From an uncultured Actinomycetes bacterium (GTDB taxonomy: Bacteria > Chloroflexota > Dormibacteria > Dormibacterales > Dormibacteraceae): a stretch of DNA of 64,000 bases. Under the pieces are notes generated by a model that did not search any database, was not told the DNA's origin, and saw nothing but the letters and a program-made list of their open reading frames with translations. Positions 1 through 64,000 of this stretch are shown piece by piece; position 1 is the stretch's first letter, and each line of letters begins with the position of its first letter. The position numbers and the translations under genes were made by a program. The DNA lies in assembly GCA_964640005.1 (NCBI GenBank), contig CAZXGB010000001.1, positions 103,456-167,455 on the forward strand. Direction: 5' to 3'.

Positions 1-525
1 AGCATCAACTACCGGCCCAACACCGACGCGGTGGACCATTTCACGCGCCACGTCTTTCCCTCGATCCGAAGGCTTCGGCCCTCGGCCCGTTTTGTCGTGG
101 TCGGCCAGGGGGCGCCGGACTGGCTGGTTCGCGCCGCCCCGCCGGGAGTCGAGTTCACCGGGTTCGTCGACGACGTCCGGCCGTACCTGCGCAAGGCGGC
201 GGTGGTGGTGGCGCCGCTCCGCTCCGGCAGCGGAACGCGCCTCAAGATCCTGGAGGCGCTCGCCATGGAGAAGGCCGTCGTCACCACCAGGATCGGGTGC
301 GAGGGACTGGCCGTGGTCGACGGCGAGCACCTGTCCATCGCCGACGAGCCGGACACGTTCGCACAGCGCGTGGTAGGGCTGATGAGCAGCCCGGATCTCG
401 CGGCAGAATTGGGCGCGCGCGGGCGGGAGCTCGTCGTGCGCGATTACAGCTGGAGCGTCGCGGCGCGGCGGCTCGAGCAGTTCCACGCCCAGCTGATTGG
501 CAAGGCAGAGGAGATGAGACTTTGA
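1..525 (+). CDS. Glycosyltransferase family 4 (GT-B fold), C-terminal part; 5' end lies outside the window
   Basis: Frame 1 is open from base 1. The translation ...FVVVGQG...VVVAPLRSGSGTRLKILEALAMEKAVVTTRIGCEGL... matches the C-terminal nucleotide-sugar-binding half of GT4/GT1 enzymes. Stop TGA at 523-525. Confidence 0.8.
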   Translation, partial: SINYRPNTDAVDHFTRHVFPSIRRLRPSARFVVVGQGAPDWLVRAAPPGVEFTGFVDDVRPYLRKAAVVVAPLRSGSGTRLKILEALAMEKAVVTTRIGCEGLAVVDGEHLSIADEPDTFAQRVVGLMSSPDLAAELGARGRELVVRDYSWSVAARRLEQFHAQLIGKAEEMRL

Positions 526-1364
526 TCGGCGAAAACAACGCGGTCGCACCGGTTCAGGCCGGGGTCGCCCGAGTGTTCGACGAGGCCGCCGGCTATTACC
601 GGCAGCTGCGCTGGGAGAAGAACCGGTTGACCCGGTTCGAGAAGCACGTGACGCGGGTGGCGCTCGAGGACGGCCTCGGTTCGGAACGTGCCGCCAGCGC
701 GCTCGAGCTGGGGTGCGGACCCGGAACGTGGACCGAGATTCTGGCCGAACGGGCCGAGCGGGTCACCGCGGTGGACATCTCGACCGAGATGCTCGCCCAG
801 GCGCGGCATGCGCTTGCGTCCCGTCCCAACGTGAGGTTCGTTCATTCCGACGTCGCCCGCTTCCACTCTCAGGGCGAAAGGTTCGAGCGGTTGATCAGCG
901 TTCGGGTCCTCGAATACGTGCCCGAATGGCGGAGCGTCGTCGAGGGCTTCGGCGACCTGCTGGCGCCGGGCGGCCGGGCCGTCGTCATCACCAAGACGCC
1001 TCTTTCGGTCTGGCGAGGAACCGGCCGGGAGCGCTGGTTCGGCCCCCGGACCTTCGCCCGGCGGCTCACCGGCCGGACCCTGAACCGCGACTTCTGGCAG
1101 CGCTACATCCCCGTGCGGGCCATGGTGGACGCCTTCCGGCGCGCCGGCCTGACGGGCATCACGGTGCGCCCGGTCATCTTCGGCCTTCCTATTTATATGC
1201 GGGGAACGAAGCAGTACCCGATCGTCCCGCCGCAGGCGGAGCGGCCGTTGCTGTGGGCGACGCTCAGGTCGTGGGAGTGGGTCTCCGCCGGCTCGCAGGC
1301 TCGGCGCTTGACGTTCCTGCCTCTTTCCGAGTCGTACGCCGTATCCGGGCGCCGGTCAGGCTGA
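522..1364 (+). CDS. Class I SAM-dependent methyltransferase
   Basis: Glycine-rich SAM motif LELGCGPGTW, then VTAVDIS and LISVRVLEYV blocks. TTG at 522 overlaps the upstream stop (TTGA). The ORF-track extension back to 297 overlaps the previous gene and is Arg-rich. GTG 573 is an alternative start. Confidence 0.75.
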   Translation: MIGENNAVAPVQAGVARVFDEAAGYYRQLRWEKNRLTRFEKHVTRVALEDGLGSERAASALELGCGPGTWTEILAERAERVTAVDISTEMLAQARHALASRPNVRFVHSDVARFHSQGERFERLISVRVLEYVPEWRSVVEGFGDLLAPGGRAVVITKTPLSVWRGTGRERWFGPRTFARRLTGRTLNRDFWQRYIPVRAMVDAFRRAGLTGITVRPVIFGLPIYMRGTKQYPIVPPQAERPLLWATLRSWEWVSAGSQARRLTFLPLSESYAVSGRRSG

Positions 1365-1423
1365 ACAGGGTCGGGGCGAGGGCTCGCCCCCCGTCAAAGG
1401 AGCGAGCCCTCCCGAAAGAGCTT

Positions 1424-4420
1424 TCAGAGATGAGTCGGCTGAGGCGACGGTCCGAGCGCCACCGGGGTGCCCGTGGTACCGACCTTTGTCACGGTGACGC
1501 TCCCGAACGACACCGGGTCGTTGGCCTCGAGCGCGATGCCACCGGAGTTGAATGAGCCATCGCTGACCTGCGTCACGCGGAGTGAGCCGACGTAGGCCGA
1601 AAGGGTTCCGCCGGACATCGATACGGAAATCGTGTACCAGGTGTTCGCGCTGAAGGAGTAAGCCGCGCTGGCGAGCGTGGACTCCGTGCCTGAGATCGTC
1701 TTGGTGATGACGAGCCGGTTGCCTCCGACGATCTTCAAGCTGTAGTGATTCGAGCCGTTGACGGCGAACGTCACACCGTCCACCTCGCTGGCCCAGGCGC
1801 TTGGCTTCACCACGACGCTGACGTCGTAGCTCGACCATCCGGAATTGCCGGCGGCCAGTGTTCCGGACCACCCGCTGTGGGCCACGCACCGGGTTGGGTC
1901 GCCCGTGACGGACCACGTCGAGTTGAGACCCGACGGCACCCATCCCGACGGTGTTGATCCGACCGCGTCCGCGGCAAAGTTGTCCGAGAAGATCACCGAT
2001 CCGCCAGGTACGGGCGAGGGTGACGGCACCGGTGAGGGCGACGGTACCGGCGCGGGGGTGGGGGACGGTGACGGCGAGGTTGAAGGCGACGGCGATGGCG
2101 CCGGTGCCGGCGAAGGTGACGGCGAAGGTGCCGGCGAAGGTGCCGGCGCGGCCCCGATGGGAAGACCGCTCAACCAGGCCTTGTACGCCACCCCTTCACC
2201 GGCGGTCGGCGTCCCGGCCTGCATGTCGGTGACCAGGACGTCGCTGCTGTCCGCCCATGCGTTCCAGGTCCAGGCGGTGACATCGAGGCCGTGGGCCTTT
2301 GCGTACGGAAGGAAGGTGGGCAGGTATGTCTCGGGACCCGCGGTGGAGTCGCCGGTCTCGCCGACGACCACGGGCACCTTCTGCGCGAGCGGTGCGATGA
2401 CCTGGTCCCAGCACCACTGCGCGGCGCACTCGCTGACCAGGCTGGGATTCGCGGACGGGTAGCTGTGCCACGACGCGATCGTGTTCGGGTCCGCCGGCCG
2501 ATGGGCCAGCCAGCCTGAGAGGTCACGAGCCCAGTTCGTGCCACCCGCCATGATCACGTTCCTCGCGCCGGTCGCGCGGATGTCAGTGATCAGCTCGTTG
2601 AATCCGGCGGAACGCCAGTTCGCGGTGATCGTGAACGGAGTGCCTCCGGTCTCGTACTGCGTCAGGGTGCACCCGCTCCACAGGCAGGTGTTTTCGTCGG
2701 GACCGCCGGGGGCGATCCAGTAGAAGAACGGTTCGTTGTACAGGTCGAAGATCACCCCGGGGTCGGACGCGAAAGCGGCCGCTGCCGACTTCCAGAACGC
2801 GGGCGAGTGGTCCTCGTCGGGGGCGGGGTTCTGGCTCAGCGCCAGCTGGGTGCCCGGAGCCGACCAGTGGAGGTCGACGATCACGTAAAAGCCCGCCGAT
2901 CGCAGGTCCGTGACGAGCTTGGTCACGGCCGCCTGGTAGGTCGAGGCGGAGATCTTCGCCCCGTTGATGCCGAGCCAGCAGTCCTCGTTGAGCGGAACGC
3001 GAACCGCGTTGACGTTCCATGAGCGCATGGCGGCAAACGTGGTGGGGCTGTCTTCAGGCTGGCCGCCGAACGGATCCCCGCTCCAGCCCTGTGCGCACAC
3101 GAACTCGGTGCCCGCCATATCGGCGCCGTGCAGCAGGACTGACTTGCCGGTCGCGTCGACGAGCTGGTTCCCGCTCACGTGAAGACCCGCACCGCCCGTC
3201 GCGACAGGTGTGGGCGAAGGCGCGGGCGTGGGCGATGGGGCGGGCGAAGGCGTCGGGGAAGGCGTCGATGAAGGCGACGGTGGCGGGGTCGGAGCGACGC
3301 TCGGCGACGGGGCCGGCGCCGAACCGGCGAGGAGCGACTGCATGGTCGTGAATCCCGCCTTCGGTGCATACGTGGACGTCATGACGCCCCAGTGCGCCGA
3401 CACTGCCGCAACGGCCGGACAGCAGTTGTAGGCGCTGTCGTCGCGCAGGTTGTACCACTGGGCCATGGCGATCGGCCCGGCACTGGTCAGCGTGCTGGTG
3501 ATCAGCGCGGACTGATCGCCGATGGTGGAATCGACGCTGTATTCACCGAGCCAGATCGGCCGGTTGTCGCCGTGGCTCGCCATCGCGGACTGGATCGCCT
3601 GGGCTTCCGAGGACGCCCCTCCGGCGTAGTTGTGGAAGGCCATGATGTCGTACTGGGCTCCCAGCGAATAGAGCGTCGACAACCAGCCGTTGGTCGTCGG
3701 GTCGTTCGCCGTGCCGCTGACTTCCACCTTGATCGCGGGGTCGACGGCTTTCACGGCCTGATATCCGGGATTCAAGATCGCCGTGACGTATGACGATTCG
3801 CCGGAGTTCCAGTAGTGACCGTGGTCGGCCTCGTTCCACATCTCGATGACGGGGACCTGATGGTCGTACCGCCGGGCGAATGCGGTCACGAATCCAGAGA
3901 ACGCGCTCGCGGGCGGCGCCACCGTCGTGTTCGATCCGGCCCAGGCCGGCGTGAACACCAGGACCGGTTGGATCGTGACTCCTGCGGATTTCGCGGCCGC
4001 CATGATCTGGTCCGACCTGGACCAGTCATAGACGCCATTTCCCGGCTCGATCAAGAACCACGGGAACTCGAGCCGCACGTCGGCGACTCCCAGCTGATGG
4101 GCGTACCCGAGCTCAGCCTGCATCTCCGATGTCGGGTTGGAGATGCAGTTGGGTGCAACACACCACCACGAGTCCGGATTGGCGCCCACGTATCTCCATG
4201 GACGCGCTGACGGCTCGACGTTGATCCCGGCCTGCCGCACCGCGGCGACGGGTTTCGCAGCGGCCGGCCCGCTCCCCACCACCCCGCCCGCGATGAGCGC
4301 GCCAAGCGCCATCAGCACGACGCCGAAGTTGAGCGACCGAGAGAGTCGAAGGCTCGAGCGCCTCCCGTCCTGTGATCGGTAAGGCCTTACCTCTGGCCTC
4401 TCGAAGCTGTTTGCGTGCAA
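1424..4420 (-). CDS. Secreted multidomain glycoside hydrolase: signal peptide, clan GH-A TIM-barrel domain, Pro/Thr/Ser linker, GH5 cellulase-type domain, Pro/Ser linker, LamG/ConA-like C-terminal domain
   Basis: The N-terminal hydrophobic segment MALGALIAGGVVGSGPAAA reads as a signal peptide. Domain 1 carries EMWNEAD (acid/base) and WLGEYSV (nucleophile) motifs. Domain 2 carries LYNEP and VVGETGD motifs typical of GH5. Linkers lie at about 3200-3322 and 2006-2152. The C-terminal approx 190 aa is a jelly-roll-like module (NFAADAVGSTPSGW...WYTISVS...). The start is uncertain (TTG at 4420). Confidence 0.9.
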   Translation of the reverse strand: MHANSFERPEVRPYRSQDGRRSSLRLSRSLNFGVVLMALGALIAGGVVGSGPAAAKPVAAVRQAGINVEPSARPWRYVGANPDSWWCVAPNCISNPTSEMQAELGYAHQLGVADVRLEFPWFLIEPGNGVYDWSRSDQIMAAAKSAGVTIQPVLVFTPAWAGSNTTVAPPASAFSGFVTAFARRYDHQVPVIEMWNEADHGHYWNSGESSYVTAILNPGYQAVKAVDPAIKVEVSGTANDPTTNGWLSTLYSLGAQYDIMAFHNYAGGASSEAQAIQSAMASHGDNRPIWLGEYSVDSTIGDQSALITSTLTSAGPIAMAQWYNLRDDSAYNCCPAVAAVSAHWGVMTSTYAPKAGFTTMQSLLAGSAPAPSPSVAPTPPPSPSSTPSPTPSPAPSPTPAPSPTPVATGGAGLHVSGNQLVDATGKSVLLHGADMAGTEFVCAQGWSGDPFGGQPEDSPTTFAAMRSWNVNAVRVPLNEDCWLGINGAKISASTYQAAVTKLVTDLRSAGFYVIVDLHWSAPGTQLALSQNPAPDEDHSPAFWKSAAAAFASDPGVIFDLYNEPFFYWIAPGGPDENTCLWSGCTLTQYETGGTPFTITANWRSAGFNELITDIRATGARNVIMAGGTNWARDLSGWLAHRPADPNTIASWHSYPSANPSLVSECAAQWCWDQVIAPLAQKVPVVVGETGDSTAGPETYLPTFLPYAKAHGLDVTAWTWNAWADSSDVLVTDMQAGTPTAGEGVAYKAWLSGLPIGAAPAPSPAPSPSPSPAPAPSPSPSTSPSPSPTPAPVPSPSPVPSPSPVPGGSVIFSDNFAADAVGSTPSGWVPSGLNSTWSVTGDPTRCVAHSGWSGTLAAGNSGWSSYDVSVVVKPSAWASEVDGVTFAVNGSNHYSLKIVGGNRLVITKTISGTESTLASAAYSFSANTWYTISVSMSGGTLSAYVGSLRVTQVSDGSFNSGGIALEANDPVSFGSVTVTKVGTTGTPVALGPSPQPTHL
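2111..2146 (-). repeat. 12-nt tandem repeat x3 inside the Pro/Ser linker coding region
   Basis: cgaaggtgacgg / cgaaggtgccgg / cgaaggtgccgg, read directly. It encodes part of the PSPS linker on the minus strand. Confidence 0.7.
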
Positions 4421-4884
4421 CGCGTTGTACCCCCTTGGTCCACCGTCACAGGCATGACAGAGCCATCCCTGTGAGCAGCTCGCATCAACGGCGCGTACGG
4501 CAATGCGAAAGCGCGGTGGACGTAATGCGTTACGGCCGGTATGTCAGCGGTCTCTAGATTGCCCAGTCCCACATCGGGCGACTTTCACCGCGCGTTTTCT
4601 GCGTTGGTGATTCGAAGAGAGCCTCAGATTTTCCCTTCGTGCTTGTCCCCGACGGCCTAGGCCTGACCGCCGGGCGGCAGTCTAAAAGACTCATCAGGCA
4701 AAGGTCAACTGTCCTTAACCGCGAATCTTGTGTCCATGCGCGGTTACGTTCCGCGCTGACGCGTCCAGGCCCCTTGGAATCGCACGAGTGATCGCATGCG
4801 TGGAATCGAGGATCACATTGCCGTTGCAGCACGGCATAGCCGTGATGAGGAGCGAAACAATTTTTTACCCGAATTTCGCGTGAA

Positions 4885-6444
4885 TCAGCGAATCGGCAGG
4901 AACACCACTGCGGCAACCGCGATGAACAGCCCGATGGCGACTACACCCACACCGACCGCGGATCTGCCCTGTCCGAGTCGAGCCGCGACTCGGAAGCGCC
5001 CGAGAACGGGCACGTCACCGACCAGCGCGACACCCGACGCCGCCAGGCCGAGGCCCAATAGGGCCACCACGGCGAGCAGAGCTTCGAGCGCCACCGCGCC
5101 ACCCTGGTGATTGGATACGAAGCTCTGAACTGCGGATGCGGGAGGCTCGGTGCCGCCGCCCGCGCTCCCGTAGCCGCCTCCTGAGGTCCCCGTCGAATTC
5201 AGGGACGTGGACGACGATGGAGTCGGCTTGCCTGGTTTCTTTCCGTTGGCCGGCGTCGGATTGGCCGGCGTGGACGGCCGCACCGACGCGGGTGCGGGAT
5301 TGTCTGACGTGGGTGTCGGGCTCGATTGGGGCGGGGCCGAAGATGGCGGCGGCGGGGGCGGCGGAGGCGACGAGCCGCCGAGCAGCGACTGCATGGTGTA
5401 GAAGCTCGACTTCTTCGTGACGTCGTCCGCGGCGACGACGCCGTACTGCTTGTGCTCCCCGGTCGCGGCCGGAGGGCAGCAGGTGTAGACCGATTCGTCG
5501 CGCAGCGTGTAGAACTGCGCCATCGCCAGGCCCGGCGTCGCGGTCAGCGCCGCGTTGATCAGCGAGGACTGCTGGCTCCCGGTCGAGTCGCTCACGCCGT
5601 ACTCGCCCATCCAGATCGGCTTGCCCCCCTGGCCGTGGGCGCTCAGCACTCCGCGGTATGCCTGGACCACCGAGCCGTAGTTGCCCCCGTAGTCGTGGAA
5701 GGCGGCGATGTCGAAGTAGCTGCCGCCGCCGGCGGCGTAGATTCCGCTCAGCCAGGGGCAGCAGACCCCTGAGTCGTTGATGCTGCCGCCCTCGATCACC
5801 CGCACTCCGGGATAAGGGCTTGCTTTGACCGCGTTGTAGCCCGGGATCAGGATGTCCTGGACGTACTGGGCCGGGTTGTTGGCGACCAGCGACTGCCCGC
5901 CGTCCGGCTCGTTCCACATCTCGACGGCGTTGATCCGGCTGCCGTAGCGGCCCATGAAGGCGCTCACGAAGGCGCCGAAGTCAGCCGGGTGGGGGAAGGC
6001 GTTGTAGCCGCCGTCCCAGGCCGGGGTGTAGACCAGGATGGGCTGGAGCACGATGCCGTGACCGGCCGCGCTGCTGAAGATGTAGTCGGCCCGGGTCCAG
6101 TTGTAGCCGCCGTTGGAAGGCTCGACCAGGAACCAGGGGATCTCGATTCGAATGTTGGCCACGTGGAGCTGCTGGGCGAGGGCCATCTCGGTGTCGATCC
6201 GGCCGAGCGGGTTGGAGGTGGTGCAGGCGCTGGCGCTGGGGCACCACCAGCCGTCGGGGTTGGCGCCCACGTACTGCCAGGGCCGGGCCGCGGGTTCGAC
6301 GTTGATGCCGCCCGCCGCGCTCGTGGAGGCGTGAACCGTCACCGGCGGAGCAGCTCCGGCGGCAAACGAGTAGGCGAGCAGGACCAGGAGGAAACGCCAC
6401 GAAAAGGCGGAAAGGCGGATGAGGGGTGAGGGCTTCCTGTGCAT
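4885..6444 (-). CDS. Membrane-anchored clan GH-A glycoside hydrolase paralogue (signal peptide, GH-A domain, Pro-rich spacer, C-terminal TM segments)
   Basis: The catalytic domain is paralogous to domain 1 of 1424-4420 and 16670-19375 (GINVEPAARPWQYVGANPDGWW, EMWNEPD, WMGEYGV). It has a poly-Pro stretch and C-terminal hydrophobic segments. ATG 6444 gives the signal peptide MHRKPSPLIRLSAFSWRFLLVLLAY. The ORF track extends to TTG 6483. Confidence 0.85.
   Translation of the reverse strand: MHRKPSPLIRLSAFSWRFLLVLLAYSFAAGAAPPVTVHASTSAAGGINVEPAARPWQYVGANPDGWWCPSASACTTSNPLGRIDTEMALAQQLHVANIRIEIPWFLVEPSNGGYNWTRADYIFSSAAGHGIVLQPILVYTPAWDGGYNAFPHPADFGAFVSAFMGRYGSRINAVEMWNEPDGGQSLVANNPAQYVQDILIPGYNAVKASPYPGVRVIEGGSINDSGVCCPWLSGIYAAGGGSYFDIAAFHDYGGNYGSVVQAYRGVLSAHGQGGKPIWMGEYGVSDSTGSQQSSLINAALTATPGLAMAQFYTLRDESVYTCCPPAATGEHKQYGVVAADDVTKKSSFYTMQSLLGGSSPPPPPPPPSSAPPQSSPTPTSDNPAPASVRPSTPANPTPANGKKPGKPTPSSSTSLNSTGTSGGGYGSAGGGTEPPASAVQSFVSNHQGGAVALEALLAVVALLGLGLAASGVALVGDVPVLGRFRVAARLGQGRSAVGVGVVAIGLFIAVAAVVFLPIR
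5519..6309 (-). repeat. 791-bp block, 100% identical to 18378-19168 (direct orientation, inside paralogous GH-A domains)
   Basis: Base-by-base reading at a constant offset of 12859 bp found no mismatch across 791 bp. There are 12 substitutions in the adjacent 5450-5518. Confidence 0.9.
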
Positions 6445-6502
6445 GGCGGTATGCCTGATGGGACGAGCGCGACTTCGTCCCAACCCGACGAGGAAGAATA
6501 CC

Positions 6503-9500
6503 TTAAGGCGAGAGGACTATGTTCGCCGGCGCCGTCGTGCCGGTCGCGGGCACCACCTGGACCGAGGCCGAAGTCTCACCCGGTGCCGACGCCGTGACGG
6601 TGTAGCTCGAGCCGCCGAACAGGTTCGTGAACGTGTACGACCCCGAGCCGTCCGTGGTCGTGGTCGCGCCATTGCTCAGCGTGACGGTCGCGTTCACGAT
6701 GGGCGCGCTCGTCGACTGCGACGTGACGATGCCCGAGATCTGCGTCACCGGGACCTGCTGGAAGTTCGCGTACTGCGCGTACGCGCCGGTGGTGCGCAGA
6801 CCGCCCTGCCCGCCGCCCGTGAGGAGCTTCTGCGTCGCGGTGATCTGCCATCCCGGCTCGGCCGTGCCGAACTGCCAGATCTTGCCTTCGACCAGGCTGC
6901 CGATCGTGGCGAGCTTGGCGTGGTACCAGACGTTCGTCGCCACGGGTTGCGAGATCGCGACGAGCTCGGTCCAGTTGTTGTTCACGGCGACCCACAGCTC
7001 GAGATCCTGCGCGGTCGGGTTGATCGACATGAGCACCCAGGTCGTGGAGTTCTGGACGCGGGCCAGCAGGCGCGCTCCGTGCTGGTACACGGGGTCGACC
7101 AGGATGGTGCTCATGTCGAGGTCGACGGTCACGACCTGGTTCACGTACTGGTAGCCCATCCAGGTGTCGAAGTCGGTCTGACTCGATGCCTGGGCGTCGA
7201 CCCACGCCTGGCTGTTCGTGATCCCCGCCTGAGCGCCCGGATACACGCCCAGGTCGCTCGACCACACGTGGCCGTCGCTCGCCGTGCCAAAGCCGTTGGA
7301 CTGGTTCGGACGCGTGTATGCGTCCATCGCGACCTGCAGCGGGATCGGGGTCAGCGCCTGGTTGGCGGAGACGGTGCCGTTGATCGGCGCCTGCACGTTG
7401 TTGACGAAGTTCGCGTTGTAGCCGGCCGACGAGCCGGTGAAGACGACCGTGAAGTTGCCGGCCGGGAGGTTCAACGTGTAGCTTCCGGACGAGCTCGTGA
7501 CGGCGGTCGTCGTCAGGGGCAGGGTGGAAACCTGCACGCCGGCCACGGGAAGCGTGGTCGTCGCGTCGGTGACAGTGCCGGTGATGGTCGAGTTCGGCAC
7601 CGGGTTGCCGACGGCCGACACCGAGAAGTTGTCGAATTGCACCGGCGTCCCTGAGGCCGCGTAGGCATACAGGCCCATGAGCCCGGCCGAGCTGATGCCG
7701 CTCACGCTTCCGGTCCAGGCCCATCCCGCGGGCTCAGCCGTTCCGTACTGCCATGCCTTGAGGCTCACGTTGGTGGCCTGGACCTGGAAGCGCATCCAGT
7801 AGAACGTGTTCGCCGCCGGCGTGAAATTCACAAGCGAAACATGAGTCCAGCTCGTGCCGATCCTGTACTCGAACTGCAGGTGTCCCGCCCCGTCGTACCG
7901 GCCGAGATACACGTTGCCGTTCGACTGCATGCGAAGCGCGATGCCGGCCGTGTCCGACGTCGAGGCCAGCGAGAACCTGACGAGACCGTTGCCATCGACC
8001 GTCGTTCCGCTGCCGAGAGTTCCGAACAGGCTGCTGGCGGTGTTGGAGATCACGCCCTCGTTGCTCGCGATCGACATCGCCGAGCTCGAGGGCGACCACA
8101 CCATGCCGTTCGACGCCGTGCCCCAGGTGCTCTGGTTCGCGCGGACGAATGTGTCCTGGACGAGGATCCCGGAGGACACGGTGACGGACGCGGTGGCGGT
8201 CCCCGTGTTTCCCTGCGTGTCCGTCACCGTGAGTGTTGCGGTGAACTTTCCAGGGCTCGCGTACACATGGCTCGTCGTGGCGGCGGACTGTGGGCCGACG
8301 ACCGCCGTGCCGTCACCGAAGTTGAAGGTGTAGCTCGAGATGGCGAAGGAGCCTCCGGCCGAACCGGTCCCGTCGGCGGTCACCGTGAGCGGCGCGTACC
8401 CGGAGATCGGCGACTCCATCAGCGATGCCGTCGGAGGAGCGAGCACGTCGATCGCCGCAGTCGCGGTGGAGCCGGCCGATGCGTTGTCGAGAACGGTCAC
8501 GGTGAGCGTGAAGTTCCCCGCGGTGCTGTAGCTGTGCGTGGCTTTCGCCGCCGCCTGCGGCCCGATCACCGGCGAACCGTCTCCGAAGTTGAACGTGTAT
8601 GAGGCGATCCCGACGGGGTCGCTCGACCCAGACGCGTCGGCCGTCACGGCCAGCGGGGCCGCGCCGCTGTTGGGCGTGGCGTTGAGCACCGCGTTCGGCG
8701 GATTCACCACGGTGACGGTTGCGCTGGCGCTCGACGAGACGCCTGCCGTGTCGGTCACGATCACGGAGGCCGTGTACGTGCCGACGCTGGAGTAGACGTG
8801 TCCGTACGAGGGCGTGGACGTTGGCGGTTCCGGCAGGGAGCCGTCACCGAAGCTGAAGGTGTACGACGCGATCGGGTAGGTGCCGGGCGCCGACCCCGAC
8901 GCGTCGGCCGTCACCGAGAGCGGCACCCCGCCGGAGGGCGGTGTCACGGTGAGCCGGGCGCTGGGCGGCGTCACCGCCTGGACCGTCGCCGATGCGTTCG
9001 AGCTAACGCCCTGCGTGTCGGTCACCGTGACCTTGACGGTGTAGCTGCCGGCCGATGAATAGGTGTGGGTGGCGGTGGCGGCGGTCTGCGGTCCGAGCGT
9101 CGTGCCGTCGCCGAAGTCGAACGTGTAGCCGGTGATCGGGTTCGTTCCGGGCGTCGACGCCGACGCATCCGCGGTCACGGCCAGCGGTACGGCGCCGAGG
9201 TTTTTCGAGAGCGAGAGAGCCGCCTTCGGCGGGTTGACAGCCGAGATCTGCACGGTCGCGCTGGAGGTCGCCCCTACGGAGTCGGTCGCCGTCACGGTCA
9301 CGAAGTAGGCGCCCGCGGACGTGTAGGTGTGCGCCGCCGCCGACCCGGCCTGCGGGCCGAGCACGGTCCCGTCGCCGAAGTTGAAGGTGTATGTCGTGAG
9401 GCCGATGGGGTCGGTCGAGGCAGACGCGTCGGCCGTCACCGCGAGCGGAACCGCGCCCACGGACGGTGTGACTGAAAGTTTGGCGCTGGGCGCGCCCACG

Positions 9501-12500
9501 GTGACGGTCCGTGTGGTCGAGGCCGAGTATCCGCCCGAGTCCGTGACCGTGACGCGGACCGTGAACACGCCGCCTGCCGTGTACGCGTGCGAGGCTGTCG
9601 CGGCGGCCTGGGGACCCACGGCGGCGCTTCCGTCACCGAAGTCGAACTTGTAAGAGGCGACCGGGTTCGTGCCGGCCGACGAAGCCGAGGCATCGGCGGC
9701 GACGGTGAGGGGCGCTCCGCCGGAGCTGGGCGACACGGACAGCGCGGCCGTGGGCGGAGCTGCCGCGCTGACGGTCTTGCCGGCCGTCGCGGTGGCCGAG
9801 GACGTGTCGGCGACGGTCACGGTGACCACGAACGTTCCGGCTGCGCTGTAGACATGGGACGCGGTCGGCGAAGCCTGTGGTCCGACCGCGGCACTTCCGT
9901 CGCCGAAGGAGAACGTGTAGGACGCGATGGGGTTGGAGCCGGGCGTGGAGGCCGACGCGTCGGCGGTGACCTGCAACGGCGTCGCCCCCGAGGAGGGTGA
10001 GACCGAGAGCGTGGCGGTGGGCGGAGCGGTTGCCACCACCGATGTGGAGGCCTTAGAGCTGATTCCCGAGCTGTCCGCGACCGTCACCGTGACGGTGAAG
10101 TTGCCGCCGGCCGTGTACGTGTGAGATGCGGTTGAGGCCGCCTGCGGGCCCACCTTCGTACCGTCACCGAAGTCGAACGTGTAGGACGAGATCGGGTTTG
10201 TTCCGGCCGTCGAGCCAGAGGCGTCCGCGGTGACGGCCAGCGGGGCCGGTCCGCTCGAAGGGCTCACCTTCAGGGAGGCGGCCGGCGGCACCGTGACGGT
10301 GACCGTGGCCGAGGCCGAGGCGGTGGCGCCCGCCGAGTCGGCCGCGCTGACCGTGACGGTGTACGGGCCGCTGATCGTGTACACGTGGGTCGCGGTCGCT
10401 GCGGCCTGCGGACCGACGATCGTGCCGTCGCCGAAATTGAACGTGTACGAGGAGATGCCGATCGGGTCAGTGGACGTCGAAGCGTCTGCCGTCACGTTCA
10501 GAGGAGCGCCGCCGGATGACGGAGTGACGGTGAGCCTCGCGACGGGCGCGCCGACCGACACGGTTCGGGTGGCGCTCGAGGTCGCTCCAGCGCCGTCGGT
10601 GACCGTCACCTTGATCGTGAAGGTGCCTCCGGCCGAGTACACATGGCTTGCCGTCGCCGCCGGCTGCGGTCCTGTGACGGGGCTGCCGTCGCCGAAATCG
10701 AAGGTGTAGCCGGTCACCGGAATGGAGTCGGTCGAGCCGGAAGCGTCGGCCGTCACGGTCAGCGGGGCGGCGCCGCTCGACGGCGAGACGGTCAGCGCCG
10801 CCTGGGGCGCCCCGACCGTCACGGTCGCGGAAGCGCTGGCCGTGGCGCCCGACCCGTCCGTGATCGTGACGACGACCGTGTACGCGCCTCCGGTGGCGTA
10901 GCGATGGGTGGCCGTGGAGCCGGCCTGCGGGCCTACGGCGGCAGTGCCGTCGCCGAAGTTGAACGTGTACCCGGTGATCGGCAGCGCGTCCGTCGAGCCT
11001 GACGCGTTGGCCGTGACGGACAGCGGTGCGGCGCCGGCCGCGGGGCTGACCGTGAGGGCGGCGCTCGGCGAGCCGACCGTGACGGGCTTGCTGGTCGACG
11101 CCGAGTAGCCGGCCGAGTCGGTGACAGTCACCTTCAGGGTGTAGGTACCTCCGGCGGCATAGGAATGAGTGGTGGTGGCGCCGGCCTGCGGGCCGGCTGA
11201 CGTCCCGTCGCCAAATGCGAATGTGTAGCTGCTGATGGGATTCGACCCCGCGGTCGAGGCGGACGCGTCGGCCGTCACCGAGAGAGGCGCCGGTCCGGCG
11301 GCCGGCGTGACCGTCAGCGCGGGGTTCGGCGGCGCCTGCGTCACCACTGTGGCCGTCGCGCTGGAGCTCGCTCCGGCACCGTCCGTCGCGGTCACGGTGA
11401 CGGTGTACGTACCCGCTGTGACGTAGGTGTGAGAAGCGCTGCTGCCGGACTGCGGGCCGACCTTCGCCGACCCGTCGCCGAATGTGAACGAATAACCGGT
11501 GATTCCGATCGGATCGGTCGACTTCGACGCGTCGGCCGTGACGAAGAGTGGCGTCGCGCCGCCGCTGGGAGTGACGGTCAGCGAGGCGACCGGCGCGCCG
11601 ACGGCCACCGGGGCGGTCGCCGTGGAGGTGGCGTTCGCGCTGTCGGCGATGGTCACCTGCACGGTGTAGCTGCCGCCCGCGCTGTAGGTGTGCGTGGCTA
11701 CGGCGCCCGTCTGCGGTCCCACCGTCGTGCCGTCACCGAAGTTGAAGGTGAAGGAGGTGATCCCGATGGGGTCTGTCGAGCTGGACGCATCCGCGGTCAC
11801 GGCCAGCGGGGCCGCGCCGGACGCCGGGGTGACCGTGAGGCCGGCTTTGGGGGCTGCGGTCGGCGCCGCCTTGAACACCGCCACGATGGCGCCGTAGTAC
11901 GTGCTGGCGGTCGACTTCATCGTGATCGTCTGGCCCGCGCTCGACGTCGAGAGCGCGTCTTCGATTCCGTTGGCCTCGACGTAGGCCACGGTCGCCTGCA
12001 CGCGCATCGTGAAACCGGTGCCGGCGGTGAACTGGGTCGCCGATGAGGAAGGCCCCGGATCGCCGCCGATGCCGACCACCAGCTCGCCGGCGCCGCCTAT
12101 AGCGGTGGTTGGGCCGGCGGTCGGAGAGCTCCCGCTGCTGGCCCTGGTGGCGAACTGGTCGACGGCCACGCCTTGCTGCACGCCGCTGTACTCGGCGATG
12201 TCGAACGCGGCCTGGCTGCCGGCGAACGTGACGTAGTCGATCCCGGCGGCCGTCCCGGCGAAGTAGTACAGCTCGACGTGGCCGTTGCCGTACCGCAGCG
12301 ACGTCACCTTCGTCCACGCGCCGTTCAGGGTGTCCGAAACGCCCGTGATCGGATCCGTCCCGCCGTCGTTCGTCGTGATCCCTGCGACGAGCAGGTCACC
12401 CGCGGCGACCGCGGAGGCGAAGGCGAACTTGGTCTTCGTCGTGGAGCCGGTGGACTGCACGAACGAGGGCCCGGCCGACGCGGCGGCGGGAATGTGCTGG

Positions 12501-12655
12501 CCCTGGACCATGAGCGTGCTGAGGAGGACGGCCACGCCGGCAAAGGCGAGGCGTCGAATCCACCTGAACGCCGGCCCCGGGTGCGATATCGCATCCTGCG
12601 GAGCCGAACGCGGCCTGCCTACGGCACGGATCCAGGAGCGGACGTCATCGACCAC
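6503..12655 (-). CDS. Giant secreted surface protein (2050 aa): N-terminal unknown beta domain, 14 tandem PKD domains, then two LamG-like modules each followed by a CarboxypepD_reg-like domain
   Basis: Signal-like [17 protein letters not shown]...AAASA. There are 14 repeats of about 87 aa with the pattern [65 protein letters not shown]. The C-terminal part has two DTFxRxNQSxWGTASxGxxW...[10 protein letters not shown] modules and two ITGTVTD...SGSYT..L..G.YTV units. GTG start at 12655. Confidence 0.9.
8170..11845 (-). repeat. Coding tandem array of 14 PKD-domain repeats (period about 260-270 bp)
   Basis: Boundaries come from residue counting (about residue 271 to 1495). The recurrent DNA motif gtcrccgaagttgaaggtgta is the reverse complement of the YTFNFGDG coding block. 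Confidence 0.85.
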
Positions 12656-12766
12656 GGTCCGAAACAGGGTGGCGCAGAAGCCCGCCGACTTCCATAGGCC
12701 GATACCCCACCGCCCCGGGACAATGTGGAGCCCTGGTCGTTCGGCGACCCAACGGTCCGCAGGGGA

Positions 12767-13465
12767 TCAGGCGTCGGTCAGCCCCATGCGCGCCGCCCAG
12801 AGGACGGCTTCGGTCCTTCCGTGCAGCTCGAGCTTCCGGTAGATCTTCGCCAGATGGTTGCGGACGGTCTTGTGGCTGATGCCTCGGCTCGCCGCGATCG
12901 TCGGTATCGATTGCGCCTGACCGATCATGGCCAGGATCGCGAGCTCGGTGGGGGACAGCTGGCCGGCGTTCGCCGGCACCGCCGCCGGCGAGGCGGCCGG
13001 CCGTTCCAGCAGCTCCAGCAGCACCTCCGCCGCGATTGCCCGGTGGCCCGCCAGGACCGCCTTGACGCCGACCAGGAACGCGTTCAGCGCGGAGCTCTTC
13101 GAGAACGCGCCGGCGGCGTTCAGGCCGACCGCCGACACGAGCTTGCGCTCTTCACCTTCTTCGCCGAGGAGAACGACAGGGACTCGGACCCCCTCCGCTT
13201 GCAGCGTGCGCACGAGGTCCACGCCCGACAGCGGCTCCGCGGAGATCTCGCAGAAAAGGATGTCCAGCGGTCGGGTTCGCACCAGCTCGAGCGCCACGTC
13301 CGAGCGCGTGGCCGAGATGACCTCGGCGCAGATCGGCGGCGCCTCCAGCAGTGAGGCGAGCGCGGCCAGGAAGAGCGGCTGGCGGTCGACGATCAGGGCG
13401 TTGACCGTCGGCGGCGCGTGATCTTCGATCCCCGGACCGGATGTGGACGCAGGAACCACGATCAC
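12767..13465 (-). CDS. Atypical NarL/LuxR-family response regulator (degenerate receiver + LuxR HTH)
   Basis: The C-terminal HTH reads LSPTELAILAMIGQAQSIPTIAASRGISHKTVRNHLAKIYRKLELHGRTEA. The receiver-like N-terminus has DR instead of DD (ALIVDRQ), Glu in place of the phospho-acceptor Asp (LDILFCEIS) and Gly at the Thr/Ser position (VVLLGEE). GTG 13465 is chosen as the start, but the ORF is open to 13639. Confidence 0.8.
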   Translation of the reverse strand: MIVVPASTSGPGIEDHAPPTVNALIVDRQPLFLAALASLLEAPPICAEVISATRSDVALELVRTRPLDILFCEISAEPLSGVDLVRTLQAEGVRVPVVLLGEEGEERKLVSAVGLNAAGAFSKSSALNAFLVGVKAVLAGHRAIAAEVLLELLERPAASPAAVPANAGQLSPTELAILAMIGQAQSIPTIAASRGISHKTVRNHLAKIYRKLELHGRTEAVLWAARMGLTDA

Positions 13466-13853
13466 GTCCGAACTGTATGGTCCGATCGGAGCGGACCGTA
13501 ATGGGATCGTAGTACTAGGCTCAAGACACGGCGTCAAATCGATTCGGGACCGACCGGCTCCGCGGAAGACCACGCCATGAGGCGGCACCCCGGCTGTGGG
13601 ACCTGTCCCGGTAGCAATGAGGACTGCCTTGGAAATCACAAGGTTTTAGGGCGGTGATTGGGTCCAAACCGGCGGCGTGCGGAGTAAAGGGTCCCGAACT
13701 TACGGAGGGGCGACCCGGGGGCCGGGCCCGGCGGAACACCGCTTTAGCGGCTCCGCGGTCCCGTTCGGGTCAGGCGACCGCTCGCGGCCGCTGCTCCCGG
13801 GGCGGGACATTTGTCTCATTTGAATCGGCCAGGCGACGTGCCATCCTCTCGCC

Positions 13854-14231
13854 ATGGAGTTGGGGGAACGGATGGTCGCCGGCGTGCGCGAATCGAGAAG
13901 CCAGCGACTCTTCTACTCTGTGTTCCTACCGCTCGGAGTGGTGGCGAATTTTGGTCTCGGGCTGGTCATCCTGGCTGGGCTGAACCCCTCCAGATGGTCG
14001 GACTGGCTCCAGGTGGCGACCGGCGCGCTCTGCTGCGCGATCGCCGGCTGGCTTGCCGCCGCCGCATGGTCGAAGTTCTACTGGCACCGTAGCATGGCCC
14101 GGCAGGTCGCCGTTTGGCGGCGGATCGCGGACGCGTTCTTCGTCTGGGTCGAGGAGGCTCCGGTGCCGGCCGAGTCGCTGAAATCCCTCAAGTCAAACCT
14201 CGAGGAGGCGGTTCCCGGCGCGCGGCGTTAG
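13854..14231 (+). CDS. Small hypothetical membrane protein (2 predicted TM helices)
   Basis: 125-aa ORF with two hydrophobic segments (LFYSVFLPLGVVANFGLGLVILAGL and VATGALCCAIAGWLAAAAW). There is no recognisable SD, so the start is uncertain (ATG 13872 is an alternative). Confidence 0.45.
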   Translation: MELGERMVAGVRESRSQRLFYSVFLPLGVVANFGLGLVILAGLNPSRWSDWLQVATGALCCAIAGWLAAAAWSKFYWHRSMARQVAVWRRIADAFFVWVEEAPVPAESLKSLKSNLEEAVPGARR

Positions 14232-14371
14232 CTGAGACCGACGGGCCGCGCCGGCGCGTTACGTCTTGACGATGCCTCAAACAGCAAGCGGCGGGCCCGG
14301 CGGCATGGCGGCGTTGTATCGTTCGCGCCAACAGGTGCGACGCGGATCGCGCTGAACCGGAGGGGTTTGGG

Positions 14372-15022
14372 CTGATTCGGCTTGGGATCGTCGACGACCA
14401 CCCAGTCTTCAGGCTGGGTTTGATCCGCGCACTGGAGCGCGAGACCGACCTTTCCGTGCTCTGGGAGCTTCCCGGGGTGGACGACCTCTTCTCCATGATC
14501 GAGAACTTCCCGGTGGACGTGATCCTCATGGATCTGAGCCTGGGTCCCGGCCAGGATGCGCTCGCCGCGATCTCCCGCATCCGCGAGTCCCAGGACCTGA
14601 TCAAGGTGATCGTGGTCTCGGCCTCGCTGGACTGGGAGGCCGCCTCCGCCGCCCGGGCCGCGGGCGCGAGCGGATACCTGCCGAAGGACCTCTCGATCGC
14701 GGACATGGTGGCCACGATTCGGGGCCTCTCGTCACCGAACTTCGGGCGTTTCGGTTTTCGGGATCTGCTGGAGGCGAGGGCCCGGACGAACGGGGCCGCA
14801 CAGAGGTGGCAGGCGGGCCTCAGCCGCCGCGAGCTCCAGGTGCTCGCCGAGCTGCGCCGGGGACGCTCGAACAAGGAGATCGCCGCTCGGCTCGGCGTCT
14901 CCGTCACCACCATCAACAAGCACGTCCAGAACGTGTTGAAGAAGCTGAACGTGAGAACCCGGTCGCAGGCGGTTGCCATGGTCACGGCCGAACCCTGGGC
15001 GCAGGCGGCCGGCCGGCGCTAG
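14372..15022 (+). CDS. NarL/LuxR-family response regulator, probable non-canonical CTG start
   Basis: Canonical receiver (GIVDDHP, DVILMDLSLGPG, VIVVSAS, GYLPKD) plus HTH (LSRRELQVLAELRRGRSNKEIAARLGVSVTTINKHV). The DD pocket is encoded upstream of the first ATG/GTG/TTG (TTG 14420). This frame is open only from 14270. GGAGGGG at 14359-14365 lies 6 nt upstream of CTG 14372. Confidence 0.8.
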   Translation: MIRLGIVDDHPVFRLGLIRALERETDLSVLWELPGVDDLFSMIENFPVDVILMDLSLGPGQDALAAISRIRESQDLIKVIVVSASLDWEAASAARAAGASGYLPKDLSIADMVATIRGLSSPNFGRFGFRDLLEARARTNGAAQRWQAGLSRRELQVLAELRRGRSNKEIAARLGVSVTTINKHVQNVLKKLNVRTRSQAVAMVTAEPWAQAAGRR

Positions 15023-15092
15023 CCCGGCGCCCTCCACAGTCGCCGCTTAACGTCGATCTTCACCAATCGCAAAAGATGGTCATTTCGCACCA

Positions 15093-15121
15093 TTGACCCG
15101 CGCCGTCTGGGCAGTTAGCCT
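15093..15121 (+). promoter_or_regulatory. Candidate sigma70-type promoter for the kinase/regulator operon
   Basis: TTGACC (15093-15098), 17-bp spacer, TAGCCT (15116-15121), in a lower-GC intergenic stretch upstream of 15251. Confidence 0.3.
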
Positions 15122-15250
15122 CATATCCGACACGAGAAATCAGGGCAAAGGGAGGGAGGTTGCCCTGGTAAAAGCAAGGCCTGTCCCGTGGGCGTTGCTC
15201 CGTGCGGGTTCTCCCATCGGAATTCCGCCAACTATTGGGAGGAGCAAGGG

Positions 15251-15955
15251 GTGGCTACGCAGCTTGGGGTCGTCAGTCCTCTGGAGCTGACGACAGAGAC
15301 CCAGGCTGCGGGGGTTGAGGATGAGGTGAAGCGGCTCCTCGCCAGGGAGCTGCATGACCGCGTAGCTCAGACCCTGACCGGGCTGCTCGTCGACGTCGAG
15401 AACTTCAAGTCAGAGCAGGTGGGGTGGTCGGATGTCGTTCGGGAGCTCGACCAGATCCAGGGTGCCACGCGCCAGGTGCTGGCCAGCATTCGCCAGCTGC
15501 TCCACGACCTGCGTGGAGAATCGGTGCTCGAAGGATCCTTCGTCGACGAGGTGAGGGCCCTGGCCGGGCGGTCGCGCGACAAGACCGGCATCAAGGCGAC
15601 CGTGGAGGTCGCGCACTCCTGGCCCGACCACCTGTCGCAAAACGCCTCGCTGAACCTGTACCGGATCGTCGAGGAGGCCCTCGCCAACGTCCGCATGCAC
15701 AGCGGCGCCGAGAGCGTCCGCATCGCGTTGAGGGTGCGCTCGACGACGGAGCTCGAGGTTGCGATATCCGACGACGGTCGAGGCGTCGACACGGACCCCG
15801 ACCGCCCGGTCGGCCTCGGCACGATCGGGATGCGGGAGCGCGCACTGCTCCTCGGCGGCAACGTCGCCGTCGAGAGCCAGAACGGGCGGGGCACCACGGT
15901 GCGCGCGATCTTTCCCAGGGAATCGGTGATGGAGCTCGGACGATCCGCGGATTAA
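15251..15955 (+). CDS. Soluble (sensor-less) histidine kinase, HisKA_3 + HATPase_c
   Basis: H-box LARELHDRVAQTL, N-box LYRIVEEALANVRMHS, G-boxes DDGRGV and GLGTIGMRERA. No TM segment or sensor domain. GTG 15251 is preceded by GGGAGGAG (15237-15244). The ORF is open from 15188. Confidence 0.85.
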   Translation: MATQLGVVSPLELTTETQAAGVEDEVKRLLARELHDRVAQTLTGLLVDVENFKSEQVGWSDVVRELDQIQGATRQVLASIRQLLHDLRGESVLEGSFVDEVRALAGRSRDKTGIKATVEVAHSWPDHLSQNASLNLYRIVEEALANVRMHSGAESVRIALRVRSTTELEVAISDDGRGVDTDPDRPVGLGTIGMRERALLLGGNVAVESQNGRGTTVRAIFPRESVMELGRSAD

Positions 15956-15966
15956 AGGAGGAGTTT

Positions 15967-16623
15967 GTGAGCGTAGCAGTCAGGGGTGCACGGGTTCTGG
16001 TGGTCGACGATCAGACGCTGTTCCGGACAGGCTTGACCAGCCTGCTCGCGCAAGACGAGCGGGTCGACGTCGTCGGCCAAGCGGTTGACGGGCTGGACGC
16101 GGTCAAGCAGGCCATCAAGCTGAAGCCAGACGTCGTCCTGATGGACATCAAGATGCCGAACCTCGACGGCATCGAGGCCACGCGCCAGATCGTCGAGGCG
16201 GCGCCCGACGTCAAGGTCCTCATGCTGACCACCTTCGAGACCGACAGCCAGGTGATACAGGCGCTCAAGGCGGGAGCGAGCGGCTATGTGCTGAAGGACT
16301 CGTCGGCCGCGGCGATCGTGAGCAGCATCGCGGCCGTGCTGTCCGGCGAGCGTGTGATGGCGAGCGTCGTCGCCAATCGCGTGTTGGAGATGCTCACGGG
16401 CACGACAACTCCCAAGGAGTTCTACGACGGACTCACGAACCGGGAGATCGAGATCCTCAAGCTGCTCGCGAACGGGATGGCGAACAAGCAAATCGCCTTC
16501 CGCCTGAAGATCAGCGAGAAGACGGTCCGCAACCACGTCAGCAACACGTACGAGAAGCTCGGTATCTACGACCGGTCGCAGGCGGTGCTCTACGCCGTCA
16601 AGAAGGGTCTGGTAGAGGTCTGA
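15967..16623 (+). CDS. NarL/LuxR-family response regulator (canonical)
   Basis: VLVVDDQTLF, DVVLMDIKMPNLDG, VLMLTTF, GYVLKD and HTH LTNREIEILKLLANGMANKQIAFRLKISEKTVRNHV. GTG 15967 follows AAAGGAGGAG (15954-15963). Confidence 0.9.
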   Translation: MSVAVRGARVLVVDDQTLFRTGLTSLLAQDERVDVVGQAVDGLDAVKQAIKLKPDVVLMDIKMPNLDGIEATRQIVEAAPDVKVLMLTTFETDSQVIQALKAGASGYVLKDSSAAAIVSSIAAVLSGERVMASVVANRVLEMLTGTTTPKEFYDGLTNREIEILKLLANGMANKQIAFRLKISEKTVRNHVSNTYEKLGIYDRSQAVLYAVKKGLVEV

Positions 16624-16627
16624 GCCC

Positions 16628-16657
16628 GGCGGCGCGAGGCTCTCGGCCTCCGCCGCC
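16628..16657. terminator. GC-rich hairpin between convergent genes (possible bidirectional terminator)
   Basis: ggcggcgcgaggc / tctcg / gcctccgccgcc forms a 7+5 bp stem with a one-base bulge. It lies between the stop at 16623 (+) and the stop at 16670 (-). There is no U-tract. Confidence 0.45.
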
Positions 16658-16669
16658 AGGTCGATCTCC

Positions 16670-19375
16670 TCAGATCGGGTGTGGAACGGCCGGGCGCGCG
16701 AGCCTGGCCGTCACCGCGGCGATATGCGCCGCGCCCCAGATCGCGGCCGCCAGGCCGATGAAGGCGAACCCCAGGTAGATCGCCCGCAGCCCGAACTCGT
16801 CCGCGGCGCTCAGCGTGAAGGCCACGGTCTGCGGGTCGGTCCGCGCCTTGACCGGATCCACCGGGCCGGACACGGCCTTCTTGGGCGGAGCGGAGGTGGC
16901 ATGTCCCGCGGTCGGGCGGGCCGTCGGGTGGGCTGCCGCGACCGGCGGTTTCGTGGACGCCGGGGTGGGCTTGCTCGGGGATGTGACGCCTCCGGCCACC
17001 GGCGCTGGAACCGGACCCGGCGTGTAGGAGGTGGAAACCGGCGCGGGGCTCCCCGCCGGCTGAGCGCCGAGCCAGGCGCGATAGGTCACGCCCTCGCCCG
17101 CGGTTGGCGAGCCGGAAACCATGTTCGTGACGAGCACGTCGTCAGGGTTGGTCCAGGCGTTCCAGGTCCAGGCGACGACGCTCACGCCATGGGCGGAAGC
17201 CCAGGGAAGGAATGCCGGCAGGTACGTCTGGGGTCCTGCCGCCGAGTCGCCGGTCTCGCCGGTGACGACAGGCACCGCCGCCGCCACGCGCGCCACGACC
17301 GCGTCCCAGCAGGACTGGGCGGCGCACTCGGAGGTGAGGCTCGGATTGGCGCTTGGATAGCTGTGCCAGGCTGCCGCGATGTTTGACCCGGAGGGCCGGT
17401 TGCCCAGCCAGCCGGAGAGGTCGCGCGCCCAGTTCGTGCCGGCGACCATCAGGACGTTCTGCGCGCCGGTGGACCGCACGTCGGCGATGAGCTCGTTCAT
17501 GCCCGCGGACCTCCAGTTGGCCGTCACCGTGAACGGCGTGCCGCCCGTCTCGTACTGCGTCAGCGTGCAGCCGCTCATCAGGCAGCTCCACTCGTTCGGT
17601 CCGCCGGGCGCGATCCAGTAGAAGAACGGCTCGTTGTACAGGTCGTAGATGACGCCCTGGTCATTGGCGAACGTGGCGGCGACGGACTTCCAGAAGGCCG
17701 GCGAGTGGTCCTCGTCGGGTGCGGGGTTCTGGCTCAGCGCGAGCTGTGTTCCGGGCGCCGACCAGTGGAGATCGACGATGACGTAGAAGCCCGCGGCGCG
17801 GAGGTCGTGCACGAGCTTGATCACCGGGGCCTGATAGGCGGAGCCGCCGATCTTCGCGCCGTTGATCCCGAGCCAGCAGTCTTCGTTGAGGGGCACGCGC
17901 ACGGCGTTGATGTGCCAGGCGTGCATCGCGGCGAAGGTCTGCGCGCTGTCCTCTGGCTGGCCGCCGAATGGATCGGAGCTCCAGCCCTGCGCGCACACGA
18001 ACTCCGTGCCGGCCATGTTGGCTCCGTGGAGACGAACCACCGCGCCGCTGGTGTCGACGAGTTGATTGCCGCTGACCCTCAGCCCGGCCCCGGTGGGACT
18101 CGTCGATGGGGGCGGAGGCACGGGCACGCTGCTCGGCTGCGGTACCGCCGAGGGAGCCGGTACCGGTGCCGGTGCTGTGGTCGGCGAGGGTGCGGGCGGC
18201 GGCGCGGCGCTCGGGGGAGGAGGCGGCGCGGCTCCCGTGAGCAGGGACTGCATGGTGTAGAAGCTCGACTTCTTCGTGACGTCGTCCGCGGCGACGACCC
18301 CGAACAGCTTGTGCTCGCCGGTCTGGGCCGGAGGGCAGCACAGGTAGACGGATTCGTCGCGCAGCGTGTAGTACTGTGCCATCGCCAGGCCCGGCGTCGC
18401 GGTCAGCGCCGCGTTGATCAGCGAGGACTGCTGGCTCCCGGTCGAGTCGCTCACGCCGTACTCGCCCATCCAGATCGGCTTGCCCCCCTGGCCGTGGGCG
18501 CTCAGCACTCCGCGGTATGCCTGGACCACCGAGCCGTAGTTGCCCCCGTAGTCGTGGAAGGCGGCGATGTCGAAGTAGCTGCCGCCGCCGGCGGCGTAGA
18601 TTCCGCTCAGCCAGGGGCAGCAGACCCCTGAGTCGTTGATGCTGCCGCCCTCGATCACCCGCACTCCGGGATAAGGGCTTGCTTTGACCGCGTTGTAGCC
18701 CGGGATCAGGATGTCCTGGACGTACTGGGCCGGGTTGTTGGCGACCAGCGACTGCCCGCCGTCCGGCTCGTTCCACATCTCGACGGCGTTGATCCGGCTG
18801 CCGTAGCGGCCCATGAAGGCGCTCACGAAGGCGCCGAAGTCAGCCGGGTGGGGGAAGGCGTTGTAGCCGCCGTCCCAGGCCGGGGTGTAGACCAGGATGG
18901 GCTGGAGCACGATGCCGTGACCGGCCGCGCTGCTGAAGATGTAGTCGGCCCGGGTCCAGTTGTAGCCGCCGTTGGAAGGCTCGACCAGGAACCAGGGGAT
19001 CTCGATTCGAATGTTGGCCACGTGGAGCTGCTGGGCGAGGGCCATCTCGGTGTCGATCCGGCCGAGCGGGTTGGAGGTGGTGCAGGCGCTGGCGCTGGGG
19101 CACCACCAGCCGTCGGGGTTGGCGCCCACGTACTGCCAGGGCCGGGCCGCGGGTTCGACGTTGATGCCCGCCGCCGCGCTCGTGGAGGCGGAAGCCGGGA
19201 CCAGCATGAAACCTGTGGATGCGACGGCGAACAACGCAAGGCCGAGCAACATCAGGCCGATGTGCGCTGGTTTGGGCAGGGATCCTCGATGCCTCTCTGA
19301 GGCAGGCCTCTTCGATTCCAACGTAATTACCCCTTCCTTGTCGCGATGGGAGCTTGCAACGGCGTTCGGGCTCAA
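16670..19375 (-). CDS. Membrane-anchored bifunctional glycoside hydrolase: signal peptide, clan GH-A domain, Pro-rich linker, GH5 cellulase-type domain, Pro-rich stalk, C-terminal TM anchor
   Basis: The GH-A domain is nearly identical to that of 4885-6444. The GH5 domain is paralogous to domain 2 of 1424-4420 (LYNEP, VTGETGD). The C-terminal hydrophobic segment is IYLGFAFIGLAAAIWGAAHIAAV. TTG 19321 is an alternative start, preceded by AAGGAAGGGG. Confidence 0.9.
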   Translation of the reverse strand: MSPNAVASSHRDKEGVITLESKRPASERHRGSLPKPAHIGLMLLGLALFAVASTGFMLVPASASTSAAAGINVEPAARPWQYVGANPDGWWCPSASACTTSNPLGRIDTEMALAQQLHVANIRIEIPWFLVEPSNGGYNWTRADYIFSSAAGHGIVLQPILVYTPAWDGGYNAFPHPADFGAFVSAFMGRYGSRINAVEMWNEPDGGQSLVANNPAQYVQDILIPGYNAVKASPYPGVRVIEGGSINDSGVCCPWLSGIYAAGGGSYFDIAAFHDYGGNYGSVVQAYRGVLSAHGQGGKPIWMGEYGVSDSTGSQQSSLINAALTATPGLAMAQYYTLRDESVYLCCPPAQTGEHKLFGVVAADDVTKKSSFYTMQSLLTGAAPPPPPSAAPPPAPSPTTAPAPVPAPSAVPQPSSVPVPPPPSTSPTGAGLRVSGNQLVDTSGAVVRLHGANMAGTEFVCAQGWSSDPFGGQPEDSAQTFAAMHAWHINAVRVPLNEDCWLGINGAKIGGSAYQAPVIKLVHDLRAAGFYVIVDLHWSAPGTQLALSQNPAPDEDHSPAFWKSVAATFANDQGVIYDLYNEPFFYWIAPGGPNEWSCLMSGCTLTQYETGGTPFTVTANWRSAGMNELIADVRSTGAQNVLMVAGTNWARDLSGWLGNRPSGSNIAAAWHSYPSANPSLTSECAAQSCWDAVVARVAAAVPVVTGETGDSAAGPQTYLPAFLPWASAHGVSVVAWTWNAWTNPDDVLVTNMVSGSPTAGEGVTYRAWLGAQPAGSPAPVSTSYTPGPVPAPVAGGVTSPSKPTPASTKPPVAAAHPTARPTAGHATSAPPKKAVSGPVDPVKARTDPQTVAFTLSAADEFGLRAIYLGFAFIGLAAAIWGAAHIAAVTARLARPAVPHPI
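18378..19168 (-). repeat. 791-bp block, 100% identical to 5519-6309
   Basis: See the partner feature. Verified line by line. Confidence 0.9.
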
Positions 19376-19464
19376 ACCTTGCGCGCCGGGTCGGGGTCTG
19401 GAGAACCGGGAAACCGGGCGACGCGGTCGCCCGGTTTCGGTCTTCTGGTGACGATGCCCCTGGG

Positions 19465-21420
19465 TCAGGACAACGGACAGCCGCCGGCTCCGTTGTTGGC
19501 GCTGTCGATCTGGGTGGCGAGATTGAGGATGGTGTTGCGGTCGCCGCTGGCGAGCGCTGCGTTGACGGACGAGATGATCTGCGACGTGGTCATCGAGTAG
19601 GCCACGCCCGAGCTGGTCGAGTTGAGGAGGCCCGCGACCGAGGCGCGGAGCAGGATCTGAGCCGCCCCGTTGATGGTGCTACCACCCTGGAAGGCGAGTG
19701 CTCCGGCGAGTGAGCTTCCGGCCAGTGACGTGCCGTTGCTCCCGTCCGGGAAGGTCGCGGGTACCGTGAAGACGGAGCTCACGAGCTGGCTCGGCGAATA
19801 GCCGGTCCAGAGCGCGAAGTGCTTGGGGTTCTTCCAGAATCCGGGGGTGCAGCCCTGAACTCCGAGCGGCTTGGTGATGACGACCTGCTCGGCGCCGCAT
19901 GGGCTGGTCACGGACTTGTTGTTCGCGTCGCCGTTGTACGTGGCGACCCAGTTGTAGGTTCCGACCGCGGTGGCCGAGAACCCGGCCGAAGCCGCGGTGC
20001 CGGCGCTCAGCGCTGCGTTGGCGAATCCGACCGCGCCGGACACGAAGTTCGTCCCGCTGCAGGTGGAGTCGCCCGGGCCGTAGAGCGCGAAGCTCACGGT
20101 GCCGGTCGGGTTGAACCCGCCGCTGACGGTGGCGCTGTCGGAGATGCTGGTGCCGATCGTGCCTGTCCCGGGGTTCGGAACGGTGACGATCGAGGGAATG
20201 GCCTGCTTGATCACGACCGTCTCGTCGCCGCAGTTGCTGGCGACGGCGTTGTTGTTGAGGTCTCCGTTGTACGTGGCCACCCAGCTGTACGTGCCGGCCT
20301 GGCTGGTCGGGAAGTCGGGCGACGTCGCGACGCCGCCGCTCAACGCAACGTTGGCGAACCCCGCCAGGCCCGACACGAGGTTCGGACCGGCGCAAGCCAG
20401 GTCGCCCGGCCCGTAAAGCGCGAAGGTGACGGTGCCGGTCGGGTTGAACCCGCCGCTGACGGATGCGGAATCGTGGATGGAGATGCCGACGGTTCCGCTC
20501 GCCGGCGTGGCGGTCGTCTGGATCACCGGCGTCGTCGGAACGATGACGACCTGCTCCGAGGCGCAGCCGCTGGAGACAGCCGCGTTGTTGACGTCACCGT
20601 TGTAGGTAGCGATCCAGCGATAGACGCCTGTCTGCGTCGCCACGAACGTGGGCGACGAGGCCTGCCCCGAGCTGAGCGCGATGCCCTTGAAAGCCGACCC
20701 GCTGACGTCCGTCGAGCACGACGGGTCGCCCGGCGCGAACAGCGAGAAGCTGACCGTACCGGTGGGGTTGATCCCGCCGGTGACATAGGCGGTGTCGGAA
20801 AGAGGGGTGCCGACGAAGCCCGACGTCGGGGTGGCGTTGGTCGTGATGCTGGGGGCGCCACAGCCGAGGACACGGATCTCGAAGGCCGCGAGGCCGGTCT
20901 GGCCGGCGAGTCCCTGCTTGAAGATGTCGACCTGGTAGTAGCCGCAGGCCGTCAGCGTTCGCGTGAACGACAACGTCGTGGTCGCGTGCGGCGCGATTGA
21001 GAATGCCGTGATCGTGCCGCTCGGGTCCTGGACCTCGGTCGCGAGCGTCTCGTTGAAATGACCATCGACGATCGCGCCGCTCAGGACGCCGGGCTGGCCG
21101 TCCGAGATGTCGGTCTGCACTCCGTTGATCGGATAGGACGTGATGTGGTCCAGGTTGAGCTGAAGGTTCATCGACTGCGTCCCGTCAGTCAGATTCGTCA
21201 CGTTCACGTTGAAGGTGAGCGTCTTCTGACCCTGGGCGAGCGAGTACCACTGGGGCGAGGGCGTGAAGCCCGTTGGAGGGGTGGACGACAGGATGCCGAG
21301 ATAGCTGGAGTTGCCCTCCGACGCGATGACACCTCCCTGGGCGAACAAAGACATCGCGCCGACCAACCCTGCGCCCAGGGTTAATCTCAACCACCGAGAA
21401 CTGATCCTGATTGACGCCAC
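19465..21420 (-). CDS. Secreted protein: N-terminal beta domain, three tandem Ig-like repeats (about 108 aa each), C-terminal CTPGFWKN-containing domain
   Basis: GTG 21420 lies 6 nt downstream of AGGAGGG (reverse complement of 21427-21433). Signal-like LTLGAGLVGAMSLFAQG. The repeats follow the pattern SGGFNPTGTVSFALYGPGDxxCSGxxxxSG...GTYxWVATYNGDxNNxxVxSxCGxExVVI. Confidence 0.8.
   Translation of the reverse strand: MASIRISSRWLRLTLGAGLVGAMSLFAQGGVIASEGNSSYLGILSSTPPTGFTPSPQWYSLAQGQKTLTFNVNVTNLTDGTQSMNLQLNLDHITSYPINGVQTDISDGQPGVLSGAIVDGHFNETLATEVQDPSGTITAFSIAPHATTTLSFTRTLTACGYYQVDIFKQGLAGQTGLAAFEIRVLGCGAPSITTNATPTSGFVGTPLSDTAYVTGGINPTGTVSFSLFAPGDPSCSTDVSGSAFKGIALSSGQASSPTFVATQTGVYRWIATYNGDVNNAAVSSGCASEQVVIVPTTPVIQTTATPASGTVGISIHDSASVSGGFNPTGTVTFALYGPGDLACAGPNLVSGLAGFANVALSGGVATSPDFPTSQAGTYSWVATYNGDLNNNAVASNCGDETVVIKQAIPSIVTVPNPGTGTIGTSISDSATVSGGFNPTGTVSFALYGPGDSTCSGTNFVSGAVGFANAALSAGTAASAGFSATAVGTYNWVATYNGDANNKSVTSPCGAEQVVITKPLGVQGCTPGFWKNPKHFALWTGYSPSQLVSSVFTVPATFPDGSNGTSLAGSSLAGALAFQGGSTINGAAQILLRASVAGLLNSTSSGVAYSMTTSQIISSVNAALASGDRNTILNLATQIDSANNGAGGCPLS
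19867..20850 (-). repeat. Three tandem coding Ig-like repeats
   Basis: Residues about 203-530 of the 663-aa ORF. Each repeat has two conserved Cys residues. Confidence 0.75.
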
Positions 21421-21699
21421 TGCACACCCTCCTGCTGGTTGACTTGCGCGCGCCAAGGCGCGTCAGGCAAGAGAACCGCAGCGAAGGTGCCGGCGCAATC
21501 CGTGGTTCCGGAGTCGATGGGGCATTTGACTCGGGCATGCTCCCGAGCCGGCGGGCGATGTGCCCACCGCGTCGCTCAAACCGTCACGACTGTCCCGTGT
21601 CCGGAGGCCTGGGTACCGCCATGCAGTGGGCGCTCAGCCCCGGCGGGCACTCAGCGCGTTTGGCGCACAACGCGCGCAATGCCGCGCGGATTCCGCTCG

Positions 21700-21722
21700 T
21701 GTGGCGCGAAACGCGCGCCACA
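21700..21722 (-). terminator. Hairpin 17 nt downstream of the M20 gene stop (candidate intrinsic terminator, no U-tract)
   Basis: tgtggcgcg / aaacg / cgcgccaca forms a 9-bp GC-rich stem. A second hairpin follows at about 21653-21675 (gcgcgtt..aacgcgc). Confidence 0.4.
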
Positions 21723-21738
21723 TTCCGGCGACCCGGGA

Positions 21739-22923
21739 TCAGCGCCGGGCCAGGTAGTCCAGGGCCACGCCGGCCAGCGTCGAGCTGCCCACCGGCAGCG
21801 CCGACTCGTCCAGGTCGAACGTGGCGGTGTGCAGCGCCTTCGGCTCGGCCCACGCCGGGTCCTTGACCCCGAGCCAGAGCATCGCTCCCGGCACCTTCTG
21901 CAGCACGAACGCGAAGTCCTCGGCGCCCATCTCCGGATACGACTGCAGCACCGCGTCCGGACCCAGCAGCGAGCGGGCGCTGGCGCCGAGCTGCTCCGCC
22001 ATCTCAGGATCACACACGGACGGCGGATAGCGCATCTCGAAATCGAAATGAACCTTCGCCCGAAGCGCCGCCGCCACGCTGCCGGCCACCTCCCGCAGCC
22101 GCTGCTCGAGGTGCGCGAACAGAGCGTCGTCGAAGGCGCGGATGGTGCCTTTCAGCACGGCGCGATCGGGGATCACGTTGGACTTGTTCCCCGCGTTGAA
22201 GGCGCCGATCGTGACCACGGCGGGCACGGTCGGATCCACCTCCCGAGCCACCAGCGTCTGAAGCGCCATGACGATCTGCGCGCCGGCGACGATCGGATCG
22301 ACCGTCGCGTGCGGCGCCGCCGCATGGCCGCCGTGACCCTCGATGGTGATGGTGAACGCGTCCGATCCCGCAAGCAGCGGCCCTGGTCCGTACGAGACCT
22401 GGCCCGCGTCGAGCTCCGGCCGGACGTGGAGCATGAACGCGGCATCGACCTTCGGATCGTCGAGCACTCCGTCCTCGATCATGCGCGCCGCCCCTGCGCC
22501 GCCCTCCTCCGCGGGCTGGAACATCAGCTTCACCGTCCCCGCGAAGCTGGAGCGCCGCTCCAGCAGCAGCTGCGCCGCCCCCAGGAGCATCGCCGTATGC
22601 GCGTCGTGCCCGCACGCGTGCATCACGCCGGGAATCTCCGAGGCGAAGGGCACGCCCGATTGCTCATCGATGGGCAGGGCGTCCATGTCGGCGCGCAGCA
22701 GCACGCACGGCCCGTCGCCCCGCTCGCCCTTGATCTCGGCCACGACCCCGGTGGTGGCGAGCCCGGCGCGGAACGGGATGCCGAGGTTCTGCAGGCGCGC
22801 TTGCACGAGCGTCGACGTCTGCCGCTCCTCGTAGCCCATCTCGGGGTGCGAGTGGATGGTGCGACGGTCGGCGACCATCTTCGGCCCCAGCGCGCGCGCG
22901 GATTCAAGCAGTTCGGAGCTCAC
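21739..22923 (-). CDS. M20D-family amidohydrolase (N-acyl-amino acid amidohydrolase / hippurate hydrolase-like)
   Basis: RRTIHSHPEMGYEE, LLRADMDALP, MHACGHDAH, MFQPAEEGGAGA and GGHAAAPH motifs across the full length (394 aa). Confidence 0.9.
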   Translation of the reverse strand: MSSELLESARALGPKMVADRRTIHSHPEMGYEERQTSTLVQARLQNLGIPFRAGLATTGVVAEIKGERGDGPCVLLRADMDALPIDEQSGVPFASEIPGVMHACGHDAHTAMLLGAAQLLLERRSSFAGTVKLMFQPAEEGGAGAARMIEDGVLDDPKVDAAFMLHVRPELDAGQVSYGPGPLLAGSDAFTITIEGHGGHAAAPHATVDPIVAGAQIVMALQTLVAREVDPTVPAVVTIGAFNAGNKSNVIPDRAVLKGTIRAFDDALFAHLEQRLREVAGSVAAALRAKVHFDFEMRYPPSVCDPEMAEQLGASARSLLGPDAVLQSYPEMGAEDFAFVLQKVPGAMLWLGVKDPAWAEPKALHTATFDLDESALPVGSSTLAGVALDYLARR

Positions 22924-22965
22924 GTCTGCGCGACTATCGTCGCACGACCAGGCGGTCGACCTGGT

Positions 22966-23400
22966 CTAGGCCACGATGGGCGGAGTCGGCGGCGTGCTCG
23001 GGCCGTCGAGCGCGGCGATGATGTAGCCGGCCAGGTCCTGCGGCGTCGTGCGCGACTTGACCAGCCAGCGGATCGGGCGCCCGCACACGATCGCACCGGC
23101 GACGAGCGGATCGTCGGCCGGAAAGTTGCTCAGGAAGAGGACGCGCAGCTCGCGCGTGTCCGCATCCTGGCGCAGCACGTCTAGCAGCTCGTCCCCGCGC
23201 ATCTCGGGCATCTGCCAGTCGAGGACGGCGACGTCGGGATGCTCGTGCCGGATCGCCATCAGCGCGGCCTGGGCGCTGCCGGCGACCGTCACCGCAAAAC
23301 CCGCCGCCGTGAGTCCGGCCTGGTACATGCCGGATACGGCCGGGTCATCGTCGACCAGCAGAACGTTCTGCTTCTCTCGCGTTCTCGAGCTCATGCTCAT
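22966..23400 (-). CDS. Stand-alone CheY-like receiver protein
   Basis: VLLVDDDPAV, DVAVLDWQMPEMRG, VLFLSNF, WLVKS. No output domain (144 aa). Confidence 0.85.
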   Translation of the reverse strand: MSMSSRTREKQNVLLVDDDPAVSGMYQAGLTAAGFAVTVAGSAQAALMAIRHEHPDVAVLDWQMPEMRGDELLDVLRQDADTRELRVLFLSNFPADDPLVAGAIVCGRPIRWLVKSRTTPQDLAGYIIAALDGPSTPPTPPIVA

Positions 23401-23486
23401 GTCTCCCGCAATAGAGAACGCGGAGGGTAACCGGCCCGACGCAAAAATCCCCGCCTATTTGGCTCCGGTGAGGCAGTCGCGCCCCC

Positions 23487-25079
23487 TCAGAGGCCCAGCT
23501 CGGCGAGACGCTGGGCGGCGTCCGAGTAGTACGGGTCGATCTCGAGCGCCCGGCGGTACGCCGCGCGGGCCGCGCCCCGATCGCCGCGGTCGAGCTCCAG
23601 ATCGCCCAGTTGCACGTACATGCCAGGCTCCGACTCGCCCAGCGCGGCCGCGAGTTGAAGCTCGGAGATCGTGCCGAGCTGCCAGTGGTACTGCGCCTGC
23701 AGCGGATCGACCGTGACCGAGCGCGACGCCAGGCCGTGGAAATACCACGTGTCGGCGAGCATGGGCAGGAAGCCGAACGCGACCGCGAGCAGCGCGGCTG
23801 GCACCGCCGCGACCGCGCCGACCATGGGTCGCGCGGCGACAGTCCGAGGCGTTGCGGCGGTCGCGGGCCGCGGCCCGGACGTTGCCACCCACAGGACGCC
23901 CGCGAGCACCCAGAACATTCCGGTCACCGGCGCCCAGTCGAAGTTGACCAGCACCCACGCCGAATATCCGGCCAGCGCGCTGGCGAGGGCCCGCACGGCG
24001 GGGTCCCTGCGGCGGCGCCATGCGAAGTAGGCCAGGACGGCCAGCACCGAGCCCGTGGCCAGCAGCCCGAGCAGGCCCTGCGTCGCGGCCAGGTCGATGG
24101 GCCCGGAGTGGATGCGGTCGAACGTCACGCCGGTGGCATAGTCCCGGTGCAGGAAATGGCCGAGGTTCACGCCGGTCGTGTCCTCGCCGAAACCGGTGAG
24201 CGGCCGTGCCGCAACCATCTGCAGGCCGTCCGCCCAGAGGTGCAGTCTCAGCTTGGGCGGGTCGCCGTTGAGCCGGCGCAGCGGCGAGTACACGAGGACG
24301 ACGAGCCCGATCGGAACCAGGGCCGCCGCGAGGGCCCCGGCGAGCGCGACCAGCCGCAGCGGCAGCGCCAGCACAACCATCACCGCCAGCGCCACGGCCA
24401 CGGCCACGAAACCGCTTCGGGAATTGCTGACGTAGAGGCCGAAGCCGAGCAGAACCAGAGACCCGGCCCACGCCCACAGCGGCCGGCCGCGCGAGCGCCA
24501 CACGCGCTCCACCGCGAGGGGAGCCGCCATGGCCACGAGAGCGGCGAGCATGTTGGCGTTGCCGAGGTCTCCGTCCGGCCGGAAGGGAACGTGCTGCGCC
24601 CACTGGGCCCACGCCTTGAGGCAGGCAACGCTCGTGCCCGCGACGAACGCGGCGATCAGCCAGTCGCGCTGGCGCGCGTCGCGCAGCAGCCATACCGTGG
24701 AGGCCAGGAGCCCGAGGTAGCCGAGCCGCACCGGCAGCGTCTCGTACCGGAAGTAGGACCCCGCCAGGCCGAGCGGCCACGAGGTCGAAAACGCGAAGGC
24801 GAGCAGGGCCGCCGCCGCCGAGGCGATGAGCGGCCACCGCAGCGCTCCAAGCGTGCCGTCGCGCCCGAACTGGAGCGCAAGCGCGATTCCGAGGCAGGCT
24901 CCGCCGATCACGAGGGCGGCGCGGGGCAGGATGAACCGGTCCGCCATCCAGGGCGCCACGAAGACCGGCAGGGCGGCGGCGAGGAAGGCCGGCAGGTACC
25001 CGCTCAGAGCGGCCGCGGAGAGGCGGCTCGCACGGCCCGCCTCAATCGGCGTGCCGGCCGCCCCCGTGATCGCGCTCAC
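23487..25079 (-). CDS. O-antigen ligase/polymerase-like (Wzy_C) polytopic membrane protein with C-terminal TPR-like tail
   Basis: At least 10 hydrophobic segments. It has a LYVSNSRSGFVAVAVALAV block typical of the O-antigen ligase family, and the C-terminus reads GDRGAARAAYRRALEIDPYYSDAAQRLAELG. Confidence 0.75.
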   Translation of the reverse strand: MSAITGAAGTPIEAGRASRLSAAALSGYLPAFLAAALPVFVAPWMADRFILPRAALVIGGACLGIALALQFGRDGTLGALRWPLIASAAAALLAFAFSTSWPLGLAGSYFRYETLPVRLGYLGLLASTVWLLRDARQRDWLIAAFVAGTSVACLKAWAQWAQHVPFRPDGDLGNANMLAALVAMAAPLAVERVWRSRGRPLWAWAGSLVLLGFGLYVSNSRSGFVAVAVALAVMVVLALPLRLVALAGALAAALVPIGLVVLVYSPLRRLNGDPPKLRLHLWADGLQMVAARPLTGFGEDTTGVNLGHFLHRDYATGVTFDRIHSGPIDLAATQGLLGLLATGSVLAVLAYFAWRRRRDPAVRALASALAGYSAWVLVNFDWAPVTGMFWVLAGVLWVATSGPRPATAATPRTVAARPMVGAVAAVPAALLAVAFGFLPMLADTWYFHGLASRSVTVDPLQAQYHWQLGTISELQLAAALGESEPGMYVQLGDLELDRGDRGAARAAYRRALEIDPYYSDAAQRLAELGL

Positions 25080-25089
25080 GGAACCGCGT

Positions 25090-25833
25090 TCACTCGTGCT
25101 CGTACAACGTCACGCGAGCGACGGTGCCCTCGAGCGTGCCGCCCGCGGTGAGCCGCGCGCCGAGGTCCACGAACCACGGAGTGGAGGGCCGCGCCAAAGG
25201 AGTGGCGATGGCCGGCATCGGCACGCTGAGGGCAGCGAACTGCTGTCCGTTCACGTTGAGCGCGAGCGAGACCTCACGGCTGGTCGAACCGCCGGCGCAC
25301 TTGAACTGCACATCGTTCAGGTGGCCCCCGGACTTGACGTACTGGCGCATCTGCTCCTCCTGGTCCGCGCCCACGAGGTCTTGCGGGTGGTGCACGTCGT
25401 TCACCTCGTCCACGTTCCAGTGGCCGTCGGCGGAGACCCAGAACCAGAACTGCGCGCGCGGCGACAGGCGGCAGATCACCATCACCTTCGAGTCCGCCGG
25501 CCCGCGCACGCCCAGGCTCGCGGTGCCCACTACCTCGGAGACCGAGTAGTCGCCGCCGTCGGTCGCGAACAGGTCGGCCGGCGTGCTGATGTTGAAGAGA
25601 CACCCGCCGGTCACCGGCAGCGTGTTGTCTCCGGGGCTCACCACCTGCATGAACTGGCAGTAGCTTCCGGCGTGGAGGACGGTGCCGGTGCGGACCAGGG
25701 GCAGCGCTCCGGAGGGCGAGCTGGGAGAGGGAGCCGGCGATGTGTCGCTCGCCACCGAAGGGTCGGCACACGCGCACAGAGACGTCGCCGCAAGAGCGAA
25801 AAGCAGGACACGAAGCCCGCGAGAAGCACCCAC
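25090..25833 (-). CDS. Hypothetical lipoprotein
   Basis: Signal plus lipobox LLFALAATSLCAC, followed by a Pro/Ser-rich spacer. I recognised no known domain. Confidence 0.65.
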   Translation of the reverse strand: MGASRGLRVLLFALAATSLCACADPSVASDTSPAPSPSSPSGALPLVRTGTVLHAGSYCQFMQVVSPGDNTLPVTGGCLFNISTPADLFATDGGDYSVSEVVGTASLGVRGPADSKVMVICRLSPRAQFWFWVSADGHWNVDEVNDVHHPQDLVGADQEEQMRQYVKSGGHLNDVQFKCAGGSTSREVSLALNVNGQQFAALSVPMPAIATPLARPSTPWFVDLGARLTAGGTLEGTVARVTLYEHE

Positions 25834-25957
25834 CGCTCGCGGATTCTAGGGCGCATTTTGCGGCGCGGCAGGAAGCCACAAACCGTTAACCGGCCGATCG
25901 CTTGGCGTTCGCAAGCCGTTCCCCTGCCCTGGCCATGCTCCCCGAGGGAAGACGTGG

Positions 25958-28489
25958 GTGGGTAAGTCAAACGGACGGTCGGTTGGGGCCCGTGGACGCG
26001 TCCGTGTCGACGGCAAGTTTCTTGCCCTGGACGGTGAGCGTTTCACCGTCCGCGGTGTGACCTATGGCACCTTTGCGCCTCGCGCCGACGGCGCCCTGTA
26101 CCCCGACACGGAGCAGATTCGCGCGGATCTCGAGGCGATGCGGTCGGCCGGATTCAACACGCTCCGCACCTACACCGCGCCGCCTCCCGACCTCCTGAGC
26201 ATCGCGGCCGAGCAGGACCTGCACGTCATCGCCGGCATCTTCTATCCCGACTGGCGATACCTCGTCGGCGACGGGCGGCGACGCCGGGCGCGCATCGCGT
26301 CCGAGGCCGCGGCGCAGGTGAGGGCGGACATGAAGCGGCTGGCGGGCCATGCCGAGGTCCTCGCCGTCTGCATCGGAAACGAGGTCCCCGCGGATGCGAT
26401 TCGCTGGGTGGGAAAGGGCGCTGTCGCGTCCGTGCTGGAAGGCCTCGCCGACCTGGCGCACGGGATCGATCCCGGGATGCTCGTCACCTACGGCGGCTAC
26501 CCCACGGGCGAGTACCTGACGCTCGAGCGTACAGACGTCGTCATGTTCAACGTCTTCCTCGAGCGGAGTGAGGACTTCCGCCGTTACCTGAACCGCCTCC
26601 ACAACCTCGCCGGCGACCGGCCGCTGCTGCTGGGTGAGCTCGGGCTGCACGCCGGGGCTTCGGCCGCCGACGAGGAGGCGCAGGCCGTGCTGATCGAGGA
26701 GCAGGTGAAGGTGGCGCTCGAGCGCGGCGCGGCCGGCACATGCCTGTTCTCCTGGACGGACGACTGGCACGTCGGAGGGAATCGGGTCGAGGGGTGGAGG
26801 TTCGGACTGACCCGCGCCGATCGCACCCCCCGGAGTGCGCTCGCCCGCGCGGCGAAGGCCCAGGCGATGACCGTCCGCGACCTGGACTGGGCGTGGCCCT
26901 CGATGAGCGTCGTGATCTGCGCGTGGAACTCGGCCGCGACGATCGACGAATGCCTGCAGCACGTTTGCGCGCTCGATTACCCGAACCTCGAGGTGATCGT
27001 GGTCGACGACGGCTCGACCGACGCGACCGCGGAGATCGCACGCCGCCACCGGCGGGTGCGTGTGCTCTCGGTGCCGCACGCCGGTCTGTCGGTGGCGCGG
27101 AACGCGGGCCTGGCCGCGGCCCGGGGCGACGTCGTCGCGTATCTGGACGCGGATGCATATCCCTCGCCCGAGTGGCCGTACTACCTGGCGCTCGGCATGG
27201 ACCGCGCCAACGTCGCCGCCGTGGGCGGCCCCAACCTGCCTCCCCCATCAGACCCGCTCAAGGCGCAGGCCGTGGCGCGGGCCCCGGGCGGCCCCTCGCA
27301 CGTGCTGCTCACGGACGACCGGGCCGAGCACATTCCCGGCTGCAACATGGCGTTCTGGCGGCAGATGGTGATCGAGATCGGGGGCTTCGACCCGATCTAC
27401 ACCGCGGCGGGCGACGACGTCGACCTCTGCTGGCGGCTGCTCGACCGCGGATACGCGATCGCCTTCCATCCGGCCGCGACCGTCTGGCACCACCGTCGCG
27501 GCGGCCGGCGCGCGTATCTGCGCCAGCAGCAGGGCTACGGGCGGGCTGAAACCCTCGTCGCCGCCCGCCACCCCGACCGTTTCACGAGCCTGGGCGGAGC
27601 GAGATGGCGCGGCGCCCTCTACAACGGCTTCCCACCGCTGCTCGCCCGCCAGCCGGTGTACCGCGGCCGCTTCGGCACGGCCGCCTTCCAGTCGATCTAC
27701 CGCGGCCAGGACCATTCCTTCGACCTGGCGCACCAGGCCGGCATCCCGCTGGCCGTGGCCCTCGTGCCCTTCCTCCTCAGCAACGTGCCCGGGATTCGCG
27801 GCGCGGGGCTGGTGGCGCTCGGGCTGATCGCCGGCCTGTTCGCGGTCGACGCGGCGCGGATCCGGCCTCCTCGCACCATGCCCCGCCTGAGCCTCGGCTT
27901 CCGGCTCGAGGTCGCGACCCTTTTCGTGCTGCAGCCGGTGGCCCGCCTGCTCGGCCGCCTGGCGTACTTCGACGACGCGAGCCGCGGCGTGCAGGCCGCC
28001 CCGTGGAGCAGCGCGGGATGGGCGACGCGAAAGCGAAACATGGTCATGGTCGCGACGCAGACGCCGCGCGTCGACCTGGCGGCGGAGCTGGTGCGGCACT
28101 TCCGGCGTAGGAGCTTCGCGGTCATCACCTCCACCGGCTGGGAGGAGCACGACTGCCGGGTGCTCGCCTCCACGCTGGTGGCCGGCGACGTCACCTCGAC
28201 GGCGCACGTGCCCGGCGTGGTCCAGTTCCGCGCCCGGAGCCGGCTCCGCGCGGCGCCGCTGGCGGGATTCCTGGTCCTGGCCGCGCTCGCGGCGACCGCC
28301 ACTCCGATCGCCGCGCTCATCGTGCTGCTCGCGGTCGGGGTCGAGCTGGCGCGAGGTTTGTGGTGCACGTGGTTCGTCATTCCATCCCTCGTGGTCGAGG
28401 CGATCGGCGTCACGCGCCAGGGGGCCGCTCACCCCGCGGAGGGCGCGATCACGTCCACCCCGCGCATCGGGGAGACGGCCAACTCATGA
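25958..28489 (+). CDS. Fusion protein: clan GH-A (GH2-TIM-like) hydrolase domain + GT2 glycosyltransferase + C-terminal membrane domain
   Basis: N-terminal part: FTVRGVTYG, FNTLRTY, CIGNEVP, LLLGELG. GT2 part: MSVVICAWNS, VIVVDDGSTD, AYLDADAY, GCNMAFWR, GDDVDLCWR. Several hydrophobic segments follow residue ~590. GTG 25958 is the start, and the stop overlaps the next start (ATGA). Confidence 0.85.
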   Translation: MGKSNGRSVGARGRVRVDGKFLALDGERFTVRGVTYGTFAPRADGALYPDTEQIRADLEAMRSAGFNTLRTYTAPPPDLLSIAAEQDLHVIAGIFYPDWRYLVGDGRRRRARIASEAAAQVRADMKRLAGHAEVLAVCIGNEVPADAIRWVGKGAVASVLEGLADLAHGIDPGMLVTYGGYPTGEYLTLERTDVVMFNVFLERSEDFRRYLNRLHNLAGDRPLLLGELGLHAGASAADEEAQAVLIEEQVKVALERGAAGTCLFSWTDDWHVGGNRVEGWRFGLTRADRTPRSALARAAKAQAMTVRDLDWAWPSMSVVICAWNSAATIDECLQHVCALDYPNLEVIVVDDGSTDATAEIARRHRRVRVLSVPHAGLSVARNAGLAAARGDVVAYLDADAYPSPEWPYYLALGMDRANVAAVGGPNLPPPSDPLKAQAVARAPGGPSHVLLTDDRAEHIPGCNMAFWRQMVIEIGGFDPIYTAAGDDVDLCWRLLDRGYAIAFHPAATVWHHRRGGRRAYLRQQQGYGRAETLVAARHPDRFTSLGGARWRGALYNGFPPLLARQPVYRGRFGTAAFQSIYRGQDHSFDLAHQAGIPLAVALVPFLLSNVPGIRGAGLVALGLIAGLFAVDAARIRPPRTMPRLSLGFRLEVATLFVLQPVARLLGRLAYFDDASRGVQAAPWSSAGWATRKRNMVMVATQTPRVDLAAELVRHFRRRSFAVITSTGWEEHDCRVLASTLVAGDVTSTAHVPGVVQFRARSRLRAAPLAGFLVLAALAATATPIAALIVLLAVGVELARGLWCTWFVIPSLVVEAIGVTRQGAAHPAEGAITSTPRIGETANS

Positions 28490-31400
28490 TCCGGCGCTAC
28501 TGGCGCGCAGCGTGGACCTTCGTGCCGTACCTGGGCCGCTACAAGCGGCTGGCGGCGGGATCGATCGTGCTCACGGTGTTCGGCGCGCTGGCCGACCTGG
28601 CCTCGCCGTGGCCCTTCGCCCTCCTGGTCGGCTACGTGCTGGTGCGCAAGCCCCCGCCCGCGCCCATCAGCGACATCTTCGGCCTCAACGCCGGCGTGCT
28701 GATCACGGCGGCGGTGACCGGTGGCTTCCTCCTCGTTTTCATCGTGCACGGCATCGCGGTGCTCAGCGAATGGATCAACACCAGGCTCGACCTGTCCATC
28801 GCGCTGGACTTCCGGAGCCGGCTGTTCGCGCACTGCCTCGAGCTGAGCGACTGCTTCACGGACGAGGCGGCGCCCGGTGACTTCATGTACCGCATCAACT
28901 ACGAGGCGCGGTCCGTCGGCGCGATGGCGGTCGCGGTCCCACCGCTGGCGCAGAGCCTGATCACACTGATCGGCTATTTCGTGATCGCGCTGAGCCTCGA
29001 TCCCGTGCTCGCGCTGCTGGCGCTGACGGTCGTGCCCTTCATCTACTACTCGACCGGCTATTACGCGAAGCGCATCGAGCCGCGCCTGGTCACGGTCCGG
29101 GGCCTGGAGGGCATCTCGCTGACGATGGTCAACACAGCGATGTCGATGATCCACGTCATCACGTCGTTCAACCGGCAGCGCGACGAGCACCTCCGCTTCA
29201 GACACCAGGGCGAGCGCGCGCGGGACATGCGCGTCGGCGTGACGGTGCGCCAGACGGTCTTCTCTCTGGTGGTCGCCCTGATCACGGCCGGCGGCACCGC
29301 GGCCGTGCTGTACGAGGGAGCGCAGCACGTGCTCAGCGGGCGCACGTCCATCGCCGCGCTCCTGGTGCTGATGGCGTACATCGCGTCGATGTACAAGCCG
29401 CTCGAGGCCCTGGCGCACACGGCCTCCCAACTCCAGGTGCTCTGCGTGAGCATCATGTTCTCCCGCCAGCTGCTCGAGCGGCAGCCGCTGGTCACCGAGC
29501 GGCACGGCGCCGTCGACATCCAGCGGGTCGCGGGCCACGTGCGATTCAAGCAGGTCGGCTTCGATTACCCGGGCCGGTCCGGAATCCTGCAGGACATCGA
29601 CTTCGAGGTCCAGCCGGGCGAGATGGTGGCCGTCGTGGGCATTACCGGCGCGGGCAAATCGACGATGCTTCAGCTGCTGCCGCGCTTCTTCGATCCGACG
29701 ACGGGCTCGATCGAGATCGACGGGCACGACCTGAGGGACCTCAAGCTCATGTCACTCCGTCACCAGATCGCGATGGTCAGACAGGAGCCGCTGCTGTTCC
29801 CGCGCAGCGTCGCGGAGAACATCGGCTACGCCAGGCCCGACGCGACGATGGAGGAGATCCAGGCCGCGGCCAGGGCTGCCAACGCTCACGACTTCATCGA
29901 GGCCCTTCCGCTCGGATACGAGACGGTGCTGGGCGAGCGGGGCGCGCGCATCTCCGGCGGCGAGAGGCAGCGCATCGCGCTGGCCCGGGCGTTTCTGAAG
30001 GACGCGCCGATCCTCGTGCTCGATGAGCCCACCTCTTCGATCGACTCGCAGACCGAGGCCGGGATCCTCGAGGCGCTGGAGCGCCTGACCGCCGGGCGGA
30101 CCACGTTCATTGCCGCGCACCGGCTGTCCACCATCCGGGCGGCGGACCGAGTGCTCGTGCTCGATCACGGGCGGCTGATCGAGAACGGCACGCCCGCCGA
30201 GTTGATGGGGAGGGACGGCCAGTTCGCCATGTTCAGCCGGCTGCAGAGCTTCGTCCCCAACCGTGAGGCGGCCGGCGCGAACGGCGCGAACGGGCACCAT
30301 ACCGTCGGGGAAGAGGAGCCGGAGGAGATCGCGGCCCCGAAGGCCGGCCGGCTCCTCGAGCGCAACACGCTGGTGCAGCTGGTCGACCGGGCCCAGACCC
30401 GCGGCGGCCGATACACCGGCAGCATCCGGTTGAAGCACCGGAAGGGAAGCGGAGTGATCTTCGCCGAGAACGGCGATTTTCACTCAGCCGACGGCGAGCT
30501 GGCCTCGGGCGACGAGCTCGTGATCCTCGCCCTGACGTGGCGGGACGACGAGTTCACTCTGACCATCGACCCCGAGGCTCCCCTGCCGGGAACCCGGAAC
30601 ATCACGATGTCGTACCGCGACATGCTGGCCGAGGCCGCCCGCCGGCAGACGGCGGCCTGGAGGCCGGGCCGCTCCGGTCGCGGGCGAAAGACGGCCGCGC
30701 CCGCCCCGCCCGCCCCGCCCGCGCCCCGGACCCCGGCGACCGAGCCGCCGGCCAGGCCGCAGCCGCCGCCCGCGCTCACCCTCTCCGTCGCCCTGCCGTC
30801 CACGCGGCCCAGCGTCGTCCTCCTGGGCAGCATGAGCCCGATGCCGGTCGGCGGCGTCATCTGGCAGACCCTGCAGTACATCGTCGGCTTCCAGCGCTTG
30901 GGCTATGACGTGTACTACGTCGAGACGCACGGCCGCTACCCGCACGAGATCACGCGGCGCTCAGACGAGGACGGCACCGCGCTCGCGGTCGAATTGATCC
31001 GTTCGGCGATGGCCAGAGTGAACATGGCCGGCCGGTGGTGTTACGTCGACGTGCACAACGAAGAGCGGCACCACGGAATGACGAAGGCCGAGCTCGATCG
31101 TCGCTACGAGGAGGCCGCGGCGCTGATCAACCTCCACGGCGGCACAGTCCCGCTGCCTCAGCACACAAAAACGGGGCGCCTCGTCTACCTGGAGACGGAC
31201 CCGGTGCCGATCCAGGTGGGAGTGGCCAACGGCAACCAGGTCGACATCGACTTCCTGGCTATGCACGACGCGCATTTCTCGTACGGCGAGAACTACGGCG
31301 CGCCCGACTGCCGCGTCCCGCAGTCGCCTCGCTTCGACTTTCAGCCCACGCGACAGCCGATCGTGCTCGAGTACTGGCCGTTTGCCGGCCAGACGTCACG

Positions 31401-31998
31401 GCCGTTCACCAGCGTCGGCAACTGGAACCAGCATCAGGACGTGACGCTCGACGGCGAGATTTACACGTGGAGCAAGCGGGTCGAGTTCCTGAAGTTCATC
31501 GACCTGCCGCGCCGGTCCGGCGCGCGCATGGAGCTCGCGCTGTCGCAGTGCGGACCCGACGATGCCGCGCTGCTGCGGGTCCACGGCTGGAACGTGCTCG
31601 ACGCGCTCGAGTTCTCGTACGACGCGGACGCCTACCGCGCGTATATCGCGGGCTCGCGCGCGGAGTTCACCGTCGCCAAGGACCAGAACGTGAGGCTGCG
31701 CAGCGGCTGGTTCAGCGACCGCAGCGCGAGCTACCTCGCCTCGGGCCGGCCGGTGGTCACGCAGGACACCGCGTTCGGCAACATCCTTCCGACCGGCGCC
31801 GGACTATTCGCCTTCTCGACCATGCAGGAGGCGGCGGAGGCGGTCAGGCGCATCGAGTCCGACTACGACCGGCAGCGGCGGGCCGCCCGCCGGATCGCCG
31901 AGGAGTGGTTCGACTCGGACATCGTGCTCGGCCGCCTGCTGCGCGATCTCGGCCTGCCCGTCACAGGCCGGCGCCGCACCCTCGCCGCGGCCCGCTAG
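28486..31998 (+). CDS. Tripartite fusion: type-1 ABC exporter (TMD+NBD) + DUF4388/PATAN-like domain + Pro-rich linker + GT-B-like domain (paralogue family)
   Basis: Six N-terminal TM segments. Walker A GITGAGKST, signature ISGGERQRIALARA, Walker B ILVLDEPTS, H-loop IAAHRL (to about 30250). The segment at 30343-30570, YTGSIRLKHRKGSGVIFAENGDFHSA...ELVILALTWRDDEFTL, reads as DUF4388-like. PAPPAPPAP linker at 30685-30774. From 30808 to the end it is homologous to 33256-34392, 34389-35501 and 42124-43296. Confidence 0.9.
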   Translation: MIRRYWRAAWTFVPYLGRYKRLAAGSIVLTVFGALADLASPWPFALLVGYVLVRKPPPAPISDIFGLNAGVLITAAVTGGFLLVFIVHGIAVLSEWINTRLDLSIALDFRSRLFAHCLELSDCFTDEAAPGDFMYRINYEARSVGAMAVAVPPLAQSLITLIGYFVIALSLDPVLALLALTVVPFIYYSTGYYAKRIEPRLVTVRGLEGISLTMVNTAMSMIHVITSFNRQRDEHLRFRHQGERARDMRVGVTVRQTVFSLVVALITAGGTAAVLYEGAQHVLSGRTSIAALLVLMAYIASMYKPLEALAHTASQLQVLCVSIMFSRQLLERQPLVTERHGAVDIQRVAGHVRFKQVGFDYPGRSGILQDIDFEVQPGEMVAVVGITGAGKSTMLQLLPRFFDPTTGSIEIDGHDLRDLKLMSLRHQIAMVRQEPLLFPRSVAENIGYARPDATMEEIQAAARAANAHDFIEALPLGYETVLGERGARISGGERQRIALARAFLKDAPILVLDEPTSSIDSQTEAGILEALERLTAGRTTFIAAHRLSTIRAADRVLVLDHGRLIENGTPAELMGRDGQFAMFSRLQSFVPNREAAGANGANGHHTVGEEEPEEIAAPKAGRLLERNTLVQLVDRAQTRGGRYTGSIRLKHRKGSGVIFAENGDFHSADGELASGDELVILALTWRDDEFTLTIDPEAPLPGTRNITMSYRDMLAEAARRQTAAWRPGRSGRGRKTAAPAPPAPPAPRTPATEPPARPQPPPALTLSVALPSTRPSVVLLGSMSPMPVGGVIWQTLQYIVGFQRLGYDVYYVETHGRYPHEITRRSDEDGTALAVELIRSAMARVNMAGRWCYVDVHNEERHHGMTKAELDRRYEEAAALINLHGGTVPLPQHTKTGRLVYLETDPVPIQVGVANGNQVDIDFLAMHDAHFSYGENYGAPDCRVPQSPRFDFQPTRQPIVLEYWPFAGQTSRPFTSVGNWNQHQDVTLDGEIYTWSKRVEFLKFIDLPRRSGARMELALSQCGPDDAALLRVHGWNVLDALEFSYDADAYRAYIAGSRAEFTVAKDQNVRLRSGWFSDRSASYLASGRPVVTQDTAFGNILPTGAGLFAFSTMQEAAEAVRRIESDYDRQRRAARRIAEEWFDSDIVLGRLLRDLGLPVTGRRRTLAAAR

Positions 31999-32002
31999 GG
32001 CG

Positions 32003-33259
32003 ATGTCTGGAGCCGCTTTCCCGCCAGACCTGGACCTGCGGCTGGTGTCCAAGCGCCCGGCCAGGCTTGCGGCCGAGACCGAGCGGTTCGTGCTGGACGC
32101 GCCGGCTCCGGCGCCTCCCGCGCCGGCCCCGGCGGGCGAGCCTGCGGCGTCGATCGTGGTGCTCACGCACGACAACCTGGCGTTCTCCCGGCTCTGCCTG
32201 GAGAGCGTGCTGGCGTCGCCTGAGCAATGTCCCTTCGAGCTGGTCGTGGTCGACAACGCATCGCGGGACGGCACCCCGGCCTACCTGCTCGAGCTCGCGG
32301 CGCGCGACGCCCGCGTGCGTCCGATCCTCCTGGGCACCAATCTCGGCTTTGCGGCCGGCGTGAACCTCGGACTGGACGCGGCGCTGGGCGGCGCCTTCGT
32401 CCTGCTGAACAACGACACCGTGGTGGCCCCCGGCTGGCTGACGCGGCTGCTGCGCCACCTGGACGAGCCCTCGGTCGGCCTCGCCGGCCCGGTGACAAAC
32501 GAAGCTCCGGGCCTGGCCCGCGTCGGCGTCTCCTACCGGACGTACGGCGAGTTCCTCGAGGCCGCGCGCGCCCGCGGCCGCGAAGGCGCTGGGGTCGATA
32601 CGGACCGGCTGACGCTGTTCTGCGCCGCGCTCAAGCGATCGGTGTACGAAGCGGTCGGCCCGCTGGACGAGCGCTTTGCCGTCGGGATGTTCGAGGACGA
32701 CGACTACTGCCTGCGCATCGAGGCCGCGGGCCTGAGGTGCCGGCTGGCGGAGGACGTGCTGGTCCACCACTTCGGCGAGGCGTCGTTCGGGCGGCTCGTG
32801 AGCGGAGGGGCGTGGAAGTCGATCTTCGCCGCGAACCGGCTGCGCTTCGAGGAGAAGTGGGACCGCGAATGGCCCGGGCACACCGCCCGCGACGAGCCCT
32901 CGTACCTGGACCTCGTGCGGCGCATGCGGTCGCTGGTCGAGACGCTTCCCGATAGCGCGCGCGTGCTCGTGGCGACCCGCGGCGACGACCGCATGTGCGC
33001 CATCCCGGGCCACACCGCGGGCCACTTCCCGCAGCTCCCCGACGGCACGTACGCGGGCAGCTACCCGGCGGACGACGACGCCGCGATCCGGCAGCTCGAG
33101 GATCTGCGCTCGCGCGGATGGACGCACATCGCGCTTCCCAACCCCGCGCGCTGGTGGCTCGACCACTATCCGCTCATGTCGCTGCACCTGGAGCGCTCCG
33201 GGGGCGCCGTGCTGGACGACCCGGCCACAGGCGTCGTGTTCCGGCTGGCGCCGTCGTGA
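32003..33259 (+). CDS. GT2 glycosyltransferase with C-terminal ~115-aa accessory module
   Basis: SIVVLTHDNL, VVVDNASRDGT, LLNNDTVV, FEDDDYCLR. The C-terminal module is homologous to the repeats of 48409-49131. Confidence 0.85.
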   Translation: MSGAAFPPDLDLRLVSKRPARLAAETERFVLDAPAPAPPAPAPAGEPAASIVVLTHDNLAFSRLCLESVLASPEQCPFELVVVDNASRDGTPAYLLELAARDARVRPILLGTNLGFAAGVNLGLDAALGGAFVLLNNDTVVAPGWLTRLLRHLDEPSVGLAGPVTNEAPGLARVGVSYRTYGEFLEAARARGREGAGVDTDRLTLFCAALKRSVYEAVGPLDERFAVGMFEDDDYCLRIEAAGLRCRLAEDVLVHHFGEASFGRLVSGGAWKSIFAANRLRFEEKWDREWPGHTARDEPSYLDLVRRMRSLVETLPDSARVLVATRGDDRMCAIPGHTAGHFPQLPDGTYAGSYPADDDAAIRQLEDLRSRGWTHIALPNPARWWLDHYPLMSLHLERSGGAVLDDPATGVVFRLAPS

Positions 33260-34392
33260 GCATCGCGATCGTCGCGAGCGCCCTGGCCAACAAGCCGCGC
33301 AACGGCGGCTTCGCCTGGGTGCCCCTGTCGTATGCCCTCGGTCTGCGCCGCCTTGGATTCGACGTGTACCTGTTCGAGCAGATGCGGACCGAGGGCCCGG
33401 CCGGCCCGGAGTTCTTCCAGGACGTCGCGCGGGATTTCGGCTTCGAAGGGCGCAGTGCGCTGCTGCAGGGTGAGCGGGCCCTCGCGGGGCTCGAGCCTAC
33501 GCGGGTACGTGAGGTCGCCGTGGAGGCCGAGCTCCTGGTCAACGTCAGCGGCCACGCGACGCTCGACTGGATCGTGAACGGGCCGCGGCGGGCGGTGTAC
33601 ATCGACACCGATCCCGGCTTCACGCAGGTCTGGCACCGCGACGGCCTGCTGCACCGCAGCATCGCCGAGCACGACGTCTTCTTCTCGGTCGGCTGCAACC
33701 TCGGCCGCGGCGGCTCGTCCTCGGTGCCAGAGGACGGCGTGGACTGGTGGCCCCTTCCGCCTCCGGTCGTGCTCGACGAATGGCCCGTGGTCGAGGAGCC
33801 GGCCGGTGAGGATGTCCGTTTCACCACCGTGTCCACGTGGCGCTGTCCGTCGGGGACGGTCAGCCTCGACGGAGTGACCGACCTTCCGGCCAAGCATCAC
33901 GAGTTCCGCAAGCTGCGGACGCTCCCGGGGCTGGCGCCCCGGGCGCGCTTCGAGATCGCCCTCGACATCGCGCCCCAGGACGCGGCCGATCGGGACGCGC
34001 TCCTGTCGGGCGGCTGGTCGCTCGTCGACCCGGACGCCGTGGCCGGCGACCCCGCCTCGTTCCGGCGGTACGTCGGAGGGTCGGGTGCGGAGCTCTCGCC
34101 CGTCCAGGGTGTGTACTCCGCGGCGAGAACGGGGTGGATCAGCGATCGCAGCGTCCGCTACCTCGCCAGCGGGCGGCCGGTGCTGGTCCAGGACACGGGC
34201 GTATCGCCCGATATCGCGCGCGGCGAAGGCCTGCTCACCTTCACGGATTTGGCGGAGGCTCGCTCGCAGGCCGAGCGGATCCTGTCCGACTACGGCGCCC
34301 ACGCGGCGGCGGCCCGGGACCTCGCCGAGACCGTCTTCGACTCGGACCGGGTGCTCGGCGAGATGCTCGAGCGGGCGGGCGCGAAGCCGTGA
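33256..34392 (+). CDS. GT-B-fold-like putative glycosyltransferase (unassigned family, CgeB/Glyco_trans_1_2-like C-terminus), paralogue 2
   Basis: GTG 33256 overlaps the upstream stop (GTGA). N-terminus IAIVASAL..GGFAW..LGLRRLGFDV. Conserved blocks VYIDTDPGFTQVW, PPPVVLDEWP, GWISDRSVRYLASGRPVLVQDTG, GEGLLTF, FDSDRVLGEML. Confidence 0.7.
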   Translation: MSIAIVASALANKPRNGGFAWVPLSYALGLRRLGFDVYLFEQMRTEGPAGPEFFQDVARDFGFEGRSALLQGERALAGLEPTRVREVAVEAELLVNVSGHATLDWIVNGPRRAVYIDTDPGFTQVWHRDGLLHRSIAEHDVFFSVGCNLGRGGSSSVPEDGVDWWPLPPPVVLDEWPVVEEPAGEDVRFTTVSTWRCPSGTVSLDGVTDLPAKHHEFRKLRTLPGLAPRARFEIALDIAPQDAADRDALLSGGWSLVDPDAVAGDPASFRRYVGGSGAELSPVQGVYSAARTGWISDRSVRYLASGRPVLVQDTGVSPDIARGEGLLTFTDLAEARSQAERILSDYGAHAAAARDLAETVFDSDRVLGEMLERAGAKP

Positions 34393-35501
34393 GGGAAAGA
34401 AGGGGGACGGTCGCAATCGCCGGCGCGATCGCGCAGCGTCCCGGACGCGGCGGACATGCGTGGGTGTTCCTGCAGCACCTCCTCGGCCTGCGCCGGCTCG
34501 GCTGGGACGTGGTCTTCATCGACCGCGTCGAGCCGGGGATGGCGGCGGACGTCGATTACGTCGCCGCGGTGATGGACGAGTTCGAGATCCCTTATTCGGT
34601 GCTCGACGGCGCCGGCGGCGCGTTCGGCCTCGGCCGCGAGGCGCTCGCGCGCAGGTTGAAGGGCGCCGCCATGCTGGTGAACGTGATGGGCTATCTCGGA
34701 GACGAAGACCTCCTGGCGCTGCCCGAGCGGCGTGTCTTTCTCGACCTCGATCCGGGCTTCACGCAGATGTGGCACGCGCTGGGCCTCGCTCAGATGGTGC
34801 GCGGCCACGACGCGTACGTGACCGTCGGCGAGAACATCGGCCGCGAGGGCTGCGCCATCCCGACCTGCGGCGTGGAGTGGGTCACCACCCCGCCTCCGGT
34901 CGTGCTGGACGAATGGCCGTGGAGCGGCGAGGAGGGGCGCTCGGTCACCGGCATCGGAAGCTGGCGCGGCCCCTACGGGCCGGTCCGCTACGGCGACGTG
35001 GACTACGGCCTGCGCGTGCACGAGTTCAGAGCTTTCGCCGGCGTGCCCGCGCGCTGCGCGGCCCAGGCGTTCGAGTACGCGCTCGACATCGATCCGATGG
35101 AGGTCGCCGACGTCGACCTGCTGACGCGCGGCGGCTGGCGGCTGCTGCCCCCGGACGCGGTCGCGGCCACGCCGAGCCGGTACCGCGAGTTCGTTCAGGG
35201 CTCCATGGCCGAGTTCATGGTGGCGAAGGGCATGTACGTCAAGTCCCGCAGCGGCTGGTTCAGCGACCGCAGCGCGTGCTATCTCGCCAGCGGCAGGCCC
35301 GTCATCGCGCAGGACACCGGCGGCGCAAAGCACGAGGCGGGACTGCTCTCGTTCGCCACCGCGGAAGAGGCGGTCGAGGCGGTCGGCCAGGTGATGGCCG
35401 ACTACCCGCGCCACCGGCGCGCCGCGCGCGATATCGCCGAGGGCTGTTTCGACTCCGACCGCGTGCTCGGGCGGCTCGTCGACCGGGTGCTCGCGGCATG
35501 A
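34389..35501 (+). CDS. GT-B-fold-like putative glycosyltransferase, paralogue 3
   Basis: GTG 34389 overlaps the upstream stop (GTGA). It has the same conserved blocks (FLDLDPGFTQMW, PPPVVLDEWP, SGWFSDRSACYLASGRPVIAQDTG, FDSDRVLGRL). Confidence 0.7.
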   Translation: MRERRGTVAIAGAIAQRPGRGGHAWVFLQHLLGLRRLGWDVVFIDRVEPGMAADVDYVAAVMDEFEIPYSVLDGAGGAFGLGREALARRLKGAAMLVNVMGYLGDEDLLALPERRVFLDLDPGFTQMWHALGLAQMVRGHDAYVTVGENIGREGCAIPTCGVEWVTTPPPVVLDEWPWSGEEGRSVTGIGSWRGPYGPVRYGDVDYGLRVHEFRAFAGVPARCAAQAFEYALDIDPMEVADVDLLTRGGWRLLPPDAVAATPSRYREFVQGSMAEFMVAKGMYVKSRSGWFSDRSACYLASGRPVIAQDTGGAKHEAGLLSFATAEEAVEAVGQVMADYPRHRRAARDIAEGCFDSDRVLGRLVDRVLAA

Positions 35502-36505
35502 ACCCGGCGGTCCGCCGGCGGGTGGCGGCGGCGGTGAGCGACTGGGTGGCAGACGAGCATGGAGCCGCGGTCGAGCGGATGAGGATCACCCGTTCCGCAT
35601 ACGCGAGCAGCGCTTCGATCCTCAACGTGCACCTGACGCTCGCCGGCGGGGAGCGCGTGCGCGCCGTCTACAAGGCGGCCGGCGCGGGCGCGCAGCTGCC
35701 CGCGGCGCGCGGGGTCAAGCCGGAGGCCGTCTGCGACCCGGGCCGCGAGACGTGGGTCTACGAATCGGTGCTCGCCGGCGACGGCGTCGCGGACGCCCCG
35801 CGCCTCCTGTCCTCCGGCACGCTCGCGGACGGCGGGCGCTGGCTGCTGCTCGAGTGGGCCGGCAGCGTGGACCTGGGGCAGGTCGGCGACCGGGCGGTCT
35901 GGAGCGAGGCGGCCGCCCGGCTGGCGCGGATGCACGCCTGGGGCGAGGCGCGGGTCGACGGCCTGGTTCGTGGATCGGCGCTGCGCTGGGACGACCCGGC
36001 CCTGCACCTGATGTGGGCCCGGCGCGCCCGAGACTCCTACGCGGGCGAGAAACGCGATCCGCTGGCCCCGCTCTGGGACCGGTATGCCACCGTCGCCGAA
36101 CGGGTCGCGGCCCTGCCCGGGACGCTCGTCCACGGCGATCTCAACGCGGCCAACGTCCTGGTCACGCGCTCCCCGGCGGGAATGCGCATCCGCTTCATCG
36201 ACTGGGAGACGGCGGGCGTGGGCCCGGGTCTGCTCGACCTCGCCTCGCTGACCAGCGGCAGGCTGCCGGAGAAGCATCGGGCCGCGATGCTGGCCGCGTA
36301 CCGCGCGAACCTGGGCCCGAGCCGGCTGGGCGCGCTGCCCGCCGCCGACTTCGACGAGGCGCTCGCCTGGTGCCGGCTGGCGCTCGCCGTGCAGTGGCTG
36401 GGCTGGTCGCCGGGCTGGTCGCCGCCGCCCGCGCACGCGCACGACTGGCGCGCCGAGGCGCTCGGGCTGGCGCGGAGACTCGGCGTGGTGGAGGTGGCGG
36501 AGTGA
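35498..36505 (+). CDS. APH/choline-kinase-fold small-molecule kinase
   Basis: ATG 35498 overlaps the upstream stop (ATGA). Catalytic loop LVHGDLNAANVLV and FIDWETAGVGPGLLDLA (Brenner/DFG-like) motifs. Confidence 0.8.
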   Translation: MNPAVRRRVAAAVSDWVADEHGAAVERMRITRSAYASSASILNVHLTLAGGERVRAVYKAAGAGAQLPAARGVKPEAVCDPGRETWVYESVLAGDGVADAPRLLSSGTLADGGRWLLLEWAGSVDLGQVGDRAVWSEAAARLARMHAWGEARVDGLVRGSALRWDDPALHLMWARRARDSYAGEKRDPLAPLWDRYATVAERVAALPGTLVHGDLNAANVLVTRSPAGMRIRFIDWETAGVGPGLLDLASLTSGRLPEKHRAAMLAAYRANLGPSRLGALPAADFDEALAWCRLALAVQWLGWSPGWSPPPAHAHDWRAEALGLARRLGVVEVAE

Positions 36506-37323
36506 GCGCGGCCGTGCACCCGCGTTCCTTCCTCTTCGTGACGCTGGACTCCTGCCGCTACGACACGTTCGTGAGCGCCTCGACGCCGGCCTTCGATCGA
36601 GTCGGTGTGACGCATCGCGCGATGGCGCCGGGCAACTACACGTACGCGTCGCACGCGGCGATGTTCGTCGGCTTCACCCCCGGCGTCTTCGAGGTCGACG
36701 AGCCCTTCGTCAACCCGAAGTTCGGGCGCATCTTCAAGATGGCCTATCCGCCGCCGCTGCACACGCGCCGCGATTTCGTCGCGCTCGAGGGCGCCAACAT
36801 CGTCGAGGGCTTCGGCCGGCTCGGCCACACGACGATCGGCACCGGCGCGGTGGGCTGGTTCGACCCCAAGGCGCCCACGGCCCACGTCCTCACCGGCTCG
36901 TTTCAGCGCTACCTCTACCCTGGCAACCCGTGGTCGCTGCGCCGCCAGGTGGCCTTCGTGGAGGAGGAGCTTGACCGCGCCGGCGACGCGCCCGTTCTCG
37001 TGTTCGTCAACGTGGGCGAGACGCACGTCCCCTACTACCACGAGGGCGCGCCGTGGTCGCCCGACGACAACCCGTGCGTCCCGTTCTCCAAGACCAACGA
37101 CGCAGCCGAGTCCCGCCGGCGCCAGACCGCCTGCCTCGAGTGGGTCGACCGGGAGCTCGCGGGGGTCGTGGAGCGCTTCGCCGGGGCGAACGTCCTGATC
37201 TGCGGCGACCACGGGGACGCGTGGGGCGAGGACGGCCTGTGGGAGCACGGAATCCATCATCAGAAGGTGCTCGAGGTGCCGCTTCTGATGAAGCTGTCCA
37301 ACCCTCCGGCGCCGGTCCGGTAG
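36502..37323 (+). CDS. Alkaline-phosphatase-superfamily enzyme (type I phosphodiesterase/phosphotransferase-like)
   Basis: GTG 36502 overlaps the upstream stop (GTGA). FLFVTLDSCRYDTF (metal-site Asp block), NYTYASHAAMFVGFTPG (candidate nucleophile Thr), ICGDHGDAWGEDGLWEHG. Confidence 0.65.
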   Translation: MSAAVHPRSFLFVTLDSCRYDTFVSASTPAFDRVGVTHRAMAPGNYTYASHAAMFVGFTPGVFEVDEPFVNPKFGRIFKMAYPPPLHTRRDFVALEGANIVEGFGRLGHTTIGTGAVGWFDPKAPTAHVLTGSFQRYLYPGNPWSLRRQVAFVEEELDRAGDAPVLVFVNVGETHVPYYHEGAPWSPDDNPCVPFSKTNDAAESRRRQTACLEWVDRELAGVVERFAGANVLICGDHGDAWGEDGLWEHGIHHQKVLEVPLLMKLSNPPAPVR

Positions 37324-37382
37324 CGCCCGGCGTTCGCCGTCCGATTACCCGCCCTTAGCCATCGGGCGGATAGCCTCCCAAC

Positions 37383-39119
37383 GTGGGCGGGGACTTGGAT
37401 CCGCCGGCGCACGTCCTCCGGGGTGAGCCCCTTCCGGACGGGGCAGAGGCGTCGCTCCTGGACGCGATCGACCGCCACGCGGTCGAGATGCCGGAGCGAA
37501 GGGCGCTCGAGCTTCCCGAGCAGGGCATGACCATCTCGTGGCGGGAGCTCCGGCAGAGATCGCTCGAGGTCGCGGCGGCGCTGCGGGACTCCGGCGTGCG
37601 CCGCGGCGAGCTGGTGGGCCTGATGCTGCGGAACGACGAGCTGTTCGTGCCCGGGCTCCTCGGCATCCTCCATCTGGGCGCCGTCGCGGCGCCGATGCCG
37701 ATTCCGGGCGCGTTCGCGGACGTCGAGGTGTACGCCGAGCACATCCGCGGGATGATCGCGGCGGCCGGCCTGCGCCACGTGCTGCACGACTCGTCGCTGC
37801 CGAGCGAGCACACGCAGGCCGCGGTGCGCGGCAGCGCCGAGATCACGTGGATCGACGGCTCACCCCGGCGGCCGGAGCGCGAGTTCGAGCCCCGCGAGCG
37901 TCCGGCGCCCGGCGACCTGGCGCTCGTCTCCTACACCTCCGGCAGCACGTCCGCCCCGAAGGGGGTCGAGCTGACCCACGCCAACGTGTCGACGGCGATC
38001 AGCGCCTTCGGCGTGGCGACCGGCCTCGGCCCGGACGACGCGTGGGGCGTGTGGACCCCGCTCTTCCACGACTTCGCCCTGATCTCGATGCTCACCGCCC
38101 TGGTCTTCGGAGCCGCGGTCTGGATCTGGTCGCCCACGCGGTTCATCCGCAACCCCGGGCGCTGGCTCGCCGAGTTCGGGCGCGGCGGCTGCACGCACTA
38201 CTCGGGCCCGAACTTCAGCTTCGATCTGATGCGCGACTCGGCCACGGACGAGGGCCTCGCGGGCGTCAGCCTCGCCGCCTGGAGGGTGGCGGTCAGCGGC
38301 GGGGAGCCCGTGAGCGCCGCCACCGTGAGTCGCTTCACCGAACGCTTCGCCCCCTACGGCGTGCGCCCGGAGACGATCGTGCCCGGATACGGCCTCGCCG
38401 AAGCCACCCTGGCCGTCTCGGTGCCGGCTCGGAACACGCGGCCGCGCGTGGTCACCGTCAGCCGCGAGGGCCTGACGGAGCGGCGGCGCGTGGAGCACGT
38501 CGAGCCAGGAGATCCCGGAGCCCGCGCCCTCGTCTCGGTCGGCAGGGCCGCGCCCGGGATCGAGGTGCGCATCGTGGACGGTCTGCGTCAGGACCTCCCC
38601 GACGGCCATGTGGGCGAGATCGAGGTCCGCGGCCCCTCGGTCACGCGCGGCTACCGCGGGCACCCGGACGCGGCCCCTGACGGCTGGTTCAAGACCGGGG
38701 ACCTGGGCTTTGTCGAGGACGGAGGACTCTTCATCTGCGGCCGGATCAAGGACGTGGTCAACGTGCGCGGGACCAAGTACCACCCCGAAGACCTCGAGCC
38801 GATCGCCGGCGAGGTGGAAGGGGTGCGCAAGGGCCGCTGCTGCGTCGTGGGCGAGGGCGAGACGCATGAGCGCATGGCGGTCATCGCCGAGACGCGCCTG
38901 CGTGGGGAGGACCTGGGTCGCCTCCGGACCGAGATCGAGGAACGCCTCACGCGCCGGCTGGGCATCGGGGACATCAGGGTGTACCTGGTCGAGCCCCGCA
39001 CGATCCAGGTGACGAGCAACGGCAAGGTGCGGCGCCAGCTCATGCGGCGCCGGCTCGAGAGCGGCGAGCTGGCCGACCTGGAGAGCGTGGCCCGCGAGGC
39101 TGAGGTCCCGGTCGCATGA
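37383..39119 (+). CDS. Fatty-acyl-AMP/CoA ligase (adenylate-forming enzyme)
   Basis: Motifs VSYTSGSTSAPKGVELTH, PLFHDF, YGLAEATL, FKTGDLGF, GRIKDVVNVRGTKYHPEDLE and a terminal SNGKVRR. The start is uncertain (GTG 37383). Confidence 0.85.
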   Translation: MGGDLDPPAHVLRGEPLPDGAEASLLDAIDRHAVEMPERRALELPEQGMTISWRELRQRSLEVAAALRDSGVRRGELVGLMLRNDELFVPGLLGILHLGAVAAPMPIPGAFADVEVYAEHIRGMIAAAGLRHVLHDSSLPSEHTQAAVRGSAEITWIDGSPRRPEREFEPRERPAPGDLALVSYTSGSTSAPKGVELTHANVSTAISAFGVATGLGPDDAWGVWTPLFHDFALISMLTALVFGAAVWIWSPTRFIRNPGRWLAEFGRGGCTHYSGPNFSFDLMRDSATDEGLAGVSLAAWRVAVSGGEPVSAATVSRFTERFAPYGVRPETIVPGYGLAEATLAVSVPARNTRPRVVTVSREGLTERRRVEHVEPGDPGARALVSVGRAAPGIEVRIVDGLRQDLPDGHVGEIEVRGPSVTRGYRGHPDAAPDGWFKTGDLGFVEDGGLFICGRIKDVVNVRGTKYHPEDLEPIAGEVEGVRKGRCCVVGEGETHERMAVIAETRLRGEDLGRLRTEIEERLTRRLGIGDIRVYLVEPRTIQVTSNGKVRRQLMRRRLESGELADLESVAREAEVPVA

Positions 39120-39772
39120 GGCGTGCCCTGGCCCGTCTTCTGCTCGCGTCCGCGAGCGCGGCCGTGCTCGGCGCCTGTGGTGGCGCCCAGCCCGGTGCTC
39201 CGGACTTCCGGCAGGCCTTTGGCGTGATCGACGCTCCTTGCGCCGCCGGGCTCGCGCCGTCGACGGCCGTGCAGCATTGCGTCGCGCACGTGGTGCTGCA
39301 GGACGCGGGCGGTGAGGGAATCGGGCACGCCACCCTCCAGGTCCCGCTGAAGGCCGCCAGGACGGGCTCGCCCCTGGCCCCCGCCGTCTGCGGGATGGCC
39401 ATCCCCGACACTCCCGCGGGCGGCTACTCCGACCTCGTGTGCAACTTCGACGTGCCGCCTGGCGACACCATCGCCGGCTTTCCCGTCATCGGGTCCATCG
39501 ACTACGCGACGGGCAGCACGCGCACCTCCGCCGGGTTCGACTTCGGGGGCGCCGGCTCTCTGATTCTGGCCGCGGCCACGCTGCTGCTCGCGCTGGCGCT
39601 GCTGCTCGCGGCGCCCTGGCGGCGGGGCACGCCCGCGGTCCTTCTCGCTCCGGCCGCCTCGGCAGACGAGCTCGGGCCCGACCGGTCGCCCGAGTCCCGG
39701 CCGGCGCCGCGTGTGATGGAACGGAGGCGCGACGTGGACGCCGAGTACGACCTTCCCTCGATTCCCCGCTGA
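39116..39772 (+). CDS. Cys-rich lipoprotein with C-terminal TM anchor (paralogue A)
   Basis: ATG 39116 overlaps the upstream stop (ATGA). Lipobox AAVLGAC. Conserved HCVAHVVLQDAGGEGIGHATLQVPL...CGMAIPDT...DLVCNFDVPPG, then the hydrophobic segment LILAAATLLLALALLLAAPW and a charged tail. Confidence 0.7.
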   Translation: MRRALARLLLASASAAVLGACGGAQPGAPDFRQAFGVIDAPCAAGLAPSTAVQHCVAHVVLQDAGGEGIGHATLQVPLKAARTGSPLAPAVCGMAIPDTPAGGYSDLVCNFDVPPGDTIAGFPVIGSIDYATGSTRTSAGFDFGGAGSLILAAATLLLALALLLAAPWRRGTPAVLLAPAASADELGPDRSPESRPAPRVMERRRDVDAEYDLPSIPR

Positions 39773-39773
39773 G

Positions 39774-41498
39774 GTGGCGTTGGGAGAACCGGCCGCGACC
39801 CTGACCGGCGCGAGGCCTGAGATCGACGCCGGCTTCGAGGTCGAGGCGGGCGAGGAGCGCGTGGCCTGGTGGAGGAGGGTGTCGCCGTGCAGGGGGGCCG
39901 AGATCCTGGTGGCTGTCGTATCGGCGGCGATCGCCGTGGCTTGGATCCTGGTGGACCGCACGACTCCGCCGTGGGACGAGGCCCGGTACCTGCTTGACAC
40001 GCTCCAGTGGGTCCAGGCGCTTCACTCCGGCGGCCTTGGCGGCCTGGTCAACGCCTTCTTCACCGTGGACACGGCCTACGGCCCGGGCTATCTGGCGGCG
40101 GTGTTTCCGATCTTCCTCGCCTTCGGCCCTTCGGACCAGGGCGCGCTGGCCGCGAACGTGGTGCTGTGGATCGTGCTGCTTCTGTCCGTCGGCTCCATCG
40201 CGAGGCAGCTGTTCGGCCCGGTCGCCGGCCCGGTCGCGATGGCCGTGACGGCCATCAGCCCCATCCTTCTCTGGCTCCTCCATCACGCGCTCGTGGACCT
40301 CGGGGCCGCCACGTGGACCTGCCTCTCGGTCGTGGCAATGCTGCGGAGCCGGCACTTCACCCGCCCGCTGCCGGCGGCGCTCGCCGGCCTCTGCGCAGGC
40401 GTGGGCCTGCTGACGAAGGTCAGCGTCGTGATCTTCCTGGCGGGACCTGCCCTGGTGATCGGGGTTCGGGCGCTGGTCCGGCTGCGCAGCGCGTCGACCG
40501 CGAAGCGGTGGCGGGTCATGGGAAACCTGGCGCTGGCCCTCGCGACCCTGCTCGCCGTGGCCGGGCCCTGGTACCTGACCAACCTGCAGAGCACGATCGG
40601 CTACATCCATTCGGCCGCGTTCGGCGTCGGCGCCGCCGGCACCGGCCCGGCCAACCCGCTGGCCCCCTCGGCGATCGCGCAGGTGATCCTGATGATCGTG
40701 AGCGATACCCCCTGGATCGTCGTCGCGGCGAGCCTGCTGCTGGCCGCCCTCCTGGTGTGGGAGCGCCGGGGGGCGAAGAGCGTGAGCAGGCCGGGCCGGG
40801 TCTGGTCGTGGCTGGTCCTGCTCGCGATGGCGGGGCTGCCGGTGGCCGCGGTCGCCACCTCACAGGACCAGGCTTCGCGGTACGCGGCCGTCACCTTCCC
40901 GGCGCTGGCGATCATCTTCGCCGCGCTCGTCGCCACCACGCGACGGCGCCCCGTCCAGGTGGCGGCCGTGGCGGCGGTGCTGGCGTTCGGCGTGGCGCAG
41001 ATCGCGGTGTCGCAGATGCCGATCGGCAACTCCTATCAGCGCGGCAAGCTCGTCTGGGTGAGGCACGGCTGGTATGGCATGGACTTCTTCGGCCCGGCCT
41101 ACCCGTACGCGAACTCAGCGGGCGACGACGGGACTCCGATCATGGCCGCGCTCGAGTCGGTGGCCAAAGCCCGCCCGCTTCGCGTGATGATCGCCCAGGA
41201 CGACCACACCACGAACCTGAACACCCTCAGGTGGCTGTCGGCGACGCGGCACGACGACTTCACCTTCGAGCTGCCGCCTGTGGTGGTCGCGGACCCAGCA
41301 CAGCTGAGCACGTACGACGTCGCGCTCTACATTCCGAGCGCCGAGGTCGTGCGGCGCAACAACACCGCGCGAGCGGACATCCTGAACGCCGAGACGCCCT
41401 CGACGGTCTTTGGAGCCCAGCTCTTCACGATCTTCGCCCACGCCCGCCACGAGGTGAGGCTGCCCGGCGGCACGACGGCCTGGGTTCTGGAGCGCTGA
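39774..41498 (+). CDS. GT-C-fold glycosyltransferase (ArnT/PMT_2-like, polyprenyl-phosphate-sugar dependent)
   Basis: At least 10 TM segments. A first-loop acidic motif TPPWDEARYL follows TM1, and there is a C-terminal soluble domain. GTG 39774 is the start. Confidence 0.75.
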   Translation: MALGEPAATLTGARPEIDAGFEVEAGEERVAWWRRVSPCRGAEILVAVVSAAIAVAWILVDRTTPPWDEARYLLDTLQWVQALHSGGLGGLVNAFFTVDTAYGPGYLAAVFPIFLAFGPSDQGALAANVVLWIVLLLSVGSIARQLFGPVAGPVAMAVTAISPILLWLLHHALVDLGAATWTCLSVVAMLRSRHFTRPLPAALAGLCAGVGLLTKVSVVIFLAGPALVIGVRALVRLRSASTAKRWRVMGNLALALATLLAVAGPWYLTNLQSTIGYIHSAAFGVGAAGTGPANPLAPSAIAQVILMIVSDTPWIVVAASLLLAALLVWERRGAKSVSRPGRVWSWLVLLAMAGLPVAAVATSQDQASRYAAVTFPALAIIFAALVATTRRRPVQVAAVAAVLAFGVAQIAVSQMPIGNSYQRGKLVWVRHGWYGMDFFGPAYPYANSAGDDGTPIMAALESVAKARPLRVMIAQDDHTTNLNTLRWLSATRHDDFTFELPPVVVADPAQLSTYDVALYIPSAEVVRRNNTARADILNAETPSTVFGAQLFTIFAHARHEVRLPGGTTAWVLER

Positions 41499-41512
41499 AC
41501 CCTAGGGCTTCG

Positions 41513-42130
41513 TCACCAGGTGCCGTCGTCGTCGCGCCGGTCGTCGGGCGATTCGCCCGCCTCCTGTCCTTCGACCGCGGAGGAGCCCCGCTCCGGGCCT
41601 GACGATGACGGCGCGAGCCGCCCGGCTGCCGCCGCGCCCAGCGTCACCAGGGCGAGGACGGCCGCGACCAGGGCCAGCGCGAAGGTCCCCATGCCGCCGC
41701 CGGCACTCGACGACCCGCCCGCGGCGGCGGCGGAGAAGTCGACCGCCTGCAGGATCGGGACCGAGGCGACCGTCTTGCCCGCGGGCAGGTCGAAGTCGCA
41801 TGTCAGGTCGACCCCGCCACCCCCGGCCGTGTCTGGGATCGAGCGTCCACACGTCGCGGCCGAGGCCGTTCGGGCCGAGGTGGCCGCGCTGGAATCCCTG
41901 AGCGGAACGACGATCGTGGCGTGGCCGATCCCCTCGCCGCCGTGGTTGACCAGCAGCACGTGAGCGGTGCAGTGCGTCGCGGCCCCGGTCGCCCCGACGC
42001 CGCAGGGCCGGTCGACGGTGCCGTACGCCTGCACGAATTCGGGCGGCCCCTGCAGCGACCCGCCACACGCGGCGGCCAGGGGCAGCAGCAACAATGCGAC
42101 CGCCGGGACCCGGCGGAGAGGCCTCAGCAC
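41513..42130 (-). CDS. Cys-rich lipoprotein with C-terminal TM anchor (paralogue B)
   Basis: GTG 42130 overlaps the stop of 42124-43296 by 7 nt. Lipobox LPLAAAC. It has the same HCTAHVLLVNHGGEGIGHATIVVPL...CGRSIPDT...DLTCDFDLPAG core, a TM segment and an acidic tail. Confidence 0.7.
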   Translation of the reverse strand: MLRPLRRVPAVALLLLPLAAACGGSLQGPPEFVQAYGTVDRPCGVGATGAATHCTAHVLLVNHGGEGIGHATIVVPLRDSSAATSARTASAATCGRSIPDTAGGGGVDLTCDFDLPAGKTVASVPILQAVDFSAAAAGGSSSAGGGMGTFALALVAAVLALVTLGAAAAGRLAPSSSGPERGSSAVEGQEAGESPDDRRDDDGTW

Positions 42131-43296
42131 CGCGCCACCTCCCTGGTGAACGCCGCGTCGAGCATCTCTCCCAGGACCCTGTCCGAGTCCAGGTGCTCCA
42201 CGGCGATCGCTCGCGCCGCGGCCGAGTGGCGCGCATAGTCCGAGTTGACGGCGGCGATGCACTCCGCGGCTCCCTCGGCGTCCTCGAAAGCCAGCAGGCC
42301 CTCGCCCACGGGCAGATGGCGCTCGAAGCCGGTCGACGCGGTGACCACCGGCCGGCCGGCTGCCAGGTAGCAGGCGCTCCGGTCGCTGAACCAGCCGGAG
42401 CGCGAGTCGACATAGCCGCTTTTTGGGATCCCGATCTCGGCCCGCGACGAGCTGACGAAGTCCCGGTACGAAGAGGTGTCGAACGCAACCGACGCGGGTG
42501 AGATGATGCGCCACCCGCTCGCGGCCAGCGCCTCCAGGTCGGGCGTCTCTTCGGCGTGGATGGCCAGGGCCAGGAGCAGCGGCTGGGACGTGAGACTCGG
42601 GAGCGCCATCAGCCTGCGCATCGTGTGCACGCGCTGTCCGTAGCGCAGGCCCGCGTGCTCGATCGAGCCGTAGCCGCGCCAGTGTCCGACGGTCGTCATC
42701 TCGGGCCGCGCCTCGGCCGGAGCGGCAGGCCACTGCTCGAGCACGACCGGCGGTGCGATCTTGATCCAGTCCAGGCCGCAGGTGGGGATGGAGCACCCGG
42801 CCTCGCCGATCCCCCGCCCCACGGTCACGAAGCGGTCGTGGCGGCCGAGGCCCATGTCGATTCCCACGGCCGAGTGCCACAGCTGCGTGAAGGCCGGGTC
42901 GAGGTCGACATAGACACGGAGCCGGGGAGTCCCGAGGAGCGTCTCTTCCGTCAGGACGCCGGAGAGGTTGAGGAGCAGGTCGGCGCCGCCGCTGAAGCGT
43001 CGGAGCTCCGATGGCGGGACGCCCGCGCTGGAGCCGCCGCCGCGCTCGAGCAGCGTCCACGAGTAGTCCAGGCCGAACTCAGCCATGGTCGCCGCCAGGT
43101 AGGCGGCGTTTTCAGAGACCTCCAGCGCCGCGCCCGCCGGGCGCAGCGACCGGCGGTCGAGCGTCTCCACGAAGTGCACCTTCCAGCCCAGGCGCCGCAG
43201 CCCGAGCAGGAACTGCAGCACCGCCCATGTCGCGCCACCCTGGTGGGGCTCCGCGCAGATCATGCCGCTGACCAGTGCCCGTCCGGCGGAGGTCAT
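42124..43296 (-). CDS. GT-B-fold-like putative glycosyltransferase, paralogue 4
   Basis: GGATWAVLQFLLGLRRLGWKV, VYVDLDPAFTQLW, APPVVLEQWP, SGWFSDRSACYLAAGRPVV, GEGLLAF, LDSDRVLGEML. Confidence 0.7.
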   Translation of the reverse strand: MTSAGRALVSGMICAEPHQGGATWAVLQFLLGLRRLGWKVHFVETLDRRSLRPAGAALEVSENAAYLAATMAEFGLDYSWTLLERGGGSSAGVPPSELRRFSGGADLLLNLSGVLTEETLLGTPRLRVYVDLDPAFTQLWHSAVGIDMGLGRHDRFVTVGRGIGEAGCSIPTCGLDWIKIAPPVVLEQWPAAPAEARPEMTTVGHWRGYGSIEHAGLRYGQRVHTMRRLMALPSLTSQPLLLALAIHAEETPDLEALAASGWRIISPASVAFDTSSYRDFVSSSRAEIGIPKSGYVDSRSGWFSDRSACYLAAGRPVVTASTGFERHLPVGEGLLAFEDAEGAAECIAAVNSDYARHSAAARAIAVEHLDSDRVLGEMLDAAFTREVARC

Positions 43297-43297
43297 A

Positions 43298-43561
43298 TCA
43301 GAGTGCCCTTGCGGCGGCCAGCTTCGTGGTCACGAAGCGGGTGATGGCCGCGACGCTTTCGAAGTTCGTCCAGGTGAGCTCCTCGTCGGGCACCTCGATG
43401 TGAAAGGTCTGCTCGAGGAAGGCGACCAGCGTGAACACGCCCACCGAGTCGAGGATGCCGGCCCTGACCAGCGACCCCGTGTCCGTCAGCTCGAGGTGAC
43501 GCTTGTCCGCCGGACGCGTGGCCAGGATATGGGCGCGGACCTGCTCGGAGATCGAGGTCAT
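43298..43561 (-). CDS. Acyl carrier protein
   Basis: 87 aa. The phosphopantetheine site context is GILDSVGVFTLVAFLE. ATG 43561 overlaps the upstream stop (ATGA). Confidence 0.8.
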   Translation of the reverse strand: MTSISEQVRAHILATRPADKRHLELTDTGSLVRAGILDSVGVFTLVAFLEQTFHIEVPDEELTWTNFESVAAITRFVTTKLAAARAL

Positions 43562-45177
43562 GGCGCCACGCCGTCCAGCCACCGGAGGACGATGTCGACG
43601 GTCGCCTCCTGTCCCGACACCGTCATGTAGCCGTGGATCCGCTCGTCGGTCAGCGTCTCGGTCACGCGGTCGCCCGCGGCCTTCAACATCGCCCCGAGGT
43701 CGCCCTCCATGGCCGCCGTGTACGAACGAAAGCCCTCGTCGTGCACCCCGTAGGCGATCAGCAGCGGCGTCCTCGACCGCGCCACGCGGTCGAACGCGGC
43801 GCGCATCCGCGGGTGCACCGGGCTCAGCGCGTCGCACGGCTCGCCGCCGGCCTCCTCCGCCTCGAAGCGTTCCGCCACCGGCGGCGCGAGCAGAACCAGG
43901 CCGGTGAGCTCGGGCGCGTGGTCGGCGGTGTTGAGAGCGGCCACCGCGCCCTGGCAGGACCCGATCGTGAGCACACGGGAGAGGCCGCGGGCGCACAGCC
44001 ACGCGTAGGCGGCCCGGGCGGCCGCGAAGACCGCGAGCTTGGAGGGCTCGTCGATGGGGTCGGTCGGTTCGGGCCCTGGGCTGTCGCCTCGCCCGGGATG
44101 GTCGACCTGGAGGACGTGGTAGCCGCGCGAGGCCAGGCGCCGCGCCAGCGTCGTCGCCACCTGGTTGCGCCCGAAGGCGGGCATTCCGCCGCCGCCCCAC
44201 AGCAGCAGCGCCGCTTCGCCGCGCGGCGGCCCGGACGGAGGCGTCAGCAGGGCGAACACCTCAACGCCCTCAGCCGCGATGAAGGTGCATTCTGCGCTGC
44301 CGGCCTCCGGAGCCCCGCCGACCGGCACGGGATCCTCCGAGCGCGGCAGCCACGGTGAAATCACACCGGCCAGGCCCTCCGCCAGGGCGGGGGAGTCGGC
44401 CTGCTGGGTGCGATGAAACCACCATCCCTCGGCGACTCCGACCGACGCCGTCGTCACGCTGCCTTCGAGCGTGGCCAGCTCGCGGGGCAGCCCGCTGCCG
44501 ATCGCCAGGACACGCCTGCCCGCTCCGGCCGCGACCACGTCGCCGAGGAGCAGGCCGCGAAGCGAGGCGGCCAGCCGCTCGTGGAGTGAGTATCCGAGCA
44601 GGTCCACGCGGCCTTCACGGCGGAGCTCCTCGTCCAGCTCGGCGGCGGTAGGCGGCCGCCTCCGCAGCTGTCCGCCGTCGGCGATCATGCGCGCGCGGAA
44701 ACCCTCGCGCACGAACGCGGCACCGTCGACCACCGGCTCCCACAGCACCAGCGGCAGGCCTTCGGCGGCCGCGGCGGCCACGAGCGCGCCGCACCTGGTG
44801 CCGCCGACCGTCACCGGCGCGTCAGTGGCAGACCGCGCGGCGCGCACGACCGCCTGCGCGTCCGCGACCAGCGTGGCGAACGAGACGCCGGCGGGCGAGC
44901 CCGCGCTGTAGCCCGTGCCCGCGTAGTGGAAGCGCCAGACCGCCACCCCGCGGCGGGCAAGGGCGGCTGCGGCCAGCACCTCGCGCCTGTAGCTGAAGGG
45001 GTGGTCGGCGAGCAGCGGCGGGCACATCACCAGGGTCGCCGTCGCGCCGGTCGAGGGGGCGTGGACGGTGTGGAAGAGGTCGCCTGAGGGGCCGGGCAGG
45101 AACCCGACCCGCTGCTCGACCTCGGCCTCCGCGACCTCGACGGCCGGCGCCGGCCCGGTCCGGGTGACGGGGGTCAC
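43558..45177 (-). CDS. Fused tandem alpha/beta-hydrolase-fold protein (N-half hydr2_PEP-like, C-half hydr1_PEP-like)
   Basis: GTG 45177 overlaps the upstream stop (GTGA). N-half: TVGGTRCGALVAAAAA...LVLWEPVVDGAAFVREGFRARM. C-half: VLQVDHPGRGDSPG...LTIGSCQGAVAAL...GLVLLAPPV, a GxCxG elbow. Confidence 0.7.
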   Translation of the reverse strand: MTPVTRTGPAPAVEVAEAEVEQRVGFLPGPSGDLFHTVHAPSTGATATLVMCPPLLADHPFSYRREVLAAAALARRGVAVWRFHYAGTGYSAGSPAGVSFATLVADAQAVVRAARSATDAPVTVGGTRCGALVAAAAAEGLPLVLWEPVVDGAAFVREGFRARMIADGGQLRRRPPTAAELDEELRREGRVDLLGYSLHERLAASLRGLLLGDVVAAGAGRRVLAIGSGLPRELATLEGSVTTASVGVAEGWWFHRTQQADSPALAEGLAGVISPWLPRSEDPVPVGGAPEAGSAECTFIAAEGVEVFALLTPPSGPPRGEAALLLWGGGGMPAFGRNQVATTLARRLASRGYHVLQVDHPGRGDSPGPEPTDPIDEPSKLAVFAAARAAYAWLCARGLSRVLTIGSCQGAVAALNTADHAPELTGLVLLAPPVAERFEAEEAGGEPCDALSPVHPRMRAAFDRVARSRTPLLIAYGVHDEGFRSYTAAMEGDLGAMLKAAGDRVTETLTDERIHGYMTVSGQEATVDIVLRWLDGVAP

Positions 45178-47105
45178 GAGCCCGACGAGGTTCCGGCCGC
45201 GACCAGGTCCCCGAGCTTGCGCGGGCGGACCGCCGGCTTCGGCGCGCGCGCGATCAGCGCGACGTCGGGACCGCCGAGGGCCTCGAGCCGCGTCCCCCAC
45301 AGGTGCGTGTGGAACCAGCGGTTGAACGCGTCGTGCAGGCGGCGGCGCTCCGGGTCGTAGGACGAGGCTTCGAGGTGATAGAGCGCCACGTCGGCGAAGT
45401 ACCAGTTCTGGCGCCCCGCCTCGAGCAGGCGCAGGCACAGGTCCGAGTCCTCGAAATCACCCTGCACGTAGTCGCCGGACAGGCCGCCGAGCCGCTGATA
45501 GAGCTCGGTCGCGATCATCATGCAGGCGCCGGTGACCGCGGGGACGGGGCGCGACACGGCCGCCGCCGGCAGGTCGCGGTGCATGCCCTTGAAGAAGTGC
45601 TCGTTGTTCCAGGGCAGCGTGTCGCTCAGCCGCTCGAAGAACATCCCCGCGTGCTGCAGCGTGTCGTCCTCGTAGAGCAGCTTCGGGCCGATCGCGCCCG
45701 GGCTGGCGAGCCCGTCGTAGAACCGCGCCATCGCGCCCAGCCAGCCGGGCTTGTCGGGAAAGACGTCCGAGTTCATCAGGAGGAGCAGCCGGCCTCGGGC
45801 GATCGAGGCTCCGAGGTTGTTCGCGCCCGCGAAGCCGACGTTCGCGGAGAGGATCGCGACCCGGAAGGGCTGGCCGTAGAGGGGGAAGAGGCGGCGGGCG
45901 CTGTCGAGCAGCTCGTCCTCGAGCTCCGGCGAGTCGAGCACGTAGATCAGCTCCGCCGACCGCATCTCGGGGTCCCCGGCAAACTGCGTCAGCTGGTGCT
46001 CGATGAGGTCGATTCGGCGGTAGAGCGGGACCACCACCGAAACCGCCGGAGACGCGATCGGAGGCCCGAACTGCTTGACCGTCTCGATCGCGGCCGCCCG
46101 CTGCCTCGCCCGCTGCAGCCGCCTGATGGCTGGAACGATCTGGCCGGTGCGCAGCGTCGAGGCCGGCAGGCGCTCGGCGACGAGGTCTTCGAGGACGATC
46201 CGCACCACGTCGGACGCGCTGGTCGAAACCTTCGGCGCGCCCACCTCGAGGAGTGCGCCCGCCCTTGTCTCGAGCTCGACCAGCCATCCCTCCGGCCGGG
46301 CGCTGGGCGCGCAGCTGACGAAGGCGGCGAAACCCTTCCACGCGCTGTCCTGGGCCTCGCGCGAGGGCGCGAGGTCGTACCAGTAGGCGCGCTCGAGGAT
46401 CTCGACCCGGCTGCCCTCCGGTGACACCACCGTCACCCGGAGCGGGCGCGAGCTCCCGGGCCGGATCCGGCCGCGGATGAAAAAGGCATCGCGGTCGAGC
46501 CTCGCCACCGCGTCGACCAGGGCCATCGGTCCGCCCGGGGCCAGCGTCACGGGGAGCCGCTCCCGCAGCGCTTCCCGCAACGCATGGAGCGAGGCGCTCA
46601 AGCGGACCTCGCGCTCGGTCCCGAACAGCGAGCCTCGATCGTCACGCCGGCGGGGTGCGGGTTCGGGCCCGGAGGCACCCTCGACGAGAAACTCGAGGAC
46701 CGCGGCCCTGGTCTCCGGCGCCATCCACGCCAGGCTTTCGCGGGCCAGATCCTGCTCGGTTCCCAGCACCCTTTTCACCGCCGAGGCGGCGACCGTCCCG
46801 GACGGGGATCCCGCGGTCGACAGGGTCGCGGGCAGGTCGCCGTCACACAGGCGCCAGTGCACCAGGACGCGGGCGATACCGGCGACCGACTCGCCGCGCC
46901 GGAAGGGCAGGACCATGAACCGCGGCCCATCGGGGCCGGAGTCAGACCGGGCCGCGGCGCTCGCCACCTGGGCCGGCAGGCGTCCGGTCAGCAGGAGATC
47001 CGAATCGCTGAGCCAGGCCGCGATTTCGGGCTCGAGCTCCGCGTGCACCCTGGCCCGGATCCCGGCGCGGGCCGCCGGCCTGGTCGTGGCCGTCCGCCGC
47101 TTCAT
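45174..47105 (-). CDS. GT2 glycosyltransferase with ~330-aa N-terminal domain of unknown function
   Basis: ATG 47105 overlaps the upstream stop (ATGA). GT2 blocks VSVVVPLYRR, YVLDSPE, NVGFAGANN, LMNSDVFP, FEDSDLCLRL. Confidence 0.8.
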   Translation of the reverse strand: MKRRTATTRPAARAGIRARVHAELEPEIAAWLSDSDLLLTGRLPAQVASAAARSDSGPDGPRFMVLPFRRGESVAGIARVLVHWRLCDGDLPATLSTAGSPSGTVAASAVKRVLGTEQDLARESLAWMAPETRAAVLEFLVEGASGPEPAPRRRDDRGSLFGTEREVRLSASLHALREALRERLPVTLAPGGPMALVDAVARLDRDAFFIRGRIRPGSSRPLRVTVVSPEGSRVEILERAYWYDLAPSREAQDSAWKGFAAFVSCAPSARPEGWLVELETRAGALLEVGAPKVSTSASDVVRIVLEDLVAERLPASTLRTGQIVPAIRRLQRARQRAAAIETVKQFGPPIASPAVSVVVPLYRRIDLIEHQLTQFAGDPEMRSAELIYVLDSPELEDELLDSARRLFPLYGQPFRVAILSANVGFAGANNLGASIARGRLLLLMNSDVFPDKPGWLGAMARFYDGLASPGAIGPKLLYEDDTLQHAGMFFERLSDTLPWNNEHFFKGMHRDLPAAAVSRPVPAVTGACMMIATELYQRLGGLSGDYVQGDFEDSDLCLRLLEAGRQNWYFADVALYHLEASSYDPERRRLHDAFNRWFHTHLWGTRLEALGGPDVALIARAPKPAVRPRKLGDLVAAGTSSGS

Positions 47106-48412
47106 GCCGGAACCCTGGAGGCGAGCCCTGCGTACAGCTCCCGCAGCCGAGCCGCGTGGTGGTCCATCGAGTAGTCGGGTGGAGGCGCGGTCCGCAGCTT
47201 CTCCCACAGCTCCTTGTCGCCCGCCGCGCGGGCCATCACGTCGGCGAGGCTCCGCGCGCTGCCGGCGCGGAAGTGCAGCCCGTTGACGCCGTCCGTCACC
47301 TTCTCGGCCATGCCGCCGATGTCGCTGCAGATCACCGGCCGTCCGTACATGAAGGCCTCCTGGATGACCAGGGGGGAATTCTCCCACCAGATCGACGGCA
47401 CGACGACCCAGTCGACGTCGGCCATGATCTCGCGCAGGTCCTTGGGCGCGTACCGGCCGACCAGCGTCACGTTCGTCGCCTTGTCGAGCAGGTCCTTGAG
47501 CTCGCGCTGGAACTCTCCGCGCTGGATGTCGAGATTCGCCCCATGCAGGTACAGGTGCGGCTTCGGGTCGGCCCCGCGACGCGGCGCCTTGCGTGACGAG
47601 CCGTCATCCTCGCCCTCGTCGGCCAGCAGCGACATGGCGCGGACGGCGAGGTCGACGCCCTTGTACCTGCTCAGCTGGCCGAGGAACGCGAAGCGGTCGG
47701 GGAAGTGGCGCCGCGAGCCGCCGACGCGAGCCGGGATCGAGAGCCGCCCGTACTCCTCGACCTGGATCTTGGCCGGGTCGACGCCCCAGTCCACGTAGCG
47801 GTCGCGCAGAAACTTGCTCGGGGCGATGAACCGGTCGACCAGCGACATCTGGGACTGGATGAACCGGCGGCGGATGAAGAAGGTCTGAGGCGCGATCTGC
47901 GGGAAGCACTCGTGGCAGCGCTGAGGCGACGCCTCGAGGCAGGGCTTTTCGTCGACGGTGCGGACCATCTGCCCGTCGCGATGGCAGATGGGCAGGTACT
48001 CGTGCAGCGTGTACAGGATTCCGGCGTTCGGGGCGGCCTGGCGGACCGCCCGGATCAGGTCGTAGCCCATGAACTGCGTGTGCTGGAAGTGGACGATGTC
48101 CGGGGCGAACGCTTTGACGAAGCCGGCGATGTGGCGGGTCAGGAACTCCTTGTCGCTGACCGTGCCGTAGACCCAGTCGTAGTGATAGCCGGTGGTGTGG
48201 ACGAAGTACTGGCCCGAGTCCTCCCCGACCAGCGAGAACAGGGTACCCGGCCGCGGCCCGTATCCAGTGTCTCCGGCGCGGCAGACCAACGCGGCTTCGA
48301 CGCCGCTCTGGCCGCGCATCGACCGGTAGAGCTCGTAGGCATACTGCTCGGCGCCTCCGGGGCGGACCGTGGGATGCCCGTGCGCGAAGTACAGGACGCG
48401 GAGCTGGCTCAC
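47102..48412 (-). CDS. GT4-family (GT-B) glycosyltransferase
   Basis: GTG 48412 overlaps the upstream stop (GTGA). LRVLYFAHGHPTVRPGGAEQY, FLGQLSRYKG, PSIWWENSPLVIQEAFMYGRPVICSDIGGMAEKV (EX7E region). Confidence 0.85.
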   Translation of the reverse strand: MSQLRVLYFAHGHPTVRPGGAEQYAYELYRSMRGQSGVEAALVCRAGDTGYGPRPGTLFSLVGEDSGQYFVHTTGYHYDWVYGTVSDKEFLTRHIAGFVKAFAPDIVHFQHTQFMGYDLIRAVRQAAPNAGILYTLHEYLPICHRDGQMVRTVDEKPCLEASPQRCHECFPQIAPQTFFIRRRFIQSQMSLVDRFIAPSKFLRDRYVDWGVDPAKIQVEEYGRLSIPARVGGSRRHFPDRFAFLGQLSRYKGVDLAVRAMSLLADEGEDDGSSRKAPRRGADPKPHLYLHGANLDIQRGEFQRELKDLLDKATNVTLVGRYAPKDLREIMADVDWVVVPSIWWENSPLVIQEAFMYGRPVICSDIGGMAEKVTDGVNGLHFRAGSARSLADVMARAAGDKELWEKLRTAPPPDYSMDHHAARLRELYAGLASRVPA

Positions 48413-49131
48413 CGGCCGGACGTCCTCGCGGGCGGCAGCGCGAACACGGCGCAGACGTGGCGCTGGTCGATCACGGTCCGCCACGTCGATCGACACTTCG
48501 CGACGAGCTCGTCGGTCGGCTGACCGGACGTCGAGGCGGGGAAGACCACGTACTCCGCGCCCGCGCTCCTGACCGCCGTCGCGAGGTCCGGCAGGCGCGA
48601 GCCGGCGGCCAACTCGACGGGCGGCGACTCGAGCACCCTGAACTCGTCGCCGGACAGCGCGGCGCCCGACCAGCCGAACGCGACGACGGCGGTCCCCGCC
48701 GGCAGAACGGCCGCCACGAGGTCGCGCAGCTGCCGCTCGACGGCCGTGCTCGTCGGCACCGTCGAGGCGGGTCGCCGGGCCAGCGCGTAGATCGTGCACG
48801 CTTCGCTCCGGTGGACCAGCTCGCCGTTCCGGTTGAGGTGGGCGCGGAGGTCGGTGTAGTAGTCGAGGAACCACGAATAGGTGGCCGGGATCACGAGATA
48901 CTGCGCCCCGCGCTCCCGCAGCGATTCGAGGTGAGCCACCGCGGCGGCACCGGTGTCTGGGTGATGGCCCAGGTACTGGCCGGTGGTGGTCTGCGGATAG
49001 TGCATCCCGTGACGCTGGTCGAAAAGGATGATCGCGGGGTCTCCTTTGCTCACGACCGCCACGGCCGACCCCGCTGGGACGTGCTCCCAGACGAGCTCAC
49101 GCACGCGGTGGACGACGGCCGCGTAGTCCAT
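48409..49131 (-). CDS. Hypothetical protein made of two copies of the ~115-aa accessory module also found at the C-terminus of GT2 32003-33259
   Basis: Copy 1: VRELVWEHVPAGSAVAVVSKGD...AHLESLRERGAQYLVIPATYSWFLDYY. Copy 2 is more degenerate: LRDLVAAVLPAGTAVVAF...AVRSAGAEYVVFPAS. Confidence 0.6.
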   Translation of the reverse strand: MDYAAVVHRVRELVWEHVPAGSAVAVVSKGDPAIILFDQRHGMHYPQTTTGQYLGHHPDTGAAAVAHLESLRERGAQYLVIPATYSWFLDYYTDLRAHLNRNGELVHRSEACTIYALARRPASTVPTSTAVERQLRDLVAAVLPAGTAVVAFGWSGAALSGDEFRVLESPPVELAAGSRLPDLATAVRSAGAEYVVFPASTSGQPTDELVAKCRSTWRTVIDQRHVCAVFALPPARTSGR

Positions 49132-49151
49132 CTACCTTTTCCGACCCCTTC

Positions 49152-50234
49152 TCAGTGCGGCCGGCCGTTCGCGCCGGCGCCGGCCGCCTCGACGGCCGAA
49201 AGCCGGTCACTGATCTGCGGCAGCGCCTGCCCGATCTGGTCGAGCTGCGCCCCGAGCCCGGGCAATTCATGGGTGCGCTGATAGTCGAGCTGGGCGGCGA
49301 TCCCGGCCAGGTCCGCGCTCCGGATGAAGCCGATCTCCGCCTCGAGCCGCGCGACCACCGCCGCCAGCCGGCGCACGTCGACGTGCACGTCGCGGATGGC
49401 CAGGTCGAGGGCGGAGAGGGCGGTCGCGATCGGGTCCGCGTTTTCGGCCGCGCCGGCATCCGGGTGATGGATCGACTCGGCGCGCAGGCTCGCATAGAGC
49501 GCGACCACGTCAGGTGAGGCGTTCCCACCGGCAAGCTCGGCCGGTGTCACGCGATGGTGCCGGAGCGGCACGCGCACGGACTGAACCGCCAGTTCCGGGT
49601 CCACGGTGCGAAGCCAGGGGAGTCGAGAGAGGAGGGCCTGCGCCGAGCCGACGGGGTCCGCGCACAGCGTCTCGTACTCGATCACGATCCGCGACTCCCT
49701 CGTCGTGTTGTCGAGGAGGGAGCGGTAGTGGGCCGCCCACAGCCGCATGCCCTCGTCCAGGGGCATGCCGTCTCGCCGCTGCAGCGAGCGCGCCGTCTCG
49801 AGCGGGTTCCTCAGCGTCACGATGACCGCCATATCGCCCCAGGCCGCGCGCCAGAAGGGAAGGGTCACCGCCGTACGGGGGTCCTTGAATCCCCAGGGCG
49901 CCCTTGCGTCCAGGCGGTCGCCGCGCGTTCGCGCGTCTATATATATGTGGTCGAGCCGGGGGTCCTCGGTCCAGCCGGCGGTGAGCTCGGGCGGCGCGCT
50001 CCACGTGCCCCCGAAGGCGGCGAGAATGGCGTCGTTCAGCTCGACCAGGCGGTTGTTCTCGAAGTATCCCGCCGGGTTGTAGGGATCGGCAGGCATGATG
50101 TCCGCCTCGTCGCCGAGCCACAGACCGTGGCGCTGCAGCAGGCCGGCCACGACCGACGTTCCGGTCCGGTGCATGCCTGTGATGCACACGCAGCGCAAAG
50201 CCGTGCGGGAAGCATCCATCGCCCCTCCATCCAT
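49152..50234 (-). CDS. Sulfotransferase-family protein with C-terminal helical/coiled-coil tail
   Basis: 5'-PSB-like loop ITGMHRTGTSVV, then FKDPRTAVTLPFW and TLRNPLETARS (3'-PB-like). ATG 50219 is an alternative start, 4 nt after GGAGG. Confidence 0.75.
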   Translation of the reverse strand: MDGGAMDASRTALRCVCITGMHRTGTSVVAGLLQRHGLWLGDEADIMPADPYNPAGYFENNRLVELNDAILAAFGGTWSAPPELTAGWTEDPRLDHIYIDARTRGDRLDARAPWGFKDPRTAVTLPFWRAAWGDMAVIVTLRNPLETARSLQRRDGMPLDEGMRLWAAHYRSLLDNTTRESRIVIEYETLCADPVGSAQALLSRLPWLRTVDPELAVQSVRVPLRHHRVTPAELAGGNASPDVVALYASLRAESIHHPDAGAAENADPIATALSALDLAIRDVHVDVRRLAAVVARLEAEIGFIRSADLAGIAAQLDYQRTHELPGLGAQLDQIGQALPQISDRLSAVEAAGAGANGRPH

Positions 50235-50246
50235 GGACAGCGCAAC

Positions 50247-50336
50247 GCTAAGGCCGGCGAGTTAAGGGCAGGACGGCCGCCAGTTAAGGCTTCCCGGCCC
50301 GGCCCGCGGCCGGGAAGTAGATAACCCGCAGATAAC
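50247..50336. promoter_or_regulatory. Repeat-rich divergent control region (sulfotransferase operon / pstCAB)
   Basis: Three TAAGG-core repeats (50249-50253, 50263-50267, 50285-89; the last two are 22 bp apart). Perfect 10-bp inverted repeat cttcccggcc (50290-50299) / ggccgggaag (50308-50317). Direct repeat AGATAAC at 50319-50325 and 50330-50336 (11-bp phasing). Confidence 0.4.
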
Positions 50337-50383
50337 TATCGCTACGCATCCTCTTCACGGAGGGTGCGTACATTCGCTAGCCG

Positions 50384-51427
50384 GTGCGTCCGCCTCAGCG
50401 GTCGCCGTCTGCAATCACGGGGTTTTGGGAGTTTGGCTTGGCAGTAGGTGTGGCTCCGGCCGCCCAGCGGGTGGGTGCGCCTCGGGCGATCAGAGTCCGG
50501 AGGGCCTTCTCTGACGTCCTCTACCGTTGGCTGTCATCGGGCGCAGGGCTTCTCACCCTGGTGCTGCTGGTCCTGATCGGGATCTTCCTGGTCCTCCAGA
50601 GCGCGCCCGCTTTCCGGCTCGCCGGCTGGACCTTTCTCACGACGCAGACGTGGTCGCCGGACGGCCTGTCGCACCGCTTCGGCGTTGCGGCGGTCCTCTA
50701 CTGGACGGTGGTGATCGCGGCGATCGCGCTGGTGATCGCCGTCCCGGTGTCCATCACCACGGCGCTCTTCATCAACGAGTACGCGCCGCGCCGGATTCGC
50801 CGGGCGCTCACCGCTCTCGTCGACCTCCTGGCCGCGATCCCGAGCGTGATCTACGGCATATGGGGCCTGGCCTTTCTCGAGCAGTACCTGGTGCTGGTCT
50901 CCTCCTGGCTCGCCGAGAACGCGTCCTTCATCCCGATCTTCAAGACCGACGTCCCGCTGTACGCGGGCTCCGCCTTCATCGCCGGCGTGGTCGTGTCCCT
51001 GATGGTGCAGCCGATCTGCACCTCGGTGATGCGGGAGGTCTTCGCCCAGACGCCGCCCGCCGAGCGCGAGGCGGCGTTCGCGCTGGGCGCAACGAGGTGG
51101 GGCATGATCCGGATGGTCGTCCTGCCGTTCGGCACGGGCGGCATCATCGGCGGCGCGATGCTCGGCCTCGGCCGGGCGCTCGGCGAGACCATCGCCGTGG
51201 CGCTGGTCGTCTCGCCGGTCTTCATCATCTCGCCGCAGATCCTCCAGACCGGGACCAACTCAGTCGCCGCGCTGATCGCTCTCCAGTTCGGCGAGTCGAG
51301 CCGCCAGTACGGCATCCCGGCGCTCATGGCGGCGGGGCTGTCGCTCTTCGTGATGACCCTGCTGGTGAACTTCGCCGCCTCGCTGGTGGTGGCGCGGTCC
51401 CGCTCGGGCAAGGGCGTGGAGATCTGA
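50384..51427 (+). CDS. pstC: Phosphate ABC transporter permease PstC
   Basis: Six TM segments. The EAA-like region [37 protein letters not shown] is typical of PstC. The start is uncertain (GTG 50384, or TTG 50438 lying 6 nt after GGGAG). Confidence 0.9.
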
Positions 51428-52548
51428 TGGCGGCGACGCAGCTGCACGACGAGCCGATCCGCATCCGCACCGTCAAGCCCGACGACCTCCTCGTGGTGGC
51501 CGCGGCTGCGGTCTCCTCAGGCTGCCTCACCTGGCTGGTCTACTGGCAGCTGGCGCCGCAGCCTGGCGTGCTCGGCTTCGTGCTCGCGTGGTTCGCGACG
51601 TTCTCGGTCATGTACTGGCTCGCGACGCGCCGCACCCTTGGCAAGCTGTTCGCGGAGGACAGGCTGACCGCGGTGGTGATCACGGCCGGCGCGGTGGTGA
51701 TGCTCGGTCCGCTGGTCCTGATCATCAGCTTCGTCGCCGTCAAGGGCTTCGCGGTGATCACGCCGCACTTCTTCACCGATACCGCGCAGTTCTGCGGCCA
51801 GCTCGACTCGGCCACGTGCGGCGGCGTCGGGCACGCGATCGTCGGAACCGTGGAGCAGGTCGGGATCGCGGCCGTCATGGCCGTGCCGCTGGCCGTGCTC
51901 TGCGCGGTGTTCCTGAACGAGATCGGCGGCGTGCTGACGCGGCCCGTCCGGCTCTTCGTGGACGCGATGAGCGGCGTCCCGTCGATCGTCGCGGGTCTGT
52001 TCATCTACGCCGTGTGGGTGGTCGCGTTCCAGCGCGGCTTCAGCGGAATCGGCGCCTCCTTCGCCCTGGCCATCCTCATGCTGCCGACGATCACCCGCAC
52101 GACCGAGGTGGTGCTCCGGCTCGTGCCGGACGGGCTTCGCGAGGGCTCGCTGGCGCTGGGCGGCACCGAATGGCGGACCGTGTGGCTGGTGGTCCTGCCC
52201 ACGGCCGGAAGCGGCATCATCACCGCCGTCATCCTCGGCGTGGCCCGCGCCGTGGGCGAGACGGCGCCCCTGCTGCTCACGTCCTTCGGCTCATCCGTCA
52301 TGAACACGAATCCGCTCAGCGGGCCCCAGGAAGCCCTGCCTCACTACGTCTACCAGTACATCAAGTTCAATCCCGGCACCGGCCCGTATCAGCGGGCATG
52401 GGCCGCCGCGGCGGTGCTGACCGCCCTGGTGCTGGCGCTGTTCACGCTGGCGCGTCTTTTCGGAGCCCTGACGTCGATCGAAGCACGCCAGGCGCGCGCC
52501 ATGCGACGTCTCCGCCGGCACGCTCAACCCTTGGAGGCCAAAGCCTGA
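51427..52548 (+). CDS. pstA: Phosphate ABC transporter permease PstA
   Basis: ATG 51427 overlaps the pstC stop by 1 nt. Block [42 protein letters not shown]. Confidence 0.9.
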
Positions 52549-52550
52549 CC

Positions 52551-53402
52551 ATGTCGCAAGCGAACCTCGCCCGCAAGCCCGCGCTGCAGCCCGCTGAGGG
52601 GCAGAAGCAGGTGCCCGAACGGCCGGCGCCCCGCGCCGTGGGCATCGAGGCGGTCGCCGTCGGCGCGTGGTTCGGAGGCCACAAGGTGCTGTCCGGCGTA
52701 ACGCTCGAGATGCGCGCCCGTCAGGTCACCGCCCTGATCGGGCCCTCTGGCTGCGGCAAGTCGACCTTCCTGCGGATCCTGAACCGGATGCACGAGCTCG
52801 TGCCCGGCGCCTCGATGTCGGGCGAGGTGAAGCTGGACGGCGTCGACATCTACGGCCTGGACCGGCGTCCGACCGAGACGCGGCGCCAGATCGGGATGGT
52901 GTTCCAGAAGCCGAACCCGTTTCCCGCGATGAGCATCCGCGACAACGTGCTGTCAGGCCTGCACCTCTCGGGCATGAAGGTCCGGTCCGCGGACGCCCTG
53001 GTGGAGGAGAGCCTGGTCAAGGCCGGCCTCTGGAAGGAGGTGCGCAACCGCCTCGGCGCGCCGGGTGGCAGCCTGTCGGGCGGTCAGCAGCAGCGCCTGT
53101 GCATCGCGCGCGCCCTCGCCGTGAAGCCGCAGGTGCTCCTCATGGACGAGCCGTGCTCGGCGCTGGACCCGGCGTCGACCGGCCGGATCGAAGAGACGAT
53201 CGCCGACATCGTGCACGAGGTGACCGTCGTCATCGTCACCCACAACATGCAGCAGGCGCGTCGCGTCTCCGACACGTGCGCCTTCTTCATGGTCGACGAG
53301 GGCTCGCCCGGCACGGTGGTCGAGGTCGGGCCCACGGAGAAGATCTTCACCAGCCCGGTGGATCCCCGCACCCTGGACTACGTGCAAGGAAGGTTTGGCT
53401 AG
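52551..53402 (+). CDS. pstB: Phosphate ABC transporter ATP-binding protein PstB
   Basis: [48 protein letters not shown], plus the PstB-specific FPMSIRDNV-like block. Confidence 0.95.
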
Positions 53403-54950
53403 TTGAAGCGCTTGATCCGATTGCTGGCGGTGGTGGCCTGCGCGGCCGTCGTCGCGCCCGTTCCGCTCACCGCGCAGGCGATCGGACCGACCATCACCGG
53501 CGCCGGCTCGACCTGGGTTCAGATCGCGCTCGACCAGTGGCGGGCGGACATCGCGCGCCAGGGCTATTCGATCAACTACCAGGGCGTCGGCTCGAGCGCC
53601 GGCCGGACGCTCTACATCATCAACGAGGTCGATTTCGCGGCCAGTGAGATCCCGTTCCAGCCCGATGAGCTCAACCAGCTGAGGGGCTCGGGCAAGCACT
53701 ACCAGTACATGCCCGACGTCGCCGGTGGAACCTCGCTTATGTACAACCTGCACCAGCCGGACGGCAGCCGCATTACCAACCTCAGGCTGAACGCGGATGC
53801 CGCGGCCAAGATCTTCACCGGCGTCATCACTCGGTGGAGCGATCCCGAGATCGCCTCCCTCAACCCCGGCCTTCAGACGCGCGAGTCGCGGATCGAACCC
53901 GTCATCCGTTCCGACGGATCGGGCACGTCCGCCCAGTTCTCGCTGTACCTCGCGAACCAGGCGACCTCGGTCTGGAACGCGTTCGTCAACTCGGCGGGCT
54001 GTCCCGCCCCGTGCTCTCAGTGGCCGCCTTTCACCGGCAGCATCAACGCCGCATATTCCGACGGCGTCGCCAACTTCGTGGCCAACGACAGCATCGGGTC
54101 GGGGTCGATCGGATACGTCGAAGCCGGCTACGCCTTCGGTCGCGGCTTCCCCGTGGCGTCGCTGCACAACGCGAGCGGCAACTTCGCCCAGCCGACGGCG
54201 ACCAACGTGGCCACCGCGCTGCGTCACGCGACGCTCTACTCGGACCTCACGCAGAACCTCACCGGCGTCTACGCGGCTCCCGAAGCGAACGCGTATCCGA
54301 TGTCCAGCTACAGCTACATGATCCTGCCCTGCGTAGCGCCCTCCACCGTGTTCCCGACGTGCTCCCCCACGGCCCCGGCGGGTTTTGGCGCCGACAAGGG
54401 TGCGGTGCTCGGCACGTGGATCCTCTACATCGCGTGCGGCGGTCAGCGGCGGGCGGCGCCGCTGGGCTACTCGCCGCTGCCGCCCAACTTGATCCAGGCC
54501 GACTTCGACGCGGTGAGCCGCCTGCCGGGCCATCCCCCCATACCGCCGCTCGACTACCAGCACTGTCCGAACCCGACCCTGGCGGGCAGCACCGGCGCAA
54601 GCGGGGGCGGCGGGACGGCGGTTTCGGCCGGGTCCACCGCGGGCTCTGCCACCTCCGCGGGATCGACCTCGGCGTCGGCCGGCGGGACGGCAGCGGACGC
54701 CGGAGGGACGCTCGACACCTCCGCCGCCGACCAGGGCGGTTCCGCCGCGGTGCTTCCGCCCGGGACCGCGCGGGTGACCGTGCTCGACTCGGCGGCGCGG
54801 ACGCAGCAGCTGAACAGCGCGCTGGCCTCGGCGGCCCGGGTGCCATCGCCCTCCCGGGCGCCGCTCTGGGGCGCCCTGCTGACGCTTCTCGTCGCCGTCT
54901 TCGCTCCGATGCTCGTGGTCACGGCACGGGGGAGGATGGGCGGTGGGTAG
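53403..54950 (+). CDS. PstS-family (PBP_like_2) substrate-binding protein with Gly/Ser/Ala-rich stalk and C-terminal TM anchor
   Basis: Signal LLAVVACAAVVAPVPLTAQA. Motifs GAGSTWVQIALDQW, YQGVGSSAGR, VDFAASEIPF, SDGSGTSAQF. The C-terminus reads LWGALLTLLVAVFAPMLVVTARGR. TTG start at 53403. Confidence 0.75.
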   Translation: MKRLIRLLAVVACAAVVAPVPLTAQAIGPTITGAGSTWVQIALDQWRADIARQGYSINYQGVGSSAGRTLYIINEVDFAASEIPFQPDELNQLRGSGKHYQYMPDVAGGTSLMYNLHQPDGSRITNLRLNADAAAKIFTGVITRWSDPEIASLNPGLQTRESRIEPVIRSDGSGTSAQFSLYLANQATSVWNAFVNSAGCPAPCSQWPPFTGSINAAYSDGVANFVANDSIGSGSIGYVEAGYAFGRGFPVASLHNASGNFAQPTATNVATALRHATLYSDLTQNLTGVYAAPEANAYPMSSYSYMILPCVAPSTVFPTCSPTAPAGFGADKGAVLGTWILYIACGGQRRAAPLGYSPLPPNLIQADFDAVSRLPGHPPIPPLDYQHCPNPTLAGSTGASGGGGTAVSAGSTAGSATSAGSTSASAGGTAADAGGTLDTSAADQGGSAAVLPPGTARVTVLDSAARTQQLNSALASAARVPSPSRAPLWGALLTLLVAVFAPMLVVTARGRMGGG

Positions 54951-56949
54951 GCCCAAGGCCTTTCGGCTGCGCCACCTGGCCATGGCCGCCGGCGCGGTTA
55001 CGATCGGGCTCGAGTTCGCCCTCGGCGCGATGACGGTCGGGGCCGTCGCGTCGCCGAGCCCGACGGCCGGCGCCAGCCCGACGGCGAGCGTCAGCCCGAC
55101 GGCGAGCGCCAGCCCCACGGCCAGCCCGAGCCCCAGCGCCAGCCCGAGTTCCAGCCCGAGCCCCAGCCCGACGCCGGTGGCCGGCATCTCGGTGCAGCCG
55201 GCGGCGGGCCTGTCCGACGGCCAGTACGTGAGGGTGTCGCTTCAGAACCTCGCGCCCGGTGAGGCGGTCTTCTTCCGCCAGTGCATCGCCATCCCCGTCC
55301 ACCTGACGACCGACTGCACACGCATCAACACGCAGATCTATGCCCGCGCCGACGCGCAGGGCGGCGGCAGCACCTACCTTCCGATCGCCGCGTACGGCAG
55401 CGATCTTTTGACCAACGCCGCGCTGACGGGCAAGATCCAGTGCGACAAGGACCACGACTGCTCGATCCTGGGGACGAGCACCCTCCGCCACACCTACAGC
55501 GCGCTCCTCAGCTTCGCGCCCTCGCCCGATGCCTGCCCGACCCAGCCGGCGGACACGCCGCTCGGCAGCGGCAGCGCCGCGGCCGCCCGGGCGATCTACC
55601 GCTGGGAGGCCTCGGTATGCGTGCCTCCCCGGTCGCTGCCGATCGGCTACACGCCGCACAACGACCAGGACGCGTACAAGGATCTCGACGCCGGATCCAC
55701 CCAGTTCGGCGTCGCTTCGATCGTCCCGCCGCCGCCTGGGTCGGGCGCGGCGGCCAGCCCCTCACCCCAGGCGGGCGCGGCGACCTACCGGCTCGCGCCG
55801 CTCACCGCGTCCGCCGTGGTCCTGGCCTACCGGGCCTACGACCTCCGGGGCAACCAGATCACCACCCTCACGCTCACCCCTGACCTCATCGCCCAGCTCT
55901 ACATGGGCAACATCAACAATTTCGGCGCCACGCCGGCCATCACCGCGCTAAATCCCGGGATCCTGTTTCCGCCCCGGGTCTCGGTGGTGGCTCGGGCCGA
56001 GCACAACACGGAGACGTACCTGTTCACGTCCTGGCTCGCGACCGTCGCGCCCGGCTCATGGAAGCCGCCCAAGTCGCCGGCGCCGGACATCTTTCCCTCG
56101 TCCCCGGGCCTGGACCTGAAGTTCGGCGAGTCCGCCGCCGCCCTCGAGATCGTCAACCCGCCCTCCACGGGGTTCGATTCGTTCGTCCTGCACATCGGAG
56201 TCATCGATTCCAGCACCGCTGCCTTCTACGGGCTGCCCACCGTGAAGATCGCGTACCCGGACGGCACGTCGGTGTCCGCGACCCAGGACACGATCCTCGA
56301 AGGGATCGCCGACTCGCAGGTGGCGCCGGACGGAACGCTGATCCCACGCTGGGGCGACACCGCCGACCCGGACGGGTGGTACCAGCGGGGCGGCGCGGCC
56401 TACCCGATGCCGCTGCTCACGTACATGGTCACGCCGACAAACAAGATCGACCCCGCCCAGGGCGATATCCTCGCCAAGTTCCTGAGGTTCGCGGTGCAGG
56501 ACGGCCAGACGCTCCTCACCGCGGAGGACGGCTATGTCCGGCTGCCGCAGAACCTGGTGAAGGCTAGCCTGGCGATCGCCGACCTCATCCCGGTGCCCGC
56601 GCCTCCGCCGGTCCCAAGCCCGACCCCGCCGCCTCCTCCACCCCCGCCGACCTTGCCGCCGCTGCCTCCCGTCAGCTCGGGCGGGGGCGGCACGGTGGGA
56701 GGCGGGACGGGAGGAGGCGCCACGTCCGGGGGAATCCAGTCGCACCACGCCACGCCCGCCCGCACCGCGCTGGCCACTCTGACCTCGAGCCAGGGCCTCG
56801 AGCTCGCGGGGGCGGTCCAGGGCGAGCTCGGGTTCCTGCCCGAGGACTACGCGCTGCCGGGGCTCGTGGGGCTGGTGGTGCTGCTGGTCGCCGGAGGCCT
56901 CGGCCTCAGGCTGTGGGCCCTGCGCGCGGCGGCGAGGCGCGGCGCGTGA
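54943..56949 (+). CDS. Surface-anchored protein: Ser/Pro/Thr linker, neocarzinostatin-like Ig domain, divergent PBP_like_2 domain, Pro- and Gly-rich stalk, C-terminal TM anchor with basic tail
   Basis: ISVQPAAGLSDGQYVRVSLQNLAPGEAVFFRQC (NCS-like). LGSGSAAAARAIYRWE and later blocks resemble PstS-like binding proteins. PPPPPPPPTLPPLPP and GGGGTVGGGTGGG stretches. Tail LPEDYALPGLVGLVVLLVAGGLGLRLWALRAAARRGA. Confidence 0.7.
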   Translation: MGRPKAFRLRHLAMAAGAVTIGLEFALGAMTVGAVASPSPTAGASPTASVSPTASASPTASPSPSASPSSSPSPSPTPVAGISVQPAAGLSDGQYVRVSLQNLAPGEAVFFRQCIAIPVHLTTDCTRINTQIYARADAQGGGSTYLPIAAYGSDLLTNAALTGKIQCDKDHDCSILGTSTLRHTYSALLSFAPSPDACPTQPADTPLGSGSAAAARAIYRWEASVCVPPRSLPIGYTPHNDQDAYKDLDAGSTQFGVASIVPPPPGSGAAASPSPQAGAATYRLAPLTASAVVLAYRAYDLRGNQITTLTLTPDLIAQLYMGNINNFGATPAITALNPGILFPPRVSVVARAEHNTETYLFTSWLATVAPGSWKPPKSPAPDIFPSSPGLDLKFGESAAALEIVNPPSTGFDSFVLHIGVIDSSTAAFYGLPTVKIAYPDGTSVSATQDTILEGIADSQVAPDGTLIPRWGDTADPDGWYQRGGAAYPMPLLTYMVTPTNKIDPAQGDILAKFLRFAVQDGQTLLTAEDGYVRLPQNLVKASLAIADLIPVPAPPPVPSPTPPPPPPPPTLPPLPPVSSGGGGTVGGGTGGGATSGGIQSHHATPARTALATLTSSQGLELAGAVQGELGFLPEDYALPGLVGLVVLLVAGGLGLRLWALRAAARRGA

Positions 56950-57776
56950 GCCCCCGCTTGCTGGGGATGGCCGGGGCGGCGCTCGGCGGGGCCGGGGTGC
57001 TGGTCCTGTTCGCGCTCGTGTTCGAGTTCGGCCTCAGCACGCTGACCGCGCAGCAGTCCCAGGACGGCCTGCTGCCCACCTTCAAGGCGGCGTCCCAGAC
57101 GACCGTGCTGGACGAGCCGAGCGTCAACGCGCCCCAGGGCAGCCCGGTGGCCCTCCTGCGCGTCCCTCGGCTCGGGCTCGACGAGGTGGTGGTCGAAGGT
57201 TCGAGCCCGGAAGAGCTCAAGGCCGGCCCCGGCCACCTGAGCGTGTCCCCGATGCCCGGCGAGTTCGGCAACGCCGTCGTGCTGGGCCGGCGCACCACCT
57301 ATGGCGGGCCCTTCCACGACCTGAACCACCTGCGCAGGGGCGACACCATCTCCGTGACGACCGGCCAGGGCACGTTCAGCTACGTCGTGACGCAGGTCGG
57401 TCGAGTGCCGGCGGGTGACGGCGGGCCGCTGCAGGGTACCCTGGACAGCCGCCTGACGCTGGTCACCTCCGACCCGACGTACCTGTTCACCGGCCGCCTC
57501 GTGGTGATCGCGATGCTGCAGGGACAGCCGCTGGCGGTGAGCACGCGCAACCCGCCCCGGGTCACCGCGTACGACCTCGGTCTGGCGACCGATCCGCTGT
57601 GGCTGGCGCCGGCCGCGCTGCTCGCGCAGCTCCTGGTGTTGACGATCTGGGTCGCCTTCCGCATGCGGCGGCGGTGGCCGGCCTCGATGACCTACATGTT
57701 CGCCGGACCGGTGATCGTCGCCCTGACGATCCTCACCGTGACCACGCTCGATCGCGGATTGCCTGGAACCTTATGA
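56946..57776 (+). CDS. Class E sortase homologue with substituted catalytic His and Cys (pseudo-sortase)
   Basis: GTG 56946 overlaps the upstream stop (GTGA). There is an N-terminal TM segment. The sortase core is LLRVPRLGLDEVVVEG..GPGH..PGEFGNAVVLGRRTTYGGPF..LRRGD..LTLVTSDP..GRLVV. The GHR His is Arg (cgg 57288-57290) and the TLxTC Cys is Ser (tcc 57468-57470). Confidence 0.8.
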   Translation: MSPRLLGMAGAALGGAGVLVLFALVFEFGLSTLTAQQSQDGLLPTFKAASQTTVLDEPSVNAPQGSPVALLRVPRLGLDEVVVEGSSPEELKAGPGHLSVSPMPGEFGNAVVLGRRTTYGGPFHDLNHLRRGDTISVTTGQGTFSYVVTQVGRVPAGDGGPLQGTLDSRLTLVTSDPTYLFTGRLVVIAMLQGQPLAVSTRNPPRVTAYDLGLATDPLWLAPAALLAQLLVLTIWVAFRMRRRWPASMTYMFAGPVIVALTILTVTTLDRGLPGTL

Positions 57777-57796
57777 AAGCTGGGAGGAAGTTCGAG

Positions 57797-58231
57797 ATGA
57801 AGGGCCGCATGCTCTTGCTGTTGATGGCGCTGCCGTCGGCGCTGATGCTGGCCGCGTGCGACAGCGGCGGCACGGTGGCGTTGACCACCCCGAAGTCGTC
57901 GCCGGTGCCCGTCGCCACGGTTCCGGACCCGGCCATCAAGGAGGCGGTCAGCGCCGCGCCGTCCTATGACGTCGGCCACACCGTTCACATCACCAAGGAT
58001 GGCATTCGGCCGAGGTCGTTGGCGAGCCTGTGCTGTGCGCCCGTGGTGTTCGTCAACGAGACCGCCCAGCCGCTGGCGGTCCAGTTCTTCACGTACAAGA
58101 TCGCGTCCGGCCCGATCGCCCCCGGGAGCAGGTGGCAGTGGGTTCCACCCAACCCCGAGAGCGTCGGCTATCACCTCGTGAGCGATCCGACCGCCACCGG
58201 GCAGATCCAGGTCGAGTCGCCGGACTGGTAG
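57797..58231 (+). CDS. Small lipoprotein (cupredoxin-like size, unknown function)
   Basis: ATG 57797 follows GGGAGGAAG (57782-57790). Lipobox ALMLAAC. ATG 57773 is an alternative start overlapping the sortase stop. Confidence 0.6.
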   Translation: MKGRMLLLLMALPSALMLAACDSGGTVALTTPKSSPVPVATVPDPAIKEAVSAAPSYDVGHTVHITKDGIRPRSLASLCCAPVVFVNETAQPLAVQFFTYKIASGPIAPGSRWQWVPPNPESVGYHLVSDPTATGQIQVESPDW

Positions 58232-58281
58232 CCCCGATCCTCGACGAGGCGCCGGCACCCACGGCCACCACGCAGCGGCCG

Positions 58282-59070
58282 GTGCGCAGGCGGATCGCCA
58301 TCGTGGGGAACTCGCACGTCCTGGCCCTGTTCCAGGGCTTCGAGGAGATCCATGCTGCGCTGCCCGAGAACGTGGAGTTGACGTTCATCGCCCGCGGCCG
58401 CTACAAGATCGGATACGCGGCCGGCTCCGCTGCGGGCTACACGGTGAGCTCCCCGGCGGGGACTCTCGCCGACCTCATGGCCGGCGCCAATCCCACCCAC
58501 GTCTTCGTCGTATGGCAGGGCAACCAGGTGAACGTCCGGGCCCTGCTCCTGCTGGACGGCCCTCCGTTCGACGTCGTCCTCCCGGAGGACGGCGAGCGCG
58601 CGCTCGATCCCGACGTCCAGCTGATCCCGACCTCCGCCGTGCGGGCCCACGTGCGGGCCTCGCTGGAGGATGCGGAGCTGACCGAGCTGCTGGTCCGGGC
58701 GGCGGGGCTGGGCGCCAGGGCGTGGCTGATCGGACCTCCGCCGCCGCTGCCCGAGGCCGCGGTCAGGGAGCGCCTCAACCAGGAGGCGCACTTCGCCGAC
58801 CGGCTCGTGGCCACCGGGCTCGATGCCGCCGGCGTGGCGATCGTGCCCGAGGCCGTGCGGGTGCGGCTGCGCGCGCTCCTGCTCGAGGCCTACCGAGACT
58901 TCGCCGTCGAGCGGGGCGTGGGGTTCTGTCCGCCGCCCGCCTCCGTGGCGGACGAGGCGGGGCTGCTGCTGCGGCGCTGCTGGGGCCGAGACATCACCCA
59001 CGGCAACGGCGCTTACGGCGCCGCCTACCTGGAGCGCATCGTCGCGACCGCGCTGGCGCCCGATGCCTGA
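58282..59070 (+). CDS. SGNH/GDSL-like hydrolase-fold protein
   Basis: GTG 58282 gives an N-terminus RRRIAIVGNSH (block I GxSx). VVWQGNQ is block III-like and GRDITHGN is a block V DxxH. The ORF-track extension to 58030 overlaps the preceding gene. Confidence 0.55.
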   Translation: MRRRIAIVGNSHVLALFQGFEEIHAALPENVELTFIARGRYKIGYAAGSAAGYTVSSPAGTLADLMAGANPTHVFVVWQGNQVNVRALLLLDGPPFDVVLPEDGERALDPDVQLIPTSAVRAHVRASLEDAELTELLVRAAGLGARAWLIGPPPPLPEAAVRERLNQEAHFADRLVATGLDAAGVAIVPEAVRVRLRALLLEAYRDFAVERGVGFCPPPASVADEAGLLLRRCWGRDITHGNGAYGAAYLERIVATALAPDA

Positions 59071-60124
59071 GCACCCCTACCGCCGGGCCGGCGACCGGGC
59101 CTTCTGGTCGAGGTCTGTGGCCGCCGGCTATCGCCCCATCACCGTCCCTGACCCGCCCCCGTTCCGGCTGAGCCGCGACGACCGGTTCATGTCCGCGGGC
59201 TCCTGCTTCGCGGCGAACGTCCGCCGCCACCTCGAGGGATGGGGCTTCGACTACACCGTGACCGAGCGGGCGCATCCCCAGTGGCCCGACGAGCGGGAAT
59301 CGATGTTCTACGAGGCGTACAGCGCGCGCTACGGCAACGTGTACACGGCCCGGCAGATGGTGCAGCTCCTGCTGCGGGCGGTGGGCGAGTTCTCTCCTCG
59401 AGAGGACCACTGGGCGGCGGCGGACGGCAGCTTCGTCGACCCGTACCGCCCTGGCCTGACCCATCGCGCGGCCTCGCTAACGGAGCTCCGCGCGCTGACG
59501 CTGCAGCACCTGCGGGCCGTGAGGCGTGCGGTCGAGGCGTCGACCGTCCTGGTCTTCACGCTCGGGCTGACCGAGGCCTGGGAATCGGCGGACGACGGCG
59601 CCGTGTTCCCGGCCTGCCCCGGAACCGTCGCGGGCGAGTTCGACCCGGACCGGCACCGCTTCGTGAACTTCTCCTACGAGGACGTTTCGGCCGATCTCGA
59701 CGCCATGCTGAGCCTCCTGCGCGCCCTCAACCCCGGCCTTCGCGTCGTCCTGACCGTGTCACCGGTCCCGCTCGTGGCGACCGCCTCAGGACGGCACGTG
59801 CTTACGGCCACCACGTACAGCAAGTCGGTGCTCAGGATTGCCGCGGAAGACGTCGCCAGGCGCCGCACCAGCGTGGCGTACTTCCCCGCCTATGAGATGG
59901 TGCTGGGCCCCCAGCACGAGCAGTCGCCGTTCGACGCGGACCTGCGGACGGTGCGTGAGCCCGTCGTGGCGGCGGTGATGGAGGCGTTCCGCGCCGTATA
60001 CATCGAGCAGCCGGTCGAGCTGCCGGCCACGTCGCCCCCCCGCACACCGGCCGTTCCAGGCCGTGCGCACCTGGTGGCGGAGGCGACCGAGGACGAATGC
60101 GAGGAGATGTTCGCCGAGTCTTGA
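59063..60124 (+). CDS. GSCFA-family protein
   Basis: The name-giving motif FMSAGSCFAANV is near the N-terminus. TLGLTEAW and LTVSPVPL blocks follow. ATG 59063 overlaps the upstream gene by 8 nt. Confidence 0.75.
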   Translation: MPEHPYRRAGDRAFWSRSVAAGYRPITVPDPPPFRLSRDDRFMSAGSCFAANVRRHLEGWGFDYTVTERAHPQWPDERESMFYEAYSARYGNVYTARQMVQLLLRAVGEFSPREDHWAAADGSFVDPYRPGLTHRAASLTELRALTLQHLRAVRRAVEASTVLVFTLGLTEAWESADDGAVFPACPGTVAGEFDPDRHRFVNFSYEDVSADLDAMLSLLRALNPGLRVVLTVSPVPLVATASGRHVLTATTYSKSVLRIAAEDVARRRTSVAYFPAYEMVLGPQHEQSPFDADLRTVREPVVAAVMEAFRAVYIEQPVELPATSPPRTPAVPGRAHLVAEATEDECEEMFAES

Positions 60125-60128
60125 GCCG

Positions 60129-60827
60129 CTAGGGCGAGTGATCGAACGGCGCGGCGTTGTCCCCGAGCTCGGTCGTCCCGAGCACGGTGTTGTCCACCAC
60201 GCGCTTGGGTGAGCTGCCGGTGTTGCCGGTCACGACCAGCCAGCCGCCGACCTGGTTGCCCGACACGTCGAGCTCGCTCGCCGTGACGTTGTCTTGGGCC
60301 ACGAGGTCGCGCCTGACCCTGTTGCCGAGACAACCCGCCGCGGGGTCACCGAGCAGCACGTCCGGCCCCGAGCGGCGCACCTCGATCCCGCCGGCCGTCG
60401 TGTCACAGACCTGAACATGGCCGTAGCCCGGCGCGCGGGAGTCGGCGACCCGCACGGTTCCGCCCACCGCCGTCTTGTACAGAAAGAGCTGGGCGGCTCC
60501 GTCGACCTCGACCGATCCCGCCACGTCCGTCCCATCGTGCAGGAAGACGGTGAGGGCGCCCGAGGCCCTGATCGAGCCTGTGACCTTCGTCGCCGACGCC
60601 TCGAAGTACGCATCGCGCAGCACGGTGACGGATCCCTTGAGGGTCGAGCCGCTGACGCGGCAGACCGCGCCGACCGGCACGGTCACGTCCGCCGTGGCCA
60701 TATTGATCAGCGTTCCGCTGCAGATGGTGCTCGTGTCCCGCTTGGCCAGCACCTGGGGGGCGACGGTCAAAAGCGCGACCAGCGCCGCGTAGAACACGAC
60801 CGGAACGACCAGTGCCCGCCGCCTCAT
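60129..60827 (-). CDS. Secreted beta-helix-like repeat protein (paralogue 1)
   Basis: Signal ALVVPVVFYAALVALLTVAPQVLA. It has degenerate ~20-aa V/G-rich repeats. The core SRAPGYGHVQVCDTTAGG...GPDVLLGDPAAGCLGN is shared with 62416-63204. Confidence 0.65.
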   Translation of the reverse strand: MRRRALVVPVVFYAALVALLTVAPQVLAKRDTSTICSGTLINMATADVTVPVGAVCRVSGSTLKGSVTVLRDAYFEASATKVTGSIRASGALTVFLHDGTDVAGSVEVDGAAQLFLYKTAVGGTVRVADSRAPGYGHVQVCDTTAGGIEVRRSGPDVLLGDPAAGCLGNRVRRDLVAQDNVTASELDVSGNQVGGWLVVTGNTGSSPKRVVDNTVLGTTELGDNAAPFDHSP

Positions 60828-61024
60828 CTCCGGTCGACTCTACTGGCCCAGAAACGACCGGTCAATTCGGATTCGGGGCCTGCACCAAGATGTCATGAAG
60901 AGTTCGAAATCCGTTCAATCGGCCGCCGCTTCGCCGCCGAACTGCCCACTCATGATGGCGACACCGGATGTCCTGGGTCTGCCGCGAGGCGACCCGCGGG
61001 GTTATTCAGTTGAGGAGGCAGTTA

Positions 61025-62332
61025 ATGCGGATGACAGGGAACTGGCGTAAGTTGCTGGCCATCGGGGGCGGCGCCGCGTCGGCGGCGGCACTGATGGTGG
61101 GCGCAACGCTCGTCTATGCGGGGCCCAACGGCACAGGTGGCGGGCCCACCGCCGAGAAGATCCTCGGCAGCGGTTCGGACACCGACCAGATCGCGATGAT
61201 GCACCTGGACGGGCTCTACATGGTCTCCGAGGGCTGCGCGAAGTTCACGAGCACCTCGAAGCCGCTCGACTTCAGCTGTATAGCGCCGGACCCGGCCGGC
61301 ACCATCACCACCGAGAACTACGAGCACGACCAACTGTCGGAGGCCGACTTCCTCGGCTCCTCGATCGGTATCAAGCAGCTCTGCACGCAGGGCGTCGCCG
61401 GCACCGCCTACATCGACTTCGCCCGTTCCTCGCGCGCCCCGAAGGCCGGTGACTGCACGGGTCTCCACTTCGTCGCGTACGCGCGCGACGGGATCTCGCT
61501 CGAGGCCCACTCGGACGGGACCGTGAACAGCGGCATCTTCAACATGGCCAACACCGACCCGCTCTGCACGGGCCTCGGCTACTGCCTGACGCAGACCCAG
61601 GTCAAGGGCATCTACGCGAACTGCACGATCACCAACTGGAGCCAGGTCGGCGGCCAGAACCTGACCATCCAGATCTACACGCCGCAGTCCGGTTCGGGCA
61701 CTCGCGCACAATTCGAGACGTTCCTGGGCATCGCCGACTCGTCGGTCTGCATCACCGCGGACGGACAGCCCTCCTCGCACTTCAACGTTCCCGAGAACCA
61801 GAACACCGGCATCGCGTCCACCGACACCAACACGTTCATCTTCCCGTTCTCGTACGCGATCTTCCACACGGAGGTCGGGACCGGCGGCGGTTACTCGCTC
61901 GCCGCGATCGACGGAGTCGCGCCGAGCTCCTCGACGATCGGCTGCATCACCGGTGTGGGCTGCACGATCTTCCCCTACAGCCGTTACATCTACAACGTGG
62001 TGTGCACCGCGGTCACCGCGCCTCCGGCCGCGCCGGCCTGCGGCAACGCTCCGGGCCACCTCGTCACCACCAAGACCGCCGACTACGTCGGTGAGGAGGG
62101 CTGGATCTGCAAGCCCGGCGCCAACGAGAACGCGGCCTGGGTCGGCAACCAGAACGTGCCGGCGCTGGACACTCGATCCCAGTCGCCGCACAGCACGAGC
62201 CCGCACTACGGCGCCAACTGGGCGACGCTCATCTCGAAGAAGATCACGGCCCGCGGATTCGCGCCGCTGGCGATCGACATCATAGGCGGCGGCAACACCA
62301 ACAGCGACCACTGCCGCCTGACCACGACCTAG
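61025..62332 (+). CDS. Secreted Cys-rich PstS-like (PBP_like_2) domain protein
   Basis: ATG 61025 lies 6 nt after GGAGG (61014-61018). Signal LLAIGGGAASAAALMVGATLVYA. Motifs ILGSGSDT, DFARSSR, QSGSGTRAQFETFLG. There are many paired Cys residues. Confidence 0.7.
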   Translation: MRMTGNWRKLLAIGGGAASAAALMVGATLVYAGPNGTGGGPTAEKILGSGSDTDQIAMMHLDGLYMVSEGCAKFTSTSKPLDFSCIAPDPAGTITTENYEHDQLSEADFLGSSIGIKQLCTQGVAGTAYIDFARSSRAPKAGDCTGLHFVAYARDGISLEAHSDGTVNSGIFNMANTDPLCTGLGYCLTQTQVKGIYANCTITNWSQVGGQNLTIQIYTPQSGSGTRAQFETFLGIADSSVCITADGQPSSHFNVPENQNTGIASTDTNTFIFPFSYAIFHTEVGTGGGYSLAAIDGVAPSSSTIGCITGVGCTIFPYSRYIYNVVCTAVTAPPAAPACGNAPGHLVTTKTADYVGEEGWICKPGANENAAWVGNQNVPALDTRSQSPHSTSPHYGANWATLISKKITARGFAPLAIDIIGGGNTNSDHCRLTTT

Positions 62333-62356
62333 TTCGGTTCGACAGGCAGCGACTCG

Positions 62357-62381
62357 GAGGGGCCCCGGCCCGGGGCCCCTC
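62357..62381 (+). terminator. GC-rich hairpin downstream of 61025-62332
   Basis: gaggggccccgg (62357-62368) is complementary to ccggggcccctc (70-81), followed by ttccagaaaaaag. There is no real U-tract. Confidence 0.45.
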
Positions 62382-62415
62382 TTCCAGAAAAAAGATGCGG
62401 AAGGAGATGAGGTCA

Positions 62416-63204
62416 ATGCGAGGTAGGTTCCTGGTCGGGCTGGCCGTGGTGGTCACGGCCCTCGGCCTCAGCGCGGTCCCGGCCGGGGCGAACAGCTCCG
62501 GCGGAGGCGGCACGTTCCACTGCGACCAGACGGTCAACGGCGGCACCATCAGCCAGAACATCACGGTGCCGAACAACGCGACGTGCATCCTGAACAACGT
62601 GACCGTCACCGGAAACGTGAACGCCAACACCAACTCTTACTTCGAAGCCAATGGGTCCACGATCCACGGCAACATCAACGGATACCAGTCCCTGACCCTG
62701 TACGTCTGGGGCAACTCCGTGGTCGACGGCACGGTCTCGGGCAGCTACACGCCGCAGGTGTTCGTCTACGACAGCACCGTCGGCAAGAACATCGGAGCGT
62801 TCAACGCTTCCGCCCCGGGATACGGCCACTTCCAGGTCTGCGGCACCACCGTGGGCAGGGAGATCGGCGCCGCCTTCATGGGCCCGGACATCCTGATCGG
62901 CGACCCGGCCGCGGGATGCGCCGGCAACACCACGCAGACCAACGACATCCTGGTGGCCTACAACAAGGCTGACAGCGAGGTCCATGTCATCGGCAACACC
63001 GCTGTCGCGGGCGACATCAACATCTACAACAACACCGGCGTGGGCGACTTCCAGATTCACGCCAACAACGCTCCGTACGGCGACATCTTCTGCAGCGGCA
63101 ACACCGGCTCGACGTTCAGCGGCACCGGCAACGGTACGGTGGGCGACGCGGCCGGCGGCCAGTGCACGGCCACGAAGATCACCGGGATGGACGCGGACGA
63201 GTAG
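62416..63204 (+). CDS. Secreted beta-helix-like repeat protein (paralogue 2)
   Basis: ATG 62416 lies 9 nt after AAGGAG (62401-62406); ATG 62395 and 62407 are in frame. Signal FLVGLAVVVTALGLSAVPAGA. It shares the core ASAPGYGHFQVCGTTVG...GPDILIGDPAAGCAGN. Confidence 0.65.
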   Translation: MRGRFLVGLAVVVTALGLSAVPAGANSSGGGGTFHCDQTVNGGTISQNITVPNNATCILNNVTVTGNVNANTNSYFEANGSTIHGNINGYQSLTLYVWGNSVVDGTVSGSYTPQVFVYDSTVGKNIGAFNASAPGYGHFQVCGTTVGREIGAAFMGPDILIGDPAAGCAGNTTQTNDILVAYNKADSEVHVIGNTAVAGDINIYNNTGVGDFQIHANNAPYGDIFCSGNTGSTFSGTGNGTVGDAAGGQCTATKITGMDADE

Positions 63205-63240
63205 ACCGAACGAGCGATTGATTCGAACGTATCCCCCTCT

Positions 63241-63268
63241 GGAGGCCCGGTGCCGGCACCGGGCCTCC
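63241..63268 (+). terminator. Perfect 28-nt palindrome downstream of 62416-63204
   Basis: ggaggcccggtg ccgg caccgggcctcc, with a 12-bp stem. No U-tract. Confidence 0.45.
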
Positions 63269-63313
63269 GCACTTCGTATACCGGCGATTGACCACCAAGG
63301 AGGTCGTTTGCTC

Positions 63314-64000
63314 GTGAAGCGTTGGGGTGGGGCAGCCTTGATCGGCCTTGCGCTCGCGGCGCTGGCCGCGTGCAGCGGCGGCGGTGATTCCGGCTCGAGC
63401 CAGGGTCAGCTCGTCGGGGCGTCCGGCGACGGGTCGGTGGAGGCCGCGCAGCAGGGCGAACAGCTCAGCCAGGCGGCGGCGGCCACCCTGGAGAAGAAGC
63501 TTCAGGCGACGCCCGGCGATCTCACCAGCCGGGAGCAGCTCGTGGGCTTTTACTTCGTGAGCCAGGCGCTGCTCCCGGAGCAGGAGGACAAGGCGATCGA
63601 CCCCCACGCGCCCGTCATGGCGCGCGATCGTCACCTGCTGTGGCTGATCCAGAACGCTCCCGCGCTCGAGCTGCTGGGCACGAGTCCGGTGGGCGTCGTC
63701 GCGCCGGCTCCCGACCCGCCCGGCTACGCGGCGGCCAGGGCCGAATGGTCGAGCAAGGTGGCCGGCCCGGCGCCGCCTCAGGTCAGGGGCAACGCCGGCA
63801 TCTTCTTCGCCCAGACGCAGGACCCGCGAGCTGCCGCCTTGCTGGAGGCGGCCGAGGCGGGGGATCCTCAGAACGCGGCATGGCCCGCCGCCCTCGGCGA
63901 GCTCGACGCCCGCCTGGCCAGGAGCGCCGCGGGCTCCCCGGCCTCGCGGCAGGACGCGGCGGCGGCGGTGCGAGAGCTGGAGAGCGCGTGGAGGCTCAGC
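63314..64000 (+). CDS. Hypothetical lipoprotein (helical-repeat-like), 3' end outside the window
   Basis: This ORF is not in the ORF track because it has no stop. GTG 63314 (or TTG 63308) follows AAGGAGG (63297-63303). Lipobox LALAALAAC. My own translation finds the frame open to base 64000. Confidence 0.6.
   Translation, partial: MKRWGGAALIGLALAALAACSGGGDSGSSQGQLVGASGDGSVEAAQQGEQLSQAAAATLEKKLQATPGDLTSREQLVGFYFVSQALLPEQEDKAIDPHAPVMARDRHLLWLIQNAPALELLGTSPVGVVAPAPDPPGYAAARAEWSSKVAGPAPPQVRGNAGIFFAQTQDPRAAALLEAAEAGDPQNAAWPAALGELDARLARSAAGSPASRQDAAAAVRELESAWRLS

Follow-up and report, generated by a model that had tools for sequence, protein, structure and literature searches.

Why would an ABC exporter carry a glycosyltransferase-like domain behind its ATPase, and is the gene that joins them real? 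The window (the whole stretch of DNA that was analysed, 64,000 nucleotides) contains an open reading frame in which an initial annotation had read a half-transporter that continues, without a stop, into a DUF4388/PATAN-like segment, a proline-rich linker, and a GT-B-like domain (Table 1). The answer depends on the integrity of the frame, the identity of its parts, and their fate in other genomes.

Reading frame and domains of the fusion gene

A frame this long could be an artefact, in which a missed frameshift, a missed stop, or a chimeric assembly joins ABC and GT-B genes; in most related genomes, these genes are closely spaced but separate, and one indel could fuse them. This reading is essentially refuted. 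The single open frame listed (28360 to 31998, plus strand) has its true start at the ATG at 28486: this codon shares an ATGA with the stop of the upstream gene, is preceded 11 nt 5′ by GGGGAG, agrees with the N-terminus of the orthologue P0127, and is also the start in the NCBI and Logan contig gene calls. From 28480 to the stop, GC3 in the fusion frame is 0.82–0.98 in every 180-nt window, so that nothing points to a shift of frame; even the 546 nt between the modules stay above 0.82 in one frame and encode a conserved, selected domain. The same 1170-aa protein is also called on a separate Logan assembly; one SNP, located outside the fusion gene, distinguishes the DNA of that assembly from the window. 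P0127 is 73% identical in a single alignment stretch over residues 1–1169, and its contig carries a fully syntenic ten-gene operon with the accessory genes in the same order. The uninterrupted frame, with the same insert, is also kept in L002/P0001 (66%) and L004 (68–76%), so that the fusion recurs in different samples at 66–76% identity. Sequence comparisons confirm that the exporter, the PATAN-like domain, and the GT-B domain belong to one real gene, and the initial claim that no stop separates them stands.

Table 1. Coordinates in the window of the fusion gene, its parts, and neighbouring genes.
Feature	Position	Strand	Basis
Full fusion gene, TMD–NBD–PATAN-like domain–Pro-rich linker–GT-B (1170 aa plus stop)	28486..31998	+	ORF list, GC3, gene calls, P0127 alignment
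Transmembrane domain, type IV (ABCB/MsbA-like) half-exporter, six TM helices (residues ~1–330)	28486..29475	+	Pfam, hydropathy, PDB sequence matches
Nucleotide-binding domain, all catalytic motifs intact (residues ~340–590)	29503..30255	+	Pfam ABC_tran, motifs, dN/dS
Acidic low-complexity spacer (residues 591–619)	30256..30342	+	Read from sequence
PATAN/DUF4388-like domain (residues ~620–723)	30343..30654	+	Pfam PF14332, AF2, dN/dS
Pro/Ala/Arg-rich flexible linker with AAPAPPAPPAP (residues 724–775)	30655..30810	+	Read from sequence
GT-B-fold glycosyltransferase-like domain (residues 776–1170)	30811..31995	+	AF2, Foldseek, Pfam, homologues
Module gene 1, GH2-like TIM barrel + GT2 + four C-terminal TM helices (843 aa)	25958..28489	+	Pfam, PDB, TM segments; stop overlaps fusion start
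Module part four, GT2 + ~110-aa unannotated tail domain (418 aa)	32003..33259	+	Pfam Glycos_transf_2 E 9e-23
Stand-alone GT-B paralogue (378 aa)	33256..34392	+	BLASTP vs fusion GT-B: 35% identity, E ~1e-44
Stand-alone GT-B paralogue (370 aa)	34389..35501	+	BLASTP vs fusion GT-B: 35% identity, E 2e-59
Stand-alone GT-B paralogue (390 aa)	42124..43296	-	BLASTP vs fusion GT-B: 36% identity, E 1.8e-57; Pfam Glyco_trans_1_2 E 5e-6
Accessory operon genes	35498..41498	+	Pfam and NCBIfam matches; same order on P0127 contig
GT-C/PMT_2-like membrane protein (574 aa)	39774..41498	+	Pfam, NCBIfam
Wzy_C/O-antigen-ligase-like protein	23487..25079	-	Present in window

The half-transporter is complete, as had been proposed: six TM segments precede an NBD with Walker A, signature, Walker B, and H-loop. 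Pfam ABC_membrane covers residues 26–305 (E 1.2e-22), and hydropathy segments lie at residues 22–53, 64–99, 143–192 (two helices), 250–279, and 281–307; PDB sequence matches include ABCB19, P-gp, MsbA, and Sav1866, of which the last two are the best bacterial ones. The NBD (ABC_tran, residues 368–517, E 8e-34; dN/dS 0.12–0.28 against L002 and L004) contains the Walker A motif GITGAGKS (residue 385, nt 29638), a Q-loop (431, nt 29776), the signature ISGGE (489, nt 29950), Walker B ILVLDE with the catalytic Glu (509, nt 30010), and the H-loop AHR (544, nt 30115). MsbA, the NdvA glucan exporter, and HepA are the nearest curated-family models; because the scores fall far under every curated equivalog cut-off (e.g., 404 vs 602 bits for MsbA), the exporter forms a separate subfamily.

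A poorly conserved spacer (27–36% identity to relatives; dN/dS ~0.7–1.7) leads into the middle domain. PF14332 (DUF4388) matches the full protein at E 0.011 and the isolated segment at E 2.1e-4 (profile positions 19–119 of 122; 21.7 bits, just under the gathering score of 25), and DUF4388 is the top Pfam family in 6/6 homologous copies, with a best E of 1.3e-5. These matches support the proposed relationship to DUF4388/PATAN, albeit a distant one; the domain spans about 105 aa rather than the ~75 aa first assigned. Its AF2 model (pLDDT 79.5, pTM 0.73; order H-H-E-E-E-H-E-H) found no structural neighbour in the PDB. The six copies share 27 invariant columns, dN/dS of ~0.3–0.47 indicates purifying selection, and L004 has the domain as a tandem duplicate; the insert is restricted to the fusion gene's own clade. 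The proline-rich linker, also found where it had been placed, varies in sequence and length among relatives and has a dN/dS near 1 (vs L002), yet it is still in frame and stop-free.

What is the C-terminal domain? The three stand-alone paralogues match fusion residues 776–1160 over their full length, which upholds their proposed homology, and structure prediction supports the GT-B-like fold suggested at the outset: the AF2 model (pLDDT 93.2, pTM 0.92) has 191 Foldseek matches in the PDB at E<=1e-3, the best being GT-B/GT4 enzymes, namely 7fga (E 3e-11, TM 0.60), 7qsg, 1xv5, BshA, MshA, and PimA. Model and matches show the domain to have a GT-B fold, with GT4-type transferases as its near structural relatives. 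Pfam Glyco_trans_1_2 matches it weakly (E 2e-4), no Pfam GT4 model does, and the family has no name in NCBIfam; with more than 5800 homologues, typically at 55–58% identity, it is large and bears a distant resemblance to Glyco_trans_1_2. Across 71 members, including stand-alone copies and GT-B–GT2 fusions, 31 columns are invariant, E1060, D1078, and R1079 of the fusion among them; the fused copy retains all 31, and the four paralogues of the window have these residues and the N-terminal PVGG loop in common. The dN/dS of the domain is 0.2–0.3. Because the GT4 EX7E motif is absent, with Gly and a non-conserved Thr at the aligned glutamate positions, we infer catalytic activity from fold and conservation only.

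The module and its fused and unfused states

A comparison that covers 80 genome loci in at least six phyla (Actinomycetota, Planctomycetota, Verrucomicrobiota, Acidobacteriota, Gemmatimonadota, Chloroflexota) shows the fusion to be one of the states taken by a conserved module with the order GH2-like/GT2/TM protein, ABC exporter, GT-B, GT2 plus tail. The first protein combines Glycos_transf_2 (E 6.5e-32) and Glyco_hydro_2_C (E 5.6e-5) and matches the GH2 catalytic domain of 9fz9 (E 2e-10) and the GT2 domains of chondroitin and heparosan synthase in the PDB; most of the 80 loci have a homologue 5′ of their ABC gene. Homologues of the fourth part are joined to the GT-B C-terminus in most other genomes. 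The ABC gene lies directly 5′ of GT-B as a separate ORF in 58/80 loci and shares an ORF with it in another nine, eight of which run on into GT2; the two are therefore neighbouring or fused in about 67 of the 80. GT-B runs on into GT2 in 52/83 loci, giving proteins of ~818 aa (e.g., P0012), and triple ABC–GT-B–GT2 fusions are represented by P0128 (1481 aa), P0130 (1393 aa), and the eight loci. ABC–GT-B fusions occupy about five separate positions on the GT-B tree, an approximate count (neighbour-joining, no bootstrap) in which fission and fusion look alike. Even in Singulisphaera (L036), where the gene order is permuted, the four parts are still together. Most genomes make do with unfused genes, so function does not depend on the fusion.

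The initial annotation knew of no described example of this architecture. ABC–GT-B and ABC–GT-B–GT2 fusions in fact recur in metagenomes, and the PATAN-like insert alone is specific to the clade; no published description was found. What emerges is a module, present in many soil bacterial phyla and apparently unstudied, for the putative synthesis and export of a cell-surface sugar compound. In the window, the accessory genes encode an APH-like kinase, an STM4013-family sulfatase-like hydrolase, a FAAL-like adenylating enzyme, a 218-aa membrane protein, and the GT-C/PMT_2-like protein; the genes scanned included no recognisable phosphoglycosyl-transferase (priming enzyme).

Possible functions of the tethered domain

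All appended domains are located in the cytoplasm. The best explanation, to which we assign a probability of roughly 0.6, is that an exporter-tethered GT-B serves an envelope-glycan module in which a glycan or glycolipid is assembled at the cytoplasmic face and then exported; its substrate, the transferase activity, the passage of product to the exporter, and the part played by the PATAN-like domain are inferred as follows. The fusion protein would be a homodimerising type IV (MsbA/PglK/ABCB-like) half-exporter whose cytoplasmic C-terminus bears a PATAN-like protein-interaction domain and then GT-B on a proline-rich tether of ~50 residues. It would be the central component of a module with the membrane GT2 + GH2-like protein, GT2 + tail, and the extra GT-B paralogues. 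The GT2 and GT-B enzymes would make the product from nucleotide sugars on the cytoplasmic membrane face; the tethered GT-B, two per dimer, would carry out one step beside the substrate entrance, and the finished or capped product would go straight from it to the transporter, to be flipped or exported at the cost of ATP. The PATAN-like domain probably either modulates the ATPase or brings a partner, such as a regulator or another cluster enzyme, to the NBD region.

How tight might this coupling be? The initial annotation took the fusion to imply coupled synthesis and export, as in synthase-type systems. The recurrent adjacency and fusion of ABC and GT-B across loci strengthen the idea of coupling, which still goes beyond the sequences themselves; the analogy is loose. 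Since the linker is long, proline-rich, and fast-evolving, GT-B would be tethered near the exporter rather than held in a rigid synthase-channel unit, and direct channelling is speculative because such a linker gives proximity without fixed geometry.

Two other readings would assign the fusion a lesser role. The tethered GT-B may be non-catalytic, a substrate-recognition or gating module that binds a nucleotide sugar or the finished glycan and licenses ATP-driven export while the paralogues and GT2 do the chemistry. Wzt, an O-antigen exporter subunit, has a carbohydrate-binding domain at its C-terminus, and GtfB is the non-catalytic GT-B partner in GtfA–GtfB pairs; the absence of the canonical EX7E glutamates, a location after the NBD as in Wzt, and four paralogues in one locus, which leave room for specialisation, all fit. 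However, the fused copy, with its full set of invariant residues, bears no mark of a degenerate paralogue, its dN/dS is as low as that of the NBD, and in most genomes the orthologue, joined to a GT2 enzyme, is the sole copy beside the ABC gene, which suits an enzyme better than a sensor: a non-catalytic role is improbable. It is also unlikely that the ABC part is only a PglK/Wzk-type flippase for a polyprenyl-phosphate-linked mono- or oligosaccharide that feeds the GT-C-like and Wzy_C-like proteins of the window, with the fusion a convenience of co-expression and no mechanistic handover. The type IV fold is common to the exporter, PglK, and MsbA, both downstream candidates are present, and a flexible, poorly conserved linker fits mere co-localisation; yet the GT-C-like gene was undetected in the other loci at E<=1e-10 and so lies outside the conserved core, and several separate fusion positions, triple fusions among them, are hard to explain by co-expression alone, which tight operon coupling already provides.

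Comparison with known systems

Like GT4-type retaining enzymes (PimA, MshA, BshA, tll1591, M. hassiacum ManT) and Gtf3-type GT-B enzymes, the GT-B domain has a two-Rossmann fold (TM ~0.55–0.60) and an N-terminal Gly-Gly loop (PVGG); its C-terminal helix-strand motif, "AAGxPVV", can be aligned with Gtf3 and WbaZ, but sequence identity is 10–14% and the EX7E glutamates are not conserved here. Experiments show PATAN to be an output domain that interacts with PilC and with the secretion ATPase PilB1 and is located at the membrane (bioRxiv 10.1101/2021.06.11.447907). The copy in the fusion, whose profile match covers nearly the whole Pfam model in all six homologues, likewise adjoins an ATPase domain; unlike PATAN of the PatA-type response regulators PixE, PixG, and PatA, it lacks a receiver domain and the alpha-helical insertion, has an NBD on one side and a glycosyltransferase on the other, and scores below the gathering cut-off in what is a sequence-only comparison.

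As a transporter, the protein resembles MsbA, PglK/Wzk, NdvA/ChvA, and HepA, type IV-fold half-exporters of lipid-linked glycans or glucans, in combining a six-TM domain and an NBD with all ATPase motifs in one chain and in lying in a glycan biosynthesis cluster. We know of no member of these types with an enzyme domain after the NBD; here PATAN-like and GT-B domains are attached and, in some relatives, GT2 as well. Wzm/Wzt of E. coli O9a has a type V (ABC-2) fold with TMD and NBD in separate proteins, and the domain appended to Wzt is a binding module with a beta-sandwich instead of a glycosyltransferase fold; the likeness lies in a cytoplasmic accessory domain on the NBD C-terminus, which in Wzt couples export to the status of glycan biosynthesis, and the kinase-like gene in the cluster is reminiscent of the chain-terminating WbdD. 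Synthases (BcsA, hyaluronan synthase, PgaC) also unite a polymerising or transferring enzyme with translocation machinery in a single chain, in some cases with a regulatory domain (e.g., PilZ) in between, but there GT2 forms its own channel without an ATPase, whereas here translocation would be ATP-driven and the transferase is a GT-B on a flexible tether, not packed against a channel. PCAT/AMS exporters (PCAT1, SunT) have an N-terminal C39 peptidase that acts on peptides: they share with the fusion a substrate-modifying enzyme domain on a type IV ABC half-exporter, and a last processing step at the transporter, but here the domain is C-terminal, glycosyltransferase-like, and encoded in a glycan cluster.

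A single reading frame from ABC exporter to GT-B domain

Is a fused ORF of this length real? At ~70% G+C long spurious ORFs are common, and the coding frames of the window were therefore tested by third-position GC. An ORF is present at 28360..31998 (+); from ~28480 to the stop, each 180-nt window has a GC3 of 0.82-0.98 in one frame, with no frame switch, and GC2 in that frame stays at 0.35-0.62 except in the proline-rich stretch, where CCN codons raise it to 0.83. The true start of the fusion gene is the ATG at 28486, which shares bases with the preceding gene's stop codon (ATGA), follows a GGGGAG and matches the N-terminus of the full-length orthologue P0127 (MRRRYWQAAW vs MIRRYWRAAW). The same 1170-aa product is called on a 183-kb NCBI contig and on the Logan assembly of SRR12266073; a single SNP, at 28118 and thus not in the fusion gene, separates the Logan contig from the window. 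The Logan contig confirms the assembly, though it is drawn from the same population.

The frame is also kept in relatives. A HMMER search with the full fusion protein against 1.84 billion representatives found P0127 (1160 aa, 73% identity), which aligns to fusion residues 1-1169 in a single alignment and is encoded on a 212-kb metagenomic contig, where all ten genes of the operon recur in unchanged order. The stretch from the nucleotide-binding domain (NBD) through the PATAN-like domain and linker to the GT-B domain is uninterrupted in the contig-truncated locus of P0001 (L002; 66% identity) and in L004 (76% identity in the ABC part and 68% in GT-B), which comes from a soil MAG under the label Candidatus Solibacter. 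Nei-Gojobori dN/dS values against these two loci (see table), which are rough since dS is near saturation, have the pattern of folded, functional domains on a freely evolving tether that never gains a stop. An artefact or frameshift as the source of the long ORF was thus rejected: the uniform GC3, the fused frame conserved in P0127, L002 and L004, and the selection pattern essentially exclude it and leave it a negligible probability, and the single polypeptide proposed in the initial annotation stands. L004 is the closest genome-derived relative; given its ~68% G+C and its synteny with the window, it may be worth verifying that this MAG contig is rightly labelled Acidobacteriota.

Features of the fusion protein and its surroundings (residues of the fusion protein or window nucleotides, except where another contig is named)
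Feature	Location	Description	dN/dS
Transmembrane domain (TMD)	residues 1-330 (match 26-305)	six hydrophobic helices; Pfam ABC_membrane PF00664, E 1e-22	
NBD	residues 340-590 (match 368-517)	Pfam ABC_tran PF00005, E 8e-34	0.12-0.28
Acidic spacer	residues 591-619		about 0.4 to above 1 (with linker)
PATAN-like domain	residues 620-723	DUF4388 (PF14332) is top Pfam family	0.31-0.47
Pro/Ala/Arg-rich linker	residues 724-775	contains AAPAPPAPPAP	about 0.4 to above 1 (with spacer)
GT-B-like domain	residues 776-1160	AF2 and Foldseek; window paralogues	0.20-0.30
LLxDLGL motif	~31933..31959, residues 1150-1158	LLRDLGLPV	
GH-like proteins	4885..6483; 16670..19375	latter GH5 cellulase-like	
2050-aa ORF	6503..12655 (-)	14 PKD repeats, CarboxypepD_reg-like and SdrD/SpaA-like domains	
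Two-component regulators	12767..16623	several, LuxR-type	
843-aa protein	25958..28489 (+)	GH2-like TIM barrel, GT2, four C-terminal TM helices	
Fusion gene	28486..31998 (+)	1170 aa	
GT2 + ~110-aa tail protein	32003..33259 (+)	directly downstream of fusion gene	
Tail domain copies	32873..33256 (+); 48814..49125 (-)		
GT-B paralogues	33256..34392; 34389..35501; 42124..43296 (-)	first two continue the operon after GT2 + tail	
Accessory genes	35498..41498 (+)	APH-like kinase, STM4013/SEN3800-family sulfatase-like hydrolase, FAAL-like enzyme, small membrane protein, GT-C/PMT_2-like protein	
Minus-strand cluster	43558..50234 (-)	alpha/beta hydrolase, GT2, GT4, tail-domain protein, sulfotransferase-like	
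240-aa gene	48409..49131	N-terminal tail domain	
Pst-like phosphate ABC importer	50384..54950 (+)	two BPD_transp_1 permeases, ATPase, PBP_like_2 binding protein	
Sortase gene	56913..57776 (+)		
Tandem PATAN-like pair of L004	L004:9017-9952 (DATMMS010000003.1)		

Domains of the fusion protein

The N-terminal part is the complete half-transporter that had been read from the sequence, with six hydrophobic segments and all NBD motifs. TMD and NBD follow each other in one chain, as in a type IV ABC half-exporter, and the ATPase motif set is intact: Walker A (GITGAGKST at 385), Q-loop (VRQE at 431), signature (ISGGERQR at 489), Walker B with the catalytic Glu (ILVLDEPTS at 509) and H-loop (AAHRLST, AHR at 544). 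By sequence class the exporter is of the ABCB/MsbA/Sav1866 type (type IV fold). Its nearest NCBIfam models are MsbA (404 bits vs a curated cut-off of 602), NdvA-type glucan exporters (374 vs 733) and HepA (327 vs 725); no NCBIfam model of a named exporter equivalog (MsbA, NdvA, HepA, PglK, CydDC and others) is reached at its curated score. ATP-dependent export or flipping is a putative function of the ABC part, and topology predicts that everything beyond TM6 is cytoplasmic.

Along its entire length the C-terminal domain shares 35-36% identity with the three stand-alone paralogues, in line with the homology claimed in the initial annotation, and the GT-B-like fold assigned to it there is borne out by structure prediction. 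The AF2 model from a 71-sequence alignment (pLDDT 93.2, pTM 0.92) has two Rossmann-like domains and an interdomain cleft; Foldseek returns 191 PDB matches with E<=1e-3, the first 50 of them GT-B glycosyltransferases without exception. The best is tll1591 (E 3e-11, TM 0.60), and others include M. hassiacum methylmannose-polysaccharide mannosyltransferase, T4 alpha-glucosyltransferase, BshA, MshA, PimA, HepE and SenB. Sequence identity to the matched structures is 10-14%, and a PDB sequence search with the C-terminal 580 aa gave just one chance match, in the Pro-rich linker.

To which family does this domain belong? The sole glycosyltransferase Pfam match is weak (Glyco_trans_1_2, E 2e-4, 21.6 bits vs a cut-off of 25), and neither Glycos_transf_1 nor Glyco_transf_4 matches the domain. 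In a profile alignment to Gtf3/WbaZ the EX7E motif is absent: in the 'E..MA.G.PV' region its Glu positions fall on G1074 and T1082, and the T1082 column is not conserved in the family alignment. Canonical GT4 membership was rejected because of the missing EX7E. The family has an invariant set of its own, 31 residues across 71 sequences, common to all four window copies and including the PVGG loop, D905, H927, E1060, S1077 and R1079 (fusion protein numbering). Because of the GT-B fold, these invariant residues and purifying selection, we infer nucleotide-sugar-dependent glycosyl transfer, and catalysis is plausible. The family counts >5800 matches, typically 55-58% identical, and most members are stand-alone proteins of ~390-410 aa or proteins of ~818 aa in which GT-B is followed by GT2 and the ~110-aa tail (e.g., P0012).

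The GT-B domain ends in an LLxDLGL motif, which also ends helical C-terminal extensions (70-130 aa) of ABC proteins in L055, L064, L066, L070, L074 and L075, loci of Solirubrobacterales and Conexibacter. There the ABC genes are separate from GT-B and the extensions look otherwise unrelated. Both proteins might use this short stretch for interaction, or it might be left over from an earlier fusion.

Between exporter and transferase lies the domain initially matched to DUF4388. The assignment holds as far as DUF4388 is the top Pfam family in all six homologous copies (best E 1.3e-5; profile positions 19-119 of 122), but the window copy, at E 2.1e-4 and 21.7 bits, falls below the gathering score of 25. 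An AF2 model from four sequences (pLDDT 79.5, pTM 0.73) has the order H-H-E-E-E-H-E-H, and Foldseek finds no significant PDB neighbor for it (best E 0.86). Word-indexed searches with the middle segment or a six-sequence profile returned no matches and also missed the known relatives P0001 and P0004, so rarity cannot be judged from them. The insert is limited to the window's clade, and in other fusions an Ala/Pro/Gly linker alone joins NBD and GT-B. L004 carries a tandem pair of PATAN-like domains between NBD and GT-B, in a fused ORF of ~1330 aa, and the PATAN-like domain of P0004 (in L001) resembles the second copy of this pair. P0004 itself (520 aa, PATAN-like plus GT-B) was considered as a split form and rejected, since its frame still reads open where the contig ends. 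PATAN serves as an output and interaction domain that localizes to the membrane and binds PilC and the ATPase PilB1 (PixE-PilB1; bioRxiv 10.1101/2021.06.11.447907). The probable role of the PATAN-like domain is to dock a partner or to modulate the NBDs; placed beside an ABC ATPase, it would extend the range of PATAN past type IV pilus motors.

A widespread module with recurrent fusions

A genome scan with the single fusion protein gave no relatives; a scan with a profile of the GT-B family fetched 80 loci from GTDB species genomes, which were compared with the window proteins by tblastn. These loci span Actinomycetota (Solirubrobacterales, Acidimicrobiia, Propionibacteriales), Planctomycetota (including cultured Singulisphaera acidiphila), Verrucomicrobiota, Acidobacteriota, Gemmatimonadota and Chloroflexota. 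The conserved order is a homologue of the 843-aa protein, then ABC (40-55% identical to the exporter of the fusion), GT-B and GT2 with tail; the four parts are adjacent and co-directional in the window and are also found on the P0127 contig and in most of the 80 loci.

The way in which these parts are joined varies. The ABC protein is a separate ORF that ends no more than a few dozen bases from the GT-B start in 58 of the 80 loci and shares one ORF with GT-B in nine, eight of which continue into GT2; most remaining loci are contig-truncated or rearranged, and in L029 and L036 the ABC gene is just downstream; L036 is the locus of Singulisphaera acidiphila DSM 18658 (NC_019892, near 5.46-5.48 Mb). 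Counted over 83 loci, the states are GT-B-GT2 (44), GT-B alone (28), ABC-GT-B-GT2 (8) and ABC-GT-B (3). The HMMER search of representatives, independent of the loci, adds ABC-GT-B fusions (P0129, P0132), ABC-GT-B-GT2 fusions (P0128, 1481 aa; P0130, 1393 aa) and an NBD-GT-B-GT2-GT2 protein (P0133). ABC fusions sit at ~5 separate places in the GT-B tree, with unfused neighbors at each, a count that is approximate in a neighbor-joining tree without bootstrap. Even at this approximate count, partners that are repeatedly fused or split are a classic sign of a functional, probably physical, partnership, here of ABC and GT-B. The fusion gene is one fusion state of a widespread module, the sole one with a PATAN-like insert; the interpretation offered initially was largely right, except that an architecture taken to be without described example is no one-off.

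Separate ABC genes elsewhere carry unrelated C-terminal extensions of 70-320 aa, which makes the end of the NBD a favored site for accessory domains within the subfamily. Close ABC relatives (50-54% identity; e.g., 944, 967 and 1143 aa) carry other appended regions, such as C-terminal HEAT repeats (P0135) or N-terminal extensions of ~220 residues, and exporters of this kind seem generally prone to pick up accessory domains.

What surrounds the fusion gene? The 843-aa protein, the conserved first module gene across phyla, has a TIM barrel without signal peptide (PDB 9fz9, E 2e-10); among curated models its GT2 comes closest to the mycofactocin glycosyltransferase MftF (E 6e-44), though below the cut-off. 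It is unusual for a membrane GT2 to carry a glycoside-hydrolase-like domain that appears to be cytoplasmic. The downstream tail-domain protein is the counterpart of the GT2-tail half of the ~818-aa proteins. Its C-terminal tail domain, without a Pfam match (motif ...GDD...HFPQ..DG.YAG..PAD......LE.LR..G.......P....WWLDHY...), recurs at the N-terminus of the 240-aa gene (36% identity, E 7e-17) and in most of loci L005-L082; of the 68 related loci with this domain, 52 have two or more copies. Enzymes of the module may use it in common for docking or regulation.

Gene content marks the locus as a probable envelope glycoconjugate cluster. The plus-strand accessory genes, whose order is kept on the P0127 contig, include the STM4013/SEN3800-family hydrolase (E 5e-40) and the enzyme resembling fatty-acyl-AMP ligases (FAAL subfamily, E 7e-92), and the minus strand upstream encodes a Wzy_C/O-antigen-ligase-like protein with TPR repeats. 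Three genes outside the conserved core module, for the acyl-AMP ligase, the kinase and the sulfotransferase, suggest a decorated glycolipid or lipid-anchored glycan; no priming phosphoglycosyl-transferase or sugar-nucleotide genes were recognized among the window genes scanned. The 2050-aa ORF is presumably a large surface protein, with GH-like proteins and LuxR-type regulators nearby. Beyond the glycan cluster lie the Pst-like importer and the sortase gene, the latter suggesting a monoderm (Actinomycetota-like) host.

Proposed assembly at the exporter, and known systems

Why tie a transferase to an exporter? The reading we favor, with a probability of about 0.6, is a homodimeric ABC exporter with tethered GT-B enzymes that assemble and pass on a glycan product. 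The homodimer would hold two GT-B enzymes in the cytoplasm and, in concert with the membrane GT2 and the GT2-tail enzyme, would build a glycan or glycolipid at the inner leaflet; the tether would hold one transferase step at the transporter mouth, and the completed product would be handed directly to ATP-driven flipping or export, and the PATAN-like domain would dock a partner or act on the NBDs. An unlikely alternative is that the ABC protein is a plain flippase of lipid-linked sugars and the fusion without mechanistic meaning; the repeated fusions speak against it. It is also unlikely that the GT-B domain is a non-catalytic recognition or gating module like the carbohydrate-binding domain of Wzt; the missing EX7E speaks for this reading, and the invariant residues kept by the fused copy speak against it.

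A more far-reaching proposal, which we put forward tentatively, is that the homodimeric exporter with its tethered enzymes belongs to an unrecognized, widespread envelope-glycan route in which a type IV ABC exporter is the physical scaffold of the biosynthetic enzymes. GT-B (in some lineages also GT2) would be attached covalently or docked through common tail and C-terminal motifs; a single machine would couple synthesis, capping and export both mechanically and kinetically; and the PATAN-like domain of this clade would connect the ATPase cycle with transferase activity or with a regulator from outside.

The fusion protein classes with type IV ABC exporters and GT-B folds, and with neither a named exporter equivalog nor GT4. 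No NCBIfam or Pfam family naming the GT-B family or the module was found, nor any publication on an ABC-exporter/glycosyltransferase fusion, this family or the module, the latter being weak evidence given partial literature coverage. The module product could thus be a common, unknown envelope component, present in many abundant, little-studied soil phyla (Solirubrobacterales, Acidimicrobiia, Planctomycetota, Verrucomicrobiota, Acidobacteriota, Gemmatimonadota).

By analogy, the fusion protein would work like an ABC-transporter-dependent glycan pathway. In such pathways it is mostly from weak protein-protein interactions that one deduces how glycosyltransferases of the cytoplasm hand finished products to the exporter; here a covalent link made repeatedly by evolution (ABC-GT-B, ABC-GT-B-GT2) shows which enzyme works at the transporter, and cryo-EM and biochemistry could make use of a complex that nature has put on one chain (1170-1481 aa). 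Precedents exist for its elements: Wzt has a domain appended to an exporter, its C-terminal carbohydrate-binding domain; peptidase-containing ABC exporters, like the fusion gene, join an enzyme to an exporter; and synthases, with their attached regulatory domains, are a conceptual precedent. To our knowledge, none of these pairs a type IV ABC exporter with a glycosyltransferase. If the exporter does serve as a scaffold, it would represent a fourth organizational principle beside the Wzx/Wzy-, Wzm/Wzt- and synthase-dependent pathways.

Follow-up and report, generated by a model that had tools for sequence, protein, structure and literature searches.

What four paralogous glycosyltransferase-like genes of an unassigned family might do within a single bacterial locus is the question raised by this window, i.e., the whole stretch of 64,000 nucleotides that was analysed. 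The initial annotation had described four collinear paralogues, and these were confirmed by alignment, BLASTP and a family HMM. Open reading frames are present at all four coordinates. Copy 1 is the C-terminal part of a larger ORF on the + strand (28486..31998), where its domain spans about 30796-31998 with a family HMM score of 441 bits; copies 2 (33256..34392) and 3 (34389..35501) are on the + strand as well, and copy 4 (42124..43296) is on the - strand, placed in a convergent operon. Whether run on the window or on the entire 3.3-Mb MAG, the HMM gives exactly four matches, at 30796-31962, 33247-34389, 34389-35498 and 42139-43299. Pairwise identity among the paralogues is 35-45% (34-36% for the other copies relative to copy 1 in the MAFFT alignment A1), and BLASTP E-values range from 2e-46 (c1/c2) to 3e-103 (c3/c4) over about 370 residues, a similarity far beyond chance. 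Aligning the four copies for invariant residues, as the initial annotation had suggested, yielded 78 invariant columns and a mean column identity of 57%. Every block it had quoted was found in this alignment, namely GGxxW..LGLRRLG, VYxDxDPxFTQxW, PPVVLxxWP, SGWFSDRSxxYLAxGRPV and FDSDxVLG, the second and third being divergent in copy 1.

How did the four copies come to lie together? The earlier description as a ‘four-fold expansion’ turns out to be misleading. In a tree of 196 domains, there are four separate clades (c1-c4, corresponding to copies 1-4) with SH-like support of at least 99 and one window copy in each. Each clade covers 6-9 phyla, and the nearest relatives of each copy are from other phyla, not the neighbouring copies. 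By this phylogeny, the four copies belong to four ancient orthogroups maintained as a conserved 3+1 set; the triad of c2, c3 and c4 is found together in 37 loci, usually in tandem. Recent local duplication is contradicted by the same tree.

The family is large and widespread. At E<=1e-30, it comprises 1,196 clusters at 50% identity; when clustered at 90% identity, the family has more than 7,000. It spans at least 10 phylum-level lineages, including Solirubrobacterales, Acidobacteriota, Verrucomicrobiota, Planctomycetota, Gemmatimonadota, Binatia and Chloroflexota. We located 458 genome loci, with at least 10 phylum-level labels; the best 79 loci were all from MAGs. The family was found in only 2 of 40 related genomes. 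One genome, G033, has the same four-copy cassette, with the whole cassette syntenic at 50-75% amino-acid identity. Literature searches covering the family, cassettes of YdjC, sulfotransferase and GT, and CgeB/YkvP returned no description of the family, and no biochemical data on any member were found.

To what fold do these proteins belong? AlphaFold (AF2) predicted a GT-B fold for copy 4 (pLDDT 94.2, pTM 0.93) and for the fused copy 1 (pLDDT 90.8, pTM 0.91). Foldseek searches of the PDB gave 246 and 208 matches, respectively, at E<=1e-3; all top 50 for both models are GT-B transferases, with E-values down to 7e-12. The matches listed for copy 4 are all GT4-, GT5- or GT72-type transferases, as are most of those listed for copy 1, which include a few natural-product or C-glycosyl transferases (UrdGT2, LpCGT). 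The closest folds are those of the retaining GT4-type enzymes tll1591, ManT, BshA and PimA; tll1591, the top match, is a UDP-Glc-dependent retaining alpha-1,2-glucosyltransferase (PMC9909042). Judged by these models, the four copies are GT-B-fold proteins. An ATP-grasp or other non-transferase fold, which the initial annotation had named as the outcome that would speak against its proposal, was looked for and did not appear, either as an ATP-grasp Pfam match or among the top 50 Foldseek matches of either model.

At the sequence level, the family is outside all curated models searched. The Pfam search gave zero PF00534 matches on any of the four copies, NCBIfam gave no match for the family copies, and copy 3 had neither a Pfam nor an NCBIfam match. 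A six-frame search of the genome revealed 47 PF00534 domains, none of them on the four copies. When the family profile (A2) was compared with a GT4 profile from the same genome (A3) by hhalign, the probability was 4.3%, and the sole aligned stretch was YLA(S/A)GRPV against EAMAxGxPV. As for the EX7E motif, its first Glu corresponds to an invariant Gly301 in the family, and its second to position 309, occupied by C/T/R/A and by E in none of the 196 domains (C/C/R/S in the four copies). Canonical GT4 membership was rejected on these three counts. Thus, the earlier statement that the conserved blocks are not those of GT4 holds for the sequence motifs, where EX7E is absent, but not for the fold and the N-terminal Gly loop, which are GT4-like. 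In combination, the GT-B models and the curated models that do not cover the family bear out the unassigned GT-B-like family of the initial annotation.

A resemblance to CgeB/Glyco_trans_1_2 had also been claimed for the C-terminal half. PF13524 scores 26.9 bits on copy 4, just above its 25-bit gathering threshold (about 28 in the six-frame search), 21.5 bits on residues 1088-1181 of the copy 1 ORF (25.2 in the six-frame search) and 12.4 bits on copy 2; it has no match on copy 3. The weak match on copies 4 and 1 is generic: ordinary GT4 proteins of the same genome reach better scores with this model (up to 45 bits), and copies 2 and 3 are missed by it. A specific CgeB relationship was dropped on this ground. 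Among the homologues in the matches listed, about 25 of 120 have a precomputed PF13524 match, and a few homologues are labelled ‘glycosyltransferase involved in cell wall biosynthesis’ by JGI. PDB sequence searches with family profiles returned marginal matches to GtfB and WbaZ only, the former (3qkw/3rhz) being local, with an E-value of 0.05 over 55 residues.

Could all four copies be active? Using copy-4 numbering, with conservation taken over the 196 domains, Asp133, Glu287 and Arg306 are invariant (196/196), and His153, Ser284 and Gly301 nearly so. The pocket common to all four clades consists of Asp133, His153, Ser284, Glu287, G301-W-x-S304 and Arg306. These residues are about 100% kept in every clade, and thus none of the clades looks like a decayed pseudoenzyme. 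Judging from sequence position relative to GT4, Asp133, His153, Glu287 and Arg306 would line the cleft. At the start of the C-terminal domain, Arg207, His224 and Arg227 are invariant in the triad clades. This region lies where GT4 sequences have the GRxxxxKG block, which in those enzymes binds the donor diphosphate, and an inserted hairpin separates the residues; by position, the three are candidate diphosphate ligands. Clade c1 is without all three and has also lost Trp140 and Tyr295, and clade c2 shows a K292Q and C309R swap. Nucleotide-sugar use is not guaranteed, because the ribose-binding second Glu of EX7E is never present.

The neighbours provide further implications. Copy 3 overlaps an APH-fold kinase (35498..36505, + strand; PF01636, E 1e-15), whose catalytic Lys59, Glu84, HGDxxxxN (212-219) and Asp235 are conserved across 46 orthologues. 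In counts drawn from related, non-independent genomes, at loci seeded with a copy-4-centred profile, the kinase accompanies the full triad in 28/28 loci and c4 in 34/35, compared with 3/14 loci without c4; a natural c4-APH fusion also exists (P0127). The APH-fold kinase is an obligate partner of the c2/c3/c4 triad. Partner counts here and below come from clustering of heuristic gene calls together with HMM and tblastn coordinates; two heuristic high-GC gene callers both mis-called copy 3 and the kinase, and HMM/tblastn coordinates were used. The best NCBIfam matches of the kinase are weak and heterogeneous, a PDB sequence search gave nothing usable, and neither search linked it specifically to anomeric sugar kinases. 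In the window, copy 4 lies away from the kinase; elsewhere, c4 is usually kinase-adjacent. The initial annotation had overlooked both the obligate kinase and what sets the fused copy apart.

The kinase gene is followed by an alkaline-phosphatase-superfamily hydrolase (AlkP; 36502..37323, + strand) of the STM4013/SEN3800 family (NF038075, E 1.7e-40, under its cut-off). Its orthologue in G033 is 75% identical, and it was found only in the window cassette and G033, not in other loci. Four-nucleotide overlaps join an upstream GT2 gene (GT2b) to copy 2, copy 2 to copy 3, copy 3 to the kinase, and the kinase to AlkP (ATGA for copy 3/kinase, GTGA for the others), so that the genes from GT2b to AlkP are translationally coupled. 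A sulfotransferase (49152..50261, - strand; PF13469, E 5e-10) heads the convergent operon, and a sulfotransferase cluster recurs in 20/80 loci. Methyltransferases occur in 8 of the related loci. The conserved partners of family loci include no nucleotidyltransferase.

The fused copy forms a module of its own. Its ORF runs uninterrupted from the ATG at 28486 to the TAG at 31998 and encodes an MsbA-type ABC exporter (TMD and NBD; PF00664 and PF00005 matches), a linker of ~170 amino acids that weakly matches DUF4388 and contains a PAPPAPPAP stretch, and family copy 1. The exporter part has MsbA-like NCBIfam matches, all under cut-off. GT2b (32003..33259, + strand; PF00535, E 9e-23) starts 4 nucleotides past the stop codon of this ORF and has an orthologue at the same position in G033 (60% identical). 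On the other side is a GH-A-like, GT2 and membrane fusion (25958..28489, + strand; PF00535, E 6.5e-32, and a weak PF02836 match), a candidate synthase found in 16/80 loci and in 8/14 loci with c1; its G033 orthologue is 64% identical and adjoins the ABC gene. Clade c1 is ABC-adjacent, with an exporter in 10/14 loci, and is the orthogroup seen joined to ABC exporters and to GT2 domains, GT2 being often fused to c1-type copies elsewhere (P0134, P0135, P0140 and P0146). Natural fusions in the family include ABC-c1, c1-GT2, c1-GT2-GT4-methyltransferase, c4-APH and c2-c4.

We propose, with a probability of roughly 0.6, that the family is the skeleton of a modular cassette for cytoplasmic glycan assembly, dependent on an ABC exporter and widespread among uncultured bacteria of soil and fresh water. 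Copies c2, c3 and c4 would be active sugar transferases with nucleotide-sugar donors, each adding one residue of a conserved oligosaccharide unit; such stepwise addition of several sugars by putative transferases is plausible. The kinase would phosphorylate this unit, whether to decorate it, to mark it for recognition in the step that follows, or to end the chain as WbdD does. The exporter-tethered c1, the adjacent GT2 and the GH-GT2 synthase would couple chain synthesis to export; c1 itself may use a different donor, or serve as a scaffold or acceptor-binding domain. The product would then be decorated by lineage-specific enzymes. In the window, these may include the sulfotransferase, the AlkP-type hydrolase, a GT-C, and an acyl-AMP ligase together with hydrolases; in other loci, a YdjC de-N-acetylase and methyltransferases would fill this role. 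The recurrent de-N-acetylase, sulfotransferase and kinase partners suggest that the glycan is charged.

It is rather unlikely that the paralogues are instead subunits of one hetero-oligomeric enzyme, of which one is catalytic and the others are activators, chaperones or acceptor-binding subunits, as modelled by GtfB for GtfA or by Alg13/Alg14, with c1 as a non-catalytic exporter tether. The strict and usually tandem co-occurrence of the triad, the natural c2-c4 and c4-kinase fusions, and the loss in c1 of the three basic residues, Trp140 and Tyr295 are in line with such an arrangement. So is the PDB sequence match to GtfB, a non-catalytic GT-B partner, although this match is marginal and short. 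Against it, the same invariant pocket is retained in all four clades, whereas non-catalytic partners usually lose such residues. We would also note that hetero-oligomerisation and stepwise catalysis can coexist.

More doubtful is a GT-B fold with non-Leloir chemistry, in which a kinase-made sugar-1-phosphate would feed a synthetic phosphorylase, or a sugar phosphate or alditol phosphate would be moved by TagF-like phospho-group transfer. The absence of the EX7E ribose-binding Glu, the obligate kinase of the triad, the three extra basic residues kept in the triad alone, and conserved partners without a nucleotidyltransferase would fit this chemistry, and APH-fold anomeric sugar kinases are known (NahK, AmgK and Mak). 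However, both Foldseek top-50 lists consist of NDP-sugar transferases, and TagF-like enzymes and phosphorylases are absent from them; the kinase has no specific likeness to the anomeric enzymes; the basic residues fall at the position of the GRxxxxKG block; and the glycan-modifying kinases WbdD, WaaP and POMK, which act on finished glycans, offer a simpler precedent.

We consider it unlikelier still that the triad and the APH-fold kinase constitute a nucleotide-independent glycan-building machine, with a phosphate ester as the direct donor or obligatory handle. The kinase would then make sugar-1-phosphate or phosphorylate the growing chain, and the triad would possibly be one heteromeric complex. 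This reading points to the same missing Glu and triad-specific basic residues and, if true, would give a new donor chemistry to a GT-B family that is widespread among the dominant uncultured phyla of soils. Finally, both the tree and the comparison of profiles refute the reading that the copies are ordinary, recently duplicated GT4 genes reflecting normal redundancy of polysaccharide loci: the genome is GT4-rich (47 PF00534 matches) and a few homologues bear the JGI cell-wall label, but none of the 47 matches falls on the four copies, the hhalign probability is very low, the closest relatives of each copy are in other phyla, and the four-copy cassette is also in G033.

The glycan assembly cassette that we favour would matter beyond this locus. 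Despite ~1,200 clusters at 50% identity, the family is unnamed and lacks both a dedicated Pfam or NCBIfam model and an assayed member. Its carrier lineages, at least 10 at phylum level, dominate soils. With its fixed 3+1 set, its obligate kinase and the fusion to an exporter, it presents a concrete candidate cassette for an undescribed cell-envelope or extracellular glycan. Its chemistry, once defined, would bring in a GT-B family whose active site does not follow EX7E and improve the annotation of thousands of ‘hypothetical proteins’.

Several known systems invite comparison. CgeB/YkvP, the prototype of PF13524, is weakly matched over the C-terminal ~90 residues of copies 4 and 1; CgeB itself is only putatively a transferase, its UDP-Glc-dependent activity being weak (PMC13577073). 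GtfA/GtfB, the obligate pair of paralogous GT-Bs that forms the O-GlcNAc transferase of serine-rich-repeat adhesins, shares a marginal local sequence match with the family, but GtfB has lost catalytic residues whereas the four family clades keep a common pocket. The retaining GT4-type GT-Bs, i.e., tll1591/TeGSS (7fga), ManT (7qsg), BshA (3mbo), MshA (3c48), PimA (2gej) and HepE (4xsu), share with the modelled copies the two-Rossmann GT-B fold with a C-terminal helix that crosses back (Foldseek E 7e-12 to 1e-8, TM 0.55-0.68), the N-terminal P..GG..W Gly loop with an amphipathic helix after it, the A-x-G-x-P-V strand after the Calpha4 helix and, in the triad only, basic residues at the start of the C-domain. 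They differ in that identity is 10-16%, and that the family has its own invariant set (DxDP..Q, His153, S284-x-x-E287 and GWFSDRS) and a C-domain with an inserted beta-hairpin and an extra helix. At the level of the locus, the comparison is with the E. coli O9a polymannan, made by WbdA/WbdB/WbdC (GT4), the kinase-methyltransferase terminator WbdD and the Wzm/Wzt ABC exporter (PMC3482155). In both, several GT-B paralogues, a eukaryotic-like/APH-type kinase and an ABC exporter are in one locus, and methyltransferases join them in 8 of the related loci of the family. The differences are that sequence does not place the family transferases in GT4, that the kinase stands alone as an APH-family protein and has no coiled-coil ruler, and that an MsbA-type half-transporter with a fused family domain takes the place of Wzm/Wzt with its carbohydrate-binding module. 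By analogy with O9a, we propose that the glycan would be completed in the cytoplasm and then exported.

In the ~70% GC window, four paralogous segments sharing collinear blocks had been described in the initial annotation, and this observation is confirmed: the frames are open, the translations of 30808-31998 (fused), 33256-34392, 34389-35501 and 42124-43296 (minus strand), hereafter copies 1-4, align end to end, and every quoted block was found. Copies 2-4 share 34-36% identity with copy 1, the alignment of the four has 78 invariant columns, and pairwise BLASTP gives E values from 2e-46 to 3e-103. The family HMM matches exactly four places in the window and the same four only in the entire assembly, a 3.3-Mb MAG that is ~65% complete. 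A single ORF (28486-31998, +) encodes an MsbA-type ABC exporter, a linker of ~170 aa and, as its C-terminal domain, copy 1. The linker, which contains a PAPPAPPAP stretch and matches DUF4388 weakly (E 0.012), also occurs in the related genome G033 at 53% identity. GTGA or ATGA overlaps join a GT2 gene (32003-33259, +) to copy 2, copy 2 to copy 3, copy 3 to an APH-fold kinase (35498-36505, +) and, as GTGA, the kinase to an AlkP-superfamily hydrolase of the STM4013/SEN3800 type (36502-37323, +; NF038075, E 1.7e-40, below cut-off).

The family is large. A word-seeded search recovered 7,013 clusters (90% identity, E<=1e-3), labelled 'hypothetical protein' almost throughout, and an exhaustive profile search recovered 5,117, 3,165 and 1,196 clusters (50% identity) at E<=1e-3, 1e-10 and 1e-30, respectively; literature searches did not find a description of it. 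Species-representative genomes hold 458 loci with the family. Every one of the best 79 of these is in a MAG, most commonly of Solirubrobacterales, next of Acidobacteriota, Verrucomicrobiota, Planctomycetota, Gemmatimonadota, Chloroflexota and Binatia, and further of deltaproteobacterial/Myxococcota bins, Trueperaceae, Margulisiibacteriota and Methylacidiphilaceae. The distribution is broad across lineages and patchy inside them, with 2/40 relatives of the window's genome being carriers. One of the two, G033, has an identical cassette order at 50-75% amino-acid identity. This MAG of only 2.7 Mb (contig C3, DATMMS010000003.1, locus L022) is titled 'Candidatus Solibacter sp.' (Acidobacteriota), yet it is placed in the class of the window's genome; a wrong title, a wrong class assignment or a mislabelled bin would account for the apparent inconsistency.

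In the 49 loci that reach 15 kb or more, three copies occur in 29, two in ten, four in six and one in four. A FastTree phylogeny of 196 family domains resolved four clades (SH-like support >=99), each containing one window copy and bearing its number: c1 (21 domains, as a rule right after an ABC exporter), c2 (50), c3 (47) and c4 (56, of which 34 lie immediately upstream of the kinase). Within each clade there are 6-9 phylum labels, and c2, c3 and c4, the triad, are found together in 37 loci, which implies that the duplications are older than the spread of the cassette. Thus, the 'four-fold expansion' previously suggested for this genome is the wrong term; read from the tree, the four copies are an ancient set of triad plus c1. 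Another 22 domains sit outside the four clades (L065, L066, L073, L078, L083, L085, L091, L092, L094 and L096-L100), chiefly in Binatia, deltaproteobacterial, Verrucomicrobiota and Methylacidiphilaceae bins. These lack H224/R227 (copy-4 numbering throughout), mostly occur with an ABC exporter and without the kinase, and may represent an earlier or less elaborate version of the cassette.

Neighbours in 80 loci were clustered and representatives scanned. Apart from the family itself (78/80), the recurrent partners are the APH-fold kinase (42), a YdjC-type carbohydrate de-N-acetylase (27), sulfotransferase (20), ABC exporter (18), a GH-A+GT2 fusion (16), GT2 (11), DUF4185 (9), methyltransferase (8), GT4 (7) and DegT aminotransferase (6). 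The kinase, which keeps K59, E84, the HGDxxxxN loop and D235, is present in 28/28 full-triad loci. Where c4 has a member it accompanies 34/35 loci, versus 3/14 of those without c4. Loci with c1 have the exporter in 10/14 and the GH-GT2 synthase in 8/14. Multidomain fusions among representative proteins are almost all c1-type (ABC-c1, c1-GT2, c1-TPR-GT2 and c1-GT2-GT4-methyltransferase), the others being one c4-APH and one c2-c4. Over the whole family, it is the c1-type domains that fuse, with ABC on the upstream side and GT2, TPR, GT4 or methyltransferase on the downstream side. Partner counts and fusion types support two modules: the triad with the kinase, and the exporter with c1 and GT2/synthase.

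The gene after the kinase is the YdjC-type de-N-acetylase in most related loci and the AlkP hydrolase in the window and G033; the clustering, in which the window was represented by its 20-52 kb part, grouped no YdjC homologue from it. A Wzy_C/O-antigen-ligase-like protein with C-terminal TPR repeats (23487-25109, -) and a PMT_2-like GT-C membrane protein (39774-41498, +) flank the family genes and look lineage-specific, since they recur in 0/49 related loci. A canonical GT4 (PF00534, PF13439; 47102-48874, -) and a further GT2 (45174-47387, -) lie in a convergent operon, between an alpha/beta hydrolase gene and a sulfotransferase. More PF00534 matches occur at the left edge of the window (1-525) and just upstream of it (C1:98695-99177 and 101417-101866).

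The family lies outside every curated Pfam and NCBIfam model. PF13524 is the sole Pfam match (26.9, 21.5 and 12.4 bits for copies 4, 1 and 2), copy 3 has none, and NCBIfam matches none of the three stand-alone copies and only ABC-transporter models on the fusion ORF. Family profiles searched against PDB sequences gave marginal matches only, to GtfB (E 0.05) and WbaZ. The GT-B-like fold claimed earlier is nevertheless borne out by AlphaFold2 models of copy 4 (38-sequence alignment; pLDDT 94.2, pTM 0.93) and copy 1 (c1-clade alignment; pLDDT 90.8, pTM 0.91), whose secondary-structure elements run in identical order. The best 50 Foldseek matches of each in the PDB are GT-B transferases only (E 7e-12 to 3e-7, TM ~0.4-0.68, identity 8-16%), leaving none with the non-transferase fold named as an alternative. 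They include tll1591/TeGSS, a retaining, UDP-glucose-dependent alpha-1,2-glucosyltransferase (PMC9909042), ManT, BshA, MshA, PimA, HepE, GlgM, glycogen synthase, TreT and T4 alpha-glucosyltransferase; copy 1 alone also matches some natural-product/C-glycosyl transferases (AviGT4, UrdGT2, LmbT, LpCGT and SenB).

At least 93% of the 196 domains conserve D133, P134, Q138, H153, W189, T201, W206, W262, S284, E287, G301, W302, S304, R306, Y310, A312, G314, P316, T322 and G333. D133, E287 and R306 are kept in 196/196, and none of the clades looks like a decayed pseudoenzyme; beside these residues, it seems unlikely that the copies form a heteromeric enzyme with non-catalytic subunits. R207, H224 and R227 are 98-100% conserved in the triad clades and lost in c1, as are D131, W140, W177 and Y295. 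In sequence position, the three basic residues correspond to the GT4 GRxxxxKG block, through which GT4 enzymes bind the diphosphate of the donor. This points tentatively to nucleotide sugars as donors of the triad, and to another donor or function in the case of c1; that the chemistry is instead non-Leloir or based on sugar-1-phosphates we regard as distinctly improbable. In c2, the otherwise invariant K292 is Q in 46/50 and position 309 (C/T/A in other clades) is R in 35/50, as though a positive charge in the putative donor site had been moved to compensate.

The window's genome is unusually GT-rich for so small an assembly, with 47 PF00534 (GT4) domains, and none is on the four copies. Nine of its GT4 proteins were aligned (A3) and carry the canonical GRLxPxKG and EGxGLxxLEAMAxGxPV blocks; hhalign of the family profile (A2) against A3 gave 4.3% probability, limited to YLA(S/A)GRPV... 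against EAMAxGxPV.... This stretch places the first Glu of EX7E at invariant G301 and the second at position 309, which is C, T, R or A and Glu in 0/196 domains. The conserved blocks are thus not those of GT4, as first proposed. The likeness to CgeB/Glyco_trans_1_2 is not a specific one: in a six-frame genome search, ordinary GT4 proteins reach 45 bits with PF13524, outscoring copies 4 and 1 (28 and 25). CgeB, the prototype of PF13524, is weakly active and itself still a putative transferase (PMC13577073). Taken with the fold matches, these results indicate a family that is GT-B in its modelled fold, GT4-like in predicted architecture and N-terminal Gly loop, yet separate from GT4 by sequence signature. 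Ordinary recent GT4 duplicates are refuted.

New here are the four-clade orthology, the 28/28 triad-kinase link, the fusion behaviour and basic-residue loss specific to c1, the explicit failure of EX7E and the exposure of the PF13524 match as generic. The modelled fold, paralogy, orthogroups, partners, fusions and residue conservation are shown; that the proteins are catalytic, which type of donor they use, in what order they act and what the kinase modifies we infer as follows. The c2, c3 and c4 enzymes would each add one residue of a conserved unit, which the kinase would phosphorylate as a decoration, recognition mark or terminator. Exporter-tethered c1, with GT2 and GH-GT2 enzymes, would couple synthesis to export, and variable enzymes would tailor the product; in the window, these may be the sulfotransferase, the STM4013-type AlkP hydrolase, an acyl-AMP ligase with hydrolases, and the GT-C. 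The nearest functional precedent, and the basis of the analogy, is the ABC-transporter-dependent O9a system, whose chain is assembled in the cytoplasm by GT4 mannosyltransferases, capped by the kinase-methyltransferase WbdD and then carried out by the exporter (PMC3482155).

Follow-up and report, generated by a model that had tools for sequence, protein, structure and literature searches.

The XrtA/PEP-CTERM gene set is known from family annotation only. It comprises hydr1_PEP (TIGR03100), hydr2_PEP (TIGR03101), the ligase ligase_PEP_1 (TIGR03098) and a PLP-dependent decarboxylase. CloN7 and CouN7 acylate a sugar hydroxyl, with an acyl-loaded carrier protein as donor (PMC11218499, PMC8748450). 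In the biosynthesis of clorobiocin and coumermycin, these enzymes act with CloN3/N4/N5 and place pyrrole-2-carboxyl on the 3'-OH of a deoxysugar. The free-standing proteins SyrC, CmaE and CysB move acyl groups off carrier-protein thioesters and hand them over (PMC7966384, PMC10956176), and in the OlsH/OlsI pathway to ornithine lipids, OlsI is an O-acyltransferase of alpha/beta-hydrolase fold (PMC12493201). In the Dlt system, the ligase DltA, the carrier DltC and DltB/DltD carry out the D-alanylation of teichoic acids.

Here, we describe a rare gene set inside a sugar-polymer cluster, consisting of a fatty acyl-AMP ligase (FAAL), a carrier protein and a fused hydrolase-like pair. Judged from its sequence, this gene set is a distant, rearranged relative of the uncharacterised module of exosortase systems.

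Organisation of the gene cluster

Within the window, i.e. the whole 64-kb stretch of DNA that was analysed, the FAAL gene lies on the plus strand (37383-39119, 578 aa, cytoplasmic product). The fused hydrolase (43558-45177, 539 aa) and a stand-alone ACP (43298-43561, 87 aa) are encoded on the minus strand. The hydrolase contains an N-terminal hydr2-like (residues 1-290, 44308-45177) and a C-terminal hydr1-like alpha/beta-hydrolase domain (residues 291-539, 43558-44307). These genes had been described in the initial annotation, and they are confirmed by third-position G+C gene calling and by independent calls on identical Logan contigs. The reported translational coupling is likewise found. Read from the sequence, the ACP follows the hydrolase with an ATGA overlap at 43561-43558, the upstream GT2 gene overlaps the hydrolase gene by GTGA at 45177-45174, and a 1-nt spacer separates the ACP gene from the following GT-B gene.

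The upstream part of the same minus-strand operon encodes a sulfotransferase (49152-50198), an unassigned 240-aa protein, unk240 (48409-49131), a GT4 (47102-48412) and a GT2 directly upstream of the hydrolase (45174-47105), where sulfotransferase, GT4 and GT2 are assigned by Pfam. The junctions unk240 to GT4, GT4 to GT2 and GT2 to hydrolase each overlap by 4 nt, and a gap of 20 nt separates sulfotransferase and unk240. The order sulfotransferase-unk240-GT4-GT2 recurs in the P0009 contig and in the related loci L004, L010 and L013.

The gene starting 1 nt downstream of the ACP encodes a GT4-like glycosyltransferase of GT-B fold (42124-43296, minus strand, 390 aa; PF13524, 26.9 bits). Its AF2 model (pLDDT 92.1) retrieves retaining GT4 enzymes in Foldseek (tll1591, 7qsg, BshA, HepE and PimB'; TM 0.55-0.62, 10-15% identity). 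An orthologue with 63-65% identity follows the ACP or the FAAL in L003, L004, L011 and L012 and is missing after the ACP in L010. The GT-B glycosyltransferase is a frequent partner of the acyl module. The operon ends with a lipobox protein (41513-42130, minus strand), whose gene overlaps the GT-B gene by 7 nt. It is a paralogue of a further lipobox protein, lipoA (48% identity over 113 aa, E=1e-31).

LipoA (39116-39772, plus strand) belongs to the FAAL operon, as does a GT-C-like membrane protein (39774-41498, plus strand), which has some 10 hydrophobic stretches and weakly matches PF13231 PMT_2. The FAAL gene overlaps lipoA by 4 nt, and lipoA is followed by the GT-C gene after 1 nt. Counterparts of lipoA are found in L003, L004, L010 and L012. 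For the GT-C protein, there is only a partial counterpart (29% identity) in L003 and L012 and none was detected in L004 and L010; the P0009 contig carries genes for proteins of 183 aa and 587 aa without Pfam matches at the lipoA and GT-C positions. Upstream of the FAAL lies a gene for a STM4013/SEN3800-family protein of the alkaline-phosphatase superfamily (36502-37323, plus strand, 273 aa; NF038075 with 139 bits at a cutoff of 250, weak PF00884). It is 74-78% identical in L003, L004, L010 and L012 and, like the acyl module, absent from L005-L007, so that the two co-vary. The remainder of the plus-strand glycan operon (26057-36505) encodes a GT2, an ABC exporter that resembles MsbA and carries a fused GT-B domain (404 bits against MsbA_lipidA, cutoff 602), another GT2, an APH-type kinase and two additional GT-B paralogues. 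A gene for a sortase was also detected, and in 5 loci the cluster is bordered by a phosphate transporter of the pst type.

Relation to the exosortase-associated module

The two halves of the hydrolase had been likened to hydr2_PEP and hydr1_PEP, in this order. Both order and resemblance hold. The best model for the N-half is TIGR03101 (residues 24-213, 112.8 bits, E=2e-32) and for the C-half TIGR03100 (residues 302-436, 62.2 bits, E=4.8e-17), each with a lead of over 10 orders of magnitude in the E-values. The next best family reaches only E=8.6e-06, so the resemblance is specific and far above chance. The curated cutoffs of 202.75 and 168.45 bits, however, are not reached. With both halves at about half of these values or less, the fused protein is not a member of either family.

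The ligase matches PF00501 with 222.7 bits. Its best NCBIfam matches are PRK07768 (330 bits), the FAAL model PRK09192 (309 bits) and MbtM (287 bits). The nearest PDB entries are all FAALs (3PBK with 202 bits, FadD32, FadD23 and FadD28), and the alignment to 3PBK is ungapped across residues ~350-380. A ligase of the TIGR03098 type was considered and rejected, because this model is outside the top 25 while FAAL models and structures score best; the ligase of the distant locus L008, used as control, reaches 326 bits with TIGR03098. The enzyme is predicted to be a FAAL that adenylates a fatty acid and loads a carrier protein. Enzymes of the FAAL class load carrier proteins, not CoA.

The FAAL gene, which lies in the facing operon, had been placed in one functional set with the hydrolase and the ACP, and related loci bear this out. 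An orthologue with 55-56% identity is found immediately downstream of a hydr2-hydr1-ACP fusion in L003, L004 and L012; in L004 it is translationally coupled to the triple fusion by a 4-nt overlap, in L003 and L012 it follows directly. In two acidobacterial-type loci, the FAAL stands directly behind. In all 6 of 6 loci with enough flank, a FAAL orthologue (55-71% identity) lies within ~6 kb of the hydr fusion.

The gene set had been called an exosortase-A-type module with no exosortase or PLP-dependent decarboxylase in view. The absence stands: by Pfam and NCBIfam, neither of them nor a GNAT is found among the predicted genes of the 64-kb window, and the same holds for the 10-kb flanks of those related loci whose gene tables were read. 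PEP-CTERM genes are absent from the 64 kb as well. The label is not retained. A true exosortase-A-type module, with exosortase, PEP-CTERM proteins and decarboxylase encoded elsewhere in the genome, would agree with the XrtA-associated best models of both halves, with weak matches of the GT4 to the XrtA-associated stp3 and stp2 models and with a Wzy_C/O-antigen-ligase-like gene in the cluster. We regard it as improbable in view of the sub-cutoff scores, the FAAL in place of a TIGR03098 ligase, the missing genes and the Wzy_C protein, which matches no NCBIfam model, the XrtA-associated ones included. The sortase gene is a further point against it. Together with the fusions known from other loci, the sub-cutoff halves, the FAAL and the unassigned Wzy_C protein argue for a variant that is homologous to, yet distinct from, the exosortase-A-type module.

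Nucleophile positions and candidate triad

The hydr1-like half, which also matches PF12146 (56.6 bits), carries Cys408 at the nucleophile elbow (GSCQG), as the initial annotation stated. Cys408 (codon 43954-43956), Asp480 (43738-43740) and His515 (43633-43635) are invariant in the alignment of the close family. Of 31 distant hydr1-like domains, 30 have the Cys, and wherever the region aligns, the Asp and the His are kept. In the AF2 model (pLDDT 83.7), Cys408 follows strand b5 (401-407), Asp480 follows b7 (472-477) and His515 follows b8 (505-510). The three residues thus form a candidate triad at canonical topological positions.

The GGTRCGA motif quoted for the hydr2-like half is real, but its nucleophile position is occupied by Arg128 (codon 44794-44796) and not by the adjacent Cys129, which is variable among relatives. 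Arg128 directly follows strand b5 (122-127) in the AF2 model and aligns with the catalytic Ser of PDB entries 9w30 and 7q4h. Arginine is found at this position in 126 of 132 distant hydr2-like family members, and this half has no conserved His. Lacking the Ser and His of a triad, the hydr2-like half is apparently inactive. It accompanies the catalytic half obligately and probably serves as a non-hydrolytic partner or docking domain, whose surface probably receives the ACP, or an anionic acceptor via conserved arginines. Cys52 (codon 45022-45024), also conserved in 126 of the 132 members, and the arginine cluster suggest that this half may be more than a mere scaffold.

The catalytic half could instead be a thioesterase acting on the FAAL-made acyl-ACP, either as an editor like type II thioesterases or by releasing a free, possibly modified, fatty acid for another enzyme. 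The alpha/beta-hydrolase fold with a complete candidate triad, the esterases and lipases as nearest structures and the NCBIfam family name 'hydrolase' all point in this direction. We consider it unlikely. To activate a free fatty acid at the cost of ATP and then hydrolyse the product would be a futile cycle, except where the chain is altered while bound to the ACP, and Pfam and NCBIfam reveal no acyl-modifying enzyme in the cluster. In 30 of 31 relatives, Cys stands in place of Ser, and shuttles that act by trans-thioesterification, SyrC and CmaE among them, typically have a Cys nucleophile. A glycan acceptor is furthermore favoured by the conserved position among glycosyltransferases.

The carrier protein

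The ACP matches PF00550 with 25.0 bits (cutoff 20.8). Its phosphopantetheine site is Asp38-Ser39 (Ser codon 43445-43447), and the DS motif is shared by every aligned orthologue, among them the L008 ACP and three that form part of a hydrolase fusion. The ACPs match DltC models weakly. The best NCBIfam match is ACP_for_OlsHI with 42.6 bits, and relatives reach 49-52 bits. This match raises the question of a phosphorus-free acylated membrane lipid, an aminolipid or glycolipid for phosphate limitation, in which the Cys-hydrolase would act like OlsI, itself an alpha/beta-hydrolase O-acyltransferase (PMC12493201), and the MsbA-like exporter would flip the lipid. The adjacent pst transporter in 5 loci, the exporter score and sulfotransferases in the cluster fit this idea. 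It is nevertheless quite unlikely: the ACP score is far under the cutoff of 130, a GH3-like OlsH or another N-acyltransferase is absent, and the hydrolase matches four NCBIfam models only, none of ornithine-lipid synthesis. The pst adjacency may be plain synteny, and the cluster consists mostly of glycosyltransferase genes.

Fusions and exchange of the activating enzyme

Uniqueness of the fusion to this locus was considered and rejected, since an exhaustive search found other fusions of ~600 aa, some of them with the halves reversed. The hydr2-hydr1 fusion is shared by about 20 close relatives. Reversed hydr1-hydr2 order occurs in P0024 and P0031, and hydr2-hydr1-ACP triple fusions are represented by P0016-P0018 and P0021. 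L008 contains the same hydr pair and the same ACP subfamily inside another polysaccharide cluster. Its ligase is of the A-domain type (TIGR01733 with 397 bits, TIGR03098 with 326 bits), and it is accompanied by a prolyl-carrier-protein dehydrogenase of the PigA/RedW type (413 and 406 bits). The L008 cargo is probably pyrrole-2-carboxyl.

This cargo, which cannot polymerise, also bears on a function resembling PHA synthase, where the Cys-Asp-His domain would polymerise ACP-bound (hydroxy)acyl units and the hydr2-like half would be a PhaE- or PhaR-like partner. The G-x-C-x-G lipase box, the Cys-Asp-His triad on an alpha/beta-hydrolase fold and the obligate partner subunit are analogous to class III/IV PHA synthases. 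Pfam and NCBIfam detect no similarity to PhaC, hydroxyacyl-forming enzymes, phasins and depolymerases are absent, and the context is glycan biosynthesis throughout. We regard this function as extremely improbable.

Discussion

We propose that the module works in the cytoplasm as a relay for acyl transfer, which depends on a carrier protein and decorates a glycan or glycolipid of the surrounding glycosyltransferase cluster; to this reading we assign a probability of about one half. As expected from its family, the FAAL would adenylate a fatty acid and load it onto the dedicated ACP via the phosphopantetheine arm at Ser39. The acyl-S-ACP would dock on the fused hydrolase, where Cys408, activated by His515 and Asp480, would take over the acyl group as thioester. 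Operon position suggests that the acyl group would then be placed on a sugar intermediate, at a hydroxyl or an amine. This intermediate would be made by the GT2, GT4 and GT-B enzymes encoded alongside and would afterwards leave the cell through the MsbA-like ABC exporter.

We favour this relay because of the specific hydr2_PEP/hydr1_PEP homology, the invariant Cys408, Asp480 and His515, and Arg128 at the Ser position. The Rosetta-stone fusions, the FAAL coupling and the 4-nt overlaps along unk240-GT4-GT2-hydrolase-ACP support it, as do the carrier-protein specificity of FAALs, the L008 pair and ACP with another ligase, and the cores without acyl genes in L005-L007. CloN7/CouN7, OlsI and the shuttles SyrC, CmaE and CysB serve as precedents. 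A cytoplasmic location is supported by the predicted absence of signal peptides and TM segments from hydrolase, ACP, FAAL and GT-B protein. Counted against the relay are the Foldseek hits of the fused hydrolase, which are generic esterases only (13-20% identity), and the Cys nucleophile, which also fits hydrolysis, as in dienelactone hydrolase. The absence of the GT-B gene after the ACP in L010, the conserved Cys52 and clustered arginines in the hydr2-like half and the lack of a phosphopantetheinyl transferase in the 64-kb window are counted on the same side.

The locus shares with the XrtA set the combination of pair, carrier protein and adenylate-forming ligase in a polysaccharide cluster; here, however, the halves are fused and a FAAL replaces the A-domain-like ligase. 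By pathway logic, the relay resembles the CloN7/CouN7 system, in which an adenylating enzyme, a carrier protein and an acyltransferase act in sequence on a sugar hydroxyl, and the L008 dehydrogenase is of the CloN3 type. CouN7 reportedly uses a Ser nucleophile and a single subunit, whereas our locus has a Cys nucleophile, an Arg-elbow partner domain and probably a fatty-acid cargo. SyrC, CmaE and CysB are enzymes of alpha/beta-hydrolase fold with a Cys in the active site. In NRPS lines, they transfer between two carrier proteins, in contrast to the one carrier protein and glycan context found here. The OlsI pathway shares the fold, used by OlsI for O-acyl transfer, and the closest ACP model, and differs by the points given above. 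Similar to Dlt, which esterifies an envelope glycopolymer, the locus combines a small carrier protein with an adenylating enzyme dedicated to it; Dlt transfer differs in running via a membrane MBOAT and an extracytoplasmic SGNH-type protein.

As the partners of pair and ACP in L008 are an enzyme that adenylates amino acids and a prolyl-carrier-protein dehydrogenase, the activating enzyme can be swapped. In our reading, the hydr pair and ACP represent a constant transfer device, whose adenylating enzyme can differ from lineage to lineage, and with it the acyl group. In L005-L007, the GT-B/APH core occurs without acyl genes, which makes the module an accessory step for decoration. The acyl set has thus been added to a widespread glycosyltransferase/kinase cluster that is found without it elsewhere.

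Organization of the gene cluster

The window has a G+C content of ~70%; genes were called from third-position G+C and confirmed by independent calls on two identical Logan contigs. The cluster consists of two convergent operons. The minus-strand operon is listed here from a sulfotransferase gene (49152-50198), followed by a 240-aa protein with no assigned function (48409-49131), a GT4 (47102-48412), a GT2 (45174-47105) directly 5' of the fused hydrolase, the 539-aa fused hydrolase itself (43558-45177), an 87-aa ACP (43298-43561), a 390-aa GT-B protein (42124-43296) and, as the last gene listed, a lipobox protein (41513-42130). Each junction from the 240-aa gene through GT4, GT2 and fused hydrolase to the ACP is a 4-nt overlap. 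The sulfotransferase and 240-aa genes are separated by 20 nt and the ACP and 390-aa genes by 1 nt, and the 390-aa and lipobox genes overlap by 7 nt. The gene calls and direct reading of the junctions bear out the positions, the ATGA overlap and the elbow Cys of the C-terminal half reported in the initial annotation. The plus-strand operon is listed here from a GT2, followed by an MsbA-like ABC exporter with a fused GT-B domain, a further GT2, two unknowns and an APH-type kinase, and continues with an STM4013-family protein (36502-37323), the ligase (37383-39119), a second lipobox protein (39116-39772) and a GT-C-like membrane protein with ~10 hydrophobic segments (39774-41498). The two lipobox proteins are paralogues (48% identity) that both carry a lipobox signal peptide and, at the C-terminus, a hydrophobic segment; they flank the GT-C-like protein where the operons converge.

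Upstream of the cluster lie a 2,010-aa protein with 14 PKD domains (6503-12535, minus strand) and two large GH5 (cellulase-family) proteins (1424-4123 and 16670-19207, minus strand), with NarL-type two-component genes between them and the cluster. On the other side, a pst-type phosphate ABC transporter (50561-54950, plus strand) encodes two permeases, an ATPase and a 515-aa PBP_like_2 protein. It flanks the cluster in the window, on the contig of the relative P0009 and at the related loci L004, L010 and L013, with 67-83% identity. Such a neighbourhood may hint at a connection with phosphate limitation or be no more than synteny. A 668-aa protein with a neocarzinostatin-family domain and an overlapping sortase gene follow (54943-57776, plus strand), and downstream of the sortase gene are an SGNH-like (58282-59070) and a GSCFA-family gene (59063-60124).

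Relation to the exosortase-A-associated families

The initial annotation had likened the two halves of the fused hydrolase to hydr2_PEP (TIGR03101) and hydr1_PEP (TIGR03100), two families associated with exosortase A (XrtA). In NCBIfam, residues 24-213 of the N-terminal half match TIGR03101 with 112.8 bits (E=2e-32, profile positions 2-196 of 266), and residues 302-436 of the C-terminal half match TIGR03100 with 62.2 bits (E=4.8e-17). The next family reaches only E=8.6e-06. Since both matches are far ahead of it, the resemblance is real and specific, and the hydr1-type partner of the hydr2-like half is present, fused within one polypeptide. Both scores are far under the curated cutoffs of 202.75 bits for TIGR03101 and 168.45 bits for TIGR03100. 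The fused hydrolase is therefore a relative and not a member of these families, so that the proposed likeness holds and membership does not. None of 10 sampled relatives reaches the cutoffs either. These relatives probably form a broad sister group to the XrtA-linked equivalogs.

No predicted gene of the 64-kb window matches an exosortase, PEP-CTERM, PLP-dependent decarboxylase or GNAT model, which agrees with the earlier observation that no exosortase or decarboxylase is in view. Exosortase, PEP-CTERM and decarboxylase genes are likewise not found in the 10-kb flanks of those related loci whose gene tables were read, and no NCBIfam model matched the Wzy_C/TPR protein of the cluster. A tblastn search of annotated plasmids for bona fide XrtA-linked hydr1/hydr2 genes gave zero matches. 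The resemblance could also be read as a true XrtA module whose exosortase is located elsewhere. We consider this improbable; compared with XrtA systems, the hydrolases of the window are fused, linked to a fatty acyl-AMP ligase (FAAL), below the family cutoffs and have no exosortase link within the window.

Division of labour between the two halves

Residues were analysed in an alignment of 16 close relatives and in 150 representatives from an exhaustive profile search (12,278 matches at E<=1e-3, 627 at E<=1e-30). The hydr1-like half has the elbow G-S-C-Q-G, and Cys408, Asp480 and His515 are invariant in the 16 close relatives. Cys occupies this elbow in 30 of 31 distant members, in which Asp480 and His515 are also conserved where that region is aligned. 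In the topology of the AlphaFold model of the fused hydrolase (pLDDT 83.7, pTM 0.87), Cys408 follows b5, Asp480 follows b7 and His515 follows b8, which are the canonical triad positions. With a candidate triad that is conserved and placed in this way, the C-terminal half is predicted to be a catalytically competent alpha/beta-hydrolase.

The hydr2-like half has the elbow G-T-R-x-G. Arg128 aligns with the catalytic Ser of the S33-type hydrolases 9w30 and 7q4h, and Arg is found at this position in 126 of 132 distant members. No conserved His is present after b8 of this half, where a 'WW' motif is found instead. Judged from the Arg at the elbow and the missing His, the N-terminal half is predicted not to be a catalytically competent alpha/beta-hydrolase. 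The alignment thus points to a clear division of labour, with the catalytic triad in the hydr1-like half and a non-catalytic hydr2-like half. The N-terminal motif quoted in the initial annotation does contain a cysteine, Cys129, and the elbow position is taken by Arg128. As a nucleophile Cys129 is ruled out, since the position is occupied by C, L, F, V, A or G among relatives. Of the distant hydr2-like domains, 126 of 132 retain Cys52 ('CPP'; 45022-45024), which occupies the place where an oxyanion hole usually lies. The arginines R64, R82, R157 and R161 of this half are conserved too. Given Cys52, the arginine cluster and the elbow Arg, the 'dead' half may itself be functional. A Foldseek search against the PDB returned generic esterases only (13-20% identity). 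Neither the hydr1 nor the hydr2 family has a member with a solved structure.

The ligase and the carrier protein

The best NCBIfam models for the ligase are PRK07768, PRK09192 (FAAL, 309 bits) and MbtM (287 bits), the latter two each below its own cutoff. TIGR03098 (ligase_PEP_1, cutoff 592.35 bits), the XrtA-associated ligase model, does not appear among the top 25, whose scores go down to 109 bits; as a positive control, the ligase of the distant locus L008 scores 325.7 bits on TIGR03098. The nearest solved structures are all FAALs, namely 3PBK, FadD32, FadD23, FadD28 and PKS loading FAALs. The alignment with 3PBK is gapless across residues ~350-380, which we take to be the region of the FAAL-specific insertion. 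By these matches the ligase is classed as a FAAL, a different kind of enzyme from the XrtA-associated ligase; the earlier assignment as an acyl-AMP ligase is sustained and does not extend to the TIGR03098 type.

The ACP meets the Pfam gathering score of PF00550 (25.0 bits, cutoff 20.8), and its D38-S39 phosphopantetheine site is invariant among aligned orthologues. It also resembles ACP_for_OlsHI, the carrier protein of the OlsI pathway, with 42.6 bits against a cutoff of 130. This OlsHI-like ACP and the conserved pst neighbourhood would fit phosphorus-free lipid synthesis (PMC12493201). We regard this as an unlikely function of the module; the ACP score stays below the cutoff, no GH3-like OlsH gene is present, and the fused hydrolase matches no ornithine-lipid model.

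Fusions and synteny among relatives

Close fused relatives are rare, numbering ~20 among 5.8 billion sequences; a word-indexed protein search with a diverse alignment returned the same 19 close relatives and no others. A GTDB scan found a single locus, in a Candidatus Solibacter MAG, and a metagenome scan found four loci. In four relatives (P0016, P0017, P0018 and P0021) the ACP is fused at the C-terminus, giving hydr2-hydr1-ACP. At L004, a FAAL orthologue (55% identity) begins 4 nt inside the end of such a fusion, and the FAAL is followed by a counterpart of the 390-aa protein (63% identity). The gene order is the same at L003, in a Candidatus Solibacter MAG, and at L012. In each of the six loci whose flanks are long enough, a FAAL is found no more than ~6 kb from the fusion, and a carrier protein is fused or adjacent at every locus with a 3' flank. 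Across the wider superfamily, the halves are found encoded by two neighbouring genes, in other ~600-aa fusions and as reversed hydr1-hydr2 fusions (P0024 and P0031). The fusions, found in both orders and with the ACP, speak for joint action of the two hydrolases and the carrier protein as a single unit. That the halves are generic hydrolases brought together by chance is ruled out by the specific best matches, the ACP fusions and the conserved synteny.

An accessory to a glycan-building core

The 390-aa protein is modelled with a pLDDT of 92.1 as a GT-B fold closest to retaining GT4 enzymes (10-15% identity). Its family is very large and uncharacterised, with >7,000 matches that are nearly all named 'hypothetical protein'. 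Four paralogues are present in the window (42124-43296, minus strand; 33256-34392 and 34464-35501, plus strand; and the C-terminal ~380 aa of 28486-31998, plus strand), the last of them on the C-terminus of the MsbA-like ABC exporter. A role of the 390-aa protein as an acyl-handling enzyme is ruled out by its glycosyltransferase-like fold and by the presence of the family elsewhere without acyl genes. In the distant genomes of L005-L007 the family stands beside an APH-type kinase. Two of these loci also encode YdjC, and the surroundings at L005 and L006 further include GT2s, sulfotransferases and an unknown protein of ~384 aa. At none of the three did we find a FAAL, an ACP, a hydr pair, an STM4013-family protein or a lipobox protein. 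It follows that the acyl genes, along with the STM4013-family and lipobox proteins, form an accessory set attached to a glycan-building core that is itself widespread.

The STM4013/SEN3800-family protein, of the alkaline-phosphatase superfamily, is the best-conserved accessory gene (74-78% identity in L003, L004, L010 and L012), and it is missing where the acyl module is missing. Counterparts of the GT-C-like protein are limited to L003 and L012, where they are partial. At L010 (11575-12500) the lipobox gene directly follows the ACP with no orthologue of the 390-aa protein between them, and the coupling of ACP and GT-B gene is therefore frequent and not universal.

A related module with a different activating enzyme

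The reversed fusion P0024 belongs to a different polysaccharide cluster, at L008, whose other genes include GT4s, a GT2, sulfotransferases, an asparagine synthase and a polysaccharide deacetylase. Around the fusion (L008 8859-14982) are a dehydrogenase, an ACP of the same subfamily as the ACP of the window (41% identity) and a ligase of the amino-acid-adenylation type (TIGR01733 397 bits, above cutoff; TIGR03098 326 bits). The dehydrogenase, directly upstream, is of the PigA/RedW-type L-prolyl-carrier-protein kind (413 and 406 bits). This combination corresponds to the known route to a pyrrole-2-carboxyl-S-carrier protein and suggests that the L008 glycan is decorated with pyrrole-2-carboxyl. 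In clorobiocin and coumermycin biosynthesis, the acyltransferase CloN7/CouN7 moves pyrrole-2-carboxyl onto a sugar hydroxyl (PMC11218499, PMC8748450).

As the hydr pair and carrier protein are constant and the activating enzyme is swapped, the cargo would change between loci. Such variation is what a general device for acyl transfer should show, and a hydrolase committed to one substrate should not; the exchange of a FAAL for an amino-acid-type ligase thus argues for the hydr unit as a generic acyl-transfer device. We consider it unlikely that the hydr1-like half acts as a thioesterase, though slightly less so than the phosphorus-free lipid pathway.

Proposed acyl relay

We propose that the FAAL adenylates a fatty acid and loads it onto Ser39 of the ACP, that Cys408, with His515 and Asp480, would take the acyl group as a thioester, and that the group would then pass to a hydroxyl or amine of a sugar intermediate built by the neighbouring glycosyltransferases. 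The Arg-elbow half would be an obligate partner without hydrolytic activity and might serve to dock the ACP or an anionic acceptor. The relay builds on the homology of both halves, the conserved triad residues and their topology, the fusions, the synteny and the ligase class; its cargo, its acceptor, transfer in place of hydrolysis and the part played by the N-terminal half are inferred. For this relay as a whole we estimate a probability of about 0.5. No signal peptide or membrane segment is predicted in the fused hydrolase, ACP, FAAL or GT-B proteins, and the proposed acyl step is cytoplasmic, ahead of export. The likeness to SyrC/CmaE-type Cys acyl shuttles is mechanistic only, drawn by analogy. 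PHA-synthase-like polymerisation by the unit is very improbable.

Implications for the hydr1/hydr2 families

That hydr1/hydr2 pairs occur in polysaccharide loci alongside a carrier protein and an adenylating ligase is already known, from family annotation alone. The genes concerned are annotated in exosortase systems merely as hypothetical equivalogs, and the founding PEP-CTERM paper does not mention them (PMC1569441). In the literature searched, we found no experimental study of the module, and TIGR03100 was cited by one paper, as annotation only. New here is a version that is fused, FAAL-linked, under the family cutoffs and has no exosortase link within the window. The comparison adds an assignment of which half is catalytic and which is not, the Rosetta-stone fusions and an activating enzyme that can be swapped; with these, an annotation-only module becomes a testable mechanism.

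More tentatively than the relay itself, we suggest that the pair could represent a class of acyltransferase not recognised before: soluble, dependent on a carrier protein and acting on glycans or glycolipids. It would combine a Cys-Asp-His alpha/beta-hydrolase with an Arg-elbow pseudo-hydrolase, as heterodimer or fusion, and its cargo would be set by an exchangeable adenylating enzyme: a fatty acid via the FAAL here, pyrrole-2-carboxyl or amino acids elsewhere, and whatever XrtA systems use. If true, the long-uncharacterised exosortase-A-associated genes would gain a function, and polysaccharide acylation a further route beside the membrane acyltransferase (AT3, MBOAT)/SGNH systems and the soluble hexapeptide-repeat acetyltransferases. 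Confirmation would provide a compact three-gene toolkit to acylate sugars from free acids, and it would predict that little-studied soil bacteria make glycans or glycolipids that carry fatty acyl groups and possibly sulfate.
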